Source of the DNA: an uncultured Lachnospiraceae bacterium
Lineage (GTDB): Bacteria; Bacillota; Clostridia; Christensenellales; UBA1242
Assembly (NCBI GenBank): GCA_964457935.1
Contig: CAYWFC010000001.1
Location: 1-45,819 of the forward strand
DNA length: 45,819 bases
Reading direction: 5' to 3'
Part shown: positions 1 to 45,819 of the stretch, piece by piece
How positions within the stretch are numbered: the stretch's first letter is position 1
How the letters are laid out: the number at the start of each line of letters is the position of its first letter
The notes under the pieces: model-generated
What the model saw: the letters and a program-made list of their open reading frames with translations, nothing else
What the model was told of the DNA's origin: nothing
Database searches by the model: none
Program-made: the position numbers and the translations under genes

Positions 1-223
1 CGTCATTTGCAGTTGCCGAGATTTTCTCGGTAACTGAATTTTCATCTAATTCATTGCTTTTGAAGATATTCTTCAAGTGTAATGAAATATTATCTGCCGA
101 ACAATCAAAAAGTTCTGCCATTGCTTTTTGCGTAAGCCAAATAGTTTCATCTTTTACAACGGCATTTACTTTAATATCTTCATTTGGTATAGCATATACC
201 AAAAATTGCAATTCTTTATTCAT
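1..223 (-). CDS. RhuM-family protein, N-terminal 74 codons only (CDS runs off the left window edge)
   Basis: It is absent from the ORF track because the window edge truncates it. The minus-strand ATG is at 223-221, preceded by AAAGGAAAG. The translation MNKELQFLVYAIPNEDIKVNAVVKDETIWLTQKAMAELFDCSADNISLHLKNIFKSNELDENSVTEKISATANDG matches the conserved RhuM N-terminus as I remember it (..ETVWLTQ.QMAELF....NISLHLKNIF..GEL.E.SV). Confidence 0.6.
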   Translation of the reverse strand, partial: MNKELQFLVYAIPNEDIKVNAVVKDETIWLTQKAMAELFDCSADNISLHLKNIFKSNELDENSVTEKISATAND

Positions 224-595
224 AAATTATCTTTCCTTTTTTAGTTTGTTCCAATATTTTCGAGTACTATCACAATGTTTATCGATTGGAGCACCGACGA
301 TATCCACAACCGAAAAAAGCCAATCTTTTTTTTAGCGTCCCACTCAGTTCTAACTTTTTTTATTTCCAAAAACTTTTATGTTGGACGTATATTTCTTTCT
401 GTCTATCTGCTTGATTGATTACTAGTCTACACTATTTACCTTGTGGTTATTAGTCTACTTTGCTCACTTTGTCTATTATTATCTGCAGGACTGATTGCCT
501 TACGTTTTGCTCTGCTGGCAGAGTCACATTTTGTGCTCTCAGCAATTCTTCTAGTTCTGAGACATCCTAACTTTTCTCCCATCTTAAGTGGTGAT

Positions 596-671
596 ATTTA
601 GAATAACTGATTTTTGTGTAGGTCAAAGACATTTAGAATAATTGATATTTGTATTAGAATAATTGCTTCTC
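596..671. repeat. Degenerate echoes of the nrnA 3' end
   Basis: ATTTAGAATAACTGAT (596), ATTTAGAATAATTGAT (631) and ATTAGAATAATTGCTT (652) form the series. The last copy is the true CDS end (TTA at 654-656 = TAA on the minus strand). Confidence 0.6.
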
Positions 672-1649
672 GTCTGGGTCAGAGGTGAGTTCGTCTGTCT
701 CTGTCCTGATGAATTCCAAGACTTGCTGTTCGAGGTCTCTGATCTCGCCTTCGTACTGGAAGGCAGCGACTGTAGCGCTACCACCTCCGCCGAAACGGCT
801 AGCGATGACGGACACGTCTACATCTGAGCCTTTGCCACGCAGGCTGGCGTAGATGAAGTTTGGTTCTTTTTCGATGAGGGATACTGATATCTTAACCCCA
901 TCTATAGCCATACCCTTATCCACCAGACCCATAGTATCCTCGAATGCGAGTCCATTTCGGTCGAGGTCATTGCGGGTAATCTTCATCATAGCCACAGTGT
1001 CGTTGTGGTGCAGTTTGATAGACCCGAGCGCCTTGGCTTCCAGTTTGGTCTTGCCGAGTGACTGGCTACCGAAGTAGTACTCTTTGATAAGGTTGGCGTT
1101 GAATTTATATGCCAGCAGATCACTCAGCACTTGGTGTGTCTTTTGCGTCATAGTGCTGGATGTGAAGCAATTCGTATCTGTCAAAATGCCCTGATAGAGC
1201 AATTTCGCTATATCTTTGTCAATGACTAGGTTAGACGCCTTAGCCAGCAGGTACACAAACTCGCACGTGCTGGACACCTCGGTCGAAGCCCAGTTGACTT
1301 CGGCAAACTTGGTGTTCGTGCCATGGTGGTCTATATTCACTGTGTGGGGGATTTTCTCCGCCAGCTCGCGGTATTTGCCTATGCGAGAGATATCTGGGCA
1401 GTCGAGTATGATAGCCAGGTCGTAGCTCGCGAATGGCGACGGATTCACCACATTGTCGCGCAATATAGGGGTATATAGATTGCCTATCTCGCCGTCAGTG
1501 AAGACGTCTACATATTTGTCATCAAAATTATTCCTAATTATTTCTTTTAGCGCTATGGATGAGCACAGCGCGTCTGCGTCTGGATTGACGTGTGAGAATA
1601 TTGCTATTTTTACAGATTCGTCTATTAGTTTCATTAAGTTATTAGCCAT
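654..1649 (-). CDS. nrnA: DHH/DHHA1 phosphoesterase, NrnA-type oligoribonuclease/pAp phosphatase
   Basis: The ORF is 331 aa. DHH motifs IFSHVNPDADALCS and NIDHHGTN are present, with a DHHA1 glycine motif FGGGGSATVAA. AAGGAG lies just upstream of the ATG. Confidence 0.85.
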   Translation of the reverse strand: MANNLMKLIDESVKIAIFSHVNPDADALCSSIALKEIIRNNFDDKYVDVFTDGEIGNLYTPILRDNVVNPSPFASYDLAIILDCPDISRIGKYRELAEKIPHTVNIDHHGTNTKFAEVNWASTEVSSTCEFVYLLAKASNLVIDKDIAKLLYQGILTDTNCFTSSTMTQKTHQVLSDLLAYKFNANLIKEYYFGSQSLGKTKLEAKALGSIKLHHNDTVAMMKITRNDLDRNGLAFEDTMGLVDKGMAIDGVKISVSLIEKEPNFIYASLRGKGSDVDVSVIASRFGGGGSATVAAFQYEGEIRDLEQQVLEFIRTETDELTSDPDEKQLF

Positions 1650-1670
1650 ATTATCTCCTTAACACTGACT

Positions 1671-1699
1671 ATTGTACCACATATTGCACATTTTGTCAA
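1671..1699 (-). promoter_or_regulatory. Sigma-70-type promoter for nrnA
   Basis: The minus strand reads TTGACA-17 nt-TACAAT, with TGg extending the -10. The SD and ATG at 1649 follow. Confidence 0.6.
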
Positions 1700-1846
1700 T
1701 AGGTGGCAAGCATTGATAAGGTGTGGGGTGGTAGTATTTGTGCGTGATAACGTGCTCAGGTGCAAAAGTCCTGTCCATTTTGCGCACAGTGTCTGAATAT
1801 GTGTGATACAAAAATCCACCACACATTCGTGGTGGATGTAGAGCGT

Positions 1847-2098
1847 ATTAGTGCTCATTCAGCAGTTAAGGTAGAACATATTAGTAATGCCCATTCAGCA
1901 GTTTGAAGATAAAGCAGATTTGTAATGCTCATTCAATAGTTAAGGTAGAGCAGATTTGTAATGCTCATTCAATAGTTAAGGTAGAGCAGATTTGTAATGC
2001 TCATTCAATAGTTAAGGTAGAGCAGATTTGTAATGTTCATTCAGCAATTAAGGTAGAGTGTCTTAATAATTCTCGTTCAGTAGTTTGAAGTATGCCTG
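1847..2098. repeat. 36-bp tandem repeat (~7 units) derived from the rubrerythrin 3' end
   Basis: The unit is ATTTGTAATGCTCATTCAATAGTTAAGGTAGAGCAG, with three identical central copies and diverged outer copies. The last unit is the real rbr C-terminal codons plus stop (TTAATAATTCTCGTTCAGTAGTTTGAAG). Confidence 0.9.
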
Positions 2099-2605
2099 TG
2101 GGTGCTCGCACACTGGGCACACAGCAGGGGCTTTCTTGCCGACGCAGATGTGTCCGCAATTCATACACTGCCACACGCAGTCGCCGTCCTTTGAGAACAC
2201 TAGGTCACCCTTGACATTGGCGAGCAATCTCTTGTAGCGCTCCTCGTGGGCTTTCTCTATCTTGCCCACCTCGTCGAAAAGATATGCTATCCTGTCGAAG
2301 CCTTCCTCGCGGGCGGTCTGAGCAAACTGTGCGTACATGTCTGTCCATTCGTAATTCTCGCCGTTCATGGCGTCCTCGAGATTGTCAATAGTGCTAGGCA
2401 CTGCTCCGCCATGCAGTAGTTTGAACCACATCTTGGCGTGCTCTTTTTCGTTATCCGCCGTCTCCAAGAATATCTCTGCTATCTGTTCGTAGCCGTCTTT
2501 GCGCGCTTTGGATGCGTAATATGTATATTTATTGCGCGCCTGCGACTCGCCAGCGAATGCTGTCATTAGATTTTGTTCTGTTTTTGTTCCTTTTAATTCT
2601 TTCAT
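2063..2605 (-). CDS. rbr: Rubrerythrin
   Basis: [42 protein letters not shown] is a diiron ferritin-like domain. A C-terminal rubredoxin-like CxxC...CPVC follows. The start is set at ATG 2605, after AAAGGAGAA; the track's longer ORF starts upstream at 2638. Confidence 0.9.
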
Positions 2606-2657
2606 TGTTTTCTCCTTTTGACAGAGATATTGTACCAAATTTTCGGCGCCGAGGCAA

Positions 2658-3269
2658 TCAATATACCAGTATTATAAGAAAATTCTTTAGTACGCACATA
2701 GTGATCGCCTCTGCCAGCACGCAAAACGCGAACAGCGCGAAGATATTGACCGTACAGTACGACCGATGCATACATTCGCGGAAATATCTCCCACTCTGCG
2801 CGCAAATATCGAGACTATTCACCGTCAGCCAGCAGAAAAGCGCAATGTACGCCACCGAGAACGCCAGCAAGCACAGAAACAATATGAGCGAATTGATGAA
2901 GCCATAGCACAGTAGCAGGCTGACTATAGTGATAATCCTAGCATATATGTAATACATCAAGAATACCACCCCGAGCGGTCTGCACCACACCGAGCCAAAA
3001 GTCACGAACACCACTCCCACGAATAGCGCAGTGGAGAGTAGATTGGACGCAAGCATCATGGCGAAATTGGTGCTACCTTTGAGATAATTTAGGAATGCGA
3101 CATTGGAGAAACTGACAGGCAGTACGCCGTTGTAAAACTTGATAGCCGATATCAGCCCAGTGAATGCCGACACCGCGACTATAAACAACGCAAAACACAG
3201 CCACGCCTTGTGCCTAGCCCACGCCGAACCTAGCCTGTATGTATTCGCCTTGATATCAAATCTTCTCAT
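2658..3269 (-). CDS. Polytopic membrane protein, function unknown
   Basis: The ORF is 203 aa and strongly hydrophobic, with about 5-6 predicted TM segments. There is no SD. The minus-strand TATATT box sits 6 nt before the ATG at 3269, so the mRNA may be leaderless. Confidence 0.6.
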
Positions 3270-3492
3270 CAATACAATATATGTCGCATTTTGACTAAAT
3301 AGAAATATTTCGTATACATCTATCGGCTAAATGGGAATATTTTTGCATTTATATAATGTACATCACTTTTTGATTAGACGATATACATATATTATCGTTT
3401 TGACTAATTTTGACTGTACGATATACATATACTACCTTTGACTAAATAGAAATAATACTCGCTGACCGTCAAAATATTGGACAATCACGCAC

Positions 3493-3582
3493 ATTTAGGA
3501 TATAATATATAGGTGATTTATGTTCGCGAGGGGGATTAGATATCCACTTTGCATTAGGGATATAATATATAGGTGATTTATG
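3493..3582 (+). repeat. 60-bp direct duplication of the promoter -10/SD/ATG of the SDR gene
   Basis: ATTTAGGATATAATATATAGGTGATTTATG (3493-3522) and ATTAGGGATATAATATATAGGTGATTTATG (3553-3582) are near-identical. The second ATG (3580) is the real start. Confidence 0.85.
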
Positions 3583-4311
3583 AGAAAAACAGTACTTATT
3601 ACGGGCGCATCGCGTGGCATAGGCAGAGCGATAGCGGTGAAATTCGCGCAACATGACTACAATGTGGTCATCAATTACTGCCATTCGCGCGAGAGTGCCG
3701 AGAGATTGGCTGACGTACTGCGTGAGCAAAATCCTAACATTATGACAGTGTGTGCTGACGTGTCAGATGTGGTACAGGTGGAGAAAATGCGCGCCGACAT
3801 CGCTGAGCGCTTCGGCGGTGTGGATGTGCTGGTCAACAATGCTGGCGTGTCGCTCGAGAAACTGCTGATAGACACCACTGCTGACGAATGGAATGCAATA
3901 TTGTCCACCAATCTCACATCAGTGTACCACACCACTCACACTTTTTGCCCACATATGATTAGTCAAAAATATGGCAAGATAGTCAACGTGTCGTCCATTT
4001 GGGGCGAGCGCGGTGCGAGTGTGGAGGTGGCATATAGCGCGAGCAAAGGCGGAGTGATAGCATTCACCCGAGCACTGGCGAAAGAACTAGCCCCTAGCCA
4101 CGTGAACGTGAACTGCGTCTGCCCGGGCGTGATAGACACAGATATGCTAAATGCGTATACCGATGACGAGAAAGCCGACCTGGTCGCTCGCACGCCGTTG
4201 GGGAGACTAGGCACACCAAAAGACATCGCCGACGCAGTGTATTTTTTGGCAAGCGACGAAGCAAATTTCATCAGCGGTCAAGTACTGACAGTGGATGGAT
4301 TGTTTGAATAA
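3580..4311 (+). CDS. SDR-family oxidoreductase (3-oxoacyl-ACP reductase FabG-like)
   Basis: Motifs are TGASRGIGRAIA (cofactor binding), NNAG, and the YSASKGG catalytic Y-x3-K. Length is 243 aa. The SD is AGGTGA. Confidence 0.9.
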   Translation: MRKTVLITGASRGIGRAIAVKFAQHDYNVVINYCHSRESAERLADVLREQNPNIMTVCADVSDVVQVEKMRADIAERFGGVDVLVNNAGVSLEKLLIDTTADEWNAILSTNLTSVYHTTHTFCPHMISQKYGKIVNVSSIWGERGASVEVAYSASKGGVIAFTRALAKELAPSHVNVNCVCPGVIDTDMLNAYTDDEKADLVARTPLGRLGTPKDIADAVYFLASDEANFISGQVLTVDGLFE

Positions 4312-4448
4312 ATAATAATTTCATCAACTGACAAATATAAAGTATTAGAATAAATAAAAGTTTTATCAGTGGACAAGTATGGAGTATTAGAATAAATAAA
4401 AATTTTATCAGCAGGCAAGTATGGATTGTTTGGATAAATATATAAAAA
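4267..4448. repeat. ~42-bp echoes (3 copies) of the SDR gene 3' end including its stop
   Basis: The CDS end is TCATCAGCGGTCAAGTACTGACAGTGGATGGATTGTTTGAATAAATA. It is followed by TCATCAACTGACAAATATAAAGTATTAGAATAAATA, then TTATCAGTGGACAAGTATGGAGTATTAGAATAAATA, then TTATCAGCAGGCAAGTATGGATTGTTTGGATAAATA. Confidence 0.8.
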
Positions 4449-4774
4449 ATAAAATTATATTTAGATAATTTTCTGAAAAATTTAATAATTTTCAAAAAAA
4501 TGCGAAAAAAATCCAAAAAATGCAAAAAAAGTAGAAAAAATAGCAAAAAATTCATATTTTTTATCATTTTTGACTATTTTAACGAAAAATGCGATTGACA
4601 ATTTTTACCATATATGTTATCATTCCGATGACGCTAGAATAAATATGTGCTAGAAAATAACAATATTTTTTTAGATAGTTTTGTATCATCTTCGCCAGCA
4701 GTGAGTGCAATATGGTGGACATATGATTGCCTCATGAGAAGAATAACTAACGCAACAAATAAAACTATCGCAAC

Positions 4775-4809
4775 AAAAAATCCTATGATATAGCTCATAG
4801 GATTTTTTT
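4775..4809. terminator. Bidirectional rho-independent terminator
   Basis: The sequence is AAAAAA-TCCTATGA-tatagc-TCATAGGA-TTTTTTT. It lies immediately 3' of the minus-strand CDS ending at 4812. Confidence 0.7.
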
Positions 4810-4811
4810 GA

Positions 4812-5240
4812 TTACATCTCCTCCAAGTCCAAGTCGTACTGGATATTCCATTCGCCTACCAAGAATGTGGCGATCAGGAATAACGAAATACTACCAGACA
4901 GAGCCATCATTACTTCGTACATACCTACGACGTCAGCAGGCATACGACCTGTGCCAGCCAGCACGAAGTAAAGCACGACAGCCATAGCGACAGCGCTCAG
5001 TACTAGGCAGTACATAATGATGCCGGCGATGAATTTGCTACCTTTGGTGATAGTGCAAATGATGTCCAGCACCAGCACGCCGATAGCCACTGCTATCCAC
5101 ACGTAGTAGATGATCATAGCCCACATAGGCACGTCGAAACTAGCCACTGCCCACGCGAATAATCCGCACAGCGCGAATGCTATGCCCAGCAACGCGTAGT
5201 ATGTCATATTGGTCAGCACTCTCTTTTCTCTGATATCCAT
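4812..5240 (-). CDS. Small integral membrane protein (4 TM), function unknown
   Basis: The ORF is 142 aa and hydrophobic. A GGAGG SD precedes the ATG at 5240. Confidence 0.7.
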   Translation of the reverse strand: MDIREKRVLTNMTYYALLGIAFALCGLFAWAVASFDVPMWAMIIYYVWIAVAIGVLVLDIICTITKGSKFIAGIIMYCLVLSAVAMAVVLYFVLAGTGRMPADVVGMYEVMMALSGSISLFLIATFLVGEWNIQYDLDLEEM

Positions 5241-5375
5241 AAAACCTCCTATAAGTGTTAGTGCTAGTTTGACCCAATGTGGAGAAAATTATACGCAAAA
5301 ATTGCTATTTGGCGGTGGCAATGTGCTGTGTGGGCAGGAAAAATAAAAAAAATTAAAATATTTTTCTCTAAATTA

Positions 5376-5404
5376 TTGACAAATGTCGCAGTTTTGTGTA
5401 ATAT
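5376..5404 (+). promoter_or_regulatory. Promoter of the tRNA pair
   Basis: TTGACA (5376-5381), a 17-nt spacer, then TAATAT (5399-5404). It ends about 10 nt upstream of the first tRNA. Confidence 0.6.
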
Positions 5405-5413
5405 ATGCAGTGT

Positions 5414-5490
5414 GGCGGTGTGGCTTAGGTGGTTAGAGCGAACGATTCATACTCGTTAGGTCATAGGTTCGAGTCCTATCACCGCTACCA
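5414..5490 (+). tRNA. tRNA-Met (anticodon CAT), elongator-like; an Ile2/lysidine identity cannot be excluded
   Basis: I folded the cloverleaf by hand. The acceptor is GGCGGTG/CACCGCT, the D arm GCTT-AGGTGGTTA-GAGC, the anticodon arm AACGA-TTCATAC-TCGTT and the T arm ATAGG-TTCGAGT-CCTAT. The discriminator is A and CCA is encoded. Length is 77 nt. Confidence 0.9.
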
Positions 5491-5525
5491 ATTTAATAAT
5501 CCCGCGGTACTCCCGCGTCCGATAT

Positions 5526-5600
5526 GGTCCCATGGTCAAGCGGTTAAGACACCGCCCTTTCACGGCGGTATCAGGGGTTCGATTCCCCTTGGGACTACCA
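5526..5600 (+). tRNA. tRNA-Glu (anticodon TTC)
   Basis: GGTCCCATGGTCAAGCGGTTAAGACACCGCCCTTTCACGGCGGTATCAGGGGTTCGATTCCCCTTGGGACTACCA closely resembles bacterial tRNA-Glu. The anticodon loop is CTTTCAC and CCA is encoded. Confidence 0.92.
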
Positions 5601-5636
5601 AAAAAAGTCGTATCTAGTGTGATACGACTTTTTTTT
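5601..5636. terminator. Rho-independent terminator after the tRNAs (bidirectional shape)
   Basis: AAAAAA-GTCGTATC-tagtgt-GATACGAC-TTTTTTTT. Confidence 0.8.
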
Positions 5637-5682
5637 CGAGTCACAGGCATGAGTGTTACCGCCTGAAACAAGGTACTAAGTA

Positions 5683-5904
5683 TTAGTCCATTTCTCTAGT
5701 ATTATCTTCCATCGAGTCTATGAGGCGCTCCATTATAGTGCGACCTTTAGTGTACTTTTGCCATTTGTAAGTGTTTTCTTTAGAAGTAAACATATCACTT
5801 TCTTCGATATAATCACCTATAGTCTTGCCTTCATAATCTTTTAGCGTCTCGTCTGTAGTTTGTCCGAGTTCTTTATTTGCATTCTTGTATTCTTCATTAT
5901 TCAT
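5683..5904 (-). CDS. Small acidic hypothetical protein (73 aa)
   Basis: The start is set at MNNEEYKN (ATG 5904), preceded by AAAGGAGAA. The gene has its own promoter and operator (next feature). I recognise no family. Confidence 0.55.
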   Translation of the reverse strand: MNNEEYKNANKELGQTTDETLKDYEGKTIGDYIEESDMFTSKENTYKWQKYTKGRTIMERLIDSMEDNTREMD

Positions 5905-5941
5905 AACATTCTCCTTTTTTTGAAAATGACGCACATCACTT

Positions 5942-5984
5942 ATGTGATCACATATAGTATATCATATACATTCACCAAAGTCAA
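5942..5984 (-). promoter_or_regulatory. Promoter plus palindromic operator for the 73-aa gene
   Basis: The minus strand reads TTGACT-17 nt-TATACT. A perfect 12-bp palindrome ATGTGATCACAT (5942-5953) follows immediately. Confidence 0.55.
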
Positions 5985-6001
5985 GAGTAAATTCCCATTA
6001 C

Positions 6002-6247
6002 TCAATATGTGCCTTCTAAGTCGACATCGCGAAATAAGTCATCGTCAAAGAAATCATACAGAGTGATATTCAGTGCTTGGCACAAATCCAGTATAGTCCT
6101 AGTGCCGGGATTTTTGCTCTTGCCATAAAATATACTCTTCAGCGACCCAGCGGGCATACCTGCTAGTGTAGCAAGTTTGTTCGGAGTGATATCTCGTTCA
6201 TCACATAGTGCATATATCCGCTGGGTAATAGCAGTCTCTAATCTCAT
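6002..6247 (-). CDS. XRE-family helix-turn-helix transcriptional regulator (81 aa)
   Basis: ITPNKLATLAGMPAGSLKSIFYGKSKNPGTRTILDLCQALNITLYDFF has the HTH_3/XRE pattern. It is a paralogue of the CDS at 37669-37911. Confidence 0.85.
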   Translation of the reverse strand: MRLETAITQRIYALCDERDITPNKLATLAGMPAGSLKSIFYGKSKNPGTRTILDLCQALNITLYDFFDDDLFRDVDLEGTY

Positions 6248-6529
6248 AATAAATTATTTCCCCAAAGTTATAACTTCTATTAATTTATCAAATAAACTTG
6301 CAAATTGTGGGAGATATATCTTCTATGTGGCATTATAACACAATGTTTGTGTACAATACAGGAAATATTTATATGATGAGTAGTGGTGATGTTCTGATGC
6401 AAGTATGCGATTGGTGAAAATGTGATTGGTGAAAATTTGGGGATGAAATTGTTTGGAAAAAACATCTCGGGATGATATACTATTGTAAAGCGACAAGGTG
6501 GCTTTTCATATATATACTAAGGAGGAAAT

Positions 6530-7084
6530 ATGGCTGATTACAAAAATGCGCGAGCAAAGAAGACCACGACCAAGGCGCAACCTGTAGAGATAACAGTAGA
6601 CAAAAAGACGCAAAAGAAGATAAAGAAGTCGCCAGTGGCGATATGTCTGATAGTGTGTCTGATAGCGGGTGCTGTGTTAGGGGTGTTTTTGACCCAGCGT
6701 TATGCTATATTTGAATTCAATGACTACTACGTGAACGGAGTGGCGTCGGCGGAGCAGGACTACATAGAGATAGACCTATCAGCACAGAAATCCACGCTAG
6801 AGCAAGCGAGTGATGACCCTGTCTCACTAGACGACATAGTGAGCGCCATCACGCTGTCGGACGGTGGTGTGGATGTGACCATATTCGGCAAGGACATGTC
6901 AGACACTGTGACGGTGGCGATGTATTACCGAGAGGACATATCGCACGACATAGTGGCTGTGGACGCGATAGATTTGGCTGTGGCAGGGATATATTATATA
7001 GAATACACCTCCAGTCATTTCCTATTCGCTGGCACAAAACTAATCAGGACTATTATAGTAATGGGGGTAGAGATAGATGGCTAA
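6530..7084 (+). CDS. Membrane-anchored extracytoplasmic protein, function unknown
   Basis: The SD is a strong AAGGAGG. The protein has a Lys-rich N-terminus, one TM segment (VAICLIVCLIAGAVLGVFL) and a ~120-aa beta-rich ectodomain. Its stop overlaps the next gene's start by 8 nt. Confidence 0.7.
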   Translation: MADYKNARAKKTTTKAQPVEITVDKKTQKKIKKSPVAICLIVCLIAGAVLGVFLTQRYAIFEFNDYYVNGVASAEQDYIEIDLSAQKSTLEQASDDPVSLDDIVSAITLSDGGVDVTIFGKDMSDTVTVAMYYREDISHDIVAVDAIDLAVAGIYYIEYTSSHFLFAGTKLIRTIIVMGVEIDG

Positions 7085-8279
7085 GAAACAACAAAAACGC
7101 ACTAACAAATTCGTAGTATTCTTGGGGTGCCTGCTCGCGGTGGTATTGGGCACAGTGTCGGGATTTTTGCTGAATAATTATGTATTCGGCGGGACTATGT
7201 ATGTCATACCGGACACAACGACCACTTCGTCTGGCATAGCGACTGGCGACATAAATGTGGACGTCATCAAGAGTAAAGATTTGTCCATACATTTCGTGGA
7301 ATTGGGCAATAAATACACTGGAGACTGCACTTTCATCAAGGTAGGCTCTGTCGAGATACTGATAGACGCAGGCAGTCGCGCCGACAGTGTGACCCCTATA
7401 TACAACTACATCTCGCCATACATAGAGGGTGCGCTGGACTATGTCATAGTCACACACGCACACCAAGACCATTATGCAGGCTTTTCTACCGGGGCGAATG
7501 TGCCTAGTTTGTTTGACAAGTTACGCGTAGGCACAGTGATCACTTTCGCGCAGACCAATCAAAAAGACACATCCACATTGTACAAAAATTTCCTGCGCGA
7601 GCTAGAAGAGACCAAGGATAGGAACGGCACAGTGGTGTACAATGCCTATCAATGCTACAACGAGACTGACGGTGCGCAGAGAGTGTATGACCTAGGCAAC
7701 AACGTAGAGTTGGAGATATTGACGCACAGATATTATACCGAAAAAGCCCAGACTGAGAACGACTACTCTGTGTGCTGTATCATCAATCAGACTGTGCCCG
7801 GCAATGCGAGCGCCAGCAAGCACTATTTATTCACAGGCGACCTAGAGTCGGGCGGAGAAGAGAGCCTAGTGACGTTAAATACTTTGCCAAAAGTGGAATT
7901 ATACAAGGCGGGGCACCATGGCTCAAAGACTTCGTCATCAGCCAAACTCCTCAAGGCTATACAGCCAAAAGTGGTATGCGTGTGTGCGTGCGCAGGCAGT
8001 AGCGAATACACCAAAACTAATGCCAATCAATTCCCTACACAGGCTTTCGTGGACAGGGTGGCGCCTTACACCAGCGACGTGTATGTGACTACGCTGTGCA
8101 TAGACTACAATAAGGGCGAATTCACGTCCATGAATGGCAACATAGTGCTGACATCAGACTTGGCTACAGGGGCGAGTGCGCTGTCTGTCAATATGTATTT
8201 TGCCAACAATGCCACCAAACTAAAAGACACCGATTGGTTCAAAGCCAACCGAACGTGTCCTAAGGCGTGGGCGTCATGA
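7077..8279 (+). CDS. Membrane-anchored metallo-beta-lactamase-fold hydrolase (ComEC C-terminal-domain-like)
   Basis: There is an N-terminal TM segment. The MBL motifs are VIVTHAHQDHYAGF (HxHxDH), FTGDLE and AGHHGSKTSSS, as in the ComEC/Rec2 beta-lactamase domain. Confidence 0.85.
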   Translation: MAKKQQKRTNKFVVFLGCLLAVVLGTVSGFLLNNYVFGGTMYVIPDTTTTSSGIATGDINVDVIKSKDLSIHFVELGNKYTGDCTFIKVGSVEILIDAGSRADSVTPIYNYISPYIEGALDYVIVTHAHQDHYAGFSTGANVPSLFDKLRVGTVITFAQTNQKDTSTLYKNFLRELEETKDRNGTVVYNAYQCYNETDGAQRVYDLGNNVELEILTHRYYTEKAQTENDYSVCCIINQTVPGNASASKHYLFTGDLESGGEESLVTLNTLPKVELYKAGHHGSKTSSSAKLLKAIQPKVVCVCACAGSSEYTKTNANQFPTQAFVDRVAPYTSDVYVTTLCIDYNKGEFTSMNGNIVLTSDLATGASALSVNMYFANNATKLKDTDWFKANRTCPKAWAS

Positions 8280-8289
8280 CGATATGCGA

Positions 8290-8318
8290 ATGCTGTACCT
8301 AGCGGTACGGCATTTTTG
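8290..8318 (+). terminator. Rho-independent terminator
   Basis: ATGCTGTACC-tagc-GGTACGGCAT, with one G-T wobble, followed by TTTTT. Confidence 0.7.
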
Positions 8319-8371
8319 TAGCCTAGTTTGGATATATTTGGACCAAAATGACAAAAATATATGATAGGTAC

Positions 8372-8400
8372 TTGCCAAAACTCGAGCGGTGTGCTATACT
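8372..8400 (+). promoter_or_regulatory. Promoter of typA
   Basis: TTGCCA, a 17-nt spacer, then TGcTATACT (extended -10). Confidence 0.65.
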
Positions 8401-8427
8401 GCTAGCGTTAAAAAAGAGGAAAATATT

Positions 8428-10251
8428 ATGACCAACGAAAAAATCAGAAATGTAGCTATCATTGCCCACGTAGACCATGGCAAGACCAGCCTAGTCAACG
8501 AAATGCTGAAGCAGGGCAATGTTTTTCACGAAAATCAAGTGGTAGAGGACAGAGTAATGGACTCCAACGCCATAGAGCGTGAGAGAGGCATCACCATACT
8601 CGCAAAGAACGCCAGCTGTATGTACAACGGTGTGAAAATCAATGTAGTAGACACCCCCGGACACGCAGATTTCGGCGGAGAAGTGGAGCGCGTGCTGAAA
8701 ATGGTGGACGGCGTATTGCTGGTAGTAGACGCATTCGAGGGCACTATGCCACAGACGCGTTTCGTGCTAGAAAAGGCGCTCGCACTCAACCTGCGCGTAG
8801 TGGTAGTCATCAATAAAATCGACCGCCCAGACGCACGCCTAAAAGAAGTAAAAGACGAAGTGCTAGAGCTCCTCATGGACTTAGACGCGAATGACGAACA
8901 GCTGGACAGCCCGTTCGTGTATTGCTCCGCGCGCAACGGCACTAGCAGTCTATCAGAAGGCGAAGTAGGCACAGATATGCGTCCGCTGTTTGAGACTATA
9001 CTCAGCCACATCCCAGCACCAGAGGGGGACGAGAGCGCACCGTTCAAGATGCTGGTGTCGTCAGCCGAGCACAATGATTATCTCGGCAAACTGGTAGTGG
9101 GCAAAATCACTGCCGGCAAGGTCAAACTGGGCGACAACATAGTAGTGACCAATTACCACGAGCCAAAGAGCGTCAATGGCAAGATACAGCAGATATTCGC
9201 ATACAAAGGCTTGCAACGCGTGCAGGCAGACAGCGCCGAAGTGGGCGACATAGTGTGCCTCGCTGGTCTGGACAACTGTCTCATAGGCGACACTGTCAGC
9301 AGTCGTGAGGACGCCACCCCTATCGAGTTTGTAAAGATAGACCCACCTACTGTGGAGATGACATTCCTAGTGAACGACAGCCCGTTCGCTGGCAAAGAAG
9401 GCAAATACGTGACCAGCAGACACTTGCGCGAACGCCTATACAAAGAAGCCATAAAAGACTTGTCCCTGCGCGTGACTGACGGCGAGACTAGCGAGAGCTT
9501 CAAAGTATGCGGACGCGGTGAGATGCACTTGTCTATCCTGATAGAGAATATGCGTCGCGACGGGTATGAGTTTCAAGTCAGTATGCCACGCGTATTGCTC
9601 AAAGAAATAGACGGCAAACTGTGCGAGCCTATAGATATACTGTACATCGACGTGCCAAAAGACTGCGTCGGCTCTGTCATCACTCGTATGGCGAATAGAA
9701 AAGGCGAACTCATATCTATGGACGACCACAATAGCCGTATGAAATTGAAATTTTATATCCCAGAGCGCGGATTGTTCGGCTTCAAATCCGAATTCCTGAC
9801 CGACACTCGTGGTGAAGGCGTGATGAATAACATTTTCCACGAATACCAGCCACACAAAGGCACTATCCGCCGTAGAGAGTTTGGCTCGCTCATCGCGTGC
9901 GAGACTGGCGACGCTGTGGTGTATGGCTTGTACAATGCTCAAGATAGAGGCGACCTATTCATTACCCCGGGCACTGCTGTGTACGAAGGTATGGTGGTAG
10001 GCCAAAATCCTAAAGGCGACGATATCCCAGTCAATGTGTGCAAGAAAAAACACCTGACCAATATGCGTAGTAGCAGTAGCGATGAGGCTCTCAGACTCAT
10101 CCCTGTCAAAATGCTGAATATAGAGGAGAGCCTGGAATTCCTAAACGACGACGAGTACCTCGAAGTCACTCCAAAAAACTTGCGCATACGCAAAATCCTG
10201 CTCACTAACGACGAACGTCTGCGCCAAAAGGCTAGAATGAGTAGACAATAA
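8428..10251 (+). CDS. typA: Translational GTPase TypA/BipA
   Basis: MTNEKIRNVAIIAHVDHGKTSLV (G1), DTPGHADFGGEV (G3) and NKIDR (G4) are present, with an EF-G-like domain order. The start is set at ATG 8428 after AAGAGGAAA; the track ORF begins at an upstream GTG. Confidence 0.95.
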   Translation: MTNEKIRNVAIIAHVDHGKTSLVNEMLKQGNVFHENQVVEDRVMDSNAIERERGITILAKNASCMYNGVKINVVDTPGHADFGGEVERVLKMVDGVLLVVDAFEGTMPQTRFVLEKALALNLRVVVVINKIDRPDARLKEVKDEVLELLMDLDANDEQLDSPFVYCSARNGTSSLSEGEVGTDMRPLFETILSHIPAPEGDESAPFKMLVSSAEHNDYLGKLVVGKITAGKVKLGDNIVVTNYHEPKSVNGKIQQIFAYKGLQRVQADSAEVGDIVCLAGLDNCLIGDTVSSREDATPIEFVKIDPPTVEMTFLVNDSPFAGKEGKYVTSRHLRERLYKEAIKDLSLRVTDGETSESFKVCGRGEMHLSILIENMRRDGYEFQVSMPRVLLKEIDGKLCEPIDILYIDVPKDCVGSVITRMANRKGELISMDDHNSRMKLKFYIPERGLFGFKSEFLTDTRGEGVMNNIFHEYQPHKGTIRRREFGSLIACETGDAVVYGLYNAQDRGDLFITPGTAVYEGMVVGQNPKGDDIPVNVCKKKHLTNMRSSSSDEALRLIPVKMLNIEESLEFLNDDEYLEVTPKNLRIRKILLTNDERLRQKARMSRQ

Positions 10252-10460
10252 TAGACCTTGTCCGCCCTGAATGTAAATAGTGCGACAAATGTAGTCTCTA
10301 TTAGACATAAATGCAAACGATTACATAAGTGCAGTCTTTATCAGACCTAAATGCAGATGATGAGACCGATATAGACCTTGTCTAAATATAAGTGATGAGA
10401 CTAGTATAAACCTCATCTAACCTATGTGTAAATAATAAGATAATATTTATTAGATATAGA
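10237..10460. repeat. Degenerate echoes of the typA 3' end
   Basis: ATGAGTAGAC..ATAGACCTTGTC (the CDS end) recurs as GATGAGACCGATATAGACCTTGTCT and GATGAGACTAGTATAAACCTCATCT. AAATG(T/C)AG also recurs. The periodicity is loose. Confidence 0.5.
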
Positions 10461-10464
10461 CAAA

Positions 10465-10497
10465 CAAAAAACTTTGGCAGTGTGCCAAAGTTTTTTT
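10465..10497. terminator. Bidirectional rho-independent terminator between convergent genes
   Basis: AAAAAA-CTTTGGCA-gtg-TGCCAAAG-TTTTTTT. Confidence 0.8.
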
Positions 10498-10501
10498 GAT
10501 A

Positions 10502-11161
10502 TTAATTACCAGTAGTAGGTGGTACATATTCAAATGCCTTCCTTACTTCAGATAAGGTTTTGCCAATATTGGCTGATTGGATAGACTCTATATCTATTTT
10601 GACCTCTATATCTGCCGAAGTAGGTGTGCCAGTCAGACCAGTAGGGATGCAGAATGATGTAGTAGACAATATAGTCACTGCACTGCTATCTGCTTCTATT
10701 TCTATAGGTACTAATTGATTATTGACATAGTATACCCAACCGTCGGTGTCTCTAGTAGCAGAACAAGCGGCTTTGAAATTATCATAACCCTCATTTCCTG
10801 TATTAAAATTATTATTCAACTGAGAAATAATATCAGACATGTTACTATCTTTGCAACTAAATGTGACTTTGAACCTAATATACATACCAGATGAATTAGC
10901 ATCAGCTTTGATTGTGACATCTTTACTCAGTATGGCTCCATTTGTAGTTACAGTACTATTGACAGGTAGTGTTTCATCAGTTATGTTATTACCGTCAGAG
11001 TTACCCAATGTGAACTCGATCTTACCGAATGAGTGAGTGCCGGAGCCGGATTTTTGGCTGACAAAATACGCATATGTGCCTAAAGCTCCACATGCCACCA
11101 AGCATACTGCCAAACAGATTATCAATAGACGATATGTTCTCTTACTCATAGTTTTCTTCAT
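10502..11161 (-). CDS. Secreted protein with SipW-dependent (TasA/camelysin-type) signal peptide
   Basis: The start is set at MKKTMSKRTYRLLIICLAVCLVACGALGTYAYFVSQ, after GGTGGAG. The GTYAYF(S/V) motif after the h-region is typical of SipW-cognate signal peptides. The mature part is beta-rich. Confidence 0.7.
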   Translation of the reverse strand: MKKTMSKRTYRLLIICLAVCLVACGALGTYAYFVSQKSGSGTHSFGKIEFTLGNSDGNNITDETLPVNSTVTTNGAILSKDVTIKADANSSGMYIRFKVTFSCKDSNMSDIISQLNNNFNTGNEGYDNFKAACSATRDTDGWVYYVNNQLVPIEIEADSSAVTILSTTSFCIPTGLTGTPTSADIEVKIDIESIQSANIGKTLSEVRKAFEYVPPTTGN

Positions 11162-11327
11162 ATATCTACTCCACCTCGTAGCATTAGTATATACTATTAT
11201 AACAAAAAAAACAAACATTTTCGCCAAAAATTTTTCACAAAAAATATCATCAAAAATAGTTGACACAATATAATGTGTATATATCGTATGCCACTACTAC
11301 AAAATAGCCAATTTTGAAATAAAATAA

Positions 11328-11483
11328 TGTGGAAATGTGGATAACTTGGGTGAAATTGTCCACTTTTGCCTTGAAAATAAGGGATTTTGGGTATGTGGAT
11401 AGAATGTGGATAACATTTTTTGCGCGGTGGAAATGTGGAAATGTGGATAACTCTGTGGGTTGTTTTGTACAAAACGAAGTGGG
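11328..11483. promoter_or_regulatory. DnaA-box cluster remote from dnaA
   Basis: Perfect TGTGGATAA (= TTATCCACA) boxes lie at 11336-11344, 11405-11413 and 11442-11450. One-mismatch boxes are TGTGGATAG (11394-11402) and TTTGGATAA (11475-11483). Two-mismatch boxes lie at 11328, 11356 and 11434. Nearly all have the same orientation. Confidence 0.7.
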
Positions 11484-11591
11484 TTTTGGATAATTTTTTA
11501 GAACAAATATCAAACATTCGACAATTTGCACCACTTTTCGCTTGATAAAAAAGTGTGAGTGAGATAATATATACCTATTAGACGGAGTGTG

Positions 11592-11777
11592 ATGAACGAG
11601 AGAGATTTGTGCAGGCTGAGTGAGTATTTCGACGAGAGGATAGACTTGTCAGACTTTACGACGGAGGAACTAGAGGAAATGCTACAGGGCTTGCCGTCGG
11701 ACGAGAAGTTTAAGGACAATTATTTCGCGTATTACGATGACGTGAAGGACAAATCTCGCCCAAAACAAGACTGGTAA
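11592..11777 (+). CDS. Small acidic hypothetical protein (61 aa)
   Basis: ATG 11592 follows ACGGAG. The sequence is MNERDLCRLSEYFDERIDLSDFTTEELEEML... Its last codons plus stop (CAAGACTGGTAAAAGCA) are echoed about 60 nt downstream. I recognise no family. Confidence 0.4.
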   Translation: MNERDLCRLSEYFDERIDLSDFTTEELEEMLQGLPSDEKFKDNYFAYYDDVKDKSRPKQDW

Positions 11778-11966
11778 AAGCAGAGCCTATCTACCAAAAA
11801 CAGCAAAATCAGCTAAATACAAACAAAGCAAGACTGGTAAAAGCAAGTGAAATGCTCGCACTGAATGGATATTCGTGACAGATAAGTGTCTTAATAGTCT
11901 CTATAATGACAAAAATAATTGACATTAACATAATATTTGTGCTATCATCTAGTATAGAGGTAACAA

Positions 11967-12488
11967 ATGAAATATACTAAAATAACCAAAAAATTAGGTG
12001 GGATAGTACGTAGTATCTTTTGGGGATTTGTAATATTAGTACTTTTAGGCTTATCGGGTTTATTCGTCTGGTGCGATTTTAGTATGGCAAATCCTTTAGT
12101 AAGTTTTGTGTTGTTGGTGTGGATACCAGGGTTGTGCTATTCGGTAAATTATTGTATTAGTTTAATCGCGGGCGATGAATTGACGAATACTGGTATGGTG
12201 AGTGATGGCCATTCGGTATTTGACATAAAAAGAACACCAAAATACTATAGTAGAAGAATGATTTCGCACTTTGTAGGATGTATACTCTTTGTTTTATTAT
12301 TATTAAGGTATATGTTTTATTTGGGTTATCTTTGTATTATGTCTGCTTATTACTTGGTATTTTTCTTCGTGGGGGCAGTAGGTTCTGTGATCGGTGTAGT
12401 GGTTTGTTTCATATTCGGAATGAGTGCTTACGAGAAAAGTAGCCTAAAACAAAGAAAAGATAATGTGGATAATACTGAAATAAAATAA
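11967..12488 (+). CDS. Integral membrane protein, function unknown (AT-rich gene)
   Basis: The ORF is 173 aa with 4-5 TM segments. The SD is GAGGT. An upstream promoter reads TTGACA-18 nt-TATCAT. Confidence 0.65.
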   Translation: MKYTKITKKLGGIVRSIFWGFVILVLLGLSGLFVWCDFSMANPLVSFVLLVWIPGLCYSVNYCISLIAGDELTNTGMVSDGHSVFDIKRTPKYYSRRMISHFVGCILFVLLLLRYMFYLGYLCIMSAYYLVFFFVGAVGSVIGVVVCFIFGMSAYEKSSLKQRKDNVDNTEIK

Positions 12489-12569
12489 ATTGCACTAGAG
12501 AGCAAAATCTGCAAATCTTGCGACATATTAAGTGCCGGAATTTAGTTTAGTCAGATATCTATATAGATA

Positions 12570-12614
12570 AAAAAAGAGAACACGTGAGCGAAGCTAGGTG
12601 TTCTTCTTTTTTTT
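12570..12614. terminator. Possible rho-independent terminator
   Basis: AAAAAAAG-AGAACAC, a 14-nt loop, then GTGTTCT-TCTTTTTTTT. The stem is short and the loop long. Confidence 0.45.
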
Positions 12615-12624
12615 CGTCTAGACA

Positions 12625-12810
12625 TTAGTATTGCATATTGAATGGGAAGGATGAGAGTGAGCAAGAGCAATTATTCATACGCTCGATGAGTTCTTTCTTC
12701 TTCAGATAAGTAGACTCAGTGCCGTAGTGTTTGATGTCGAGCTCTTTTTCTTCTTCCTTCATCATTTTGTGTATGAGAGTGGTCCTGTCTTCTGTGTGGG
12801 AATATTTCAT
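12625..12810 (-). CDS. Small hypothetical protein (61 aa)
   Basis: A good AAGGAG SD precedes ATG 12810. The sequence is charged and helical (MKYSHTEDRTTLIHKMMKEEEKELDIKHY...). I recognise no family. Confidence 0.5.
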   Translation of the reverse strand: MKYSHTEDRTTLIHKMMKEEEKELDIKHYGTESTYLKKKELIERMNNCSCSLSSFPFNMQY

Positions 12811-12885
12811 AATGGGTATCTCCTTTTCGCTGACATATTAGCATACAATGTGAGCATTGTCAATAGTGAAAATGAAAAATATATT

Positions 12886-13178
12886 ATTATATCAAAGTCA
12901 TACTGGCATCCTTATAGCAAAATATATAATTCTGCAAAAGTTATACTGTCACACTTATAAAAACACATCGTTCTATCAAAGTCATACTGGTGCACTTGTA
13001 GCAAAATATATTATTTTGTCAAAGTAATATTGTCGCACTTATAAAGATAAATCATTCTGCCAAAGTCATACTGGCGCACTTGTGGCGGAAAATTATAATT
13101 CTATCAAAGTAATATTGTCAAATTTATAAACATACATTATTCTGCCAAAGTCATACTAGCGCACTTGGTGTATGCGCG
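12886..13178. repeat. ~42-bp tandem array (7 units) echoing the yigZ-like gene's 3' end
   Basis: Units resemble ATTCTGCCAAAGTCATACTGGCGCACTTGTGGCGG.... They alternate between better and worse copies. The last unit (13138 onward) is the real C-terminal codons plus stop. Confidence 0.85.
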
Positions 13179-13490
13179 GAGCAGTCCGCCAGCGCCTAGT
13201 TTGACCCCGCCGAAATATCTCACCACAACCACGAGAATGTCGCGGGCATTTTTGTGTTTGATGACATTGAGTATAGGGCGTCCTGCTGTACCGGATGGCT
13301 CGCCGTCGTCACTGCAACGCTCCACCACACCGTCGTCGCACAGAGTGTAGGCGTAGCATGTGTGAGTGGCTTTTTTGTGCGATTTGGCGAGAGTGGACAG
13401 TATATCCTTGACCTGCGCCTCGCTAGTCACGTGGTAGGCGTACCCGATGAATTTGGATTTCTTGATTTCGTACAAAACTTCTGTATGCAT
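13137..13490 (-). CDS. YigZ/IMPACT-family (UPF0029) N-terminal domain protein, short form
   Basis: EIKKSKFIGYAY, KATHTCYAY, DDGEPSGTAGRPIL and VVVVRYFGGVKLGAGGLLRAY match the YigZ N-domain. No second (C-terminal) domain is present. The start is uncertain: I chose ATG 13490 (TGgTATATT box 6 nt upstream, no SD), and the track ORF extends to TTG 13520. Confidence 0.75.
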   Translation of the reverse strand: MHTEVLYEIKKSKFIGYAYHVTSEAQVKDILSTLAKSHKKATHTCYAYTLCDDGVVERCSDDGEPSGTAGRPILNVIKHKNARDILVVVVRYFGGVKLGAGGLLRAYTKCASMTLAE

Positions 13491-13526
13491 ACGCATAATA
13501 TACCACATACTGCGCGTCAATGCAAA

Positions 13527-13690
13527 TGTCTGGCGGTTTTTGTGTCGAGATACAATCTAGATATATAATGACTTGGCTGGTTTAGTACTGAGACACAATC
13601 AAAACACATATTGGCTGGGCGGGTTTTGTAGCAAGACGCAATCTAGGTACATATTGGCTGGCGGTTTTGGTGTCGGGACGCATATCTGCG
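13527..13690. repeat. ~41-bp tandem repeat (4 diverged units) in the divergent intergenic region
   Basis: The series is TGTCTGGCGGTTTTTGTGTCGAGATACAATCTAG.., then GACTTGGCTGGTTTAGTACTGAGACACAATC.., then ATTGGCTGGGCGGGTTTTGTAGCAAGACGCAATCTAG.., then ATTGGCTGGCGGTTTTGGTGTCGGGACGCATATCT. Confidence 0.75.
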
Positions 13691-13724
13691 CGCGTGGCGT
13701 CATATCTTGGGTATAGGAGACGAG

Positions 13725-16334
13725 ATGTTTTTTTATAGCAAAGAGGAGGCGCTGGACAAGCTATCCAGTAGCGAGAGCGGGCTAGACAGTGCGCGCATAT
13801 CCGACCACAAGAAAAAATACGGTGCAAACAAAGTGGACGAGGCGAAGAAAGAGAGTGTATTCGTGGCTTTTTTGCGCCAATTCCAAAATCTGATGATTAT
13901 CATACTACTACTATCGGCAGGGGTGTCTATCACGCTGGCGCTGACTAGTGGTGAGTATGCGGACTTATTCGAAGGGTTTATCATACTCTTCATAGTGATC
14001 ATGAATGCCATAATAGGTGTCATCCAAGAGAACAAAGCGCAAGCCAGCCTCGCCGACCTGAAAAAGCACATAGTGCAGTACTCCAAAGTAGTGCGGAGCG
14101 GAGTGGTGATGCACATATCGAGCGACGAACTGGTAGTGGGCGACATAGTGTGTCTCGAGGCAGGCGACATAGTGCCGGCGGATTTGCGCCTAATAGAGAC
14201 GCATTCGCTGAAATGCGACGAGAGCAGTCTGACGGGCGAGAGTTTGCCGGTGGAGAAAAACGCCAATCTGATACTGAACAAGCACACTGCCATAAACGAG
14301 CAGAAAAATATGGCATTTAGCGGATGCAGTGTGAGTGCCGGCAGAGCCAAAGGCGTGGTGGTGGCAGTGGGCAATCAGACCGAGATAGGCAAGATAGCCA
14401 ATATGATATTCTCCACCAAAAAAGAGCAGACCCCACTCCAGAAATCACTCCAAAAGATAGGCAAAGTCATCACTATATCAGTGCTGGTGGTGTGCGTGGT
14501 GATATTCTTGCTCGAGATATTCTTCGCATCAGAGCGGAGCGTGCTCTCTGCACTCATGACGTCAGTGGCACTGGCGGTGGCAGCGATACCAGAGAGTTTG
14601 CCTGCCGTCATCACTATCATCATGGCTATGGGTGTGACCCAGCTCGCCAAGCGCAAAGTCATCATCAAGCAACTGCACGCCGTAGAGACGCTGGGGAGTT
14701 GCCAAGTGATTTGCTCGGACAAGACTGGCACTCTGACGCAAAACAAAATGACCCTGACCCACCTGTACCTAAATCTCGAGCGTTGCGAGGCAGACACTGG
14801 CACAGACGAGTACACGCACGCCATAAACTGTATGGCGCTGTGCAACGAATGCACTGTATCAAAAGGGGCTGTGCTAGGCGAGCCCACCGAAGTGGCATTG
14901 TACGAGTACGCTATGCCACATTTCGCACTCAAAAAGCACAAGCGACTGTTCGAACTCCCGTTCGACTCCACGCGAAAAATGATGACCACTGTGCACAGCA
15001 TAGGTGGCATAGTGAGTTATACCAAGGGGGCGTTTGATATGGTGATAGAGCGTTGCTCCACCATAAATATCCATGGCAAAATCCAAGCGCTCACTCCAGA
15101 CATTCGCCGACGCTTGCAAGCCATAAACAAAGAAATGGCGGACTCCAGCCTGCGCGTGCTGGCGCTGTGCTACAAAGCATACGACGAATACAATATGGAC
15201 GCTGACTTAGAGCGCGATATGACATTCCTGGGGCTGGTAGGCATGATAGACCCACCGCGTGTAGAAGTATATGACGCCATACAAAAATGCTTCTCTGCTG
15301 GGCTAAAGCCAGTGATGATCACAGGCGACCACAAAAACACCGCCTTTGCCATAGCGCGACGCCTGCACATAGCGGACAGCGAGAGCCAAGTCCTGACAGG
15401 CGAGCAGATAAACGCCATGAGTGATGCGCAGTTTGCACGCAAGGTAGGGGATTACACAGTGTTCGCACGCGTCACCCCTGAGCACAAGGTCAAGATAGTG
15501 ACCGCCATAAAAAAGCAGAGCAAAGTAGTGGCTATGACTGGCGACGGCATCAATGACGCCCCTAGCCTGAAAATAGCCGACATTGGCGTGGGTATGGGCA
15601 TATCGGGTACTGATGTGGTCAAAAATGTGTCAGATATGGTCATTACGGACGACAATTTTGCCAGCATAGTGGTGGCTGTCGAAGAAGGTCGAAAAGTGTA
15701 CAGCAATATCCAAAAGGCGCTACAATATTTGCTCAGCACCAATATGATAGAAGTAGTAGGTATGCTACTAGGGCTGATATTTTTCCCAAATGTGACATTC
15801 TTGACCGCGTCGCAGATGCTATTCATCAATCTCGTCACTGACAGCCTGCCGGCGTTCGCACTCGGGGTGGAAAAAGCCGAGAAAGACATCATGACTCGCG
15901 CCCCGCGCAGTAGCAGAGAGAGTGTATTTTCGCGCAGTGTCACTGTGGGCATAGTGTACCAGTCCATACTCCAGCTCATATGCGTGATGAGTGTGTATGT
16001 GCTGGCCAATATTTACGCTACGCCCGAGGTGGCGAACACTATGGTGTTCTTCACTATCATATTCGTGCAGACACTGCACAGCATCAATGCCAAGACGAAC
16101 GGCAGTATACTGGACATCAATATTTTCGAGAACAAGACATTCAATATTTGCTTCGTAGTCACCACAGCACTGAATAGCATAGTGGCATTCGTGCCTATCG
16201 TGAGACGGATGTTCGGCCTGTGCGCGCTGAGTGCGTCGCAATGGGTGTGGGTAATGGTGGCGTCGCTGGCTATCATCCCGAGCGTGGAGATAGTGAAATT
16301 GGTGCTGTATGGCAGAAATCGCAAAACTAAATGA
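13725..16334 (+). CDS. Cation-translocating P-type ATPase (Ca2+-ATPase, P2-type)
   Basis: Motifs are TGES, the phosphorylation site CSDKTGTLTQNKM, MITGDHKNTA and the hinge MTGDGINDAPSLK. About 10 TM segments are predicted. The start is set at ATG 13725 after TAGGAGA; the track starts at an upstream TTG. Confidence 0.95.
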   Translation: MFFYSKEEALDKLSSSESGLDSARISDHKKKYGANKVDEAKKESVFVAFLRQFQNLMIIILLLSAGVSITLALTSGEYADLFEGFIILFIVIMNAIIGVIQENKAQASLADLKKHIVQYSKVVRSGVVMHISSDELVVGDIVCLEAGDIVPADLRLIETHSLKCDESSLTGESLPVEKNANLILNKHTAINEQKNMAFSGCSVSAGRAKGVVVAVGNQTEIGKIANMIFSTKKEQTPLQKSLQKIGKVITISVLVVCVVIFLLEIFFASERSVLSALMTSVALAVAAIPESLPAVITIIMAMGVTQLAKRKVIIKQLHAVETLGSCQVICSDKTGTLTQNKMTLTHLYLNLERCEADTGTDEYTHAINCMALCNECTVSKGAVLGEPTEVALYEYAMPHFALKKHKRLFELPFDSTRKMMTTVHSIGGIVSYTKGAFDMVIERCSTINIHGKIQALTPDIRRRLQAINKEMADSSLRVLALCYKAYDEYNMDADLERDMTFLGLVGMIDPPRVEVYDAIQKCFSAGLKPVMITGDHKNTAFAIARRLHIADSESQVLTGEQINAMSDAQFARKVGDYTVFARVTPEHKVKIVTAIKKQSKVVAMTGDGINDAPSLKIADIGVGMGISGTDVVKNVSDMVITDDNFASIVVAVEEGRKVYSNIQKALQYLLSTNMIEVVGMLLGLIFFPNVTFLTASQMLFINLVTDSLPAFALGVEKAEKDIMTRAPRSSRESVFSRSVTVGIVYQSILQLICVMSVYVLANIYATPEVANTMVFFTIIFVQTLHSINAKTNGSILDINIFENKTFNICFVVTTALNSIVAFVPIVRRMFGLCALSASQWVWVMVASLAIIPSVEIVKLVLYGRNRKTK

Positions 16335-16519
16335 TACGCTTGCATACAAAATAAATTTCTGATATATTTTAGTCATAAATGATATGCTTGCATACATCTT
16401 GTTTGCGGACAACACGACCGCTGTGGCGTACGTGCGAGACGGACTAAAAAACAAGAAACATAGCGTGACCATACGCGTATTGTCTGGGACATTGTGTCTA
16501 GATTCATTCATTATTAGAT

Positions 16520-16547
16520 AAATCTGTGCTTCGGCGCAGATTTTTTG
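16520..16547 (+). terminator. Rho-independent terminator
   Basis: ATCTGTGC-ttcg-GCGCAGAT followed by TTTTTT. It lies about 190 nt after the ATPase stop. Confidence 0.75.
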
Positions 16548-16620
16548 TCGTGGAGTATTGACCTCGGTACATAAAATATGTTAATATAACACATATATAA
16601 TATATATTAAGATATATAAG

Positions 16621-16785
16621 GAGCAAAATATACATTTTTCTGCTATAATATATAAAGCCAAAGATATATTAGTGCTATGATATAGAGCCAAAGATACATT
16701 TTTCGCTATAAAATATAGAATGAAATATACATTTTTCGCTATAATATAGAACAAAAGACACATTTTTCGCCAAAATGTGCGCAAC
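16621..16785. repeat. ~33-bp tandem array (5 diverged units), each carrying a -10-like box
   Basis: The motif AAATATACATTTTTC(T/G)GCTATAATATA recurs five times. It contains TGCTATAAT / TGCTATGAT / CGCTATAAA / CGCTATAAT variants. The array lies directly upstream of the real promoter. Confidence 0.7.
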
Positions 16786-16788
16786 CCC

Positions 16789-16815
16789 TTGACAAAAATG
16801 CGGGGGGGGTATAAT
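16789..16815 (+). promoter_or_regulatory. Promoter of the ABC/giant-surface-protein operon with a G8 tract in the spacer
   Basis: TTGACA is at 16789-16794 and TATAAT at 16810-16815. The spacer is only 15 nt (AAAATGC + G8 at 16802-16809). AAAGGAG and ATG 16853 follow. Confidence 0.65.
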
Positions 16816-16852
16816 CAACATAATTACTTTTGGATAGAAAAAAGGAGAATAT

Positions 16853-17581
16853 ATGTTAGAAGTCATCAATTTCTCAAAAAAATATAAAGGAGCGCAGAAA
16901 TACTCTGCTAAGAATATCAGTTTCAAGGTAGCCGACGGCGAAGTATTGGGCTTAGTCGGGGGCAACGGTGCTGGCAAATCGACTACTATCAAGAGCATAG
17001 TGGGGATATTGCCGTTCGACGAAGGGCGCATCATAGTGAATGGTCACGACATGGCGCGCTCGCCAGCCAGCGCGAAGCAGACTGTAGGATACGCGCCGGA
17101 CGACCACGCTGTGTATGACAAACTGACCGGCAGGGAGTACGTAAACTACATAGGCAGTCTATACAGTGTGCCAAAAGAGCTCAAAAAGGAGCGTCTGGAC
17201 TACTATGCGGATTTATTCAAGATAAACAACGACCTAGACAATCAGATATCTAGTTATTCGCATGGTATGAAGCAGAAGATATGCCTGATAGGCTCGCTCA
17301 TACACGAGCCGAAACTATGGGTGCTAGACGAGCCAATGATGGGACTCGACCCCACCACCACGAACGAAGTGAAAAAGTGCATCAGAGACTACGCCAGCCG
17401 TGGCAACACAGTGCTATTTTCGTCGCACAATCTCGACATAGTGGAAGAAGTCTGCGACACTGTAGGTATCATAAAGAAAGGGCATTTGGTAGAGTTTCTT
17501 AACCTAAAAGACGCGCAAAGAGATGCCAAATTTGACCTAGAGAAATTATTCTTAGAGATAAACGAGGAAGACGCGAAATGA
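16853..17581 (+). CDS. ABC transporter ATP-binding protein
   Basis: Motifs are Walker A GGNGAGKST, signature YSHGMKQK, Walker B LWVLDEP and an H-loop SSHN. Length is 242 aa. Confidence 0.92.
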   Translation: MLEVINFSKKYKGAQKYSAKNISFKVADGEVLGLVGGNGAGKSTTIKSIVGILPFDEGRIIVNGHDMARSPASAKQTVGYAPDDHAVYDKLTGREYVNYIGSLYSVPKELKKERLDYYADLFKINNDLDNQISSYSHGMKQKICLIGSLIHEPKLWVLDEPMMGLDPTTTNEVKKCIRDYASRGNTVLFSSHNLDIVEEVCDTVGIIKKGHLVEFLNLKDAQRDAKFDLEKLFLEINEEDAK

Positions 17582-19179
17582 AAATCTTGACTTATGTGGG
17601 ATTGCATTTCAAACTATCGTTTAGACGCGATTCCAGTGCGGACAAAAAGGGCAATATATTGTCATTCATCACCACCGTACTCACCTTGGGAGTGGTGCTA
17701 CTGATAGCGAAGTATCTCTTCGACATCATACACACGCATATATCTGCTGACATCTCAGCACAGCAATTCTCTACCTTGCTATTCACTATCATCGAGGTGA
17801 TGCTGGTGGTGATGGGTGTGTCGCTGGAGATCAAATTTTTCCTAAAGCCCAGCGACCTAAACATCACAGCGAGATTTCCGATGAGTACTGTGAGTGTATT
17901 CGTGGCGCAATTAATAGTGGTATACATATATATGCTGGGCGTAGCATTGCTGAGCACTGTGCCTACTATGCTGGTATTCGGCTGGTCGTGGGGAGCGCTG
18001 TCGGCGGGCTTCGTGGCTAGGCTGGCACTGGCAGTGGTATTCGCACCGCTCGTGCCGTTCGCAGTGGCGACTGTGCTAGTAGTGCCTACTCTGTACATAC
18101 TCACTTTGCTCGAAAATCACAATATCATCAAACTCATCATATTCATACTGCTACTGACTGTGGCGTTCGTGGCGTATAATTATATATTGAATTTCCTAGC
18201 GGAATACTACATACACAACACTCTAAACGTGGACACCAAGGTGTACGTGACTAGATTCATAGTGGCGCTAAACACTAAATGGAACGCTGTCATGTGGCTA
18301 AACAATATATTTTACTGCACCAGCCTAGTGAAGAGTATAGCACTACTAGTGGCTTTGACTGTAGTCATAGGTGGCATAGGGCTACTGATAGCGCGACCTG
18401 TGTACACTCGCGTCAGGCGCAATGTGCTCGAGGGCAATGTGGGCATTTTCTCCAAAAAGAGCGCCCTGACGTCTGACAAGCCTACTATGGCGATATTCAA
18501 GAAAGAGTGCAAGGACATCATCCGCACTCAGACATATGCGTACTTTTATCTAGGCATATCCATCATCACCCCTGTCATGGTGTTTTTGACCAGCAAACTG
18601 GTGAAGAAAGTCGGTCAGGCGCAGATGGGTGGGGACATCGCCTTTGGGGTGTCTATACTAGTAGTGTTCGTATTTATGATACTGATAAACTCATTCTCAG
18701 CCAGCGCAGTCAGCCGAGAAGGCAAGCAGTTTTACATCACCAAGATAATACCAGTGGACTACAGAGTGCAATTACTCGCCAAAGGGGTGCTAAATCTCTT
18801 CGTGGCGCTAGGCGCACTGCTCATCAGTGTGATCATACTATGTAGTATGCGCTTCGTCACCATTACCCAAGGTGCTATCATACTAGCACTGTCGCTAGCA
18901 TTCGCTGTGGGCGTGATACTGAATGGGCTCAATCTCAATGTGCGACATCCTTACGTCAAGGCGGGCGCCAATGCAGACAATCAGACCAATTCGACCATAT
19001 TGATAGTCATCGGCTTGGTCATATGCGCGCTAGAAGGGGTCATCGCTATAGTATTCCCGTTCTTTTTCACACAGACTTATCTATACCTGACGCTGGGAGT
19101 GATCACTGCAGTATATATGGCTGTCAATGTGCTGATATTCGCGCTGACCGCTCACAAAAAATACGCAAAGATAGAATAG
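17578..19179 (+). CDS. Polytopic ABC-exporter-type permease (533 aa)
   Basis: An ATGA start/stop overlap couples it to the ATPase gene. About 12 hydrophobic segments are predicted. I recall no soluble-domain motifs. Confidence 0.85.
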   Translation: MKILTYVGLHFKLSFRRDSSADKKGNILSFITTVLTLGVVLLIAKYLFDIIHTHISADISAQQFSTLLFTIIEVMLVVMGVSLEIKFFLKPSDLNITARFPMSTVSVFVAQLIVVYIYMLGVALLSTVPTMLVFGWSWGALSAGFVARLALAVVFAPLVPFAVATVLVVPTLYILTLLENHNIIKLIIFILLLTVAFVAYNYILNFLAEYYIHNTLNVDTKVYVTRFIVALNTKWNAVMWLNNIFYCTSLVKSIALLVALTVVIGGIGLLIARPVYTRVRRNVLEGNVGIFSKKSALTSDKPTMAIFKKECKDIIRTQTYAYFYLGISIITPVMVFLTSKLVKKVGQAQMGGDIAFGVSILVVFVFMILINSFSASAVSREGKQFYITKIIPVDYRVQLLAKGVLNLFVALGALLISVIILCSMRFVTITQGAIILALSLAFAVGVILNGLNLNVRHPYVKAGANADNQTNSTILIVIGLVICALEGVIAIVFPFFFTQTYLYLTLGVITAVYMAVNVLIFALTAHKKYAKIE

Positions 19180-19189
19180 GAGGCATACA

Positions 19190-22100
19190 ATGAAGAAAAC
19201 AATGATATTCGCTATCATACTTATGCCGTTGATAGTGTTAGCAATGCTGTTTGTCGGTGGGACTATAGTGTATAGGTCCACATATTTGTATGTCGAATAC
19301 ATAGAATTCGTGACCAACGAAATAGTGCTAGACAAGTCCACCTCTGACGACGTGACTGCTAATCTACAAGTCAATGTGTACCCCAAACTAGCCAACAACA
19401 AATCGGTAGAATTTCGCAGTGCGAATGAGTCAGTGGCTGTGGTGGACAGCCAAGGCAGGGTGACCAGTGTAGACTTTGGCACGACGTACATATATGCTAC
19501 CAGCAAAGAAAATTCTACCAAGACCGCCACGTGCAAGGTCACTGTCACTAGCGACAGAGTGCACAGAGTGTGGGTGGACAATGAAGTGGGCCTGATGTAC
19601 AAGGACGACAGAGTGCAGTTGAGCACGCAGTATGCACCATTTGAGGCGCAGAATGCTAGTTTCGTATATACTTCGTCCAATCCTAGCGTGCTGTCTGTGT
19701 CGGCAGGTGGAGAATTGCGCGCCAAAGGGCGTGGCACAGCCACTATCACCGTCGCTGTGGAAAACGACAGTACTGTGAAGTATCAGTTTGACGTAGAAGT
19801 CAAACTACACATAGAAGACATCAGCACAGACACTACACCAGTGGTGTCTAGCAAGAAAACATTTAATTTCCCGAGCATTACTTTCGTGCCGGCAGGGGCG
19901 GATGAGCGCATCACTTATACGTGCGACCGACCTGACATCGCGACAGTGAATGACGCTGGCCAGATAGTATTTAGTCGCGCAGGGACTGTGGTCATCAGCG
20001 CGCAGGCTGAGGGATTTGACAAAATATTGACCAAGACATACACTTCGACATTCGGATATGTCAGCAGTGTGTCTTTTAGTACGAAAAACGCGCACACCTT
20101 CGACTACGAGGACTACCTGACTGGGTATTTGCCACTAGAGTGGAGTTATGCACCTAGCGACGCGGACAGGAGCAGTATATCTGTGTCATCGAGCGACGAG
20201 GCGGTGCTGACTGTCGAGGACGGCAAGGTCAAAGTAGTAGGTGGCGGGTCGGCTATAGTCACTCTGACTGCTGACTCTGGCAAGGGCACGCTGACGGCGG
20301 AGTGGTTCGTAGATATCCGCAGAAAAGCGCAGAGCGTGGCGTTCGGTGTGGCGGATTTTGGCTACACATCACTCAGGACGGTGGATTTGGGTGTGGTATA
20401 CGCGCCTAGTGACGCGACAGAGACTGTGAAGTACTCTGTGTCTGACAGCACAGTAGCCAGCGTATCTGAAGGGGTGCTGACATTCACTATCAAGACATTA
20501 AACAACAAATACGGCAAAGTCAAAGTCACTGCCTACACTGACAGTGGGGTGTCCAACACTATCACTATGGTGTACATAGACGCCAGCATACCTAGAGTGA
20601 CGCTGGGAGACGCGACTACACTAGAGTATACTTTGCCTGCGAGCAATAGACCAGCGTACAGTTTCGCTATCATAGCGGACAGCGATGTGGACTTTGCCAT
20701 AGAGGACGGCGCTAGTGTGACGCTAAATGGTGCCATAGTGACCTTGGCAGACAAGGGCACGACCCGACTGGGAGTATATCTAGACGGCGCTAGCACCACT
20801 GACAGATATCTGGACATAAATGTACGCAGAAATGTAGAGAAGATAAACAACATATCTCTGTCTGCCATTGTGGACGACGAGATAGTGCACACATATAGCC
20901 AAAATGACGAGATTTATTCGGCGAGCGACACTTATCGCATAGGGTATACGCTATATCCAGCGCATACTACTCGCACCACTGCTGACATTAGTCTAGGCGA
21001 CACCGATGTGGCTGTACTAGACGGAGATGTAGTGCGTTTCTCGCGTGCTGGAGTGGTCACAGTGCATTTGTCCGCTGACGGTGTGACTGAGACTGTGCGC
21101 ATAGAGAGTACTGGCGGACATCCTGACAGTCAGACTGCTGTCACTAGTCATGTGGCTGTGCGCGCGGGAGAGAGTTTTAGCATTTGGGACGAGATAAATA
21201 TCTCTCCGCTATACGCGAAGCGCGAATACATCACTTACACGCACACTGGTGACGCAGTGTCTATCTCAGACGGGGTAGTGACTGGCGAATGCGGTGGCAA
21301 TGCAGTCATCACTGTATCTATCGCGACCAGTGCTAGCGTACTCACTCAGACTATGACAGTAGCAGTGAGCGAGAGTGCTACTGACGTGCAGGTGGTAGGA
21401 GAGCAATACATATATACAGAAGAGGCTATAGTAGATTTGGCAGGGAAATTCGCTGTACTGCCTGCTACTGCCAATGTGGACAATATTTACACGCTCAGCA
21501 CGAGCGACACCAGCATAGCGCGCATATCTGGAGAAAAGTTAGAGTTTGTCTCCAGCGGACGCGTAATAGTGAGTGCTACGCTAGGCGATGTCGCAGTGGC
21601 GCGCATTACGGTAGAATATACTGGTGACAAAGCGGTGGATGAACCTAAGGTTAGCGATATTATTTTCTCTGCTACAGCGCCGAGTGATGATTACATCACA
21701 GCGCAAGAGCGCATATCTATAACGCAAATGTATGGTCCTACAGTAGTCCTGACATCAGAAGAGACGGAAGGAGAGACTTTTGCTATAGAATATAGCGTAC
21801 AGTCAGACATAGCGCACATTGACGACGGCGTGCTGGTATTCACTGCACCGGGTGTGGTGACTATCACATTTAGCGCTGGCAGTGTGACCAAGACTAAGAC
21901 GCTAGAGAGCACATATGGCTACATCAAGACTTTGACCATTCGCGAACAGTATGTCGGCGACATAGTGTGCCAATACTCTGACGGCGAGTACACCATGCCT
22001 AGTGATTATTTCATCGCCGTACCTAGTGATTATTACAAGGCTGGCGTGACGTATACTTCTAGTGACAACGCTGTATTCACTGTAGCAGGCGACACGCTGA

Positions 22101-25100
22101 CATTCGTGGGCGGTGGCAGTGCTACACTCGGGCTAGAGTATGTATCCACGACAGGCGAGCAGGTCATCCCTGTGGGAGTGCACATTTTGCACCGCGCCAA
22201 AGGTATCAATGTATATGAAGGCGACATTTTGACCGGATATGTGGTGGAAAATCTATCTGCCGGTAGCACATTGGCACTGAGATATGAGTGCGTGCCTACC
22301 ATAGACGGAGTGGCGCTGTCTGGGTACAGTATGACTTTCGCCACAGACAATGCCAGCGTAGCCACAGTGGCCAGCGACGGCGTCATCACTATCCGAGGCA
22401 ACGGCACAGCCGTCATCACTGTGACTGTGACCAACGATTACGACAGCGCGGTAGACGCGACTGCCAGCGTGACTATACGCAATGACACGAGATACAATAT
22501 CCTCACTGTGTCTGCAGGGTCGACAGGGACAGACTACGTCATAGACATAGCAGACGGCAGAGTGCCTATAGTGTACCCAATATTCAACGCAATGGTGTCT
22601 GAGTTTGGCATCACAGGCAATGGAGACAGTGTGGGAGTGGCAAACGACGGCGTGCTCACAGTGAATGCAGGTGGCACTACCACTGTGGCAGTGACTGCGG
22701 ACGAGGCCACTACTTTGACTGTGTATGTATACAAAGAGGCAAATATCACCTTACCTACAGCGCTAGCCAATGCAAGTGCGAACGGCACTACCATAGTGAC
22801 GGCGCAGACGGCGTACAGCATAGGTGCGACATTCGGGCCTAGCGATGCTTTGGATAGGAAAACAGTCGTCTACGAGAGTAGTGATGATAGTATAGCGACT
22901 GTGGCTGACGGTGTGATAACATTCACCAAGGCGCAAGCAGTAGAAATCACTGTACGCATAATGTACAACGGCACTAGCGAGACGTATCAGAAATTCAAGA
23001 TACGTAGCACACTCGGCAAGGCAGAGAGTTTCGAGATAGACTACACCGCGTGGGAGATGCTGGTGGGCGAGACTAAGACATTCTATATCAGCAATGTCCT
23101 GCCTATCGACTTTAGCGGTACATTGACCGCGACCACCACCAATGCTGACGCGCACACGCTGACTATCAGCGGTAGGACGCTCACTGTGGCAGGCACGAAG
23201 GGTGGCTCTGGCGTCGTCACTGTGAAATTCATCGGCAGTGACACCCACATAGATATATCTGTGGATGTGGTGCAACTGACTGAGAGCATTGGCTTTAGAT
23301 ACAACGACACTGCTGTCACCAGCGTGACTACATTCTCCAATACTGTCACATTGACAGCGAGTGTATCGCCTACTGACGCGACGGACAAAGGAGTGACTTG
23401 GTCTGTCGTGAACGGTCCAGCCAGCGTGTCCAATGGCACAGTGGTGTTCTCAGACTACGGCACAGCGACAGTGTGCGCGAGAGCGTGCGATTACGACCGT
23501 AGCGGTACAGAGAGCACTATAGTCATCAAATATATCAAAGACATAGACGGCTTCGACCTGATATACAATACCCACACTCTCGACAACGAGCAGACGGTGT
23601 ATGTGGAGTGGAGTGTGAAGAAAGTCGAGCTGAGCATAGCCATACAGCCTAGCGATTTGGCAGGCAGTGTGTATTATGAGTACTTCACCGCCACTGCCAC
23701 CGATGGCGCGACGGCAATCATAGACACTGACGACGGATACATCAATGTCAAGATACCTGCTGACGCCTCTGCTACATTTAGCACTACTGTGACAGTGAAT
23801 TATAGAGGCAAATATGTCAAGACTGTGACTATTTTCCGCGACGGCATCAGTAGTGTGGAATTCATCGACCACGACGACACTCTGGACCTAGAGTGCGGAC
23901 TACAGCGCGTGCGCGTGACTGGCAATAAGTCGTATTACGACGGCGCAGTGCAGAATTATTATCGTATGCCTGTGGCTGTCAGCCCAGCGAGCGCTGATAC
24001 CAGCAATATAGTGTGGACAGTGAGCAATGGCAATGTCACTTATGACCAGACTCTAGTCACTATAGACGGTGTGACTTATGTATATCTGTACTTCAATGCT
24101 ATCACTGGCAGTAGTGTGGCTGAAGTGTACGCTGACAATTTCTCTGCTGGCACTGTAGTGGTGTCTGCCATGAATAAACTGGGCAGGACACTGGATACAT
24201 ATACATTCCACATCGTGAATGCAGTCAATGTCTGGGACGAGGCAGGATTTATAAACGGTGGCAACTACGTGGTACTCCAAAAGAGCCTCGGCCACGACGA
24301 CCAGGCAGAGCAGATAGCACTAGGCACATACGCACGACTGGATAGTTATTCCGCCAAGAACACTATCTACGGCAACGGACATCTGATAAATTACGCTGCT
24401 AGAAACAACGACTCATCTGCTATCAAATCGGGCGGTGTGGGCTCTAGCAAGTGGGCTTACATATACGTCAGCCTGACCAATGCTATCAATCTAGAGATAC
24501 AGGGTGGCAACTACGACGAGAGCAGAGATAGTTATTTAGTCGAGATACCTGACCCGCAGAGAATAGCGTATTGCACTCTATACAATATGTATAGAGCAGT
24601 AGAGGCTGGTGGCGGTACTACTGCTAGCCCTACTACTATCAATATCAAAAACTCTATGTTTAGGACTTTTGCACACTCTACTATCAATCTGTCCAATGAA
24701 GGATGCAGAGTGGTCAACCTGACCAATGTCATAATGTTTGACGTCGGTCAGCGCGCCATAGAGAGCCAATCGGCGGATGACGTGATCAATATATCTGGCG
24801 TCTTCGATGTGTATAATTTCCAAAACACAGATTCGTTCTCAAAAGCACTGGGCGGATATGAGTCCTACGCAGAGAAGATAATCGAAGAAGCAAATAATAA
24901 CGATATGGGCGTCACAGCACTAGGCGAGACTTGGGCGAATGTGGTCATCATAGCGACCAAACAAACAGACGTCGACTCTGCTAAGACCAAAGTGTATTAC
25001 GACGGCGTGGAGAATGGCGTGCCTGGCGTGACGAAACTAACTGTGGTGGCAAAAATTGGCTTTGGATTGACTTCTCTCACCAAGAAAGAATACGCCATCT

Positions 25101-25234
25101 GGGCGACTAAAAAAGACAATACTGACATCACTTGGGCGCACGAGTTCGTCGAAGATTCATCCACTTCGGCAGGCTACCGCCTCAATGAGACCTATATGAT
25201 CAGTACCATATCTAAACTAAAAAGAGCGGTGTAA
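19190..25234 (+). CDS. Giant cell-surface protein (2014 aa) with an N-terminal TM anchor, about 15 or more bacterial Ig-like (Big_2-type) repeats and a C-terminal beta-helix-like domain
   Basis: The SD is AGGAGG. The TM anchor is MKKTMIFAIILMPLIVLAMLFVGG. Big_2 signatures recur (S.N.SVA.VD..G.VTa...GTATITa), for example SSNPSVLSVSAGGELRAKGRGTATITVAV. The last ~500 aa (..TIYGNGHLINYAARNN.., INIKNSMF, VVNLTNVIMF) look like a right-handed beta-helix. Confidence 0.9.
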   Translation: MKKTMIFAIILMPLIVLAMLFVGGTIVYRSTYLYVEYIEFVTNEIVLDKSTSDDVTANLQVNVYPKLANNKSVEFRSANESVAVVDSQGRVTSVDFGTTYIYATSKENSTKTATCKVTVTSDRVHRVWVDNEVGLMYKDDRVQLSTQYAPFEAQNASFVYTSSNPSVLSVSAGGELRAKGRGTATITVAVENDSTVKYQFDVEVKLHIEDISTDTTPVVSSKKTFNFPSITFVPAGADERITYTCDRPDIATVNDAGQIVFSRAGTVVISAQAEGFDKILTKTYTSTFGYVSSVSFSTKNAHTFDYEDYLTGYLPLEWSYAPSDADRSSISVSSSDEAVLTVEDGKVKVVGGGSAIVTLTADSGKGTLTAEWFVDIRRKAQSVAFGVADFGYTSLRTVDLGVVYAPSDATETVKYSVSDSTVASVSEGVLTFTIKTLNNKYGKVKVTAYTDSGVSNTITMVYIDASIPRVTLGDATTLEYTLPASNRPAYSFAIIADSDVDFAIEDGASVTLNGAIVTLADKGTTRLGVYLDGASTTDRYLDINVRRNVEKINNISLSAIVDDEIVHTYSQNDEIYSASDTYRIGYTLYPAHTTRTTADISLGDTDVAVLDGDVVRFSRAGVVTVHLSADGVTETVRIESTGGHPDSQTAVTSHVAVRAGESFSIWDEINISPLYAKREYITYTHTGDAVSISDGVVTGECGGNAVITVSIATSASVLTQTMTVAVSESATDVQVVGEQYIYTEEAIVDLAGKFAVLPATANVDNIYTLSTSDTSIARISGEKLEFVSSGRVIVSATLGDVAVARITVEYTGDKAVDEPKVSDIIFSATAPSDDYITAQERISITQMYGPTVVLTSEETEGETFAIEYSVQSDIAHIDDGVLVFTAPGVVTITFSAGSVTKTKTLESTYGYIKTLTIREQYVGDIVCQYSDGEYTMPSDYFIAVPSDYYKAGVTYTSSDNAVFTVAGDTLTFVGGGSATLGLEYVSTTGEQVIPVGVHILHRAKGINVYEGDILTGYVVENLSAGSTLALRYECVPTIDGVALSGYSMTFATDNASVATVASDGVITIRGNGTAVITVTVTNDYDSAVDATASVTIRNDTRYNILTVSAGSTGTDYVIDIADGRVPIVYPIFNAMVSEFGITGNGDSVGVANDGVLTVNAGGTTTVAVTADEATTLTVYVYKEANITLPTALANASANGTTIVTAQTAYSIGATFGPSDALDRKTVVYESSDDSIATVADGVITFTKAQAVEITVRIMYNGTSETYQKFKIRSTLGKAESFEIDYTAWEMLVGETKTFYISNVLPIDFSGTLTATTTNADAHTLTISGRTLTVAGTKGGSGVVTVKFIGSDTHIDISVDVVQLTESIGFRYNDTAVTSVTTFSNTVTLTASVSPTDATDKGVTWSVVNGPASVSNGTVVFSDYGTATVCARACDYDRSGTESTIVIKYIKDIDGFDLIYNTHTLDNEQTVYVEWSVKKVELSIAIQPSDLAGSVYYEYFTATATDGATAIIDTDDGYINVKIPADASATFSTTVTVNYRGKYVKTVTIFRDGISSVEFIDHDDTLDLECGLQRVRVTGNKSYYDGAVQNYYRMPVAVSPASADTSNIVWTVSNGNVTYDQTLVTIDGVTYVYLYFNAITGSSVAEVYADNFSAGTVVVSAMNKLGRTLDTYTFHIVNAVNVWDEAGFINGGNYVVLQKSLGHDDQAEQIALGTYARLDSYSAKNTIYGNGHLINYAARNNDSSAIKSGGVGSSKWAYIYVSLTNAINLEIQGGNYDESRDSYLVEIPDPQRIAYCTLYNMYRAVEAGGGTTASPTTINIKNSMFRTFAHSTINLSNEGCRVVNLTNVIMFDVGQRAIESQSADDVINISGVFDVYNFQNTDSFSKALGGYESYAEKIIEEANNNDMGVTALGETWANVVIIATKQTDVDSAKTKVYYDGVENGVPGVTKLTVVAKIGFGLTSLTKKEYAIWATKKDNTDITWAHEFVEDSSTSAGYRLNETYMISTISKLKRAV

Positions 25235-25274
25235 TAGAATAACTCCCTTAGCACCACCAAATAATAAAATATAT

Positions 25275-25319
25275 AAACAACCCCCATTTCGCATCGCAAA
25301 GTGGGGGTTGTTTTGTTTA
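25275..25319 (+). terminator. Rho-independent terminator hairpin; left copy of a 45-bp direct repeat
   Basis: AAACAACCCCCAtttcgcatcgcaaagTGGGGGTTGTTTTGTTTA has a 10-bp stem ACAACCCCCA/TGGGGGTTGT and a T-rich tail. It is 44/45 identical to 27662-27706. Confidence 0.8.
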
Positions 25320-25605
25320 GATACTATTTTTTATCACACCCTAGCAACGGACATTGAATTATTGCAAAATACAACTTTTTCAAATTTAATTATAAAAACA
25401 CAAATGAATGGCAGTGAATATTGACATTGTAACAAATTATATGTTATAGTCTAGTCAATGAGCAAATAACCAAATTGGCTTGCTATAATTATTAAATAAA
25501 AATCAACTATAATCTAACCTTTTATGTTAAGGTTGGTCAGTTATGTAAGTTAATCGCAATTATAGGTGATTAGCTTTTTTGTTGTAAAAAAATCAAGGAG
25601 GAAAA

Positions 25606-26205
25606 ATGGAAAAATTTACAATAAAGGCAAACAAATATTTAGATAGGGACATTTTGGGTTATTATAACTGCGAATATGTAGGCTATCACAAAAGTGGAAA
25701 CCCAGACTTTATTAACCACTTAAAAAATATGAACAAACAGCATAGCGAATTAGAACTGGTCAAAGATTTTATTGCTGTTTATGAAAAAGCAGTCAAAGAC
25801 ATTACGGAAATTACGCAAGGAAATACAGATTTTATGGTGTGTGTTATTCCAAGGTCAAAAGCAGAAAATCATTACGCTGTGTGCCAATTAATGTTTAGGA
25901 AAGCAATTTCTAGCGCAGTAGACAATCTCGGGTTGGAAAATGGATCAGATATAATCAAAAGAATAAAAGATACAAAAACTACACATAATTGGAGATTGGA
26001 ACACAATACAGGAGAAATGCCTTATCAAAACATTACACTAGACACATGTGAAATTAAAAAAAATGCAATTAATGGCAAGAATATTATTTTAGTAGATGAT
26101 GTTTATACTGCAAATGTTAATGTCGCTGAAGATTGCATTCAAACATTGTTGAATTTGGGCGCAAAAAATGTTATATTATATGTAATAGCAAAAACAAGAG
26201 AGTAA
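25606..26205 (+). CDS. ComF/phosphoribosyltransferase-fold protein (199 aa) with a divergent PRPP loop; candidate ShosT-like component
   Basis: The SD is a strong AAGGAGG. FMVCVIPRSKAEN and GKNIILVDDVYTANVNVAEDCIQTLLNLGAKNVILYVIAKT align by eye with ComFC/type-I PRTases (VPIPLS...; IILIDDLYTTGATL). The gene is AT-rich. Confidence 0.75.
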   Translation: MEKFTIKANKYLDRDILGYYNCEYVGYHKSGNPDFINHLKNMNKQHSELELVKDFIAVYEKAVKDITEITQGNTDFMVCVIPRSKAENHYAVCQLMFRKAISSAVDNLGLENGSDIIKRIKDTKTTHNWRLEHNTGEMPYQNITLDTCEIKKNAINGKNIILVDDVYTANVNVAEDCIQTLLNLGAKNVILYVIAKTRE

Positions 26206-26207
26206 AT

Positions 26208-27047
26208 ATGTCTTCGATATTGGCGTTAAAATTGTATGAAATGAAAAGACATGGCACGATAAAGTCCAATGCTATGTTTTGGCGCGATTTTTTTGATAAA
26301 GAGATGATAAAGGCTCTTGATATTAATTTAGAGTCATTAAAAAAAGAACTCCTAGAAAAAAGTTTGAGTGTAGTTTGTGCTTTTGATGACAATTTTCCGA
26401 ATATAAGCCAAAAGCTCAAACCCAGTGAAAGACCGTTTCTGTTTGTATACAAAGGTGATATAAATTTATTAAACGAAATAGATAATAATATTGCCGTAAT
26501 CGGTGTTTTGACCCCGACTCAAGATATCGTGACGAGAGAACAAAAAATAGTAAAAGAATTAGTAGAAAATAATTTAACTGTAGTTAGCGGACTGGCAAAA
26601 GGTTGCGATACTATTGCCCATAAAGTTTGCATAGACAATGGCGGAAGAACGATTGGCATTCTCCCTACATCTTTTGATAGTATATATCCAAAAGAGAACA
26701 AAAATCTGGTGGATGAAATAGTGAAAAATAATGGGCTAGTGCTAACAGAATATGTCAGTGAAGCAAAAAACAGATTTGATAAAATTAAAAGATTTATTGA
26801 CAGAGATCGACTGCAAGCAATGTTTGCAAAAGCTATAGTACTAGTAGCCAGTTTTGCGCAAGGAAATGGAGATAGCGGGTCTCGCCATGCGTTACAAAAA
26901 GCAAAAGAATATGGCAAAGCAAGATATGTCATGTTTGACAAAAAAACGGACATCAATGCACCAATCTTCGAATTGAATAAACAGCAGATTTTGGACGGGG
27001 CTACTATTTTGACAAATGTGACAATAAAGGAATTGTATCTAAAATGA
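26208..27047 (+). CDS. DprA/Smf-like Rossmann (SLOG) domain protein (279 aa); candidate ShosA-like component
   Basis: The start is set at ATG 26208, 2 nt after the upstream stop; the track's 26133 start overlaps gene A. PFLFVYKGDINLL, IAVIGVLTPT, TVVSGLAKGCDTIAHKVCIDNGGRTIGILPTSFDSIYPKENKNL, LVLTEY, FIDRDRL and GSRHALQKAKEYGKARYV follow the DprA Rossmann-domain motif order. Confidence 0.8.
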   Translation: MSSILALKLYEMKRHGTIKSNAMFWRDFFDKEMIKALDINLESLKKELLEKSLSVVCAFDDNFPNISQKLKPSERPFLFVYKGDINLLNEIDNNIAVIGVLTPTQDIVTREQKIVKELVENNLTVVSGLAKGCDTIAHKVCIDNGGRTIGILPTSFDSIYPKENKNLVDEIVKNNGLVLTEYVSEAKNRFDKIKRFIDRDRLQAMFAKAIVLVASFAQGNGDSGSRHALQKAKEYGKARYVMFDKKTDINAPIFELNKQQILDGATILTNVTIKELYLK

Positions 27048-27574
27048 TATACGTTGTTGATTTGGATGATACACTTGTTAATTCTACATTACTTAACAAT
27101 GATTCTTATAATTTTGCACTTGAACAGTATGGATTCGACAGAATAATAACTAATGAAAGAATTACGCGCCAAAAATTGGATTTTGTGGATAACTGCATCC
27201 TAAAAAAAATAGTACAATTAAAACAATATTACTTTACACAAGAATGGCTACCTTGCAGAGTTGTGTTAAATAATATTCTTATGAAGCGACTACAAGTCAA
27301 TAAAAGAGAAAATTGCTATCTATGGACTAAAGCAGACAAAGATAGAGCGTATAAAATAATTGATTATTGTAAATTAGATATGTTTTTTAATGATATCTTG
27401 TTTGATGATAAATTAAGTTTCTCTACATCAATACCCAAACTAAAAAAATCGACTAATTCAAATCAGATAATAATCTATGAAAACGACAAAAGCTTTTTCT
27501 TTAATGAGAATTGTAAAATAGTAGATCATATCAAAACTAATCTTTTTGACATCAATGCATATCTAATAGAATAA
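27044..27574 (+). CDS. HAD-superfamily phosphatase-like protein (176 aa)
   Basis: An ATGA overlap couples it to the DprA-like gene. The N-terminal MIYVVDLDDTLV is HAD motif I (DxDxT). LWTKA is a candidate motif II. The gene is very AT-rich. Confidence 0.7.
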   Translation: MIYVVDLDDTLVNSTLLNNDSYNFALEQYGFDRIITNERITRQKLDFVDNCILKKIVQLKQYYFTQEWLPCRVVLNNILMKRLQVNKRENCYLWTKADKDRAYKIIDYCKLDMFFNDILFDDKLSFSTSIPKLKKSTNSNQIIIYENDKSFFFNENCKIVDHIKTNLFDINAYLIE

Positions 27575-27661
27575 TATTTCATATTGCACCATGAAAAACT
27601 CGCTATAAAACGGGTGAACCAAAAAATATTTTACTAAAAAATAATGTACAGTCAAATAGTG

Positions 27662-27706
27662 AAACAACCCCCATTTCGCATTGCAAAGTGGGGGTTGTTT
27701 TGTTTA
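27662..27706 (+). terminator. Rho-independent terminator hairpin; right copy of the 45-bp direct repeat
   Basis: AAACAACCCCCAtttcgcattgcaaagTGGGGGTTGTTTTGTTTA differs from the left copy by a single loop substitution (C to T). Confidence 0.8.
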
Positions 27707-27719
27707 CATATTATTAATT

Positions 27720-27870
27720 TATAATATTTATTAGCTTTTTACTCAAGATTTTTTCTTAAGATTTTTGCTTTAATCTTTTATTTTAATTATTTCTTAAGAT
27801 TTTTGCTTTAGTTTTTTAGTTTAGTTCACTTTAGTTTTTTATTCTAGTTTTTTACTATGAAATTGATGAC
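27720..27870. repeat. T-rich degenerate echoes of the leuS 3' end
   Basis: TTCTTAAGATTTTTGCTTTA occurs twice. TTTAGTTTTTTA / TTTAGTTTTTTATT / CTAGTTTTTTACTATG form a series, and the last is the real leuS stop region. Confidence 0.5.
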
Positions 27871-30264
27871 TTTGCGTGGGACGTAGATAATCTTAGTCAC
27901 TGCGTCAAAGTCTATAGGCAGGAGAGCGTTATCCTTGATGTGCGCGACGAGTTCGTCTTGGGTGATATTGATAGGCACAGACACTATCTTTCGCACTTTG
28001 CCGTTGACTTGGGCTACCACCTCTATCTCATCTTTTTGCAGTTTATTTTCGTCATAAACAGGCCACGAAGCGTCCAATATATTGTCTGCGAACACTCTCT
28101 CGTACAGTTCGCTCGTGATGTGTGGTGCGAGTGGATTGAGCACTATCAAAAATCTTCTCAATTCTTCACGCGTGATGAATTTATCTTCTCGGATTTTCTT
28201 CATAAATATCATACACGCAGACACAGCGGTATTGAGTTTCAGATTGTCATAATCTTCGCCCACTTTCTTGATGAGCACGTTGAGTTCGACCTCATGCTCT
28301 GGCGAGATGTCGTCGCCACGTAGCATATCTGGCAATGCCCACACTTTGTCGAGGAAATTCATTATACCCTCTATGCCATTGAATGTCCACTGGCAGTTGT
28401 CCTCATATCCTGCGAGGAACGACAAGTGCATCCTAGCCACATCAGTGCCATAAGTATCTATCACTTCGAGTGGAGACACGCCGTTTTTGGATGATTTGCT
28501 CATCTTCTTGCCTTCGTCGTCCAGTATCAAGCCACTGCCCAGTTTCCTAGTGAATGGGTCGCGAGTAGGCACTGCGCCTATCTCGTACAAGAAATTTTGC
28601 CAGAAGAACGCGTACAATACATGGCGAGTGATGTGCTCTGTGCCACCTATGTAGCAGTCCACGCTACCCCAGTACTTGAGTTTGTCCATATCGGCCAGCG
28701 CTTTGTCATTGTGTGGGTCACAATACCTCAGCCAATACCACGAAGAGCCAGCCCAGTTTGGCATAGTGTCAGTCTCGCGCTTTGCTGGTCCGCCACACTT
28801 AGGGCAGGTGCAATTCACGAAATCATCTATCTTGGACAATGGCGAATCGCCATGGCTATTAGGCAGATAATCGTCTGTATACGGCAGTACCAGTGGCAGG
28901 TCACTCTCAGAGAGTGCCACAGTGCCACAGCGGTCACAAAATACTATAGGGAATGGCTCGCCCCAGTATCTCTGTCTATTGAATGGCCAATCTTGCATCT
29001 TGTAGTTTACTTTGCGCTCGCCGTAGCCTTTGGATACCACCATATCTGCTATCTTCTCTTTGGCTTCGCGCACTGGCATACCGGTAAACTCGCCACTATT
29101 GAGCATACGTGAGTTCTTGTCCAGATACTCCGCCTTCTCAACGGCGCACTCTGACACATCTCCCTCTATGACTTGGATCATAGGGATGTCAAATGCGCGC
29201 GCAAATTCATAATCTCTCTGGTCATGCGTAGGCACAGCCATGACAGCGCCTGTGCCGTAGCCACCTAGCACAAAGTCTGCCAAATACACCTGCACACGAG
29301 TGCCTGTGACTGGATTGATAGCGTACACGCCGTCCAGTCTACAGCCTGTCTTGTCCTTAGTCTTGCTAATGCGGTCCAGTTCGCTCTTTAGAGCGGTCTT
29401 TTGCTGGTAATCACGCACTTGGTCAATATTGCTGATGCGGTCAGATATCTCGTCCACCAAGCCATGCTCTGGTGCCAGCACCACGAATGTCATACCATAC
29501 ACTGTCTCTATGCAAGTGGTATATATCTCTATTTCTGAGAGGTGAGCACCTGCCTCGTCTACCACTTCTAACTTCAGCTGTATGCCTTCGCTACGGCCTA
29601 TCCAGTTTCGCTGGGCTTCTTTGAGGCTATCTGCCATTTGTATCCTGTCCACATTGCCGAGCAGTTTGTCCGAATACTCGCGCATCTTCAGATACCACAC
29701 GTCGCGGTTGACCTGTAACACATCACTGCCACAACGGTCACATTTTCCGCCTTGGCTGTCTTCATTGGATAGCACAGTAGCGCATTTTGGGCAAAAATTC
29801 ACATAGCCCTTGTGCTTGTACGCCTTGTCGTGCTTGAATAACTGCAAGAATATCCACTGCGTCCACTTGTAATACTCCTCATCGCTAGTGCAAAACACTC
29901 TCGAGCGGTCGTAAGTCAAGCCTATCTTCTTTAATTGCTCCATGGCGTTCTTCATGCCGTCCGCCACGAATGTGCGAGGGTTGATACCGTGCTTGATAGC
30001 AGCGTTCTCTGCTGGCAAGCCGAAACTGTCTCCCCCCATAGGGAATAGCACATTGTATCCCTGAAATCTCTTGTACCTAGCGAGTGCGTCTGCTGGCACA
30101 GTGCCTTTCAGATGCCCCATATGCAAACTGCCACTGATATTAAAAAACTCATACAGCACGTAATACTTTGGCTTAGTCGGATGAAAATCCACCGCGAGTA
30201 GTCTATCATCGTGCTCCCACTTGTCCTGCCACTTGGCTTCTATCTGCTTGAAATCGTAATCCAT
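27844..30264 (-). CDS. leuS: Leucine--tRNA ligase
   Basis: The start is set at MDYDFKQIEAKWQDKW, after TAGGAG. HMGHL (the HIGH motif) and KMSKS are present, along with CP1 editing-domain and zinc-finger-like CxxC pairs. Length is 806 aa. Confidence 0.95.
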   Translation of the reverse strand: MDYDFKQIEAKWQDKWEHDDRLLAVDFHPTKPKYYVLYEFFNISGSLHMGHLKGTVPADALARYKRFQGYNVLFPMGGDSFGLPAENAAIKHGINPRTFVADGMKNAMEQLKKIGLTYDRSRVFCTSDEEYYKWTQWIFLQLFKHDKAYKHKGYVNFCPKCATVLSNEDSQGGKCDRCGSDVLQVNRDVWYLKMREYSDKLLGNVDRIQMADSLKEAQRNWIGRSEGIQLKLEVVDEAGAHLSEIEIYTTCIETVYGMTFVVLAPEHGLVDEISDRISNIDQVRDYQQKTALKSELDRISKTKDKTGCRLDGVYAINPVTGTRVQVYLADFVLGGYGTGAVMAVPTHDQRDYEFARAFDIPMIQVIEGDVSECAVEKAEYLDKNSRMLNSGEFTGMPVREAKEKIADMVVSKGYGERKVNYKMQDWPFNRQRYWGEPFPIVFCDRCGTVALSESDLPLVLPYTDDYLPNSHGDSPLSKIDDFVNCTCPKCGGPAKRETDTMPNWAGSSWYWLRYCDPHNDKALADMDKLKYWGSVDCYIGGTEHITRHVLYAFFWQNFLYEIGAVPTRDPFTRKLGSGLILDDEGKKMSKSSKNGVSPLEVIDTYGTDVARMHLSFLAGYEDNCQWTFNGIEGIMNFLDKVWALPDMLRGDDISPEHEVELNVLIKKVGEDYDNLKLNTAVSACMIFMKKIREDKFITREELRRFLIVLNPLAPHITSELYERVFADNILDASWPVYDENKLQKDEIEVVAQVNGKVRKIVSVPINITQDELVAHIKDNALLPIDFDAVTKIIYVPRKVINFIVKN

Positions 30265-30283
30265 ATCTACTCCTATACACGAC

Positions 30284-30312
30284 ATTGTAGCAAAATCTAT
30301 CTGCCAAGTCAA
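30284..30312 (-). promoter_or_regulatory. Promoter of leuS
   Basis: The minus strand reads TTGACT-17 nt-TACAAT, then the SD and ATG 30264. The leader is far too short for a T-box. Confidence 0.65.
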
Positions 30313-30321
30313 TTTATTTGA

Positions 30322-30351
30322 GACAAAAATACATCGGTCAGCCCGATGTAT
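30322..30351 (-). terminator. Rho-independent terminator of the upstream (minus-strand) gene
   Basis: The minus strand reads ATACATCGG-gctga-CCGATGTAT followed by TTTTT. Confidence 0.75.
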
Positions 30352-30360
30352 TGTCATTTT

Positions 30361-32112
30361 TTAGTCTATGAAATATGTGCAATAATAATCTTGGCTATAG
30401 TCATGCTCTGCGAGTGATATATCCGTTCGCTCATATCCTGCCATACTAGAGATGCGCACAGTGCCGTCTGCCTGTGGCGTAAAGCGCACCAATACATATA
30501 TGTCATCAAATTTCACTATTGTCATGATGGAGCCGATGAGTATCACGCCGTTCTCGCACACATGCACGTCGTCGTGTAGGCTAATAGTGTCGGCGCTGTA
30601 TATATTCCTGTATACCGCGTGGTAATCAAAATCGTATTCTACCGTTGCGTTAGGGTTTATTTCGCCCTTATAATACAAATTCTTCGCTATGAAATCATAT
30701 GTCAATTGACTTTTGATATTGTCTGCTATTTGGCTCTGATACATAGTCTCACCATGCTCTAGTCTGTATGCCTCTACTTCGGTGCGGGCGTCTTCTTCTT
30801 GGCGGACAATGTCATCAAATGCGGTGTCGAGTATAGTAGTGTTGTACTCAGTTAGTGTCTTTGATGTCATGTCAAACGTCACGAATTTGCCAGTAGGCTT
30901 GTTGAACCCTAAGAGATACCCGCTTACGAATATATGTCCGTCTTTGACATAAGTGCGACTAGTCATATCTACATTTTGGCGCGTGTCTGATGACAATATA
31001 TATGGCGTGTCTGAATTTAATGTTTGTGACCTTGACAGCGCCTGCACCTTGCCGTCTTTTATCTCAATGTAGCTGGTATATATAGCATTACTTTTCCATG
31101 GTACCAAGCCAAATGGATTGCCGTCGATGCAGAATATGACGTCTTGGTCCACTAGGTCGAAGTCATAATTCTCGTCGTTTATTATGTCCTCGTATTTGTT
31201 TATGTCTTTTTGGTATGCATAAGTGCTATGCATAAAGTCCGACAGTGCGTCTAGGCGCTCTTCGGTAGTGGTGTCGCTACTCATGGTGTTGTACAATGCG
31301 TCTAGTAGTTTGACAGTATTGAGATCATAAGTCTGCATATATGACCCCATCATCCCTTCCACGTAGTCAGTGATGACATCTTCGTATGTGTATGCGTCGC
31401 CTAAACCAAACACAGCGTGCATGCATTCGTGGCGGAATACGTCCTGAAAATATGACACATTGTCACTATCAGCCAAAAGCATGTGGCAAAATGCCATTTT
31501 GTTGATATTATCCTCTTTTCTCACAGTGACACCGCCTGCTCGGCTCCTAAAATCTGCGTCCATTTTGTGCACAATAATGCGGTATGGGTCGAGATATTTC
31601 AGCAGTGGCACACCGCGATGCAGTTCTAGTTTGTATCCAGCGCGCGACTGCAGGAATGCATTCATCTCGTCCACCACTATCTGCATTTGCTCGTATTTCT
31701 CGTCAGAAAAGTCCTTGTCCACATATATAGTCAGTGTGTCTCGGTCGGCTGGGAGCTCTACGCGGGTGTATTTAGTATCTGAGTGCAATATGTCTAATAT
31801 TTTGGCTTCGATAAGGTCTAATTTGTTCCTAATTTTATCTGCATTTGTCGGATTATCTCTATCCCAAGCGCCTTGGTACATGTCGCATTTGTGCCCTAGC
31901 GACACGTAATAGTCGCTAGCGCCGAGAGCCTCTATGCTCTCAGCGATTTGGTCGCTGGTGGGCAGGTCTATAGTGGGCTGATTTACCTCGTGCGCCACGT
32001 AAGTGCCATACAGCATGGTGCCGAATAGTAGCATATATTTTGGCACGTTCATTATTTTCTTTATGGTACTTGGTGACTTGACTATACCATTTTTGTCTAA
32101 TCTTATCTTCAT
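30361..32112 (-). CDS. Membrane-anchored putative zinc metallopeptidase (HExxH; M64-like motif)
   Basis: The ORF is 583 aa with an N-terminal TM segment (YMLLFGTMLYGTYVA). FRHECMHAVFGLGDAY resembles the M64 IgA-peptidase signature HExxHxxxGLxDEY, recalled from memory. There is no SD, and TACCAT sits 6 nt before the ATG. Confidence 0.75.
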   Translation of the reverse strand: MKIRLDKNGIVKSPSTIKKIMNVPKYMLLFGTMLYGTYVAHEVNQPTIDLPTSDQIAESIEALGASDYYVSLGHKCDMYQGAWDRDNPTNADKIRNKLDLIEAKILDILHSDTKYTRVELPADRDTLTIYVDKDFSDEKYEQMQIVVDEMNAFLQSRAGYKLELHRGVPLLKYLDPYRIIVHKMDADFRSRAGGVTVRKEDNINKMAFCHMLLADSDNVSYFQDVFRHECMHAVFGLGDAYTYEDVITDYVEGMMGSYMQTYDLNTVKLLDALYNTMSSDTTTEERLDALSDFMHSTYAYQKDINKYEDIINDENYDFDLVDQDVIFCIDGNPFGLVPWKSNAIYTSYIEIKDGKVQALSRSQTLNSDTPYILSSDTRQNVDMTSRTYVKDGHIFVSGYLLGFNKPTGKFVTFDMTSKTLTEYNTTILDTAFDDIVRQEEDARTEVEAYRLEHGETMYQSQIADNIKSQLTYDFIAKNLYYKGEINPNATVEYDFDYHAVYRNIYSADTISLHDDVHVCENGVILIGSIMTIVKFDDIYVLVRFTPQADGTVRISSMAGYERTDISLAEHDYSQDYYCTYFID

Positions 32113-32118
32113 AGGTCT

Positions 32119-32147
32119 ATGGTACTACATTTGTGGGTATTTGTCAA
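32119..32147 (-). promoter_or_regulatory. Promoter placing the transcription start at or next to the ATG (leaderless candidate)
   Basis: The minus strand reads TTGACA-17 nt-TACCAT-agacct-ATG(32112). Confidence 0.55.
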
Positions 32148-32157
32148 TAGATGTCAT

Positions 32158-32180
32158 CAAAAAACCCGCCGTAGCGGGTA
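32158..32180 (-). terminator. Rho-independent terminator after dnaN
   Basis: The minus strand reads ACCCGC-tacg-GCGGGT followed by TTTTTT. Confidence 0.75.
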
Positions 32181-32184
32181 GGTA

Positions 32185-33285
32185 TTAGTTTAGTCTCACA
32201 GGGGAGATGAGGTACAGATAATCCTCAGTCTCGATAGGCAATATGATGCATGGGTTGACAGCATTGGTGAAGTTTAGTTTGACAAACTCATCGCTAATGG
32301 CGCGCAGGCAGTCAATGAAATACTTAGAATTAAACGCTATCAGCAAGTCATCGCCGGCAGTGACTGCGTTGATATTCTCCATGATGTTGCCGTATTCGGA
32401 GTTTGACGTGATAGTGATATTTTTCTCAGTGATGTCGAATTTCACCAGGTTATTCCTATCTGTGCGCGACAGCACGCTCGCTCTCTCGAGTGCCTCGCCG
32501 AACAACGGACTGGACAGTGTCACTACGGTAGAGAAATTCTTCTGTATGATCTGTTTGTAGTTGATAAAATCGCCCTCTATCAGTCTAGTAGTGACTACGG
32601 TAGAGCCCATCTCGAAGCGGAGATTTTTGTCAGTGACGTACACTCTGATAGTCTCGTCAGAGTCGCCTATCATCCTAGATATCTCGCTCAAAGTCTTGGC
32701 TGGCACGATGACCTTGAAGTCACCTGTAGTGCTAGATATCTTCTCATTGGCGATAGCCATCCTATATCCGTCCAACGCTACGGCGCGGATATTGTCGCCC
32801 TGCACCTCGAGCAAGCACCCTTTGAGTATAGGGCGCGAGTCGTCTGTGGCTACGGCGAAAATCACTCTATTGACGAGAGACTTGAGCGACTGCTCGCTGA
32901 TCTCGAAATATTTGTCCTTCTCTATGAATGTAGGGGCTGGGAATTCGAGCAACTCCATACACTGTATGTAGCCTTCGCTGTCTGTATATGACACTTTGAG
33001 CTGATTTTTCTCATTCAATATGCAAGTCACTTGTTCGTTAGTCAATTTGCGCAAATATTCGCCAAAAAGTTTGCCCGGCACTACTGCCTGACCTTCGCTT
33101 TTTACCTCGGCGCGGATAGTCTTTTGGATACTGATCTCGTAGTCTGTGGCGCACAATATCAGGCTATCACCTACAGTGCGTAACTTGATACCCTCGAGTA
33201 TAGGGGCGGTAGTCTTGGTGCTGGTCGCCTTGATCACTCTGGCGATCGCTTCTGACAAATCTAATCCATTACATCTAAAATTCAT
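32185..33285 (-). CDS. dnaN: DNA polymerase III beta subunit (sliding clamp)
   Basis: The ORF is 366 aa. MNFRCNGLDLSEAIARVIKATSTKTTAPILEGIKL...DGYRMA...P is the typical DnaN three-domain pattern. The SD is TAGGAG. Confidence 0.95.
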   Translation of the reverse strand: MNFRCNGLDLSEAIARVIKATSTKTTAPILEGIKLRTVGDSLILCATDYEISIQKTIRAEVKSEGQAVVPGKLFGEYLRKLTNEQVTCILNEKNQLKVSYTDSEGYIQCMELLEFPAPTFIEKDKYFEISEQSLKSLVNRVIFAVATDDSRPILKGCLLEVQGDNIRAVALDGYRMAIANEKISSTTGDFKVIVPAKTLSEISRMIGDSDETIRVYVTDKNLRFEMGSTVVTTRLIEGDFINYKQIIQKNFSTVVTLSSPLFGEALERASVLSRTDRNNLVKFDITEKNITITSNSEYGNIMENINAVTAGDDLLIAFNSKYFIDCLRAISDEFVKLNFTNAVNPCIILPIETEDYLYLISPVRLN

Positions 33286-33423
33286 AATATACTCCTAATA
33301 TCTTTCGTGATTTTATTATATAAAATAATATTTTTTATGTCAATGGATTAGGAGATTTTCGTCAAAATTTTTGTGCTAGAGAAAATTTTTGACGACAAAT
33401 TGTCCAAAAAGTGTCAGTAAACC

Positions 33424-33452
33424 TTGAAATGTGGATTTTGCTATGGTATAAT
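33424..33452 (+). promoter_or_regulatory. Promoter of queH (leaderless candidate)
   Basis: TTGAAA, a 17-nt spacer, then TGgTATAAT. The ATG at 33460 lies 7 nt after the -10, and there is no SD. Confidence 0.6.
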
Positions 33453-33459
33453 ACGCCGT

Positions 33460-34092
33460 ATGCAAAAGACAAACTATCAGAAAATGAACGACATCTTGCT
33501 CGCAGTAGACCGCGCTCGCGAGAGTTTTGTTTCGGCGCACCCTGATAGAGAATATCATCTTCCTAGTTTGCTACTGCACAGTTGTTGCGCGCCTTGCAGT
33601 AGTGCGGTGATAGAGCGCCTGCGCCAGCGTTTCGACATCACAGTGTATTATTACAATCCCAATATCCTACCCGCGACCGAGTACTACAAGCGCCGAGACG
33701 AACAGCAGAAGTTTCTGTCTAGCATTGGTGTGCCGTTCGTCGAAGCGGAATATGTGCCGTCTGAATATTTTGACGCTATCGCAGGATACGAGCATTTGGG
33801 CGAGCGTACTGAGCGGTGCAGGCTATGCTATGCCTTGCGCATGAGCAAGGCGCACGCGTATGCCGTCGAAAGGCATTTCGACTATTTCGCCACCACTCTC
33901 ACTCTCAGCCCGCACAAGATAGAGCAGTGGATAAACGAGATAGGCGAGCGCCTAGCCAGCACTGGTCCAGTCAAGTATCTATACAGTGATTTCAAAAAGG
34001 ACAACGGCTATCTCAGGTCTACCGAACTCAGCAAGATATATGGCTTTTATAGGCAAAACTACTGTGGTTGTGGGCTAAGGAGCAGAGAATAA
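33460..34092 (+). CDS. queH: Epoxyqueuosine reductase QueH (DUF208)
   Basis: MQKTNYQKMNDILL.., LLLHSCCAPCSS, YYYNPNI.P..EY..R, RCRLCY and NYCGC match the QueH pattern. The start is moved to ATG 33460; the track begins at TTG 33424. Confidence 0.85.
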   Translation: MQKTNYQKMNDILLAVDRARESFVSAHPDREYHLPSLLLHSCCAPCSSAVIERLRQRFDITVYYYNPNILPATEYYKRRDEQQKFLSSIGVPFVEAEYVPSEYFDAIAGYEHLGERTERCRLCYALRMSKAHAYAVERHFDYFATTLTLSPHKIEQWINEIGERLASTGPVKYLYSDFKKDNGYLRSTELSKIYGFYRQNYCGCGLRSRE

Positions 34093-34167
34093 TACACATT
34101 TGACGTGTCCACACCGTTCATTTATTTATTTTATTAATTATTAAAGGTTATAAATATTATTAGGCGC

Positions 34168-34298
34168 TGTGGAAATGTGGATAAGTGAGATTCTCACGAA
34201 AAATCGCGTTATTTCTCCACACCGTCGGCAAAAAATTTATGTGGATAAATTGTGTCAAGATATACACAATCTGTCCACATTTTTTGTAGTTATCCACA
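34168..34298. promoter_or_regulatory. DnaA-box cluster (candidate oriC element)
   Basis: Perfect boxes are TGTGGATAA at 34176-34184 and 34240-34248, and TTATCCACA at 34290-34298. A one-mismatch box TTCTCCACA lies at 34213-34221. Two-mismatch boxes lie at 34168 and 34271. Both orientations are present. Confidence 0.75.
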
Positions 34299-34312
34299 TT
34301 GTGTCGATTTGG

Positions 34313-34341
34313 TTGTAAAATTTCGGCGCTTGGTGTATAAT
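34313..34341 (+). promoter_or_regulatory. Promoter of the phosphosugar mutase gene (leaderless candidate)
   Basis: TTGTAA, a 17-nt spacer, then TATAAT. The ATG at 34348 lies 6 nt after the -10, and there is no SD. Confidence 0.6.
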
Positions 34342-34347
34342 ACTGGT

Positions 34348-35946
34348 ATGAAATACTTAGAGACATATACACATTGGGTGGAAAACATCACCGACGAGAA
34401 CGAAATCACTGCATTGCGAGGTATGACTGACGCCAGCCGACAGGAGATGTTCGCTGGGCTGATTAATTTCGGTACTGCCGGACTGCGTGGTAAACTCAGC
34501 CTAGGCACGAACGCTATGAATAGATACACTGTGGCACTGGCGTCTACTGCTCTGGCAGAGTACATGGGGCAAGAAGGTTTGACCAGCATAGTGATAGGCT
34601 ATGACAACAGGCTATACAGCAGTGAGTTTGCGGTGCTGGCAGGAGACATCCTGCGTGCAAACGGTGTGACTGTATACACATTCGACACTTGCCAACCTAC
34701 GCCGTATGTATCGTATTGCGTGCGCAAACTGCGTGCCGACATGGGCATAATGATCACCGCTAGTCACAATCCGAAAGAATACAACGGGTACAAAGTATTT
34801 GACCACCGAGGCTGTCAGATAGGCAGTGCGGTGGCTACTCGCATAGCAGATGAGATGTCTAGGCGTGACCCTTTGGAGTGTGTGGCAGTATCTGAGCCGA
34901 GAGCAGAGCGAATAGTGCTAGGCGACGATGTGGTGGATGAATTTTTGACCGATATGTCTACAGTGAGTAGAGCGGGCAAGAGTGCTGATGTGACTATCAT
35001 ATACTCGCCGTTGTGTGGGACGGGGCATTATCTGGTGCCAGAGATATTGCGACGCCATGGCTACACAGACATACACTGTGTGCCGTCGCAGATAGAGGTC
35101 AGTCCGTTGTTTGAGACTTGTCCTAAGCCTAATCCCGAACTACCCGAAGCGTACGAGCAGGCTTTGGCGCTATCGCGTGATGTGAATGCGGATATATTGC
35201 TACTGACAGACCCTGACTGCGACCGCATAGGATGTATGGTGCGCACTGACGGCGGATATGTGTTCGTGAATGGCAATGCGCTGGGGCAGATATTCTTGCG
35301 GTACATTTTGTCACGCGACACCGACGGCTTCGTGGTGACTAGTGTGGTGACATCGCCTATGGCTAAGCGCATTTGTGCCAAGTATGGTGTGCCATGTCTC
35401 GACAGCCTGACTGGCTTCAAAAACATCGCCGACAGAGTGGATGAAGCGCTAAGCAGAGGCAACATGCTATTCGCGTACGAAGAGAGCCATGGGTACATGC
35501 CGACTACATTCACTCGAGACAAGGACGGCGTGAGTGCCAGTCTACTCCTGATAGAGATATGCAGTGTGCTAAAGGCGCAAGGCAAGACCATAATAGACTA
35601 TCTAGACGAGATACGCGGTAGCGACTACATGTACGATTACAGCCACAGTGTGATGTATGAAGGGGCTGGCAGTATGGAGCGTATGCGTGCTGTGATAGGG
35701 GGGCTTCGAGGCAATCCACCTACTATTATCGCTGGCAAGGCGGTAGTGGGGGTGACAGATTATCTGCGCGATGACACTGGGCTGGAGAAGAGTGACTTTA
35801 TGCGATTTTCTCTAGCGGGCAGGGCGAGCATAATAGTGCGACCTAGCGGGACAGAGCCTAAACTGAAATTCTATAGTTTCGCCAGCAGTGTGGCACAGGC
35901 AAAAGCCCAAGTGGATGATATGATACAAATATTGGATAAACAATAA
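34348..35946 (+). CDS. Phosphoglucomutase/phosphomannomutase-family phosphosugar mutase
   Basis: Motifs are the active-site loop GIMITASHNPKEYNGYK, the metal loop LLTDPDCDRIG, the sugar loop YEESHGY and the phosphate loop VRPSGTEPKLKFY. The start is set at ATG 34348. Confidence 0.9.
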   Translation: MKYLETYTHWVENITDENEITALRGMTDASRQEMFAGLINFGTAGLRGKLSLGTNAMNRYTVALASTALAEYMGQEGLTSIVIGYDNRLYSSEFAVLAGDILRANGVTVYTFDTCQPTPYVSYCVRKLRADMGIMITASHNPKEYNGYKVFDHRGCQIGSAVATRIADEMSRRDPLECVAVSEPRAERIVLGDDVVDEFLTDMSTVSRAGKSADVTIIYSPLCGTGHYLVPEILRRHGYTDIHCVPSQIEVSPLFETCPKPNPELPEAYEQALALSRDVNADILLLTDPDCDRIGCMVRTDGGYVFVNGNALGQIFLRYILSRDTDGFVVTSVVTSPMAKRICAKYGVPCLDSLTGFKNIADRVDEALSRGNMLFAYEESHGYMPTTFTRDKDGVSASLLLIEICSVLKAQGKTIIDYLDEIRGSDYMYDYSHSVMYEGAGSMERMRAVIGGLRGNPPTIIAGKAVVGVTDYLRDDTGLEKSDFMRFSLAGRASIIVRPSGTEPKLKFYSFASSVAQAKAQVDDMIQILDKQ

Positions 35947-35962
35947 CATTTGCGTACAAAGA

Positions 35963-35991
35963 TTGACTTAACAGTCATTTTGTGATACAAT
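35963..35991 (+). promoter_or_regulatory. Promoter of dnaA
   Basis: TTGACT, a 17-nt spacer, then TGaTACAAT (extended -10). AGGAG..GAGGAAAAG and ATG 36013 follow. Confidence 0.65.
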
Positions 35992-36012
35992 ATAGGAGTA
36001 AGAGGAAAAGAA

Positions 36013-37374
36013 ATGAATTTGCACGAAGAATGGAAGAAAGTATTGGATATATTGCAGAACGAAGTGACGGCGGTCACTTTTGACCTATGGATAGATACAC
36101 TAGAGCCTATATCCTACGCCAATGACGAGCTGAGGCTGATGGCGTCTAGCCAGACGGCGAAAAATCAGGTGAACAATAGGAGCCTGTACCCTAAGATACA
36201 AGACGCAGTCAAAGAAGTATTCAACACATACACCACTGTCAAGATAGTGGACCAGCAGGAGCACGAAGAAGAACTCGAACGCGCCAAGATACTGGTCGAG
36301 AGCCAAAAGGCAGAAGAAGAGAACAAACAGAAATTCGACCCGAAATTCACTTTTGACAATTTCGTGGTAGGTAAGTCTAATCAATTCGTGTATGCAGCGG
36401 TGCGCAGTGTGGCTGAGAACCCTAGCTCGAAATTCAATCCGCTATTCATATACGGCGGTGTGGGACTGGGCAAGACACACTTAATGCAGGCGGCGGGGAA
36501 TTATCTCGCGCAGACTAGACCAGAACTAAACGTGCTGTATGTGACGTGTGAGAAGTTTATGAACGACTACGTGGACGCAGTGCGCTCGGGCAAAGAAAAA
36601 AACGGCGCCGAGAATGGCAACTTTAGCTTCAGAGAGAAGTACAGAAACACTGACGTGCTCATGGTGGACGATATACAGTTTATATCAAACAAAATGGGCT
36701 TGCAGGAAGAGTTTTTCCATACATTCAATGACCTGTACCAAAATCACAAACAAATATTGATAGCGAGCGATAGACCGCCAAAAGAAATCGCTACACTCGA
36801 AGAGCGTCTGCGCAGTAGATTTAGTAGCGGACTGATCCAAGACATACAGACCCCAGACTTCGAGACTAGAGTGGCGATATTGCGCAAAAAGGCTGGACAA
36901 GAAGGCTATCTCGTAGAGGACGAGGTCATAGACTACATAGCATCAAAATCTCATACCAATATTCGTGAAATGGGACAAGTGCTGAACAAAGTGGTGTTTT
37001 ATGCATCACTCATAGGCAAGAACAAAGCCACCATGGACGAAGTGTACGAGGCGCTAAAGGATACCGAAGAAGAAAACCAAGAGAGCGTGGACGTGGATAA
37101 GATAATAGACGCTGTGTGCGATTTCTTCAAGGTCAGTCGTGACGACCTAGTGGGCAAGAAAAAGAGCAAAGACATAGTCGAGCCACGCCAAGTGTGCATA
37201 TACCTGATCAACGAAATGCTGACATTGCCACTCAAGGCCATAGGCGCCATATTCGGCGGACGCGACCACACCACAGTGATGCATGCGAGAGACAAAATCA
37301 CCACCGGGGTAAAAAATAACCCACACATCAGGACACTGGTAAATGATGTGAAATCTAAAATATTGAATAATTAA
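36013..37374 (+). CDS. dnaA: Chromosomal replication initiator protein DnaA
   Basis: Length is 453 aa. It has an N-terminal domain I, an acidic linker and AAA+ motifs (GGVGLGKTHL, LMVDDIQF). The C-terminal DNA-binding domain reads ..IGAIFGGRDHTTVMHA. Confidence 0.97.
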   Translation: MNLHEEWKKVLDILQNEVTAVTFDLWIDTLEPISYANDELRLMASSQTAKNQVNNRSLYPKIQDAVKEVFNTYTTVKIVDQQEHEEELERAKILVESQKAEEENKQKFDPKFTFDNFVVGKSNQFVYAAVRSVAENPSSKFNPLFIYGGVGLGKTHLMQAAGNYLAQTRPELNVLYVTCEKFMNDYVDAVRSGKEKNGAENGNFSFREKYRNTDVLMVDDIQFISNKMGLQEEFFHTFNDLYQNHKQILIASDRPPKEIATLEERLRSRFSSGLIQDIQTPDFETRVAILRKKAGQEGYLVEDEVIDYIASKSHTNIREMGQVLNKVVFYASLIGKNKATMDEVYEALKDTEEENQESVDVDKIIDAVCDFFKVSRDDLVGKKKSKDIVEPRQVCIYLINEMLTLPLKAIGAIFGGRDHTTVMHARDKITTGVKNNPHIRTLVNDVKSKILNN

Positions 37375-37625
37375 AATAAATATCAAAAAAATAAAATAAT
37401 TAAAATAAAAAACGAAAATAAAATAAAAAATAAATAAAAATAATAAATCGGAAAATAAATAAAAAATAAATCGGAAAATAAATAAAAAATAAATCAAAAA
37501 AATAAATAAAAATAAAAAAAACGACAAAAAATAATTAAATAAAATATTTATCGCCCATATCTCAGCATAAAGCGAAGAATAAATAATAAATAAAAAATAA
37601 ATAAAATAAAAAAGCACATTTATCA
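37375..37625. repeat. Extremely A-rich (plus strand) low-complexity/tandem-repeat tract downstream of dnaA
   Basis: About 250 nt are almost free of G/C. The tract includes ATAAATCGGAAAATAAATAAAAA x2 plus a degenerate third copy. AATAATTAAAATAAA also echoes the dnaA stop region (TTGAATAATTAAAATAAA). Confidence 0.8.
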
Positions 37626-37668
37626 CTAAAATACCCAGCGAATAAAATGTGCTTTTATTTTATATGAA

Positions 37669-37911
37669 TTATTCATAAACTTCATCAATATTATTGAAAT
37701 AGTCTCTATCGAAAAATTGCGACAAGGTGATATTGGCACTAGCACACAATTTTTTGATAGTGAATACAGTAGGGCATTTGCTCTTGCCTGACATAAAATC
37801 AAAAACTGTCGATGGCGTGAGATTGGCATTGAGACACAATGCTGTCAATGTGGTGCCACATGCACTAACTAATTCACGTATGCGTAGTCTTAATGCTTCA
37901 TCTAAATTCAT
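37669..37911 (-). CDS. XRE-family HTH transcriptional regulator (80 aa)
   Basis: The SD is ACGGAG. The pattern LTALCLNANLTPSTVFDFMSGKSKCPTVFTIKKLCASANITLSQFF is shared with the CDS at 6002-6247 (GKSK.P...TI..LC...NITL..FFD). Confidence 0.85.
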   Translation of the reverse strand: MNLDEALRLRIRELVSACGTTLTALCLNANLTPSTVFDFMSGKSKCPTVFTIKKLCASANITLSQFFDRDYFNNIDEVYE

Positions 37912-37954
37912 ACTTACTCCGTTATTTGTTCAACAATAAAGTTTTGTTCGCAAA

Positions 37955-38254
37955 TTAATTTTTGATAAACTCTATGATATTTTTCTTTTTGTCGGCAGGC
38001 AGGGCGTCGAGCAGTGCGCGTAACTCTGCGTCTACGTAGTAGTGAGACATATCTGCGCTAAAAAATCTCTCGATGGGAAAATCACAAACCTCGAGTATCT
38101 TCAATAATTTCTCCACTGTCAATACTATGCGCCCACTCTCTACTTGTGCGACGTATTGTGGGCTCATACCTATGCGTAGGCTTACTTCTCTGGCAGATAG
38201 TTTGGCTTGGTTGCGCACGTAACCTATGCGCGATAATATTTCGGCAATATCCAT
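37955..38254 (-). CDS. XRE-family HTH transcriptional regulator (99 aa)
   Basis: The start is set at MDIAEIL, after AAGGAG. LSAREVSLRIGMSPQYVAQVESGRIVLTVEKLLKILEV is a classic HTH_3 pattern. Confidence 0.85.
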   Translation of the reverse strand: MDIAEILSRIGYVRNQAKLSAREVSLRIGMSPQYVAQVESGRIVLTVEKLLKILEVCDFPIERFFSADMSHYYVDAELRALLDALPADKKKNIIEFIKN

Positions 38255-38311
38255 ATTCACTCCTTATATATCGAGTATAAATTAAATTAATACTGGCGTT
38301 AGAACGTCACA

Positions 38312-38373
38312 CACATAAAATTGTGAACAATTTGACACTTTTGAATACACAAACACATAAAATGTGTTATAAT
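38312..38373 (+). promoter_or_regulatory. Extended -10 promoter with two CACAT..ATGTG operator-like inverted repeats
   Basis: TGtTATAAT lies at 38365-38373. A perfect inverted repeat CACAT-aaa-ATGTG at 38354-38366 overlaps it. An imperfect copy CACATAAAATTGTG lies at 38312-38325. Confidence 0.45.
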
Positions 38374-38419
38374 GAATAGTGAGAGTATTCAAAATGGGTA
38401 CAAAAGGAGAGTTTTGGGA

Positions 38420-38890
38420 GTGGATACACATAAATCGTGTGCAGTATTTGGGCATAGTGAAATAATTGAAACCGTTAGTTTGAGAGAAGAAACGAAAAGG
38501 ACGTTGGAGGACTTGGTTAAACAGGGATATTGCTACTTTTATTTCGGTGGATTTAGTATGTTTGATGAAATGTGTCGTGAGATAGTTGGCGAGTTGAGAG
38601 TGCAATATCCACAGGTCATGCGAATATACTGTGCTCCAGACAGAAGATATCTCAGGATAAACAAACGACCATCGTGGCTAAAGAAAGAAGATTACGAAGA
38701 AATAATTTACATAGAGTTGGAGTTTGATTGGTGGTACAATAGGCTATATTATAGAAATTGCGCCATGGTAGACAGAAGTGATGTGGTATTAATTTATGTC
38801 GAAGAACGCGAGAATTCAGGTGCTTATAAAATATACAAATATGCATTGCGAAAGAAAAAGAAAATTATCAATATGTTTGACCAAAAATAA
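38420..38890 (+). CDS. YpsA/DUF1273-like SLOG-family protein
   Basis: The start is proposed at GTG 38420, 9 nt after AAAGGAGA; the track's ATG 38372 lies inside the -10 box. KSCAVFGHSE, YFYFGGFSMFDEMC and DRSDVVLIYVEERENSGAYKIYKYA parallel B. subtilis YpsA (..GQLGVELW.., DKSDGLLLLYDPEKEGSPKY), recalled from memory. Confidence 0.6.
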   Translation: MDTHKSCAVFGHSEIIETVSLREETKRTLEDLVKQGYCYFYFGGFSMFDEMCREIVGELRVQYPQVMRIYCAPDRRYLRINKRPSWLKKEDYEEIIYIELEFDWWYNRLYYRNCAMVDRSDVVLIYVEERENSGAYKIYKYALRKKKKIINMFDQK

Positions 38891-38948
38891 ATGCAATGAT
38901 TGACACAAAATACTGGAAAAATGTGCGCGAGTGTGGTATAATATATGT

Positions 38949-39875
38949 GTGTTGATCAAGAACCTAGTGAATAGTGACATATACAAAAAAATATCTGCCG
39001 ATGCGGAAGCGCCGTTCCATGCGTATCTTTTTTATGGTGGGGACAGGGCGCTGAATGACAATGTGGCGGAGATTTTTTGCTATGCGGTGATGTGCGACAG
39101 GCACGAGCCATGCTTCGAGTGCGAGGCGTGCAGGCGGATAGCGCTAGGGTCACATCCGGATGTGAAGGTGATAGACAAGCCTGCCATACAGGTGGACGAC
39201 GTAACAGGCATACTTGAAGAATGTGTGCTAAAGCCGATATGTGGCGAGCGCAAGGTGATATTCATCAAGAATGCGGATGTGATAAACGAGCAGAGCCAAA
39301 ACAAACTACTCAAGACGCTAGAAGAGCCACCGCAAAATGTCATATTCGTACTGACGACGGACAATATAGACAAACTACTAGTGACGGTGCAGAGCAGGCT
39401 AAAGAAGATACACTGTGCCATGAATGATTTCAGCGTGATAGAGTCTGACCTACGCGCATTGGGAGTGGCTAATCTAGAAGGGGAAGATTTGACCACCATG
39501 CTAGACCACGCGTCGAATGAGTCCTATGCGCGCATGCGAGGCAAGGTGGAGGGGCTGATATCTGCGCTGACCAGCAGTGCGGTGGTGCCCAAACTATCGT
39601 CTACGCTAGATGTGGCGCAGGGCGAGCGAAAGATGTTTTTTGCCACTATGTATGATTATTATGACCGTATGCTAAAGTACGCGTGCGGGAGTGATGTGCG
39701 AGCGGATGATTTTCTGGCGACGGTGGTGCCTATGTACACAGTCAAGGCGCTGGTGCAGATACTGCCTGTCATACAGCAGGCGTATTACAGAGTGTGCAGG
39801 AATGTGAATTTCGGCTATGTGGTAGACGATATGTTATATGAGATATTAAAAGTGAGGTATATATGCAAGCAATAG
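38949..39875 (+). CDS. holB: DNA polymerase III delta-prime subunit
   Basis: HAYLFYG, the zinc module CFECEACRRI, KLLKTLEEPPQNVIFVLTT and VQSRLKK are present. The start is uncertain: the track ORF begins at GTG 38931, inside a TGgTATAAT box. I chose the in-frame GTG 38949, 6 nt after that box. Confidence 0.85.
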   Translation: MLIKNLVNSDIYKKISADAEAPFHAYLFYGGDRALNDNVAEIFCYAVMCDRHEPCFECEACRRIALGSHPDVKVIDKPAIQVDDVTGILEECVLKPICGERKVIFIKNADVINEQSQNKLLKTLEEPPQNVIFVLTTDNIDKLLVTVQSRLKKIHCAMNDFSVIESDLRALGVANLEGEDLTTMLDHASNESYARMRGKVEGLISALTSSAVVPKLSSTLDVAQGERKMFFATMYDYYDRMLKYACGSDVRADDFLATVVPMYTVKALVQILPVIQQAYYRVCRNVNFGYVVDDMLYEILKVRYICKQ

Positions 39876-40696
39876 GAGTGGTGTTTGGCACTAATCCAAA
39901 AGTGTATTATTATGAAGTGAGTGACGAGCACATACAGCCACATGACGCGGTAGTGGTGACCACTGCGCGCGGGGTGGAACTGGCTACTGTGGTGCAAGGC
40001 GCGACAGACAAAAAGGACAAAGAGATAGAAAAGGGCGAGATACTTCGCCTAGCGACTGCGCAGGACATACTGGACTATCAGGCGAACATTGACAGCGCGA
40101 AGGCTCTGATACCCGAGATAAAAGAAGTGGTGCGCCAGCAACGTTTAGACATGAAGATATGCGGCGTGGAGTACACGCTGGACAAGAGCAAGATAATCAT
40201 CACATACACCGCTGAGGACAGGGTGGACTTTAGAGAACTACTAAAAGTGCTAGGTGCGAAGTACAAGGCGCGCATAGAGATGCGCCAAGTAGGCAATCGC
40301 GACGAGGTGCAATACGTAGGTGCCATGGGTATATGTGGCAGAGAGTGTTGTTGCAAGGGCTTTTTGGGTGACTTTGACAAGGTGTCTATCAAAATGGCGA
40401 AAAACCAAGGCATAGCGCTCAATCCGTCCAAGATAAACGGCGCGTGTGGGCGACTGCTGTGCTGTCTGAAGTACGAGGACGAGGCGTACAAAGAGATTTT
40501 GGCGCGCATGCCCAAGGTGAACAGCATGGTGATTACTCCTGACGGCAAGGGCAAGGTGGTGTACAATGATATTTTGCGCGAGAAGGTGACTGTGTCGTTC
40601 GAGCGCGGTGAGGATGTGGAGCGGACTGAGTACGCTCTGGCAGACATTAAGTTTACCAGAGTGACTGTCGCGCCTAGCAGTGATGACGATGAATAA
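39863..40696 (+). CDS. yaaT: PSP1-domain protein YaaT/RicT
   Basis: The gene sits after holB. VVFGTNPKVYYYEV.., the PSP1 C-rich motif GRECCCKGFLGDFD and CGRLLCCLKYE are present. The SD is GAGGT. It overlaps the holB end by 13 nt. Confidence 0.9.
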   Translation: MQAIGVVFGTNPKVYYYEVSDEHIQPHDAVVVTTARGVELATVVQGATDKKDKEIEKGEILRLATAQDILDYQANIDSAKALIPEIKEVVRQQRLDMKICGVEYTLDKSKIIITYTAEDRVDFRELLKVLGAKYKARIEMRQVGNRDEVQYVGAMGICGRECCCKGFLGDFDKVSIKMAKNQGIALNPSKINGACGRLLCCLKYEDEAYKEILARMPKVNSMVITPDGKGKVVYNDILREKVTVSFERGEDVERTEYALADIKFTRVTVAPSSDDDE

Positions 40697-41339
40697 ACTA
40701 GAGCATTTCGACAACGGGGTGGTGGTGTGCCAAGACGACGACGGGTACAAATTCACTGCCGACTCTATCAGTCTAGCCAAATTCGCCAATATCAAGCACA
40801 CCGACCATGTGTGCGAGTTTTGTGCTGGGAGTGGGGTCATCAGTCTGTATGCGTACAGCCTGTGCGCGTTTGACAGGTTGTATTTCGTGGAGATACAGGA
40901 CGATATGTGCGACCTTATCCGCCAAAACATCGCATTGAGCGGACTGGGCGAGCGTGCGACTGTGCTACACAAGGATGTGAAAGACGTGTGCGACAGCGAC
41001 TTTGACAAAAAGGTGGATGTGGTGCTGTGCAATCCGCCATACCAGAAAGTGACTGGTGCTAAGATAAACGATGACTACCGCGTGGCTATCTGCAGGCACG
41101 AATTGCTGTGCACATTTAGTGATTTGGCGCGCAAGGCGAGCGAAGTACTGAAGTACAAGGGGAGATTTTATTACATGCTACCTGCAGAGCGTCTAGCAGA
41201 GAGTATGGCTGAGTGCGTACGTTGGGGACTGGAGCCGAAGCGCGTATGCGCGATATACAATAACAAACCTACTGCGTATCTGGTGCTGGTAGAGGCGGTG
41301 CTGGGTGCGAAGAGCGGGATGATTTTGACTAAAATATAG
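40683..41339 (+). CDS. SAM-dependent N6-adenine methyltransferase, YabB/TrmN6-like (tRNA m6A37 type)
   Basis: EFCAGSGVISL is the SAM motif I, and VLCNPPYQK is the NPPY catalytic motif. Its position between yaaT and rsmI matches Bacillus. The start is ambiguous (GTG 40680, ATG 40683 or ATG 40689). Confidence 0.85.
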   Translation: MTMNKLEHFDNGVVVCQDDDGYKFTADSISLAKFANIKHTDHVCEFCAGSGVISLYAYSLCAFDRLYFVEIQDDMCDLIRQNIALSGLGERATVLHKDVKDVCDSDFDKKVDVVLCNPPYQKVTGAKINDDYRVAICRHELLCTFSDLARKASEVLKYKGRFYYMLPAERLAESMAECVRWGLEPKRVCAIYNNKPTAYLVLVEAVLGAKSGMILTKI

Positions 41340-41348
41340 AGGAGATTT

Positions 41349-42170
41349 ATGGCAGGGACATTGTATCTGGTGGCTACACCGATAGGTAATCTAAAAGACA
41401 TCACACTGCGTGCGCTCGAAGTATTGCGCGCGGTGGACGTGATAGCGTGCGAAGACACTAGGCACAGCGCCATATTGCTACAGCATTATGACATCAGCAA
41501 GAGACTGATAGCCTATCACAAGCACAACGAGCAAGCCAGTGCGCAAGGATTGGTGGCGCTACTCAAGAGTGGCAAAGATGTGGCATTGATCAGCGACGCC
41601 GGCATGCCTGTCATCAGTGACCCGGGCAATGTGCTGGTCAATAAAGTGATAGCAGAAGGACTGCCTTATACTATTATACCGGGGGCAAGTGCTGGGTTGA
41701 GTGCGCTGGTGCTGTCGGGATTTTCGGCAGAGAAATTTGCATTTTTTGGATTTTTGTCCGAAAAGAACAAAGTGCGCGCACAGCAGATAGCAGACATTGG
41801 TGCGTTCGGTGGCACTGCTATACTATATAGTAGCTGTCACAATGTAAATGACGACCTTAGGGATTTGTACGCAGGGCTAGGAGACAGGCAGGTGTGCGTG
41901 TGTAGCGAGATCACCAAAATACACGAGACGGCTAGTATTAGCAGTCTGGCTGACGCTGTGGTCGATGAGCCAAAGGGCGAATACGTGCTGGTGCTAAAGG
42001 CTGGCGAAAAAACGGCACCCACTCTATCGGATGACGACATAGTAGCGAGAGTGGACAGCTACATCGCGCAAGGCATGCGCAAGACTGACAGTATCAAAAT
42101 GGTGGCGAGTGATGTCGGTCTAGCGAAGAGCGAAGTGTACAATCTGTACGAAAAGACTAAACGAGAATAA
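41349..42170 (+). CDS. rsmI: 16S rRNA (cytidine1402-2'-O)-methyltransferase
   Basis: MAGTLYLVATPIGNLKDITLRALEVLRAVDVIACEDTRHS is the canonical RsmI tetrapyrrole-methylase-fold N-terminus. The SD is GAGGAG. Confidence 0.93.
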   Translation: MAGTLYLVATPIGNLKDITLRALEVLRAVDVIACEDTRHSAILLQHYDISKRLIAYHKHNEQASAQGLVALLKSGKDVALISDAGMPVISDPGNVLVNKVIAEGLPYTIIPGASAGLSALVLSGFSAEKFAFFGFLSEKNKVRAQQIADIGAFGGTAILYSSCHNVNDDLRDLYAGLGDRQVCVCSEITKIHETASISSLADAVVDEPKGEYVLVLKAGEKTAPTLSDDDIVARVDSYIAQGMRKTDSIKMVASDVGLAKSEVYNLYEKTKRE

Positions 42171-42202
42171 CTGACGGGCTTTGCCCCAAAATGGAGAGAT
42201 AT

Positions 42203-43132
42203 ATGTGGGAAGTATTATTAGATGCGCTGATAGATAGCGCCAAGATGTTGCCGATATTGTTTTTGGCATATCTTTTGGTGCAGTATTTCGTGCATAGGAA
42301 CAAAGAAAAGTCTGTGGCTATGGTCAGCAAGAGCAAGAAGACAGGACCATTGGTCGCGTCGCTATTGGGTTTGTTTCCGCAGTGCGGTTTTTCGGCAGTA
42401 ATGGCGGACTTTTTTAGCAAAAAATACATCACCATTGGCACACTATTTGCGGTGTTTATCGCGACGAGTGATGAGGCGATAGTGATATTGCTGTCTTATC
42501 CGTCAAAATATCTGCAATTATTGCTATTGATAGGGCTGAAGTTTGCGCTGGCGGTGATCATAGGGTATGCGGTGGACACTATATTTGGAAAGCAAAAGAC
42601 TGTGCCAGTGCACGACGATGAGTGTCTGGCTGGGACGCACGAGCATTGCCACGAGCATCCGCATGAGCACCACGAGCACAACGAGTGCGCAGAGCATACT
42701 GACGCGTGTCATCACGATGAGGTGGGGTGTTGTTGCTGTGCGGACAATATTTTCCTGTCGGCGCTGAAGCAGACTATGGAGATATTTTTGTTCGTGTTGG
42801 TGGCGAATGTGCTGATAGGGATGCTACTGTATTTCGTGGATGCGCAGGTGCTGAAGAATGTGTTTGAGTCATACGCCATATTACAGCCGTTGTTTAGCGC
42901 GCTGGTGGGGCTGATACCGAATTGCTTCGCGAGTGTGTTTTTGGTACAAATGTTCGTGGATGGGGTGCTGTCATTTTCGGCGCTACTCGGCGGACTGTGC
43001 ACTGGCGCTGGCGTGGGGCTACTGGTGCTATTTAGAAAAAACAAAAATACCAAGCAAAATGTCCTCATATTGGTTGCTACCTTGCTGATAGGCGTGTGCG
43101 TGGGGCTGGTAGGCTTCGCTTTTGGGGTGTAA
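42203..43132 (+). CDS. Polytopic membrane protein with a His/Cys-rich loop (resembles the 'putative manganese transporter / arsenic efflux' family)
   Basis: The start is set at ATG 42203 after GGAGAG. GLFPQCGFSAVMADFF and FIATSDEAIVILL are family-like motifs, recalled from memory. The central loop is THEHCHEHPHEHHEHNECAEHTDACHHDEVGCCCC. Confidence 0.75.
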   Translation: MWEVLLDALIDSAKMLPILFLAYLLVQYFVHRNKEKSVAMVSKSKKTGPLVASLLGLFPQCGFSAVMADFFSKKYITIGTLFAVFIATSDEAIVILLSYPSKYLQLLLLIGLKFALAVIIGYAVDTIFGKQKTVPVHDDECLAGTHEHCHEHPHEHHEHNECAEHTDACHHDEVGCCCCADNIFLSALKQTMEIFLFVLVANVLIGMLLYFVDAQVLKNVFESYAILQPLFSALVGLIPNCFASVFLVQMFVDGVLSFSALLGGLCTGAGVGLLVLFRKNKNTKQNVLILVATLLIGVCVGLVGFAFGV

Positions 43133-43162
43133 AATTTTTTAGAAGAAATTTCGATTTGGGTA

Positions 43163-43191
43163 TTGACAAGGTCGGATTTGTGTGATATAAC
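43163..43191 (+). promoter_or_regulatory. Promoter of the 21-codon micro-gene
   Basis: TTGACA, a 17-nt spacer, then TGaTATAAC (extended -10). Confidence 0.65.
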
Positions 43192-43219
43192 ATAGGCCTA
43201 ACGAATATTGGAGTAAATC

Positions 43220-43285
43220 ATGAATCTAGCATTAGTCGCATTTATCTTAATTATGGGTTTGTGGCTAATCGCTCTGAAAAAGTAA
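43220..43285 (+). CDS. 21-aa hydrophobic micro-protein (MNLALVAFILIMGLWLIALKK)
   Basis: It is below the ORF-track size cutoff. GGAG lies 6 nt upstream of the ATG. A dedicated promoter sits upstream and a strong terminator about 80 nt downstream. The product is a single TM helix ending in KK. Confidence 0.5.
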   Translation: MNLALVAFILIMGLWLIALKK

Positions 43286-43362
43286 GACCCTTTGATTGAA
43301 GTTTCCTTTTATATCTAATAGTCGTTATTTTCTAGATTTTGACGAATTAAAGAAAAATGAAA

Positions 43363-43395
43363 ATACATCAACTTGCGTTGATGTATTTTTGTTTT
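43363..43395 (+). terminator. Rho-independent terminator
   Basis: ATACATCAAC-ttgc-GTTGATGTAT followed by TTTTTGTTTT. Confidence 0.8.
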
Positions 43396-43428
43396 GCGGG
43401 GAAATTTTATATTTTTTATTTTTTCTGT

Positions 43429-43485
43429 ATTTTCTATAATTTTTAATATTTTCTATAATTTTTAATATTTTCTATATTTTTTATA
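43429..43485. repeat. 19-bp tandem repeat (about 2.7 copies)
   Basis: ATTTTCTATAATTTTTAAT occurs twice exactly (43429-43447 and 43448-43466), followed by a partial copy. Confidence 0.8.
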
Positions 43486-43529
43486 ATAATTTATATTATT
43501 TTTCATTTTTTTAGTTATTTTTAGCAAAA

Positions 43530-44687
43530 TTACGCTACAAAATCACTATTTATCATATTGAAGTAATCAAACAAGCTAGGTGCTTTTACCGTCTCGTCGG
43601 CAAGAATATCTATGGTGTCTACCACTACGCCGTCTTTGATTATCTCGGCTGTACCGACTACATCACCTGATGTGACACTGAGTATTTTGTCTGGCAAATG
43701 ATACATCACAGTGTATGGGTTGGTGGTGTTTTTCTCTATGATAGCGGTGTATTCGCGCGCTGGCTTGAGCGCCAAAGTGCGGTTTTTGGCAGTCTGGATA
43801 GCGACCTTTTGGCTCGCGGTGCTCTGAGTATCTAACACTGCGACGCTGTCAAAGTTTGCGAAGCCGTAGTTGAGTAGGTCGCTGGCGTATTTGAAACGCA
43901 TCTTGCTGTTTTCTGCGCCGAGCACTACACTCACTAGGTACATACCGTTGCGTTTCGCGCTGACTGATAGACAGTAGCCGGCTTCGTTGGTCGAGCCTGT
44001 TTTGCCACTCTCGCAACCGTCGTAGTGGCGGATTAGTTTGTTGGTGTTGGCCATTTGATTTACCCTGCCGGATGGGTGAACGAAGTCCTCGAGCCATATC
44101 TTGCTATACATATTATATAATGGGTATTTGATGACAGCACACATCAGTTTCGCAATGTCACTAGCACTGCTGTATTGGTTAGGCGCAGGGAGACCGTTAC
44201 AATTCTCGTAGTTTGTGTCAGTCATATTTAATGCGCGGGCTTTGTCATTCATGAGTTTTACGAACGAGGCTTCGGAGCCGGCAATGTGCTCGGCTAGCGC
44301 GACCGCTGAGTCGTTGGCTGAGCAAACTATGACACTTTTTAATAAATTTTCCACTGTGTATTCGGCGCCAGTGTCAAGGAAAATCTGTGAGCCACCCATA
44401 CCTGATGCGTGTTCACTGACTACTACCTTGTCGTCCAAAGCGAGCGAGCCGTCGTCTAAGCGCTCAAGTGTGAGTAGCACTGTCATTAGTTTGACTATGC
44501 TGGCGACAGGCAAGTGCTCTGTGGCATTGTCGGAGTATAGGACATTTTGCCCAGTGCTGTCTACTAATATAGAAGCTTTTGCTTTCGCGTCTGTCGTAAA
44601 TGTGGCACAGTAAGTGACATGCATTGGTGCGATAGATACCCCAATGCACGCTAGTACTAATGCTGTAATAATCAAAAATTTTTTCAT
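43530..44687 (-). CDS. D-alanyl-D-alanine carboxypeptidase (S11, PBP5-type)
   Basis: A signal peptide is present. Motifs are SxxK (ASIVK), SxN (SAND) and KTG (GKTGST). A C-terminal beta-sandwich domain follows. The SD is ACGGAG. Confidence 0.9.
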   Translation of the reverse strand: MKKFLIITALVLACIGVSIAPMHVTYCATFTTDAKAKASILVDSTGQNVLYSDNATEHLPVASIVKLMTVLLTLERLDDGSLALDDKVVVSEHASGMGGSQIFLDTGAEYTVENLLKSVIVCSANDSAVALAEHIAGSEASFVKLMNDKARALNMTDTNYENCNGLPAPNQYSSASDIAKLMCAVIKYPLYNMYSKIWLEDFVHPSGRVNQMANTNKLIRHYDGCESGKTGSTNEAGYCLSVSAKRNGMYLVSVVLGAENSKMRFKYASDLLNYGFANFDSVAVLDTQSTASQKVAIQTAKNRTLALKPAREYTAIIEKNTTNPYTVMYHLPDKILSVTSGDVVGTAEIIKDGVVVDTIDILADETVKAPSLFDYFNMINSDFVA

Positions 44688-44908
44688 ACTCTTCTCCGTT
44701 TTGTTTTAGTATGGATAAAAATTCATCTTTTATGCAAAGTTGAATTTACGGCATTGCTTTGTGTTAATTTTGCTAAAAAGTGAATATTTTGCATAAAAAA
44801 TCAGTAATTTCGCGTAAAAATGTGCATTTTTGGGATAAAAAATGTATTTTTTCTATAATTCTATAATATTTTATTTGTTTTTTTATGAAAATTTGATATT
44901 ATATTAAT

Positions 44909-45700
44909 ATGAATATTAGAGAATTTATTTTAGACAAAAATTTACCAAAAGCAGAAATCGCTGTCGTTCTTGGCTCGGGACTAAATGACTTGCCGGACAA
45001 ATATCAACCTATCGCCACTGTGGCATTTGATGAAATACCGGGTATGCCAAGTGGTAAAGTCAAGGGGCACAAAAATACTATGCGAATATGCAATATCTGT
45101 GGCAAAAACGTGGTGTTTATGCAGGGTAGATTGCATCAATATCAAGGGCTGTCAGGGGATGAAATGCTAGTACCATATGAGTTTTTGCAAGCTCTCGGTG
45201 TCGAGACTATTATATGTACCAATGCGACAGGCAGTGCCAATATAGATATAGGGGTGGGTAGTATTGTATTAATCCGCGACCACATCAATCTTGCCAAAAA
45301 TCCCCTGATCAGTATATCTAATGCAGAACGAGATAAATTCGTGGATATGTCTAATTGCTACAATAAGGAGATAAATACTAAAATTAAAAGCATTGCAAAT
45401 CACCATAATATTGCCATTTTTGAAGGGGTTTATGCCAATTTTTCAGGTCCATCATATGAGACTGGCGCAGAGATAAAATTAGCAAAATTAATAGGCGCAG
45501 ACGTGGTGGGTATGAGTGGCGCCACTGAAAATATATTAATTAATTACCTTGGTATCAAAACAGTATGTATCAGTGTGGTGAGCAATATGGGTACAGGAAT
45601 AACTAATGACCACATCGAACACAAAGATGTTTTGGATGTGGTGGGTAAAGCCTGTGAGCCGTTGAGAATAATATTTGAAGACTTGATAAAAACTCTGTAA
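44909..45700 (+). CDS. punA: Purine nucleoside phosphorylase (trimeric PNP-I/PunA type)
   Basis: VLGSGL, GRLHQYQG, NATGS and GPSYETGAEIKLAKLIGADVVGMS are present. The gene is AT-rich. There is no SD, and TATTAT sits 6 nt before the ATG. Confidence 0.85.
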   Translation: MNIREFILDKNLPKAEIAVVLGSGLNDLPDKYQPIATVAFDEIPGMPSGKVKGHKNTMRICNICGKNVVFMQGRLHQYQGLSGDEMLVPYEFLQALGVETIICTNATGSANIDIGVGSIVLIRDHINLAKNPLISISNAERDKFVDMSNCYNKEINTKIKSIANHHNIAIFEGVYANFSGPSYETGAEIKLAKLIGADVVGMSGATENILINYLGIKTVCISVVSNMGTGITNDHIEHKDVLDVVGKACEPLRIIFEDLIKTL

Positions 45701-45730
45701 ACTTCCCCACACAAGAAAGAAATCAAATCC

Positions 45731-45768
45731 CTACAAAAAAATGTTCCACATGGAACATTTTTTTGTAG
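45731..45768. terminator. Bidirectional terminator with a 17-bp perfect stem
   Basis: CTACAAAAAAATGTTCC-acat-GGAACATTTTTTTGTAG. Confidence 0.8.
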
Positions 45769-45819
45769 TAGTAAGTAGTAGTAAGTAGTAGTAAGTAGTA
45801 GTAAGTAGTAGTAAGTAGT
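45765..45819. repeat. 10-bp tandem repeat GTAGTAGTAA x5.5, running off the window edge
   Basis: The copies are exact, starting from 45765. The array is truncated by the end of the window. Confidence 0.9.

Follow-up and report, generated by a model that had tools for sequence, protein, structure and literature searches.

Why should a gene be followed by copies of its own last codons and stop codon, and why should this recur at gene after gene along one stretch of DNA? The question is raised by a chromosomal segment of 45,819 nt (~46 kb, hereafter the window) from an uncultured gut Clostridia (Christensenellales-like) bacterium. By Pfam, its genes include nrnA, rubrerythrin (rbr), SDR, typA, yigZ, a P-type ATPase, leuS, dnaN, queH, phosphoglucomutase, dnaA and holB, among others. 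A first-pass annotation, made from the letters alone, had described tandem echoes of coding tails behind several of these genes. Here we analyze how real, how frequent and how specific these arrays are, compare them with two sister lineages and weigh how they may have arisen.

Coding tails repeated behind window genes

The rbr gene, identified by its Pfam match, lies on the minus strand at 2063..2605/2638 and ends in a TAA at 2063-2065. At 1852-2085, TRF reported an array with a 36-nt period, 5.7 copies and 89% matches (score 298). Together with an identity matrix, this resolved into a coding-tail unit that is the source of the array (unit 0, minus strand, 2059..2095; the final ~10 codons with their TAA and 4 further nt), followed by six echo units of 33-38 nt and a partial unit (minus strand, 1838..2058). 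The array ends at the foot of an intrinsic terminator, ATCCACCAC-loop-GTGGTGGAT-TTTTT (minus strand, 1814..1837). The intergenic copies of the last codons and stop codon that the first-pass annotation had described are therefore real at rbr, and it was also right to take the innermost unit for true coding sequence, the C-termini of rbr, SDR and yigZ all matching those of their homologues. The progressive outward decay that it had described was not observed. Units 2-4 of the rbr array are mutually identical (the count of these three being as in a single assembly), and the unit closest to the coding tail is the distal unit 5 (68%), with the adjacent unit 1 at only 54%; the echoes that most resemble the tail are likewise distal at SDR and typA. 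The centroid structure of the rbr array was essentially unpaired, and the sole stable hairpin was the terminator distal to it, in agreement with the earlier remark that the echoes form no obvious terminator hairpins; a role of the arrays as intrinsic terminators or attenuators was rejected on the same ground. Rbr homologues of 244 aa (P0123-P0125), considered as possible products of read-through into the array, were also set aside, as they carry internal 64-aa duplications and come from unrelated organisms.

Echoes of this kind were found behind five further genes. The SDR coding tail (plus strand, ending in NFISGQVLTVDGLFE with the stop codon at 4309-4311) is followed by three 42-nt echoes at 4317-4440, the whole TRF array covering 4264..4440. 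The yigZ tail (minus strand, stop at 13137-13139) is followed by six echoes of 42 nt, two of which make up each 84-nt super-period (12875..13167, TRF), and one of these units contains a 12/12 match to a sigma-70-like promoter that faces the downstream 61-aa ORF. The typA tail (plus strand, stop at 10249-10251) is followed by approximately five degenerate echoes of 35-40 nt (10222..10460), which end at a bidirectional terminator at 10466-10496. At nrnA (minus strand, stop at 654-656), the tail CAATTATTCTAA is present in three copies, namely the tail itself and two echoes, at 21- and 35-nt spacing (598..684). At leuS (minus strand, stop at 27844-27846), TRF detected an A-rich 13/38-nt array (27731..27856) running from the last codons toward a terminator at 27662-27700. 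From the earlier list of recurrences, nrnA, SDR, typA, yigZ and leuS were thus retained. The repeats that begin at the dnaA stop codon (plus strand, 37366..37546, TRF) are A-rich and of low complexity, making this a marginal echo, and the ATPase and the 61-aa ORF carry scars of another kind, described below. The yigZ gene is not truncated by its own array, since a single-domain YigZ of 115-120 aa is the norm in this clade; yigZ homologues in Lachnospiraceae have 219 aa, and a tblastn extension through the array was not significant.

To quantify these echoes, a 45-nt tail of each gene (33 nt through the stop codon plus 12 nt) was aligned to its own downstream 350 nt, and a null was obtained by pairing tails with the downstream regions of other genes; its 99th percentile was 26 for pairs from the window and 23 for pairs across records. 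Scores were 66 for yigZ, 38 for SDR, 35 for rbr, 33 for the ATPase, 32 for dnaA, 27 for both nrnA and typA and 26 for leuS. A score of at least 26 was reached by eight of 34 window genes (24%); in 160 related Clostridia loci, 21 of 1726 genes (1.2%) reached it. For a score of at least 32, the counts were five of 34 and four of 1726, respectively. The enrichment over controls and related taxa that had been proposed as a check is therefore borne out on the window. The closest typA relatives in a scan of genome contigs were Clostridia MAGs with at most 78% amino-acid identity, and MBL relatives in metagenome contigs reached at most 64%; both sets served only as background controls.

Among the 81 sequences compared, the window had the highest density of long-period arrays, with 11 arrays totaling 1621 nt. 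These ~1.6 kb lie within ~7.7 kb of non-coding DNA or gene edges; the coding regions are nearly devoid of arrays, and TRF detected no sizeable array inside coding sequence in the window. The non-coding fraction was 16.9%, against a median of 10% in the sequences compared. The units abut head to tail with lengths of ~10-100 nt (TRF periods 36, 42/84, 43, 31-33 and 13/38), and their sequences are specific to each locus. The unit consensuses of different arrays matched one another only at the level of a shuffled null, and no array unit had a second copy elsewhere in the window, upholding the earlier view that the echoes are gene-specific and do not form a dispersed REP family. Since each locus has its own unit sequence, a shared motif or a dispersed family (REP/BIME, MIRU or MITE) was rejected. 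A CRISPR array was rejected as well, the units abutting without spacers, as the first-pass annotation had noted. With these scores against the null, the counts in related loci, the array density and the mutually unrelated consensuses, the tail echoes are real and statistically solid.

A known structured RNA within the arrays was rejected, given the lack of any Rfam match or stable fold. At gathering score, Rfam 15 matched only two tRNAs in the whole window. A conserved block at 4595-4810 gave sub-threshold Rfam matches only, and its reading as a known RNA was dropped.

Array differences across three lineages

Protein searches in Logan gut-metagenome assemblies recovered two sister lineages of the window lineage (W), designated A (L161, L162, L167 and runs X1/X2) and B (L163-L166 and L168-L176). 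The lineage B samples were 100% identical to one another, i.e. they represent one strain. Over concatenated coding DNA, identity was 89.0% between W and A, 89.0% between W and B and 91.6% between A and B, giving the distance tree (W,(A,B)). The changes in the arrays accordingly accrue on a between-species timescale. Members of the window species itself did not surface: no sequencing run was found that matched window positions 1400-2700, a 10-kb query returned only two gut-metagenome runs with 6% of its words, which belong to lineage A and not to the window species, and exact look-ups of the window SDR and Rbr proteins gave no match. Relative to lineage B, a block of the window from ~600 to 25250 is inverted, with its breakpoints in 3' intergenic regions, and nrnA and leuS are convergent neighbours in lineage B.

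At rbr, the three lineages differ in the DNA between the gene and its terminator. The lineage B sequence reads AATTATTAA-TACAT-terminator, in which the array is absent and the conserved terminator begins 5 nt past the stop codon. Compared with it, the window is ~220 nt longer, the insertion falling precisely between stop codon and shared hairpin. In lineage A, an echo, TATATTACATTTTCAGACTAATAATGAGAA, directly follows the stop codon, and the spacer is ~92 nt longer than that of B. The distal window unit has kept the sister-like CTGCTGAATGAG, while the coding tail of the window has since changed synonymously. The same pattern was observed at typA, where the terminator is conserved and the window has a spacer of 207 nt between it and the stop codon, compared with ~100 nt in A and 22 nt in B. 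In lineage B, a 10-nt microrepeat (TAGAC-N5-TAGGC-N5-TAGGC) straddles the typA stop codon and could have served as a duplication seed.

Both sister lineages carry a full-length SDR echo immediately past the stop codon, which in B is ~55 nt long and the only one and in A was read over its first 30 nt. The three 42-nt echoes of the window each have an 11-nt internal deletion relative to it. The yigZ array comprises seven units in the window and three in each of A and B. The nrnA echo is absent in lineages A and B, and the leuS array is absent in lineage B. Conversely, three 30-nt units follow dnaN in lineage B, an array that is missing in the window. Copy number at rbr, typA, yigZ and SDR thus varies among W, A and B while the flanks are conserved. 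The arrays also evolve faster than these flanks, with ~70-76% identity and many indels, compared with 89-92% for coding DNA; within arrays, unit identity is 54-90% apart from the three identical rbr copies. The first-pass annotation had seen here a systematic duplication of gene termini for which it knew of no described mechanism. The sister lineages instead show the ordinary birth, expansion and loss of minisatellites.

Given the tree (W,(A,B)), the polarity of these changes is ambiguous, and they could reflect secondary loss in B or parallel gains in W and A. That arrays were probably gained is suggested by compact distant relatives, namely the 1.2% background echo rate and a more distant relative (L001) whose typA terminator adjoins the stop codon. 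This relative has one 119-nt tail-spanning duplication, at a gene other than typA.

Promoter-side arrays and two-copy scars

Expansion is not restricted to gene 3' ends. The SDR gene also has a head echo, in which the -10 box, RBS and ATG are copied with a 60-nt period (plus strand, 3492..3582; 3492-3522 is 94% identical to 3552-3582); this segment is single-copy in lineage B. Upstream of the ABC gene promoter, TRF detected ~4.5 copies of 31-33-nt units, each with a TATAAT-like box (plus strand, 16621..16770), where lineage B has one unit and the window is 138 nt longer. The divergent h204/SDR region contains a 40-nt duplication (two copies, plus strand, 3368..3445, TRF) and is 144 nt shorter in both A and B, the window having two duplications there. 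A 43-nt array of 3.2 copies occupies the divergent yigZ/ATPase promoter region (plus strand, 13531..13667, TRF) and differs in form and length in lineage A; a further promoter-region array lies at 44767-44852. As promoter-side arrays and a start-codon echo have also expanded, by 138 and 144 nt at the two regions measured, an rbr-type architecture confined to gene 3' ends, as the earlier description implied, was rejected.

The copies at the ATPase and at the 61-aa ORF are two-copy scars left where DNA was deleted and inserted, respectively, and not tail arrays. At the ATPase, TAAATGATAYGCTTGCATACA spans the TGA and occurs twice (21 nt, at 16328 and 16376; plus strand, 16328..16396). The second copy (16376-16396) marks precisely where ~2.9 kb, belonging to an M60-like peptidase gene, has been deleted. 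Lineages A and B have this gene intact, flanked by the ATPase and the ABC transporter; in the window, alignments reveal a remnant of it that consists of its last ~100 nt and terminator (plus strand, 16397..16543). At the 61/62-aa ORF, CAAGACTGGTAAAAGCA spans the stop codon and occurs twice (17 nt, at 11766 and 11829; plus strand, 11766..11845), its copy forming the left edge of a ~790-nt insertion with an ORF at 11967-12488 that is missing in A and B. The defence-like cassette at 25.3-27.7 kb, said earlier to lie between two copies of a duplicated 3' flank, is indeed so placed: 62-nt direct repeats with 90% identity, each containing a bidirectional terminator hairpin (25267-25328 and 27654-27715), bound a low-GC island (25.33-27.65 kb) with a Shosta-like pair (ShosT, E=4e-12; DprA-like ShosA, E=1e-52). 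No integrase was seen with this island. Two copies around a cargo, as expected of an att duplication, were found only for the 62-nt repeats; the multi-copy arrays enclose no cargo.

Origin of the arrays and competing explanations

We consider it probable that the arrays are locus-specific minisatellites that arose by tandem duplication across stop codons through ordinary slippage or unequal exchange. The units come from coding tails, they differ between lineages, and the flanking gene and terminator are conserved. Slippage or unequal exchange is inferred from the identical interior units, the whole-unit indels and the typA microrepeat of lineage B; we likewise infer that the arrays are selectively neutral. 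Slippage had been among the mechanisms proposed by the first-pass annotation, and it survives in this explanation.

Under the proposed mechanism, a segment of 13-84 nt, reaching from the last codons to just past the stop codon, would be duplicated in tandem, likely by slipped-strand mispairing where microhomologies or small direct repeats were already present, and would then grow by further slippage or unequal exchange. Because the first copy stays joined to the gene, the protein and its stop codon would be unchanged, and the extra copies would lengthen, as untranslated filler, the stretch from the stop codon to the original terminator. Selection would remove duplications lying wholly within genes, so that the survivors would gather in intergenic DNA and at gene edges. 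As the ancestral spacers between stop codon and terminator were only 4-22 nt, a tolerated duplication there would have had to include the coding tail. Interior units would be re-amplified and stay identical, while units at the edges would be old and drifting. The window lineage would have amassed far more such duplications than its relatives.

Simulation of uniform duplications on lineage B gene maps placed 87% inside CDS and predicted that ~17% of the tolerated events (those not wholly inside CDS) would span a stop codon. The observed proportion was ~4/8 to 6/10, ~3-fold higher than uniform duplication would give (p about 0.03 to 0.003), a count that comes from a small sample with partly subjective classification and is set against a model without promoter constraint. 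This excess suggests that simple neutrality may not be the whole story. It could stem from promoter constraint, from ascertainment or from a real bias such as hairpin stalling, and a mild bias toward 3' ends or terminators is therefore possible.

Such a bias would follow if slippage were stalled by terminator hairpins, a refinement of the slippage model and not a strict alternative to it. Here, the polymerase would pause at the foot of the hairpin and the nascent strand would re-anneal a few dozen nt upstream in the coding tail, seeding duplications whose distal boundary lies at the hairpin foot and making gene 3' ends mutational hotspots. In favour of this idea, only 4-22 nt separated the stop codon from a terminator at rbr, at typA and, ancestrally, at nrnA, and the arrays of these genes end at or within a few nt of the stem and never duplicate the hairpin. 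The stop-spanning excess also fits, and the M60 deletion junction carries 21 nt copied from nearby, which resembles template switching. However, these are three cases, and over so short a distance an array that ends at the hairpin foot says little. Moreover, no hairpin adjoins the SDR and yigZ arrays, and the promoter-side arrays expanded equally in the window lineage, so that we regard hairpin stalling as a plausible refinement that is not established, and as a tentative, minority possibility. A broader version, in which this Clostridia lineage has a process whereby stalling and re-priming in the tail seed duplications and the same switching leaves filler at deletion junctions, appears rather doubtful. 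If true, such duplication between stop codon and terminator would turn compact gene ends into 3' UTRs of 100-300 nt, and would be a general, observable route to long bacterial 3' UTRs de novo, possibly including new promoters or sRNAs.

Another reading takes the copies as scars of insertion, deletion or integration, that is, att-site or target duplications that preserve the gene 3' end. It holds for a subset, namely the terminator-containing 62-nt repeats around the Shosta-like island, the ATPase copy at its deletion junction and the 61-aa-ORF copy at its insertion edge, and the breakpoints of the inversion relative to lineage B also lie in 3' intergenic DNA. The rbr, SDR, yigZ, typA, leuS and nrnA arrays, by contrast, are strictly head-to-tail with nothing between the copies, and multi-copy arrays differ from those of relatives by whole units only, making scars unlikely as an account of the arrays. 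A selected function, whether as 3' UTRs acting on mRNA stability or ribosome-terminator spacing, as protein or sRNA sites, as backup stops or as extra promoters, would suit the position of the arrays within the transcribed 3' region before the terminator, the promoter match in the yigZ unit and the TATAAT-like boxes upstream of the ABC gene. Yet the housekeeping genes rbr, typA, nrnA and leuS do without arrays in sister lineage B, and the arrays drift faster than the flanking genes and terminators, share no motif between loci and show no stable structure or Rfam match. For these reasons, we consider a selected function improbable, including the backup stops that had been suggested before. An artefact of metagenome assembly is the least credible. 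The window does come from a single assembly, in which three identical 36-nt units could be mis-counted, but most units differ by 10-45%, which assemblers do not invent, and homologous yigZ, SDR, rbr and typA arrays occur in independent Logan assemblies from two lineages and several samples. For the diverged units, an artefact is excluded.

The minisatellite reading also agrees with what is known of other tandem repeats. Mycobacterial MIRU-type and REP/BIME elements are intergenic tandem units of 40-100 bp, some of which overlap flanking stop or start codons; they are dispersed families in which a single consensus recurs at many loci, whereas every array in the window is distinct in sequence and stems from its own gene. 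Ehrlichia ruminantium is an obligate intracellular alphaproteobacterium whose repeats (work of Collins, 2005, and Frutos, 2006) reportedly have units of mostly ~150 bp in a genome with ~64% coding density, and are said to be tied to rearrangements and truncated gene copies as well. The window units are mostly smaller and the coding density is ~83%. The likeness lies in a lineage-specific, active process by which non-coding tandem repeats expand and contract, and in the long intergenic regions, as far as these are summarised for E. ruminantium in PMC10710844. Bacterial minisatellites and VNTRs resemble the window arrays in their locus-specific head-to-tail units of 10-100 nt, gained and lost between relatives, with homogenised interiors and diverged edges, and in being mostly tolerated outside coding sequence. 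The window differs from them in a density that is unusually high for a Clostridia chromosome (46 kb contain 11 arrays, which take up ~1/5 of the non-coding DNA) and in that approximately half of its arrays demonstrably derive from the last codons and stop codon of the adjacent gene.

The repeats of Borgs (Schoelmerich et al. 2023, PMC9879509) are similarly independent at each locus, fast-evolving, genome-specific and nearly absent in relatives. They are, however, perfect, A-rich and recent, about half of them lie in ORFs as in-frame amino-acid repeats, and they belong to an element with an archaeal host, whereas the window units are imperfect, old and excluded from ORFs on a bacterial chromosome with dnaA, dnaN and leuS. 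Perfect units, an A-rich bias and in-ORF arrays thus do not characterize the window arrays. Across 5374 prokaryotic genomes, a survey found tandem repeats to be more common past stop codons and ahead of start codons than inside genes (PMC12418385). Arrays that start inside gene ends, and intergenic repeat enrichment in prokaryotes, have already been described (PMC9879509, PMC12418385, PMC10710844); arrays derived from coding tails and lineage-specific bursts are not described in that survey.

Collectively, the arrays are a dense case of ordinary repeat expansion in one gut lineage, and not a new genetic system or function. What is notable in comparison with known cases is their density, the coding-tail origin of their units and the stepwise series across three lineages. 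With an rbr spacer of 5 nt in B, ~92 nt longer in A and ~220 nt longer in the window, these lineages provide a natural series for the birth of non-coding DNA beside bacterial genes. For annotation, the arrays account for spurious short ORFs and apparent pseudo C-termini, and they flag sites of possible copy mis-count in MAG assemblies. The three-lineage series further shows that coding tails can supply raw material for 3' UTR sequence, that array interiors turn over while edges fossilise, and that many intergenic regions can be inflated at once in one lineage.

Rearrangements relative to the sister lineages

Comparison with lineage B, one of two sister lineages from gut-metagenome assemblies at ~89% DNA identity, revealed that a ~24.6-kb block of the window (~600 to ~25250), spanning nrnA through the gene for a 2014-aa protein, is inverted relative to the lineage B sequences L163 and L168, in which nrnA and leuS are convergent neighbours by their 3' ends. 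At both breakpoints, the sequence is intergenic DNA at gene 3' ends, containing echoes (tandem copies of a gene's last codons and stop codon) or repeats. Directly past the left breakpoint, we observed an ORF on the minus strand (1-222) that runs off the window start; its product may be similar to the N-terminal part of RhuM-family proteins, which occur in mobile elements.

A gene for an M60-like peptidase, intact in lineage B (921 aa) and present in lineage A, is reduced in the window to a remnant at 16397-16543 comprising its last ~100 nt and terminator. At the deletion junction, 21 nt of the ATPase tail are present as a second copy that looks like templated filler. An insertion of ~790 nt (11783-12565) is absent in both lineages; it contains a 173-aa ORF (11967-12488), which had no match in Pfam or NCBIfam, together with a promoter-like site of its own at 11919-11948.

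A low-GC, defence-like island

The region at 25330-27650 displayed a GC content of 0.28-0.34, compared with about 0.48, and harbors three ORFs (25606-26205, 26133-27047 and 27044-27574). Two of the encoded proteins, a PRTase resembling ShosT (E=4e-12) and a ShosA of the DprA-like type (E=1e-52), form a predicted Shosta-like defence pair, and the island also encodes a hypothetical protein of 176 aa. Direct repeats of 62 nt with 90% identity (25267-25328 and 27654-27715), each containing a bidirectional terminator hairpin, bound the island on both sides, and no integrase was seen with it.

Candidate RNA, promoter and origin features

Between the SDR gene and the next gene, a block at 4595-4810 matches lineage B more closely than the adjoining sequence does. 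Since a promoter close to consensus (4595-4623) and a hairpin of terminator-like form (~4785-4810) both lie within it, the block is a candidate for a small RNA or a leader; a search of Rfam returned no family at threshold. Genes for tRNA-Met (CAT, 5414-5490) and tRNA-Glu (TTC, 5526-5600) coincide with a depth spike in the lineage A runs, since these sequences are common to many organisms.

Within one echo unit of the yigZ array lies a perfect 12/12 sigma-70-type promoter match (TTGACA-18-TATAAT; 13092-13121, minus strand) pointing toward the downstream 61-aa ORF (12625-12810). Units of an array can give rise to promoter-like sites. The YigZ proteins of the window's clade (window 13137-13520) are single-domain, with 115-120 aa, and are devoid of the DUF1949 domain found at the C-terminus of 219-aa Lachnospiraceae homologues.

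Matches to the DnaA box TTATCCACA with at most one mismatch numbered 29 across the whole window, against 13.9 expected. One cluster, at 11336-11493, has three perfect and two one-mismatch boxes within 160 nt, and in another, at 34176-34298, three boxes are perfect and a fourth differs at one position; these could represent oriC or DnaA-box clusters. The A-rich tract downstream of dnaA (37375-37610) could act as an unwinding element.

Repeats in other genes and lineages

In three rubrerythrin homologues found in other metagenomes (P0123, P0124 and P0125; 234-244 aa), a segment of about 55-64 aa within the ferritin-like domain is duplicated in tandem; the duplication could be genuine and in frame, or it could stem from the assembly. 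At the right end of the window, a perfect decamer repeat (GTAGTAGTAA, at least 5.5 copies, 45765-45819) lies 65 nt past the PNP-family gene and runs off the window end. In lineage B, a 30-nt unit is repeated three times between dnaN and a downstream 585-aa gene (L164, 8122-8211); the window is without this array, and its spacer is 72 nt, compared with 137 nt in lineage B. Lineage B thus has its own array after dnaN, so arrays have also formed outside the lineage of the window.

Follow-up and report, generated by a model that had tools for sequence, protein, structure and literature searches.

Phase variation through homopolymers in promoter spacers is textbook knowledge for pathogens of the genera Neisseria, Haemophilus, Bordetella and Mycoplasma. 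Specifically, in Mycoplasma hyorhinis, which belongs to a Firmicutes-related lineage, a poly-A tract in the -35/-10 spacer of the vlp genes switches surface proteins, and in Bordetella pertussis slippage in a poly-C tract in the promoter regions of fim2 and fim3 switches a surface structure; the fim tract sets the distance between the site of the activator BvgA and the -10 element. The porA gene of Neisseria meningitidis carries a poly-G tract between -35 and -10, and its expression is high with 11 G residues, 2-fold lower with 10 and 13-fold lower with nine (PMC3639595). Phase variation of surface structures has also been described for gut commensals (PMC9187656, PMC11892184). The poly-G tract of the Bifidobacterium breve pilus lies in the coding sequence and acts by frameshift, and the invertons of gut Bacteroides and Clostridioides, i.e. 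invertible promoters, are turned by site-specific recombination between inverted repeats. The gut-commensal literature that we retrieved concerned DNA inversion, methylation and coding-sequence tracts, and our literature search returned no description of a promoter-spacer switch for uncultured gut Clostridia, for Christensenellales-like commensals or for the operon family studied here.

We report a run of eight G residues (G8) between the -35 and -10 hexamers of a promoter in front of a giant surface-protein operon, found in a stretch of 45.8 kb that was analysed as a whole (hereafter the window). We think it likely that G8 is a hypermutable homopolymer in a sigma-A (sigma-70-type) promoter spacer, where slippage alters the spacing and, with it, promoter use of the operon. 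It would be a switch of a known kind that is new for gut Clostridia, and it is conserved over dozens of uncultured species on one operon.

Positions 16789-16815 of the window read TTGACAAAAATGCGGGGGGGGTATAAT, i.e. TTGACA-AAAATGC-GGGGGGGG-TATAAT (Table 1), and the 15-nt spacer between these hexamers that the initial annotation had given was thus confirmed by direct reading. The ABC ATPase gene starts with an ATG at 16853, and 37 nt lie between this codon and the end of the -10 hexamer. G8 is the sole run of seven or more G or C residues in the window, for which dinucleotide shuffles predict 0.10 G8 runs, and perfect TTGACA-N12-21-TATAAT pairs occur three times, compared to an expected number of 0.09. 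The other two perfect pairs have spacers of 18 and 17 nt; the organism hence uses canonical promoters, and the G8 promoter is the odd one in spacing. Elsewhere in the window, an intergenic segment (4494-4550) contains a phased array of six A6-A7 tracts approximately 10.3 nt apart (caaaaaaatgcgaaaaaaatccaaaaaatgcaaaaaaagtagaaaaaatagcaaaaaa), for which intrinsic bending of the DNA is predicted, and a looser series of A runs is present at 37385-37531.

Table 1. Promoter region and operon features in the window (L numbers refer to related loci)
Feature	Position	Strand	Remarks
Intrinsic terminator closing the preceding P-type ATPase gene (13707-16334)	16520-16546	+	Conserved in L001 and L008
Weaker second site resembling a promoter (TTGACC-18-TAATAT, TG extension)	16558-16587	+	9/12 match; conserved in L001 and L008
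Tandem repeat array, 31-33-nt units, about 4.5 copies, consensus AAAGATACATTTTTCGCTATAATATAGAACC	16621-16770	+	Directly upstream of -35
-35 hexamer TTGACA	16789-16794	+	Perfect consensus, read from sequence; kept in L001-L005 and L007/L008
Promoter spacer AAAATGC + G8, 15 nt	16795-16809	+	Fixed part 7 nt
G8 homopolymer, proposed slipped-strand switch	16802-16809	+	Last eight spacer bases
-10 hexamer TATAAT	16810-16815	+	Perfect consensus, read from sequence; abuts the tract
Ribosome-binding site AAGGAG	16842-16847	+	5 nt before ATG; read from sequence
ABC-2/DrrA-like ABC transporter ATPase, 242 aa	16853-17581	+	First operon gene; Pfam ABC_tran 5.5e-28
Multi-TM (12-TM) permease, 533 aa	17578-19179	+	Start overlaps ATPase stop (translational coupling)
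Giant protein, 2014 aa	19190-25234	+	N-terminal hydrophobic anchor/signal, Big_2 Ig-like repeats, C-terminal domain without assigned family
Terminator-like hairpin and T-run	25547-25586	+	3' of the giant gene; probable operon end

The open reading frames and the Pfam matches bear out the operon as it had been described, i.e. ABC ATPase, permease and a 2014-aa Ig-like surface protein. In addition to its Pfam match, the ATPase has NCBIfam matches of the drrA/GldA-like type that are below the family cut-offs. For the permease neither Pfam nor NCBIfam gave a match, and some of its homologues have PF09847 (12TM_1) or PF16949. The giant protein had no NCBIfam match and its C-terminal 374 aa no PDB sequence match, while its orthologues are 2000-3100 aa long with Big_2/Ig_Eae matches. 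With an anchor/signal and Big_2 repeats, the controlled product is predicted from its sequence to be surface exposed and of the type encoded by contingency loci.

Using permease homologues and a scan of species-representative genomes, we identified the operon family in MAGs of uncultured Clostridia from the guts of rabbit, chicken and other animals, some of which had been submitted under the label Christensenella-like or Lachnospiraceae; at the species level, the best match was 67% identical. The order ATPase, permease and very long ORF is kept in 72 of 74 related loci. An exact-protein look-up identified no identical ATPase or permease elsewhere, and the exact promoter pattern had no match among genome contigs. 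In the loci L001-L005, the operon is separated from the P-type ATPase gene by an inserted gene for an M60-like peptidase of 921-932 aa (e.g. L001, 319-3084), which is mucinase-type with F5/F8 type C domains and is absent from the window.

Transcription from the upstream P-type ATPase gene is shut off by its terminator, so the operon needs a promoter of its own. That the TTGACA/TATAAT pair is the only good one available, as claimed in the initial annotation, is slightly overstated, since the weaker, conserved candidate stands right after the terminator. Judged from its sequence, this second site could give basal, tract-independent transcription of the operon. Taken further, the operon might be expressed from it, or from another promoter, with a G run next door that is prone to mutation and irrelevant. 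The conservation of the second site and its TG extension would fit such a static arrangement, which we nevertheless hold to be improbable, given that both hexamers around the tract are perfect, a combination that is rare in the window, and given the distribution of the tracts and spacers across species (see below).

Each unit of the repeat array contains CGCTATAAT, with a palindrome, ACATTTT-TCGCC-AAAATGT (16761-16779), in the last of them. The copy number of the repeat varies in relatives, with approximately two copies in L008 and one in L001, and the array may represent a regulator-binding or a VNTR-like element. Its position, together with that of the palindrome, directly upstream of the -35 hexamer raises the idea that the tract is a switch of a different design, which either sets the distance or phase of the core promoter relative to a regulator bound at the repeats or the palindrome, as in Bordetella fim, or alters the local DNA structure. 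Eight members of the family which have a tract and no recognisable -35/-10 pair (L015, L027, L035, L039, L077, L078, L083 and L088) also suit this idea, as do species that sit stably at spacers of 20-21 nt. However, the window tract is located downstream of a perfect -35, and a change in its length leaves all distances between the -35 and sites further upstream as they are. Moreover, the array is conserved neither in copy number nor in presence, G and C tracts both occur in the family, and there is no stable single-strand structure at the tract. On balance a switch of this design appears unlikely, and we prefer an effect of the tract on the -35/-10 spacing.

Three further candidates were rejected. 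A hairpin formed from CCCC...GGGG folds, as single-strand DNA, no better than shuffled sequences (z = 0.44), and for an RNA element the leader/intergenic region gave no Rfam match even at E values up to 1. For an inverton, the sole inverted repeat is weak (15 nt, 80% complementary; 16542-16556 and 16784-16798), and among the 5-7 contigs per species none has the promoter in the inverted orientation.

For the preferred spacing switch we propose the following route. Slipped-strand mispairing in replication would add or remove G residues, each of which would shift the distance between -35 and -10 by one base pair, and the changed spacing would in turn change how RNA polymerase uses the promoter of the ATPase, permease and giant-protein genes. 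Since seven nucleotides of the spacer are fixed, G8 corresponds to 15 nt and G9, G10 and G11 to 16, 17 and 18 nt, respectively. The last three are predicted to be ON, and the G8 allele in the window is probably a low or OFF state, as judged from general promoter knowledge and from porA. With ON and OFF lengths that interconvert, a clonal population would, in our proposal, always hold cells with and cells without the giant protein.

Variation in tract length was read from assembled contigs (Logan) of relatives in different samples. In the relative represented by the five contigs L001-L005, whose permease is 81% identical to that of the window, the promoter reads TTGACA-AAATGC-Gn-TATAAT with n = 9, 8, 8, 10 and 8, and one other column (a SNP) is variable in 9.6 kb. 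A second species (L090-L095; permease 47% identical) has G10 and G11, each in three samples; three SNPs are also present, and the tract length is incongruent with the SNP haplotype, which at the level of contigs suggests recurrent change. In a third species (L097-L099) the tract, being G10, G9 and G9, is the only difference in 6.6 kb, and a further contig sets in right at the tract. The P0012 and P0025 groups have no tract and were used as negative controls; the upstream regions of the tract-less contigs, five in one case (L115-L119) and four in the other (L120-L123), were identical across samples. In the P0047 group one contig only spans the tract, which is G11. Taken together, the variable tracts in three species and the invariant tract-less controls identify the tract as the site that mutates most readily in every locus open to examination.

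Hence, length polymorphism, the absence of which from related strains had been named in the initial annotation as counting against a switch, is present in three related species, and for these orthologous promoters it occurs within or between otherwise clonal populations (0-3 other variable sites in 6.6-9.6 kb). From the relatives we infer that the tract varies also in the window's own strain, for which the G8 length is known from one assembly. As a separate observation, in L100 and L101 a different sequence of 30 nt (positions 1-30) takes the place of the tract promoter and joins the L097 sequence just after the -10; both contigs start there, and over 3.3 kb they have one SNP relative to L097. 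The two contigs may represent an allele with a replaced promoter, or else the junction of a rearrangement.

Homopolymers are error-prone in sequencing, and some contigs do stop at them: in four rabbit-gut runs, every Logan contig breaks off at the G15 tract of L071, which is uninformative on its lengths, and L102 and L126 each start at the tract of their own locus. Such breaks at long tracts are consistent with heterogeneity but also with sequencing difficulty. If the length variation as a whole were an artefact of sequencing or assembly, the true genomes would have one fixed length. We judge this to be very improbable, more so than the two alternatives above, since the contig consensus represents the majority of the reads, Illumina reads resolve G8-G11, and the three species differ in majority length between samples with essentially no other differences. 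An artefact can also not explain why tracts in independent assemblies from different studies are enriched at one position, nor why coding tracts coincide with frame breaks (both described below). We return to the tract as a slippage switch acting on spacing, and to its distribution in the operon family.

The family scan covered 77 species-level loci with enough upstream DNA. Among the 41 runs of at least eight G or C residues, 33 fall in the zone of 400 nt that precedes the ATPase gene and makes up 4.5% of the DNA; this corresponds to an 88-fold enrichment (binomial p ≈ 2e-37). An upstream tract is carried by 31 of the 77 species, and in approximately 28 species the tract (G6-G15 or C7-C10) lies inside a -35/-10 pair that matches at least 10 of 12 consensus positions. 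The 5' UTR varies between 22 and approximately 330 nt. Outside the tract, the spacer varies from clade to clade in both sequence and length, and the tracts stay pure. A pure homopolymer that is kept, or re-created, at one functional position while its surroundings have diverged speaks for selection on mutability and not on sequence, and both G and C orientations occur, which an effect at the DNA level would lead one to expect. The tracts are thus non-randomly placed and conserved, as would result from selective maintenance. A neutral tract beside a static promoter would neither show such an enrichment at one position in 31 species nor remain pure next to a diverging spacer.

Two loci have tracts within genes: in L085 (at approximately 7509) a G9 run coincides with a frame break in the giant gene, and in L086 (at approximately 4750) a G10 run with a frame break in the permease gene. 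These coding tracts are candidates for translational (frameshift) phase variation, which would be independent routes to switching the same operon, and they strengthen the view that expression of the operon is under fluctuating selection.

Some other tracts were noted in the course of the scan. L067 has a run of 13 A residues, not G/C, in a TTGACT-16-TATAAT spacer upstream of the ATPase gene, which may be a poly-A version of the switch. The G34, G7/C7 and G16 runs at a contig end of L064 (positions 7-76) were regarded as a poly-G artefact of two-colour chemistry and were excluded from the counts. Outside the operon family, metagenome contigs show the same motif, CCTTGACAAA(A)ATGC with G7-G13 behind it, upstream of unrelated genes (L106, L108, L109, L111, L112 and L113; also L105, L107, L110 and L114). 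One of these encodes a lipoprotein with FN3-like repeats (MKFKKLSSLLF...AGCSNGS), for which the tract is G9 or G10 depending on the contig, and the others are signal-peptide or lipoprotein genes. These sequences suggest that poly-G promoters precede surface-protein genes more widely.

Spacer lengths were obtained by a scan of the upstream regions in which spacers of 12-22 nt were allowed equally. For strong promoters without a tract, 20 of 25 have spacers of 16-18 nt; tract-bearing promoters are spread evenly over 12-21 nt and nine of 26 fall in the 16-18 nt range. Over 28 species the tract-bearing spacers have a mean of 17.25, a median of 17.5 and a standard deviation of 2.35 nt, and the tract length partly offsets the length of the fixed part, the variance of the sum being smaller than for random pairing (permutation p = 0.04). 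Such a distribution is in keeping with promoters whose spacing drifts about the canonical optimum through slippage. Decayed tracts are present in L022 (CGGGGGAGGG) and L068, both having 17-nt spacers, and in L007/L008, the closest relative of the window, where G6 plus A gives a spacer of 13 nt.

All alleles sampled in the lineage of the window are shorter than 17 nt (15 nt in the window, 14-16 nt in the L001 group and 13 nt in L007/L008), and no ON allele was found among them; for two other species, sampling gave alleles of 20-21 nt. The short alleles together with those of 20-21 nt indicate that OFF-like states dominate the samples. Suboptimal spacers throughout the window's lineage would also be in keeping with an operon that is transcribed from elsewhere, as considered above for the second site; the centring of the spacers on the canonical length across species argues against it. 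As a whole, the polymorphism in relatives, the positional enrichment and the scatter of spacers around 17 nt support, at the level of sequence, the reading as promoter-spacer phase variation that the initial annotation had put forward.

For the clade, our data tip only slightly towards the view that this is a contingency operon which dozens of uncultured Clostridia species from animal guts keep under the control of homopolymer slippage, mostly by means of a promoter-spacer tract of G or C and in some cases by coding tracts, with populations in vivo that are mostly off-optimal. That one operon shows this architecture in at least 31 of 77 species, with differences among samples of a single strain, points to selection that is strong and fluctuates. 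The selective agent presumably acts on the surface protein, be it antibody, phage or niche; plausible forces on the giant protein and its partner ABC transporter are host IgA, phage and an adhesion trade-off. This singles out the giant-protein family as ecologically important, and tract length provides a simple marker that can be scored in metagenomes. If the clade-wide view is true, simple sequence repeat (SSR) phase variation would be a major route to surface variation in gut Clostridia that has so far gone undescribed, parallel to the invertons of Bacteroides, and surface variation could be read directly from metagenomes.

Comparing the locus with invertons and with the B. breve pilus, all three concern phase variation, putative for the window, of surface structures in gut commensals. 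Unlike in B. breve, the window tract is in a promoter spacer and not in a coding sequence, and unlike for invertons, no alternative orientation was seen among the contigs of relatives. The fim promoters differ in that the window has a perfect -35 upstream of its tract, so that no activator need be invoked. The vlp genes share with the window a homopolymer in the promoter spacer and a surface protein as product; they differ in having poly-A and in being small lipoprotein genes of a multigene family in a wall-less pathogen. The likeness is also seen with the poly-G of porA and the poly-C of opc, where the homopolymer lies between the hexamers and the tract lengths are similar (8-13). In porA and opc the gain or loss of a single base changes the spacing and grades the expression of a surface protein, as is predicted for the window. 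Unlike porA, which encodes a porin, the tract in the window would control a three-gene operon for an ABC transporter and a giant Ig-like protein; it abuts a perfect -10, and it belongs to an uncultured gut bacterium of the Gram-positive type (Clostridia). The placement of the tract inside the -35/-10 pair, which characterises the porA/opc/vlp type, is found in the window as it is in the related species with a recognisable pair, and in every defining feature that can be tested the putative switch in the window agrees with that kind.

Follow-up and report, generated by a model that had tools for sequence, protein, structure and literature searches.

A probable split-toxin form of the ShosTA module in which a HAD phosphatase is encoded by a separate third gene

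A cassette of three coupled genes on the + strand, encoding a PRTase (A), a DprA-like protein (B), and a HAD phosphatase (C), was examined in a 45,819-nucleotide stretch of DNA from an uncultured Lachnospiraceae bacterium (the window), and is likely to represent a split-toxin variant of the ShosTA toxin–antitoxin/abortive-infection module, with C as the toxin-side HAD counterpart. With regard to the parts of this statement, the identity of the cassette as a split ShosTA is highly probable, and we lean toward placing the action of C on the toxin side. The evidence that bears on it directly consists of family assignments, domain architecture, the linkage of the three genes, fusions, and conserved catalytic motifs. 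The ShosTA system itself is known, and what is new is that the phosphatase-like domain of its toxin is encoded by a third gene of its own.

ShosTA is an experimentally validated toxin–antitoxin and anti-phage defense system, found in E. coli at a P2-like prophage hotspot (Kimelman 2012; Rousset 2022; Millman 2022) and structurally characterized (8ZVA-8ZVD, 9VZO). E. coli ShosT (424 aa) is a two-domain protein, in which an N-terminal HAD-like hydrolase (residues 1-164), described as a "type III pyrophosphatase" and similar to the type III PPase of B. thetaiotaomicron, is followed by the PRTase (PMC11961720, PMC12961424). Because the canonical toxin is thus already a HAD–PRTase protein, the third gene fills a pre-existing slot of a known system, and the HAD protein is a known ShosTA component in a new arrangement, not an addition. 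The sequence-only reading had taken the cassette for a candidate new system and the phosphatase for a component beyond those known in ShosTA, and neither proposal is supported now that A and B are identified as ShosT and ShosA and the published E. coli toxin is seen to carry a HAD-like domain.

Layout and genomic setting of the cassette

Features of the cassette and its flanks in the window
Feature	Position	Strand	Description
Left flanking direct repeat	25267-25328	+	hairpin 25275-25313 and T-run
Promoter-like site of the cassette	25421-25450	+	TTGACA-18-TATAGT, TG extension, 11/12
Gene A	25606-26205	+	199 aa; ShosT-type PRTase toxin domain alone; preceded by AGGAGG
Gene B	26208-27047	+	279 aa; ShosA, DprA-like antitoxin
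Gene C	27044-27574	+	176 aa; free-standing C1-capped HAD phosphatase
Right flanking direct repeat	27654-27715	+	hairpin 27662-27700 and T-run

The three coupled genes were confirmed at the coordinates first proposed for them, together with all of the peptide motifs quoted from them. The ATG of B lies 2 nt past the TAA of A, and the TGA of B is shared with the ATG of C in an ATGA overlap. All three are real genes and not chance ORFs, close homologues numbering 174 for A and 58 for C. Christensenellales-like gut MAGs are the source of the nearest homologues.

The earlier description of the cassette as AT-rich and repeat-bracketed was also correct. The GC content is 28-35% over 25-28 kb, compared with about 46-52% on either side, and the flanking direct repeat measures 54-62 nt with copies 90-94% identical, 54 nt of the left copy showing 94% identity to 27662-27715. 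In both copies, the hairpin is G+C-rich and is followed by the T-run. The repeat occurs just twice within the whole window and is absent from 76 related loci; in the quest for an empty insertion site, an exact search of metagenome contigs for the hairpin repeat returned 0 matches, an exact look-up of the LeuRS of the window was also without any record, and no empty site was found by these searches. The left copy probably terminates the 2014-aa gene upstream, and the right copy probably terminates the cassette and possibly also the convergent leuS. In the comparison with the related locus L007, the similarity of the cassette DNA starts at about 25407, indicating that the promoter-like region travels together with the cassette. 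The AT-rich unit is probably a horizontally acquired insert that carries its own promoter and lies within the terminator region separating the large upstream gene from leuS.

As for a location in defense islands, which had been suggested as a point for survey, the window differs from other genomes. The window cassette is a solitary insert near dnaA/dnaN, outside any defense island, with no other defense genes detected among ten other ORFs of the window, and this setting counts against the preferred reading. Elsewhere, the neighbors include type I RM, AbiE, an SLFN-like gene, an integrase, prophage genes, and tRNA genes, and the context differs in every genome, one location being a plasmid.

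The PRTase and DprA-like proteins

A and B matched the PADLOC models of ShosT (PDLC03962, 3.8e-12) and ShosA (PDLC03961, 1e-52), which are also the models matched by E. coli ShosT and ShosA, and the two genes were thereby confirmed as the ShosTA core that had been suspected. Gene A was without any Pfam match. Its AlphaFold model (pLDDT 93) adopts the PRTase fold previously assigned to it, and crystal structures of E. coli ShosT occupied ranks 1-3 in a Foldseek search with this model (8zvc/8zvd/8zvb; E 1.3e-4, TMq 0.58). Furthermore, hhalign of a broad A-family alignment against the E. coli ShosT family gave a Prob of 95.3% and an E of 2.4e-8 over residues 4-199 of A and 169-379 of the E. coli protein, which represents the whole PRTase domain. 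This comparison placed D164/D165 and R130 of A opposite D331/D332 and R285 of E. coli ShosT, the mutation of which abolishes toxicity; among 38 homologues of A, D164/D165 was invariant and R130 was conserved in at least 90%. At the position of ShosT H240, A has Ser84, located between R83 and K85.

The broad PRTase alignment was the sole significant hhalign comparison with ShosT. With narrow alignments, A was aligned over the PRPP loop only, and phmmer and profile searches of the PDB with A or C gave no ShosT match. Identity to the E. coli proteins is accordingly very low, ShosT being without a phmmer match and the PDB entries of ShosA (8zva/9vzo) matching B at about 5e-17.

B matched Pfam DNA_processg_A at 4.6e-41 and showed no winged-helix match in the Pfam search, in agreement with its initial description as a DprA fold that lacks the winged helix. 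It is shorter than E. coli ShosA, its N-terminal region being truncated and its C-terminal tail missing. In E. coli ShosA, which has been demonstrated experimentally to bind ssDNA and RecA, R139 and R234 are the ssDNA-binding arginines required for antitoxin activity. The R234 equivalent is kept in the RDRLQA motif of the ShosA subfamily, the sole variant being that of Synechocystis (RNRLQA). The equivalent of Arg139 is Leu in B and Leu or Thr in 13/13 aligned sequences of the subfamily, and the Leu at this position counts against the preferred reading. The E. coli plasmid DprA matches H3-H6 were dropped, as they adjoin primase and RecQ genes and not ShosT.

The HAD protein and its linkage to the pair

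Although the Pfam HAD matches of C were weak and below threshold (NIF 0.0055, HAD_2 0.02), its original assignment as a HAD protein was upheld by a model with a C1-capped HAD fold (pLDDT 95.3), by its fold matches, and by the conservation of motifs I-IV (D6xD8xT10, T95, K123, and E146). Of the 55 PDB fold matches of the model at E<=1e-3, 50 were listed, and these were essentially all of the HAD family, including HAD IA. Over the family (n=82), conservation was 80/82 for D6, 78/82 for D8, 81/82 for T10, 80/82 for T/S95, 59/82 for K123, and 79/82 for E/D146, and the family has invariant cap residues of its own (N18, R39, K60, and R101). C shares the Rossmannoid core, the C1 helical cap, and motifs I-IV with the HAD pyrophosphatase BT2127, to which Pu et al. 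likened the ShosT N-terminal domain (PMC11961720), and with other C1-capped HAD IA phosphatases; among the 50 listed fold matches of C, however, neither BT2127 nor ShosT was present.

The N-terminal domain of E. coli ShosT itself matches Pfam PF00702 weakly (2.9e-4), and many of its relatives have precomputed Pfam HAD_2/Hydrolase matches, some being named "HAD family hydrolase" by NCBI. No significant sequence similarity was found between this domain and C or its family: hmmsearch with the HAD profile of 82 sequences did not match E. coli ShosT, hhalign with narrow alignments gave nothing, and the broad hhalign comparison was collinear with a Prob of 5%. Because this similarity is below significance and only the broad PRTase alignment is significant, C is regarded as the counterpart of the E. 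coli domain by position and superfamily, and orthology is not claimed. The two also differ at the catalytic center. C has a C1 helical cap, and the split and fused HADs of its family retain the nucleophilic D of DxDxT, whereas in E. coli-type ShosT this nucleophile is retained in 0/103 sequences, with G or S at the position in 101/103. Therefore, the chemistry of the two may differ.

In the survey of homologues, the proposed co-occurrence with a HAD gene was borne out, the HAD accompanying the PRTase–ShosA pair in 17/17 assessable related loci from at least six phyla. The order PRTase–ShosA–HAD was found in 12 loci (the window, L005, L007, L009, L010, L012, L014, L016, L018, L019, L069, and L073) and HAD–PRTase–ShosA in four (L015, L017, L021, and L067, a Synechocystis plasmid), and in L075 a HAD–PRTase fusion is followed by an overlapping ShosA gene. 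The cassette has in common with canonical ShosTA a HAD-type domain, a ShosT-type PRTase with a DD PRPP loop, and a DprA-like ShosA, encoded by tightly coupled genes of an accessory and mobile nature. It differs in that the toxin is split into the 199-aa PRTase, which has no N-terminal hydrolase domain fused to it, and the 176-aa HAD, with the antitoxin gene between them, whereas in E. coli shosA is followed by the fused shosT.

By homology, A would act as the PRTase domain of ShosT, binding PRPP and killing through disturbed purine/nucleotide metabolism that leads to replication stress, and B would act as ShosA, a DprA-like antitoxin of type IV, which leaves the toxin unbound and repairs or prevents the DNA damage. 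Infection may release the toxicity, either through the loss of unstable ShosA once the host is shut off or through the diversion of ShosA by phage ssDNA. C, corresponding as a free-standing protein to the HAD-like hydrolase domain at the N-terminus of the canonical toxin, would most likely make phosphoribosyl transfer irreversible by hydrolyzing PPi or by removing the 5'-phosphate from the PRTase product. Toxicity, antitoxicity, phage defense, and the substrate of C are thus what we infer for the cassette; for E. coli ShosTA, the toxin substrate and the role of the N-terminal hydrolase are still open according to Pu 2025 (PMC11961720) and Yang 2026 (PMC12961424).

C could instead be an antitoxin-side enzyme and in effect a second antitoxin, which, by hydrolyzing PRPP or taking the phosphate off the toxic phosphoribosylated product of A, keeps the toxin chemistry from doing harm until infection; B and C would then make up the protective half. 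We consider this rather unlikely, although several observations that count against a toxin-side C fit it at least as well: the ATGA overlap couples the translation of C to B, ShosA is fused to a HAD in P0180, P0315, and the fragment P0207, and in L001-4 and L071 B and C are intact beside an A reduced to its last 20-30 codons, L076 having a B–C fusion beside such a remnant. The intact DxDxT is as expected of a true phosphomonoesterase, and in the PDB the C profile matched a nucleotide (XMP) phosphatase best by sequence, albeit weakly (E 0.0022). However, a C-like HAD is fused to an A-like (ShosT-like) PRTase in P0318, P0320, and P0304, and HAD–PRTase fusion is found throughout the E. coli-type family. 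C also overlaps or adjoins A in four lineages of the HAD–PRTase–ShosA order and has decayed along with A in L022, and the R56A mutation in the N-terminal domain of E. coli ShosT made toxicity slightly lower, not higher. Toxin-first decay, moreover, is expected of any TA module and assigns C to neither side.

A free-standing HAD that has its nucleophile might also have PRPP or the phosphoribosylated ShosT product as its substrate, either maturing the true toxic nucleoside or serving as an enzymatic second antitoxin, and would then not be a mere pyrophosphatase helper. We put this forward tentatively and think it improbable. If it were true, the nucleophile-less E. coli domain would be a degenerate relic, the published model of "PRTase plus PPase coupling" would not be the ancestral mechanism, and the recurrent toxin-free ShosA and HAD pairs and fusions would be a functional two-part module.

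Other systems and the meaning of the split arrangement

The succession of a PRTase and a HAD phosphatase is a known two-step logic of nucleoside making in general biochemistry, and it lends some appeal to the idea, put forward in the sequence-only reading, of a new nucleotide-conflict system apart from ShosTA, in which PRTase, SLOG, and HAD proteins act in turn on one nucleotide-like molecule to make or destroy a modified nucleoside. B has a sub-threshold match to SLOG LDcluster4 (4.3e-5) and is without the Arg139 equivalent used for ssDNA binding, in line with this idea. Its LOG-like score (23.6 bits, below the cut-off) is, however, far surpassed by those as ShosA/DprA (177 and 141 bits), and the notion of a SLOG protein acting on the same nucleotide finds no support; the homologous ShosA binds ssDNA and RecA in experiments. 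Canonical two-gene ShosTA is made of the same three modules, and therefore a new system is not needed; we judge this explanation very improbable.

PsyrTA/RqlHI resembles the cassette in pairing a PRTase-domain toxin with a DprA-like antitoxin, and weaker PADLOC matches were obtained (A to PsyrT, 1.2e-5; B to PsyrA, 1.3e-19). In PsyrT, of about 690 aa, the PRTase is preceded by a RecQ-like helicase region, and of the 689 positions of the PsyrT profile A covers no more than 535-685. The assignment to PsyrTA was rejected on the absence of this N-terminal helicase region from A; PsyrTA is also without a HAD, which the window cassette has.

Housekeeping competence genes, namely, ComFC and DprA of natural transformation with a neighboring phosphatase, are scarcely credible here, since A and B share their folds (type I PRTase-like and DprA Rossmann), with weak matches to ComF TIGR00201 (3.9e-6) and dprA TIGR00732 (1.7e-35) and with H. 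pylori ComF at rank 7 of the fold matches of A, but score far under the curated cut-offs (26.9 vs 233.55 and 122.2 vs 191.15 bits, respectively), fit the ShosT/ShosA models better, lack the DprA winged-helix domain by Pfam, and belong to a low-GC, accessory rather than core unit of ever-changing context.

The HAD nucleophile is missing throughout the family of the E. coli model protein, which bears on how its reported Mg-independent PPase activity is to be read. Annotation tools that expect two genes would call the cassette a two-gene ShosTA, and the third component would be missed. This variant naturally separates the PRTase from a hydrolase with a complete HAD active site, and therefore each activity can be deleted, mutated, and purified separately.

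Cassette layout and genomic setting

The three ORFs were confirmed exactly where the sequence-only reading had placed them, with the 2-nt gap between gene A (PRTase) and gene B (DprA-like) and the stop/start overlap between B and gene C (HAD phosphatase). The AT-richness and bracketing repeats that it described were likewise borne out: the GC content of the window was 28–35% at 25–28 kb against ~46–52% on both flanks, and the repeats shared a 54-nt core that was 94% identical between the copies. Neither the rest of the window nor any of 76 related loci held a further copy, and the stretch shared with L007, the foreign cassette nearest in DNA sequence, ran only from ~25407 to the end of C, so that the repeat looks like a local terminator duplicated on cassette arrival and not a part of the cassette. 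Target-site duplications are seldom of such length. The window has neither an integrase nor a transposase inside or beside the repeats, and an exact search for the hairpin repeat in metagenome contigs (0 matches) revealed no empty insertion site.

Positions of features in the window and in related loci (L numbers)
Feature	Sequence	Position	Strand	Detail
Gene A	window	25606–26205	+	199 aa; AGGAGG 8 nt upstream
Gene B	window	26208–27047	+	279 aa; ATG 2 nt past stop of A
Gene C	window	27044–27574	+	176 aa; ATG overlaps TGA of B
Promoter-like site, strong	window	25421–25450	+	TTGACA-18-TATAGT with TG
Direct repeat, left	window	25267–25328	+	G+C-rich hairpin and T-run
Direct repeat, right	window	27654–27715	+	G+C-rich hairpin and T-run
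Tandem-like repeats	window	27735–27854		AT-rich; period 12–13 nt
dnaN	window	32185–33285	-	
dnaA	window	36013–37374	+	
A remnant	L001–L004	~5041–5169		
A remnant	L071	427–486		
A remnant	L076	93–152		
A remnant	L022	1862–2035		
tRNA gene	L007	6133–6208		directly upstream of cassette
tRNA gene	L071	37–113		directly upstream of remnant
PRPP synthetase gene	L073/L074	4576–5760	-	divergent from cassette
B-like stretch	L016	8653–8987		downstream of complete cassette

The cassette lies between a 2014-aa ORF upstream and a convergent leuS downstream, and the spacer from the right repeat to the leuS stop codon is occupied by tandem-like repeats with units such as CTTAAGATTTTTGCTTTA. The genes dnaN and dnaA, 5–9 kb further along, point away from each other with two other ORFs in between. 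The AT-rich stretch after dnaA (~37000–39000, 33–37% GC) may be oriC, which would put the cassette within ~10 kb of a probable replication origin. Ten other ORFs in the window gave no PADLOC match. A second low-GC island (10000–13000, 35–38% GC), whose ORFs at 10502–11266 (-) and 11967–12488 (+) had no Pfam or PADLOC match, may be another accessory insert. No tRNA gene is near the cassette, the nearest being at 5414–5600.

Assignment of the three proteins

The cassette is very probably a member of the ShosTA family, a validated toxin–antitoxin and anti-phage system (PMC11961720, PMC12961424). The broad PADLOC models that matched A and B also matched the E. coli reference ShosT and ShosA, recovered from prophage P2_4C9. 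Gene A had no match in Pfam, matched PADLOC ShosT at 3.8e-12 and ComF weakly. Its AlphaFold model (pLDDT 93) retrieved the three E. coli ShosT crystal structures at ranks 1–3 in the PDB, with PurF, HGPRT and ComF lower, in support of the PRTase fold proposed earlier. When compared with the E. coli ShosT family, the broadened A-family alignment matched its PRTase domain over the full length (hhalign Prob 95.3%, E 2.4e-8; A 4–199 against ShosT 169–379). D164/D165 and R130 of A aligned with D331/D332 and R285 of E. coli ShosT, mutation of which abolishes toxicity (PMC11961720, PMC12961424). All 174 close homologues of A are ~200 aa long.

Gene B has the DprA fold (Pfam DNA_processg_A, 4.6e-41) with no Pfam winged-helix match, as had been expected. 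Its best-fitting model was ShosA (PADLOC PDLC03961, 1e-52, 177 bits), it fell short of the curated threshold of 191 bits for true DprA (122 bits), and the solved ShosA chains 8zva and 9vzo matched it at ~5e-17. A competence role (ComF/DprA) is excluded by scores below curated cut-offs and by the accessory distribution. ShosA is a DprA-like type IV antitoxin that binds ssDNA and RecA, and in E. coli it can neither bind ssDNA nor act as antitoxin without Arg139 (PMC11961720, PMC12961424). This position is, in contrast, Leu or Thr in B and in each of the 13 subfamily members aligned, in which the Arg234 equivalent is kept. The suggestion that B, as a SLOG protein, processes the same nucleotide as its partners found little support.

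Longer ShosA homologues (L013, L014, L015, L017, L018, L067) carry a conserved C-terminal Q-x-x-L-F-like tail (GLFS, QDNLF, AHLFD, QTLF, QMKLF, KNLFE; QQLSLLGDE in E. coli ShosA, L068), absent from B and its closest relatives. The tail is similar to QL[SD]LF, the pentapeptide that binds the beta clamp, and may have to do with the instability reported for the C-terminus of ShosA.

Gene C gave only sub-threshold Pfam HAD matches. Its model (pLDDT 95.3) nevertheless adopted the C1-capped HAD fold, upholding the earlier assignment; of its 55 matches in the PDB at E<=1e-3, the best 50 were essentially all HAD-family entries. Motifs I (D6-x-D8-x-T10), II (T95), III (K123) and IV (E146) are conserved; among 82 diverse relatives, D6 was found in 80, D8 in 78, T10 in 81, T/S95 in 80 and E/D146 in 79, and the cap residues N18, R39, K60 and R101 were almost invariant. 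The C-type HAD, with 58 close homologues all of ~175 aa, is thus predicted to be a competent phosphatase.

The HAD module in ShosTA and across loci

The B. thetaiotaomicron 'type III' pyrophosphatase belongs to the HAD superfamily. According to two structural papers, the 424 aa of E. coli ShosT are divided between a hydrolase domain (residues 1–164), which binds phosphate, can hydrolyse PPi in vitro and is similar to this pyrophosphatase, and a PRPP-binding PRTase domain (residues 165–424), the source of toxicity; the N-terminal mutation R56A reduces toxicity only slightly (PMC11961720, PMC12961424). The N-terminal domain gave weak Pfam HAD matches (PF00702, 2.9e-4), many relatives (30–42% identical) have precomputed HAD_2/Hydrolase and Pribosyltran matches, and NCBI labels a 256-aa fragment of the E. 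coli protein 'HAD family hydrolase'. Therefore, a HAD-type module is already within canonical ShosT, and the third gene is not the extra component of a candidate new system that the sequence-only reading had made of it.

The HAD nucleophile position was Gly/Ser in 101 of 103 full-length E. coli-type ShosT proteins and Asp in none; the same proteins retain motif III Lys (99/103) and motif IV G...D (102/103). In C-like HADs, by contrast, the nucleophile is present. Judged from these residues, the characterised E. coli domain is a nucleophile-less HAD derivative. No search linked C significantly to it: the broad hhalign comparison was collinear across four motifs at Prob 5%, and ShosT was absent from the best 50 of the 55 fold matches. 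The correspondence rests on architecture and superfamily, and we do not claim orthology.

Neighbourhoods came from two sources, the encoding contigs and a scan limited to a single genome for each species. The HAD accompanied the PRTase/DprA-like pair in 17/17 complete loci, a count that leaves out three loci cut by contig ends. Twelve loci, from Christensenellaceae, other Bacillota, Veillonella and Clostridia, are A-B-C (window, L005, L007, L009, L010, L012, L014, L016, L018, L019, L069, L073). Four have the order C-A-B, of which A-B-C is a circular permutation: L015 (Anaerolineae), L017 (Moraxella caviae), L021 (Kiritimatiellia) and L067 (Synechocystis PCC 6714 plasmid pSYLB; annotated by NCBI as HAD hydrolase-like, hypothetical and DprA, with an adjoining Abi gene). 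In these, C is immediately 5' of A, overlapping it in L017 and L021. In L075 the HAD and the PRTase are fused, and the ShosA gene that comes next overlaps the fusion gene.

Three kinds of fusion protein came out of an exhaustive HMM search based on the C profile: C-like HAD (DLDGTL intact) joined to A-like PRTase (P0318, P0320, P0304; the HAD of two exceeds the Pfam HAD_2 threshold), ShosA-HAD (P0180, P0315, P0207), and a C-like HAD joined to a region matching PADLOC PD-Lambda-3_A (P0264, 380 aa; 1.8e-19), which suggests that the HAD module is common to another defence system.

Cassettes elsewhere adjoin a type I RM system (L007), AbiE, a SLFN-like gene and an integrase (L069) or prophage-like genes (L073), and the tRNA genes (Thr, Ile) next to the cassette of L007 and the remnant of L071 are as expected for integration hot spots. 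The PRPP synthetase gene beside the predicted PRPP-binding toxin in L073/L074 may be a coincidence, and the second B-like stretch in L016 (Veillonella sp. 3891) may be a partial duplication.

Role of the third gene

The best-supported reading is that of a split-toxin ShosTA, in which we are less confident of the role of C than of the family identity. Three observations suggest a PRTase-helper role for C: both families contain HAD-PRTase fusions, the C-A-B loci place C beside A, and R56A marginally lowers toxicity in E. coli. The main rival reading, rather unlikely, places C on the antitoxin side; the B-C coupling and the B-C fusions fit it, as do toxin-less B+C remnants: A is cut to its last 20–58 codons upstream of an intact B in L001–4, L071, L076 and L022, and C is intact too in all but L022. 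These remnants occur in several separate lineages, with break points near residues 171–180 in three of four.

In the split-toxin ShosTA, by homology, A would consume PRPP or phosphoribosylate an acceptor, leading to replication stress, B would counter this effect via recombination functions, and C would most probably drive the PRTase reaction onward through hydrolysis of PPi or of the 5'-phosphate on its product. No description of a three-gene ShosTA form was found in the literature searched; E. coli ShosT has its HAD-like domain fused to the PRTase, whereas the architecture of the cassette, a split, permuted toxin with a HAD that is catalytically intact by its sequence, is previously undescribed.
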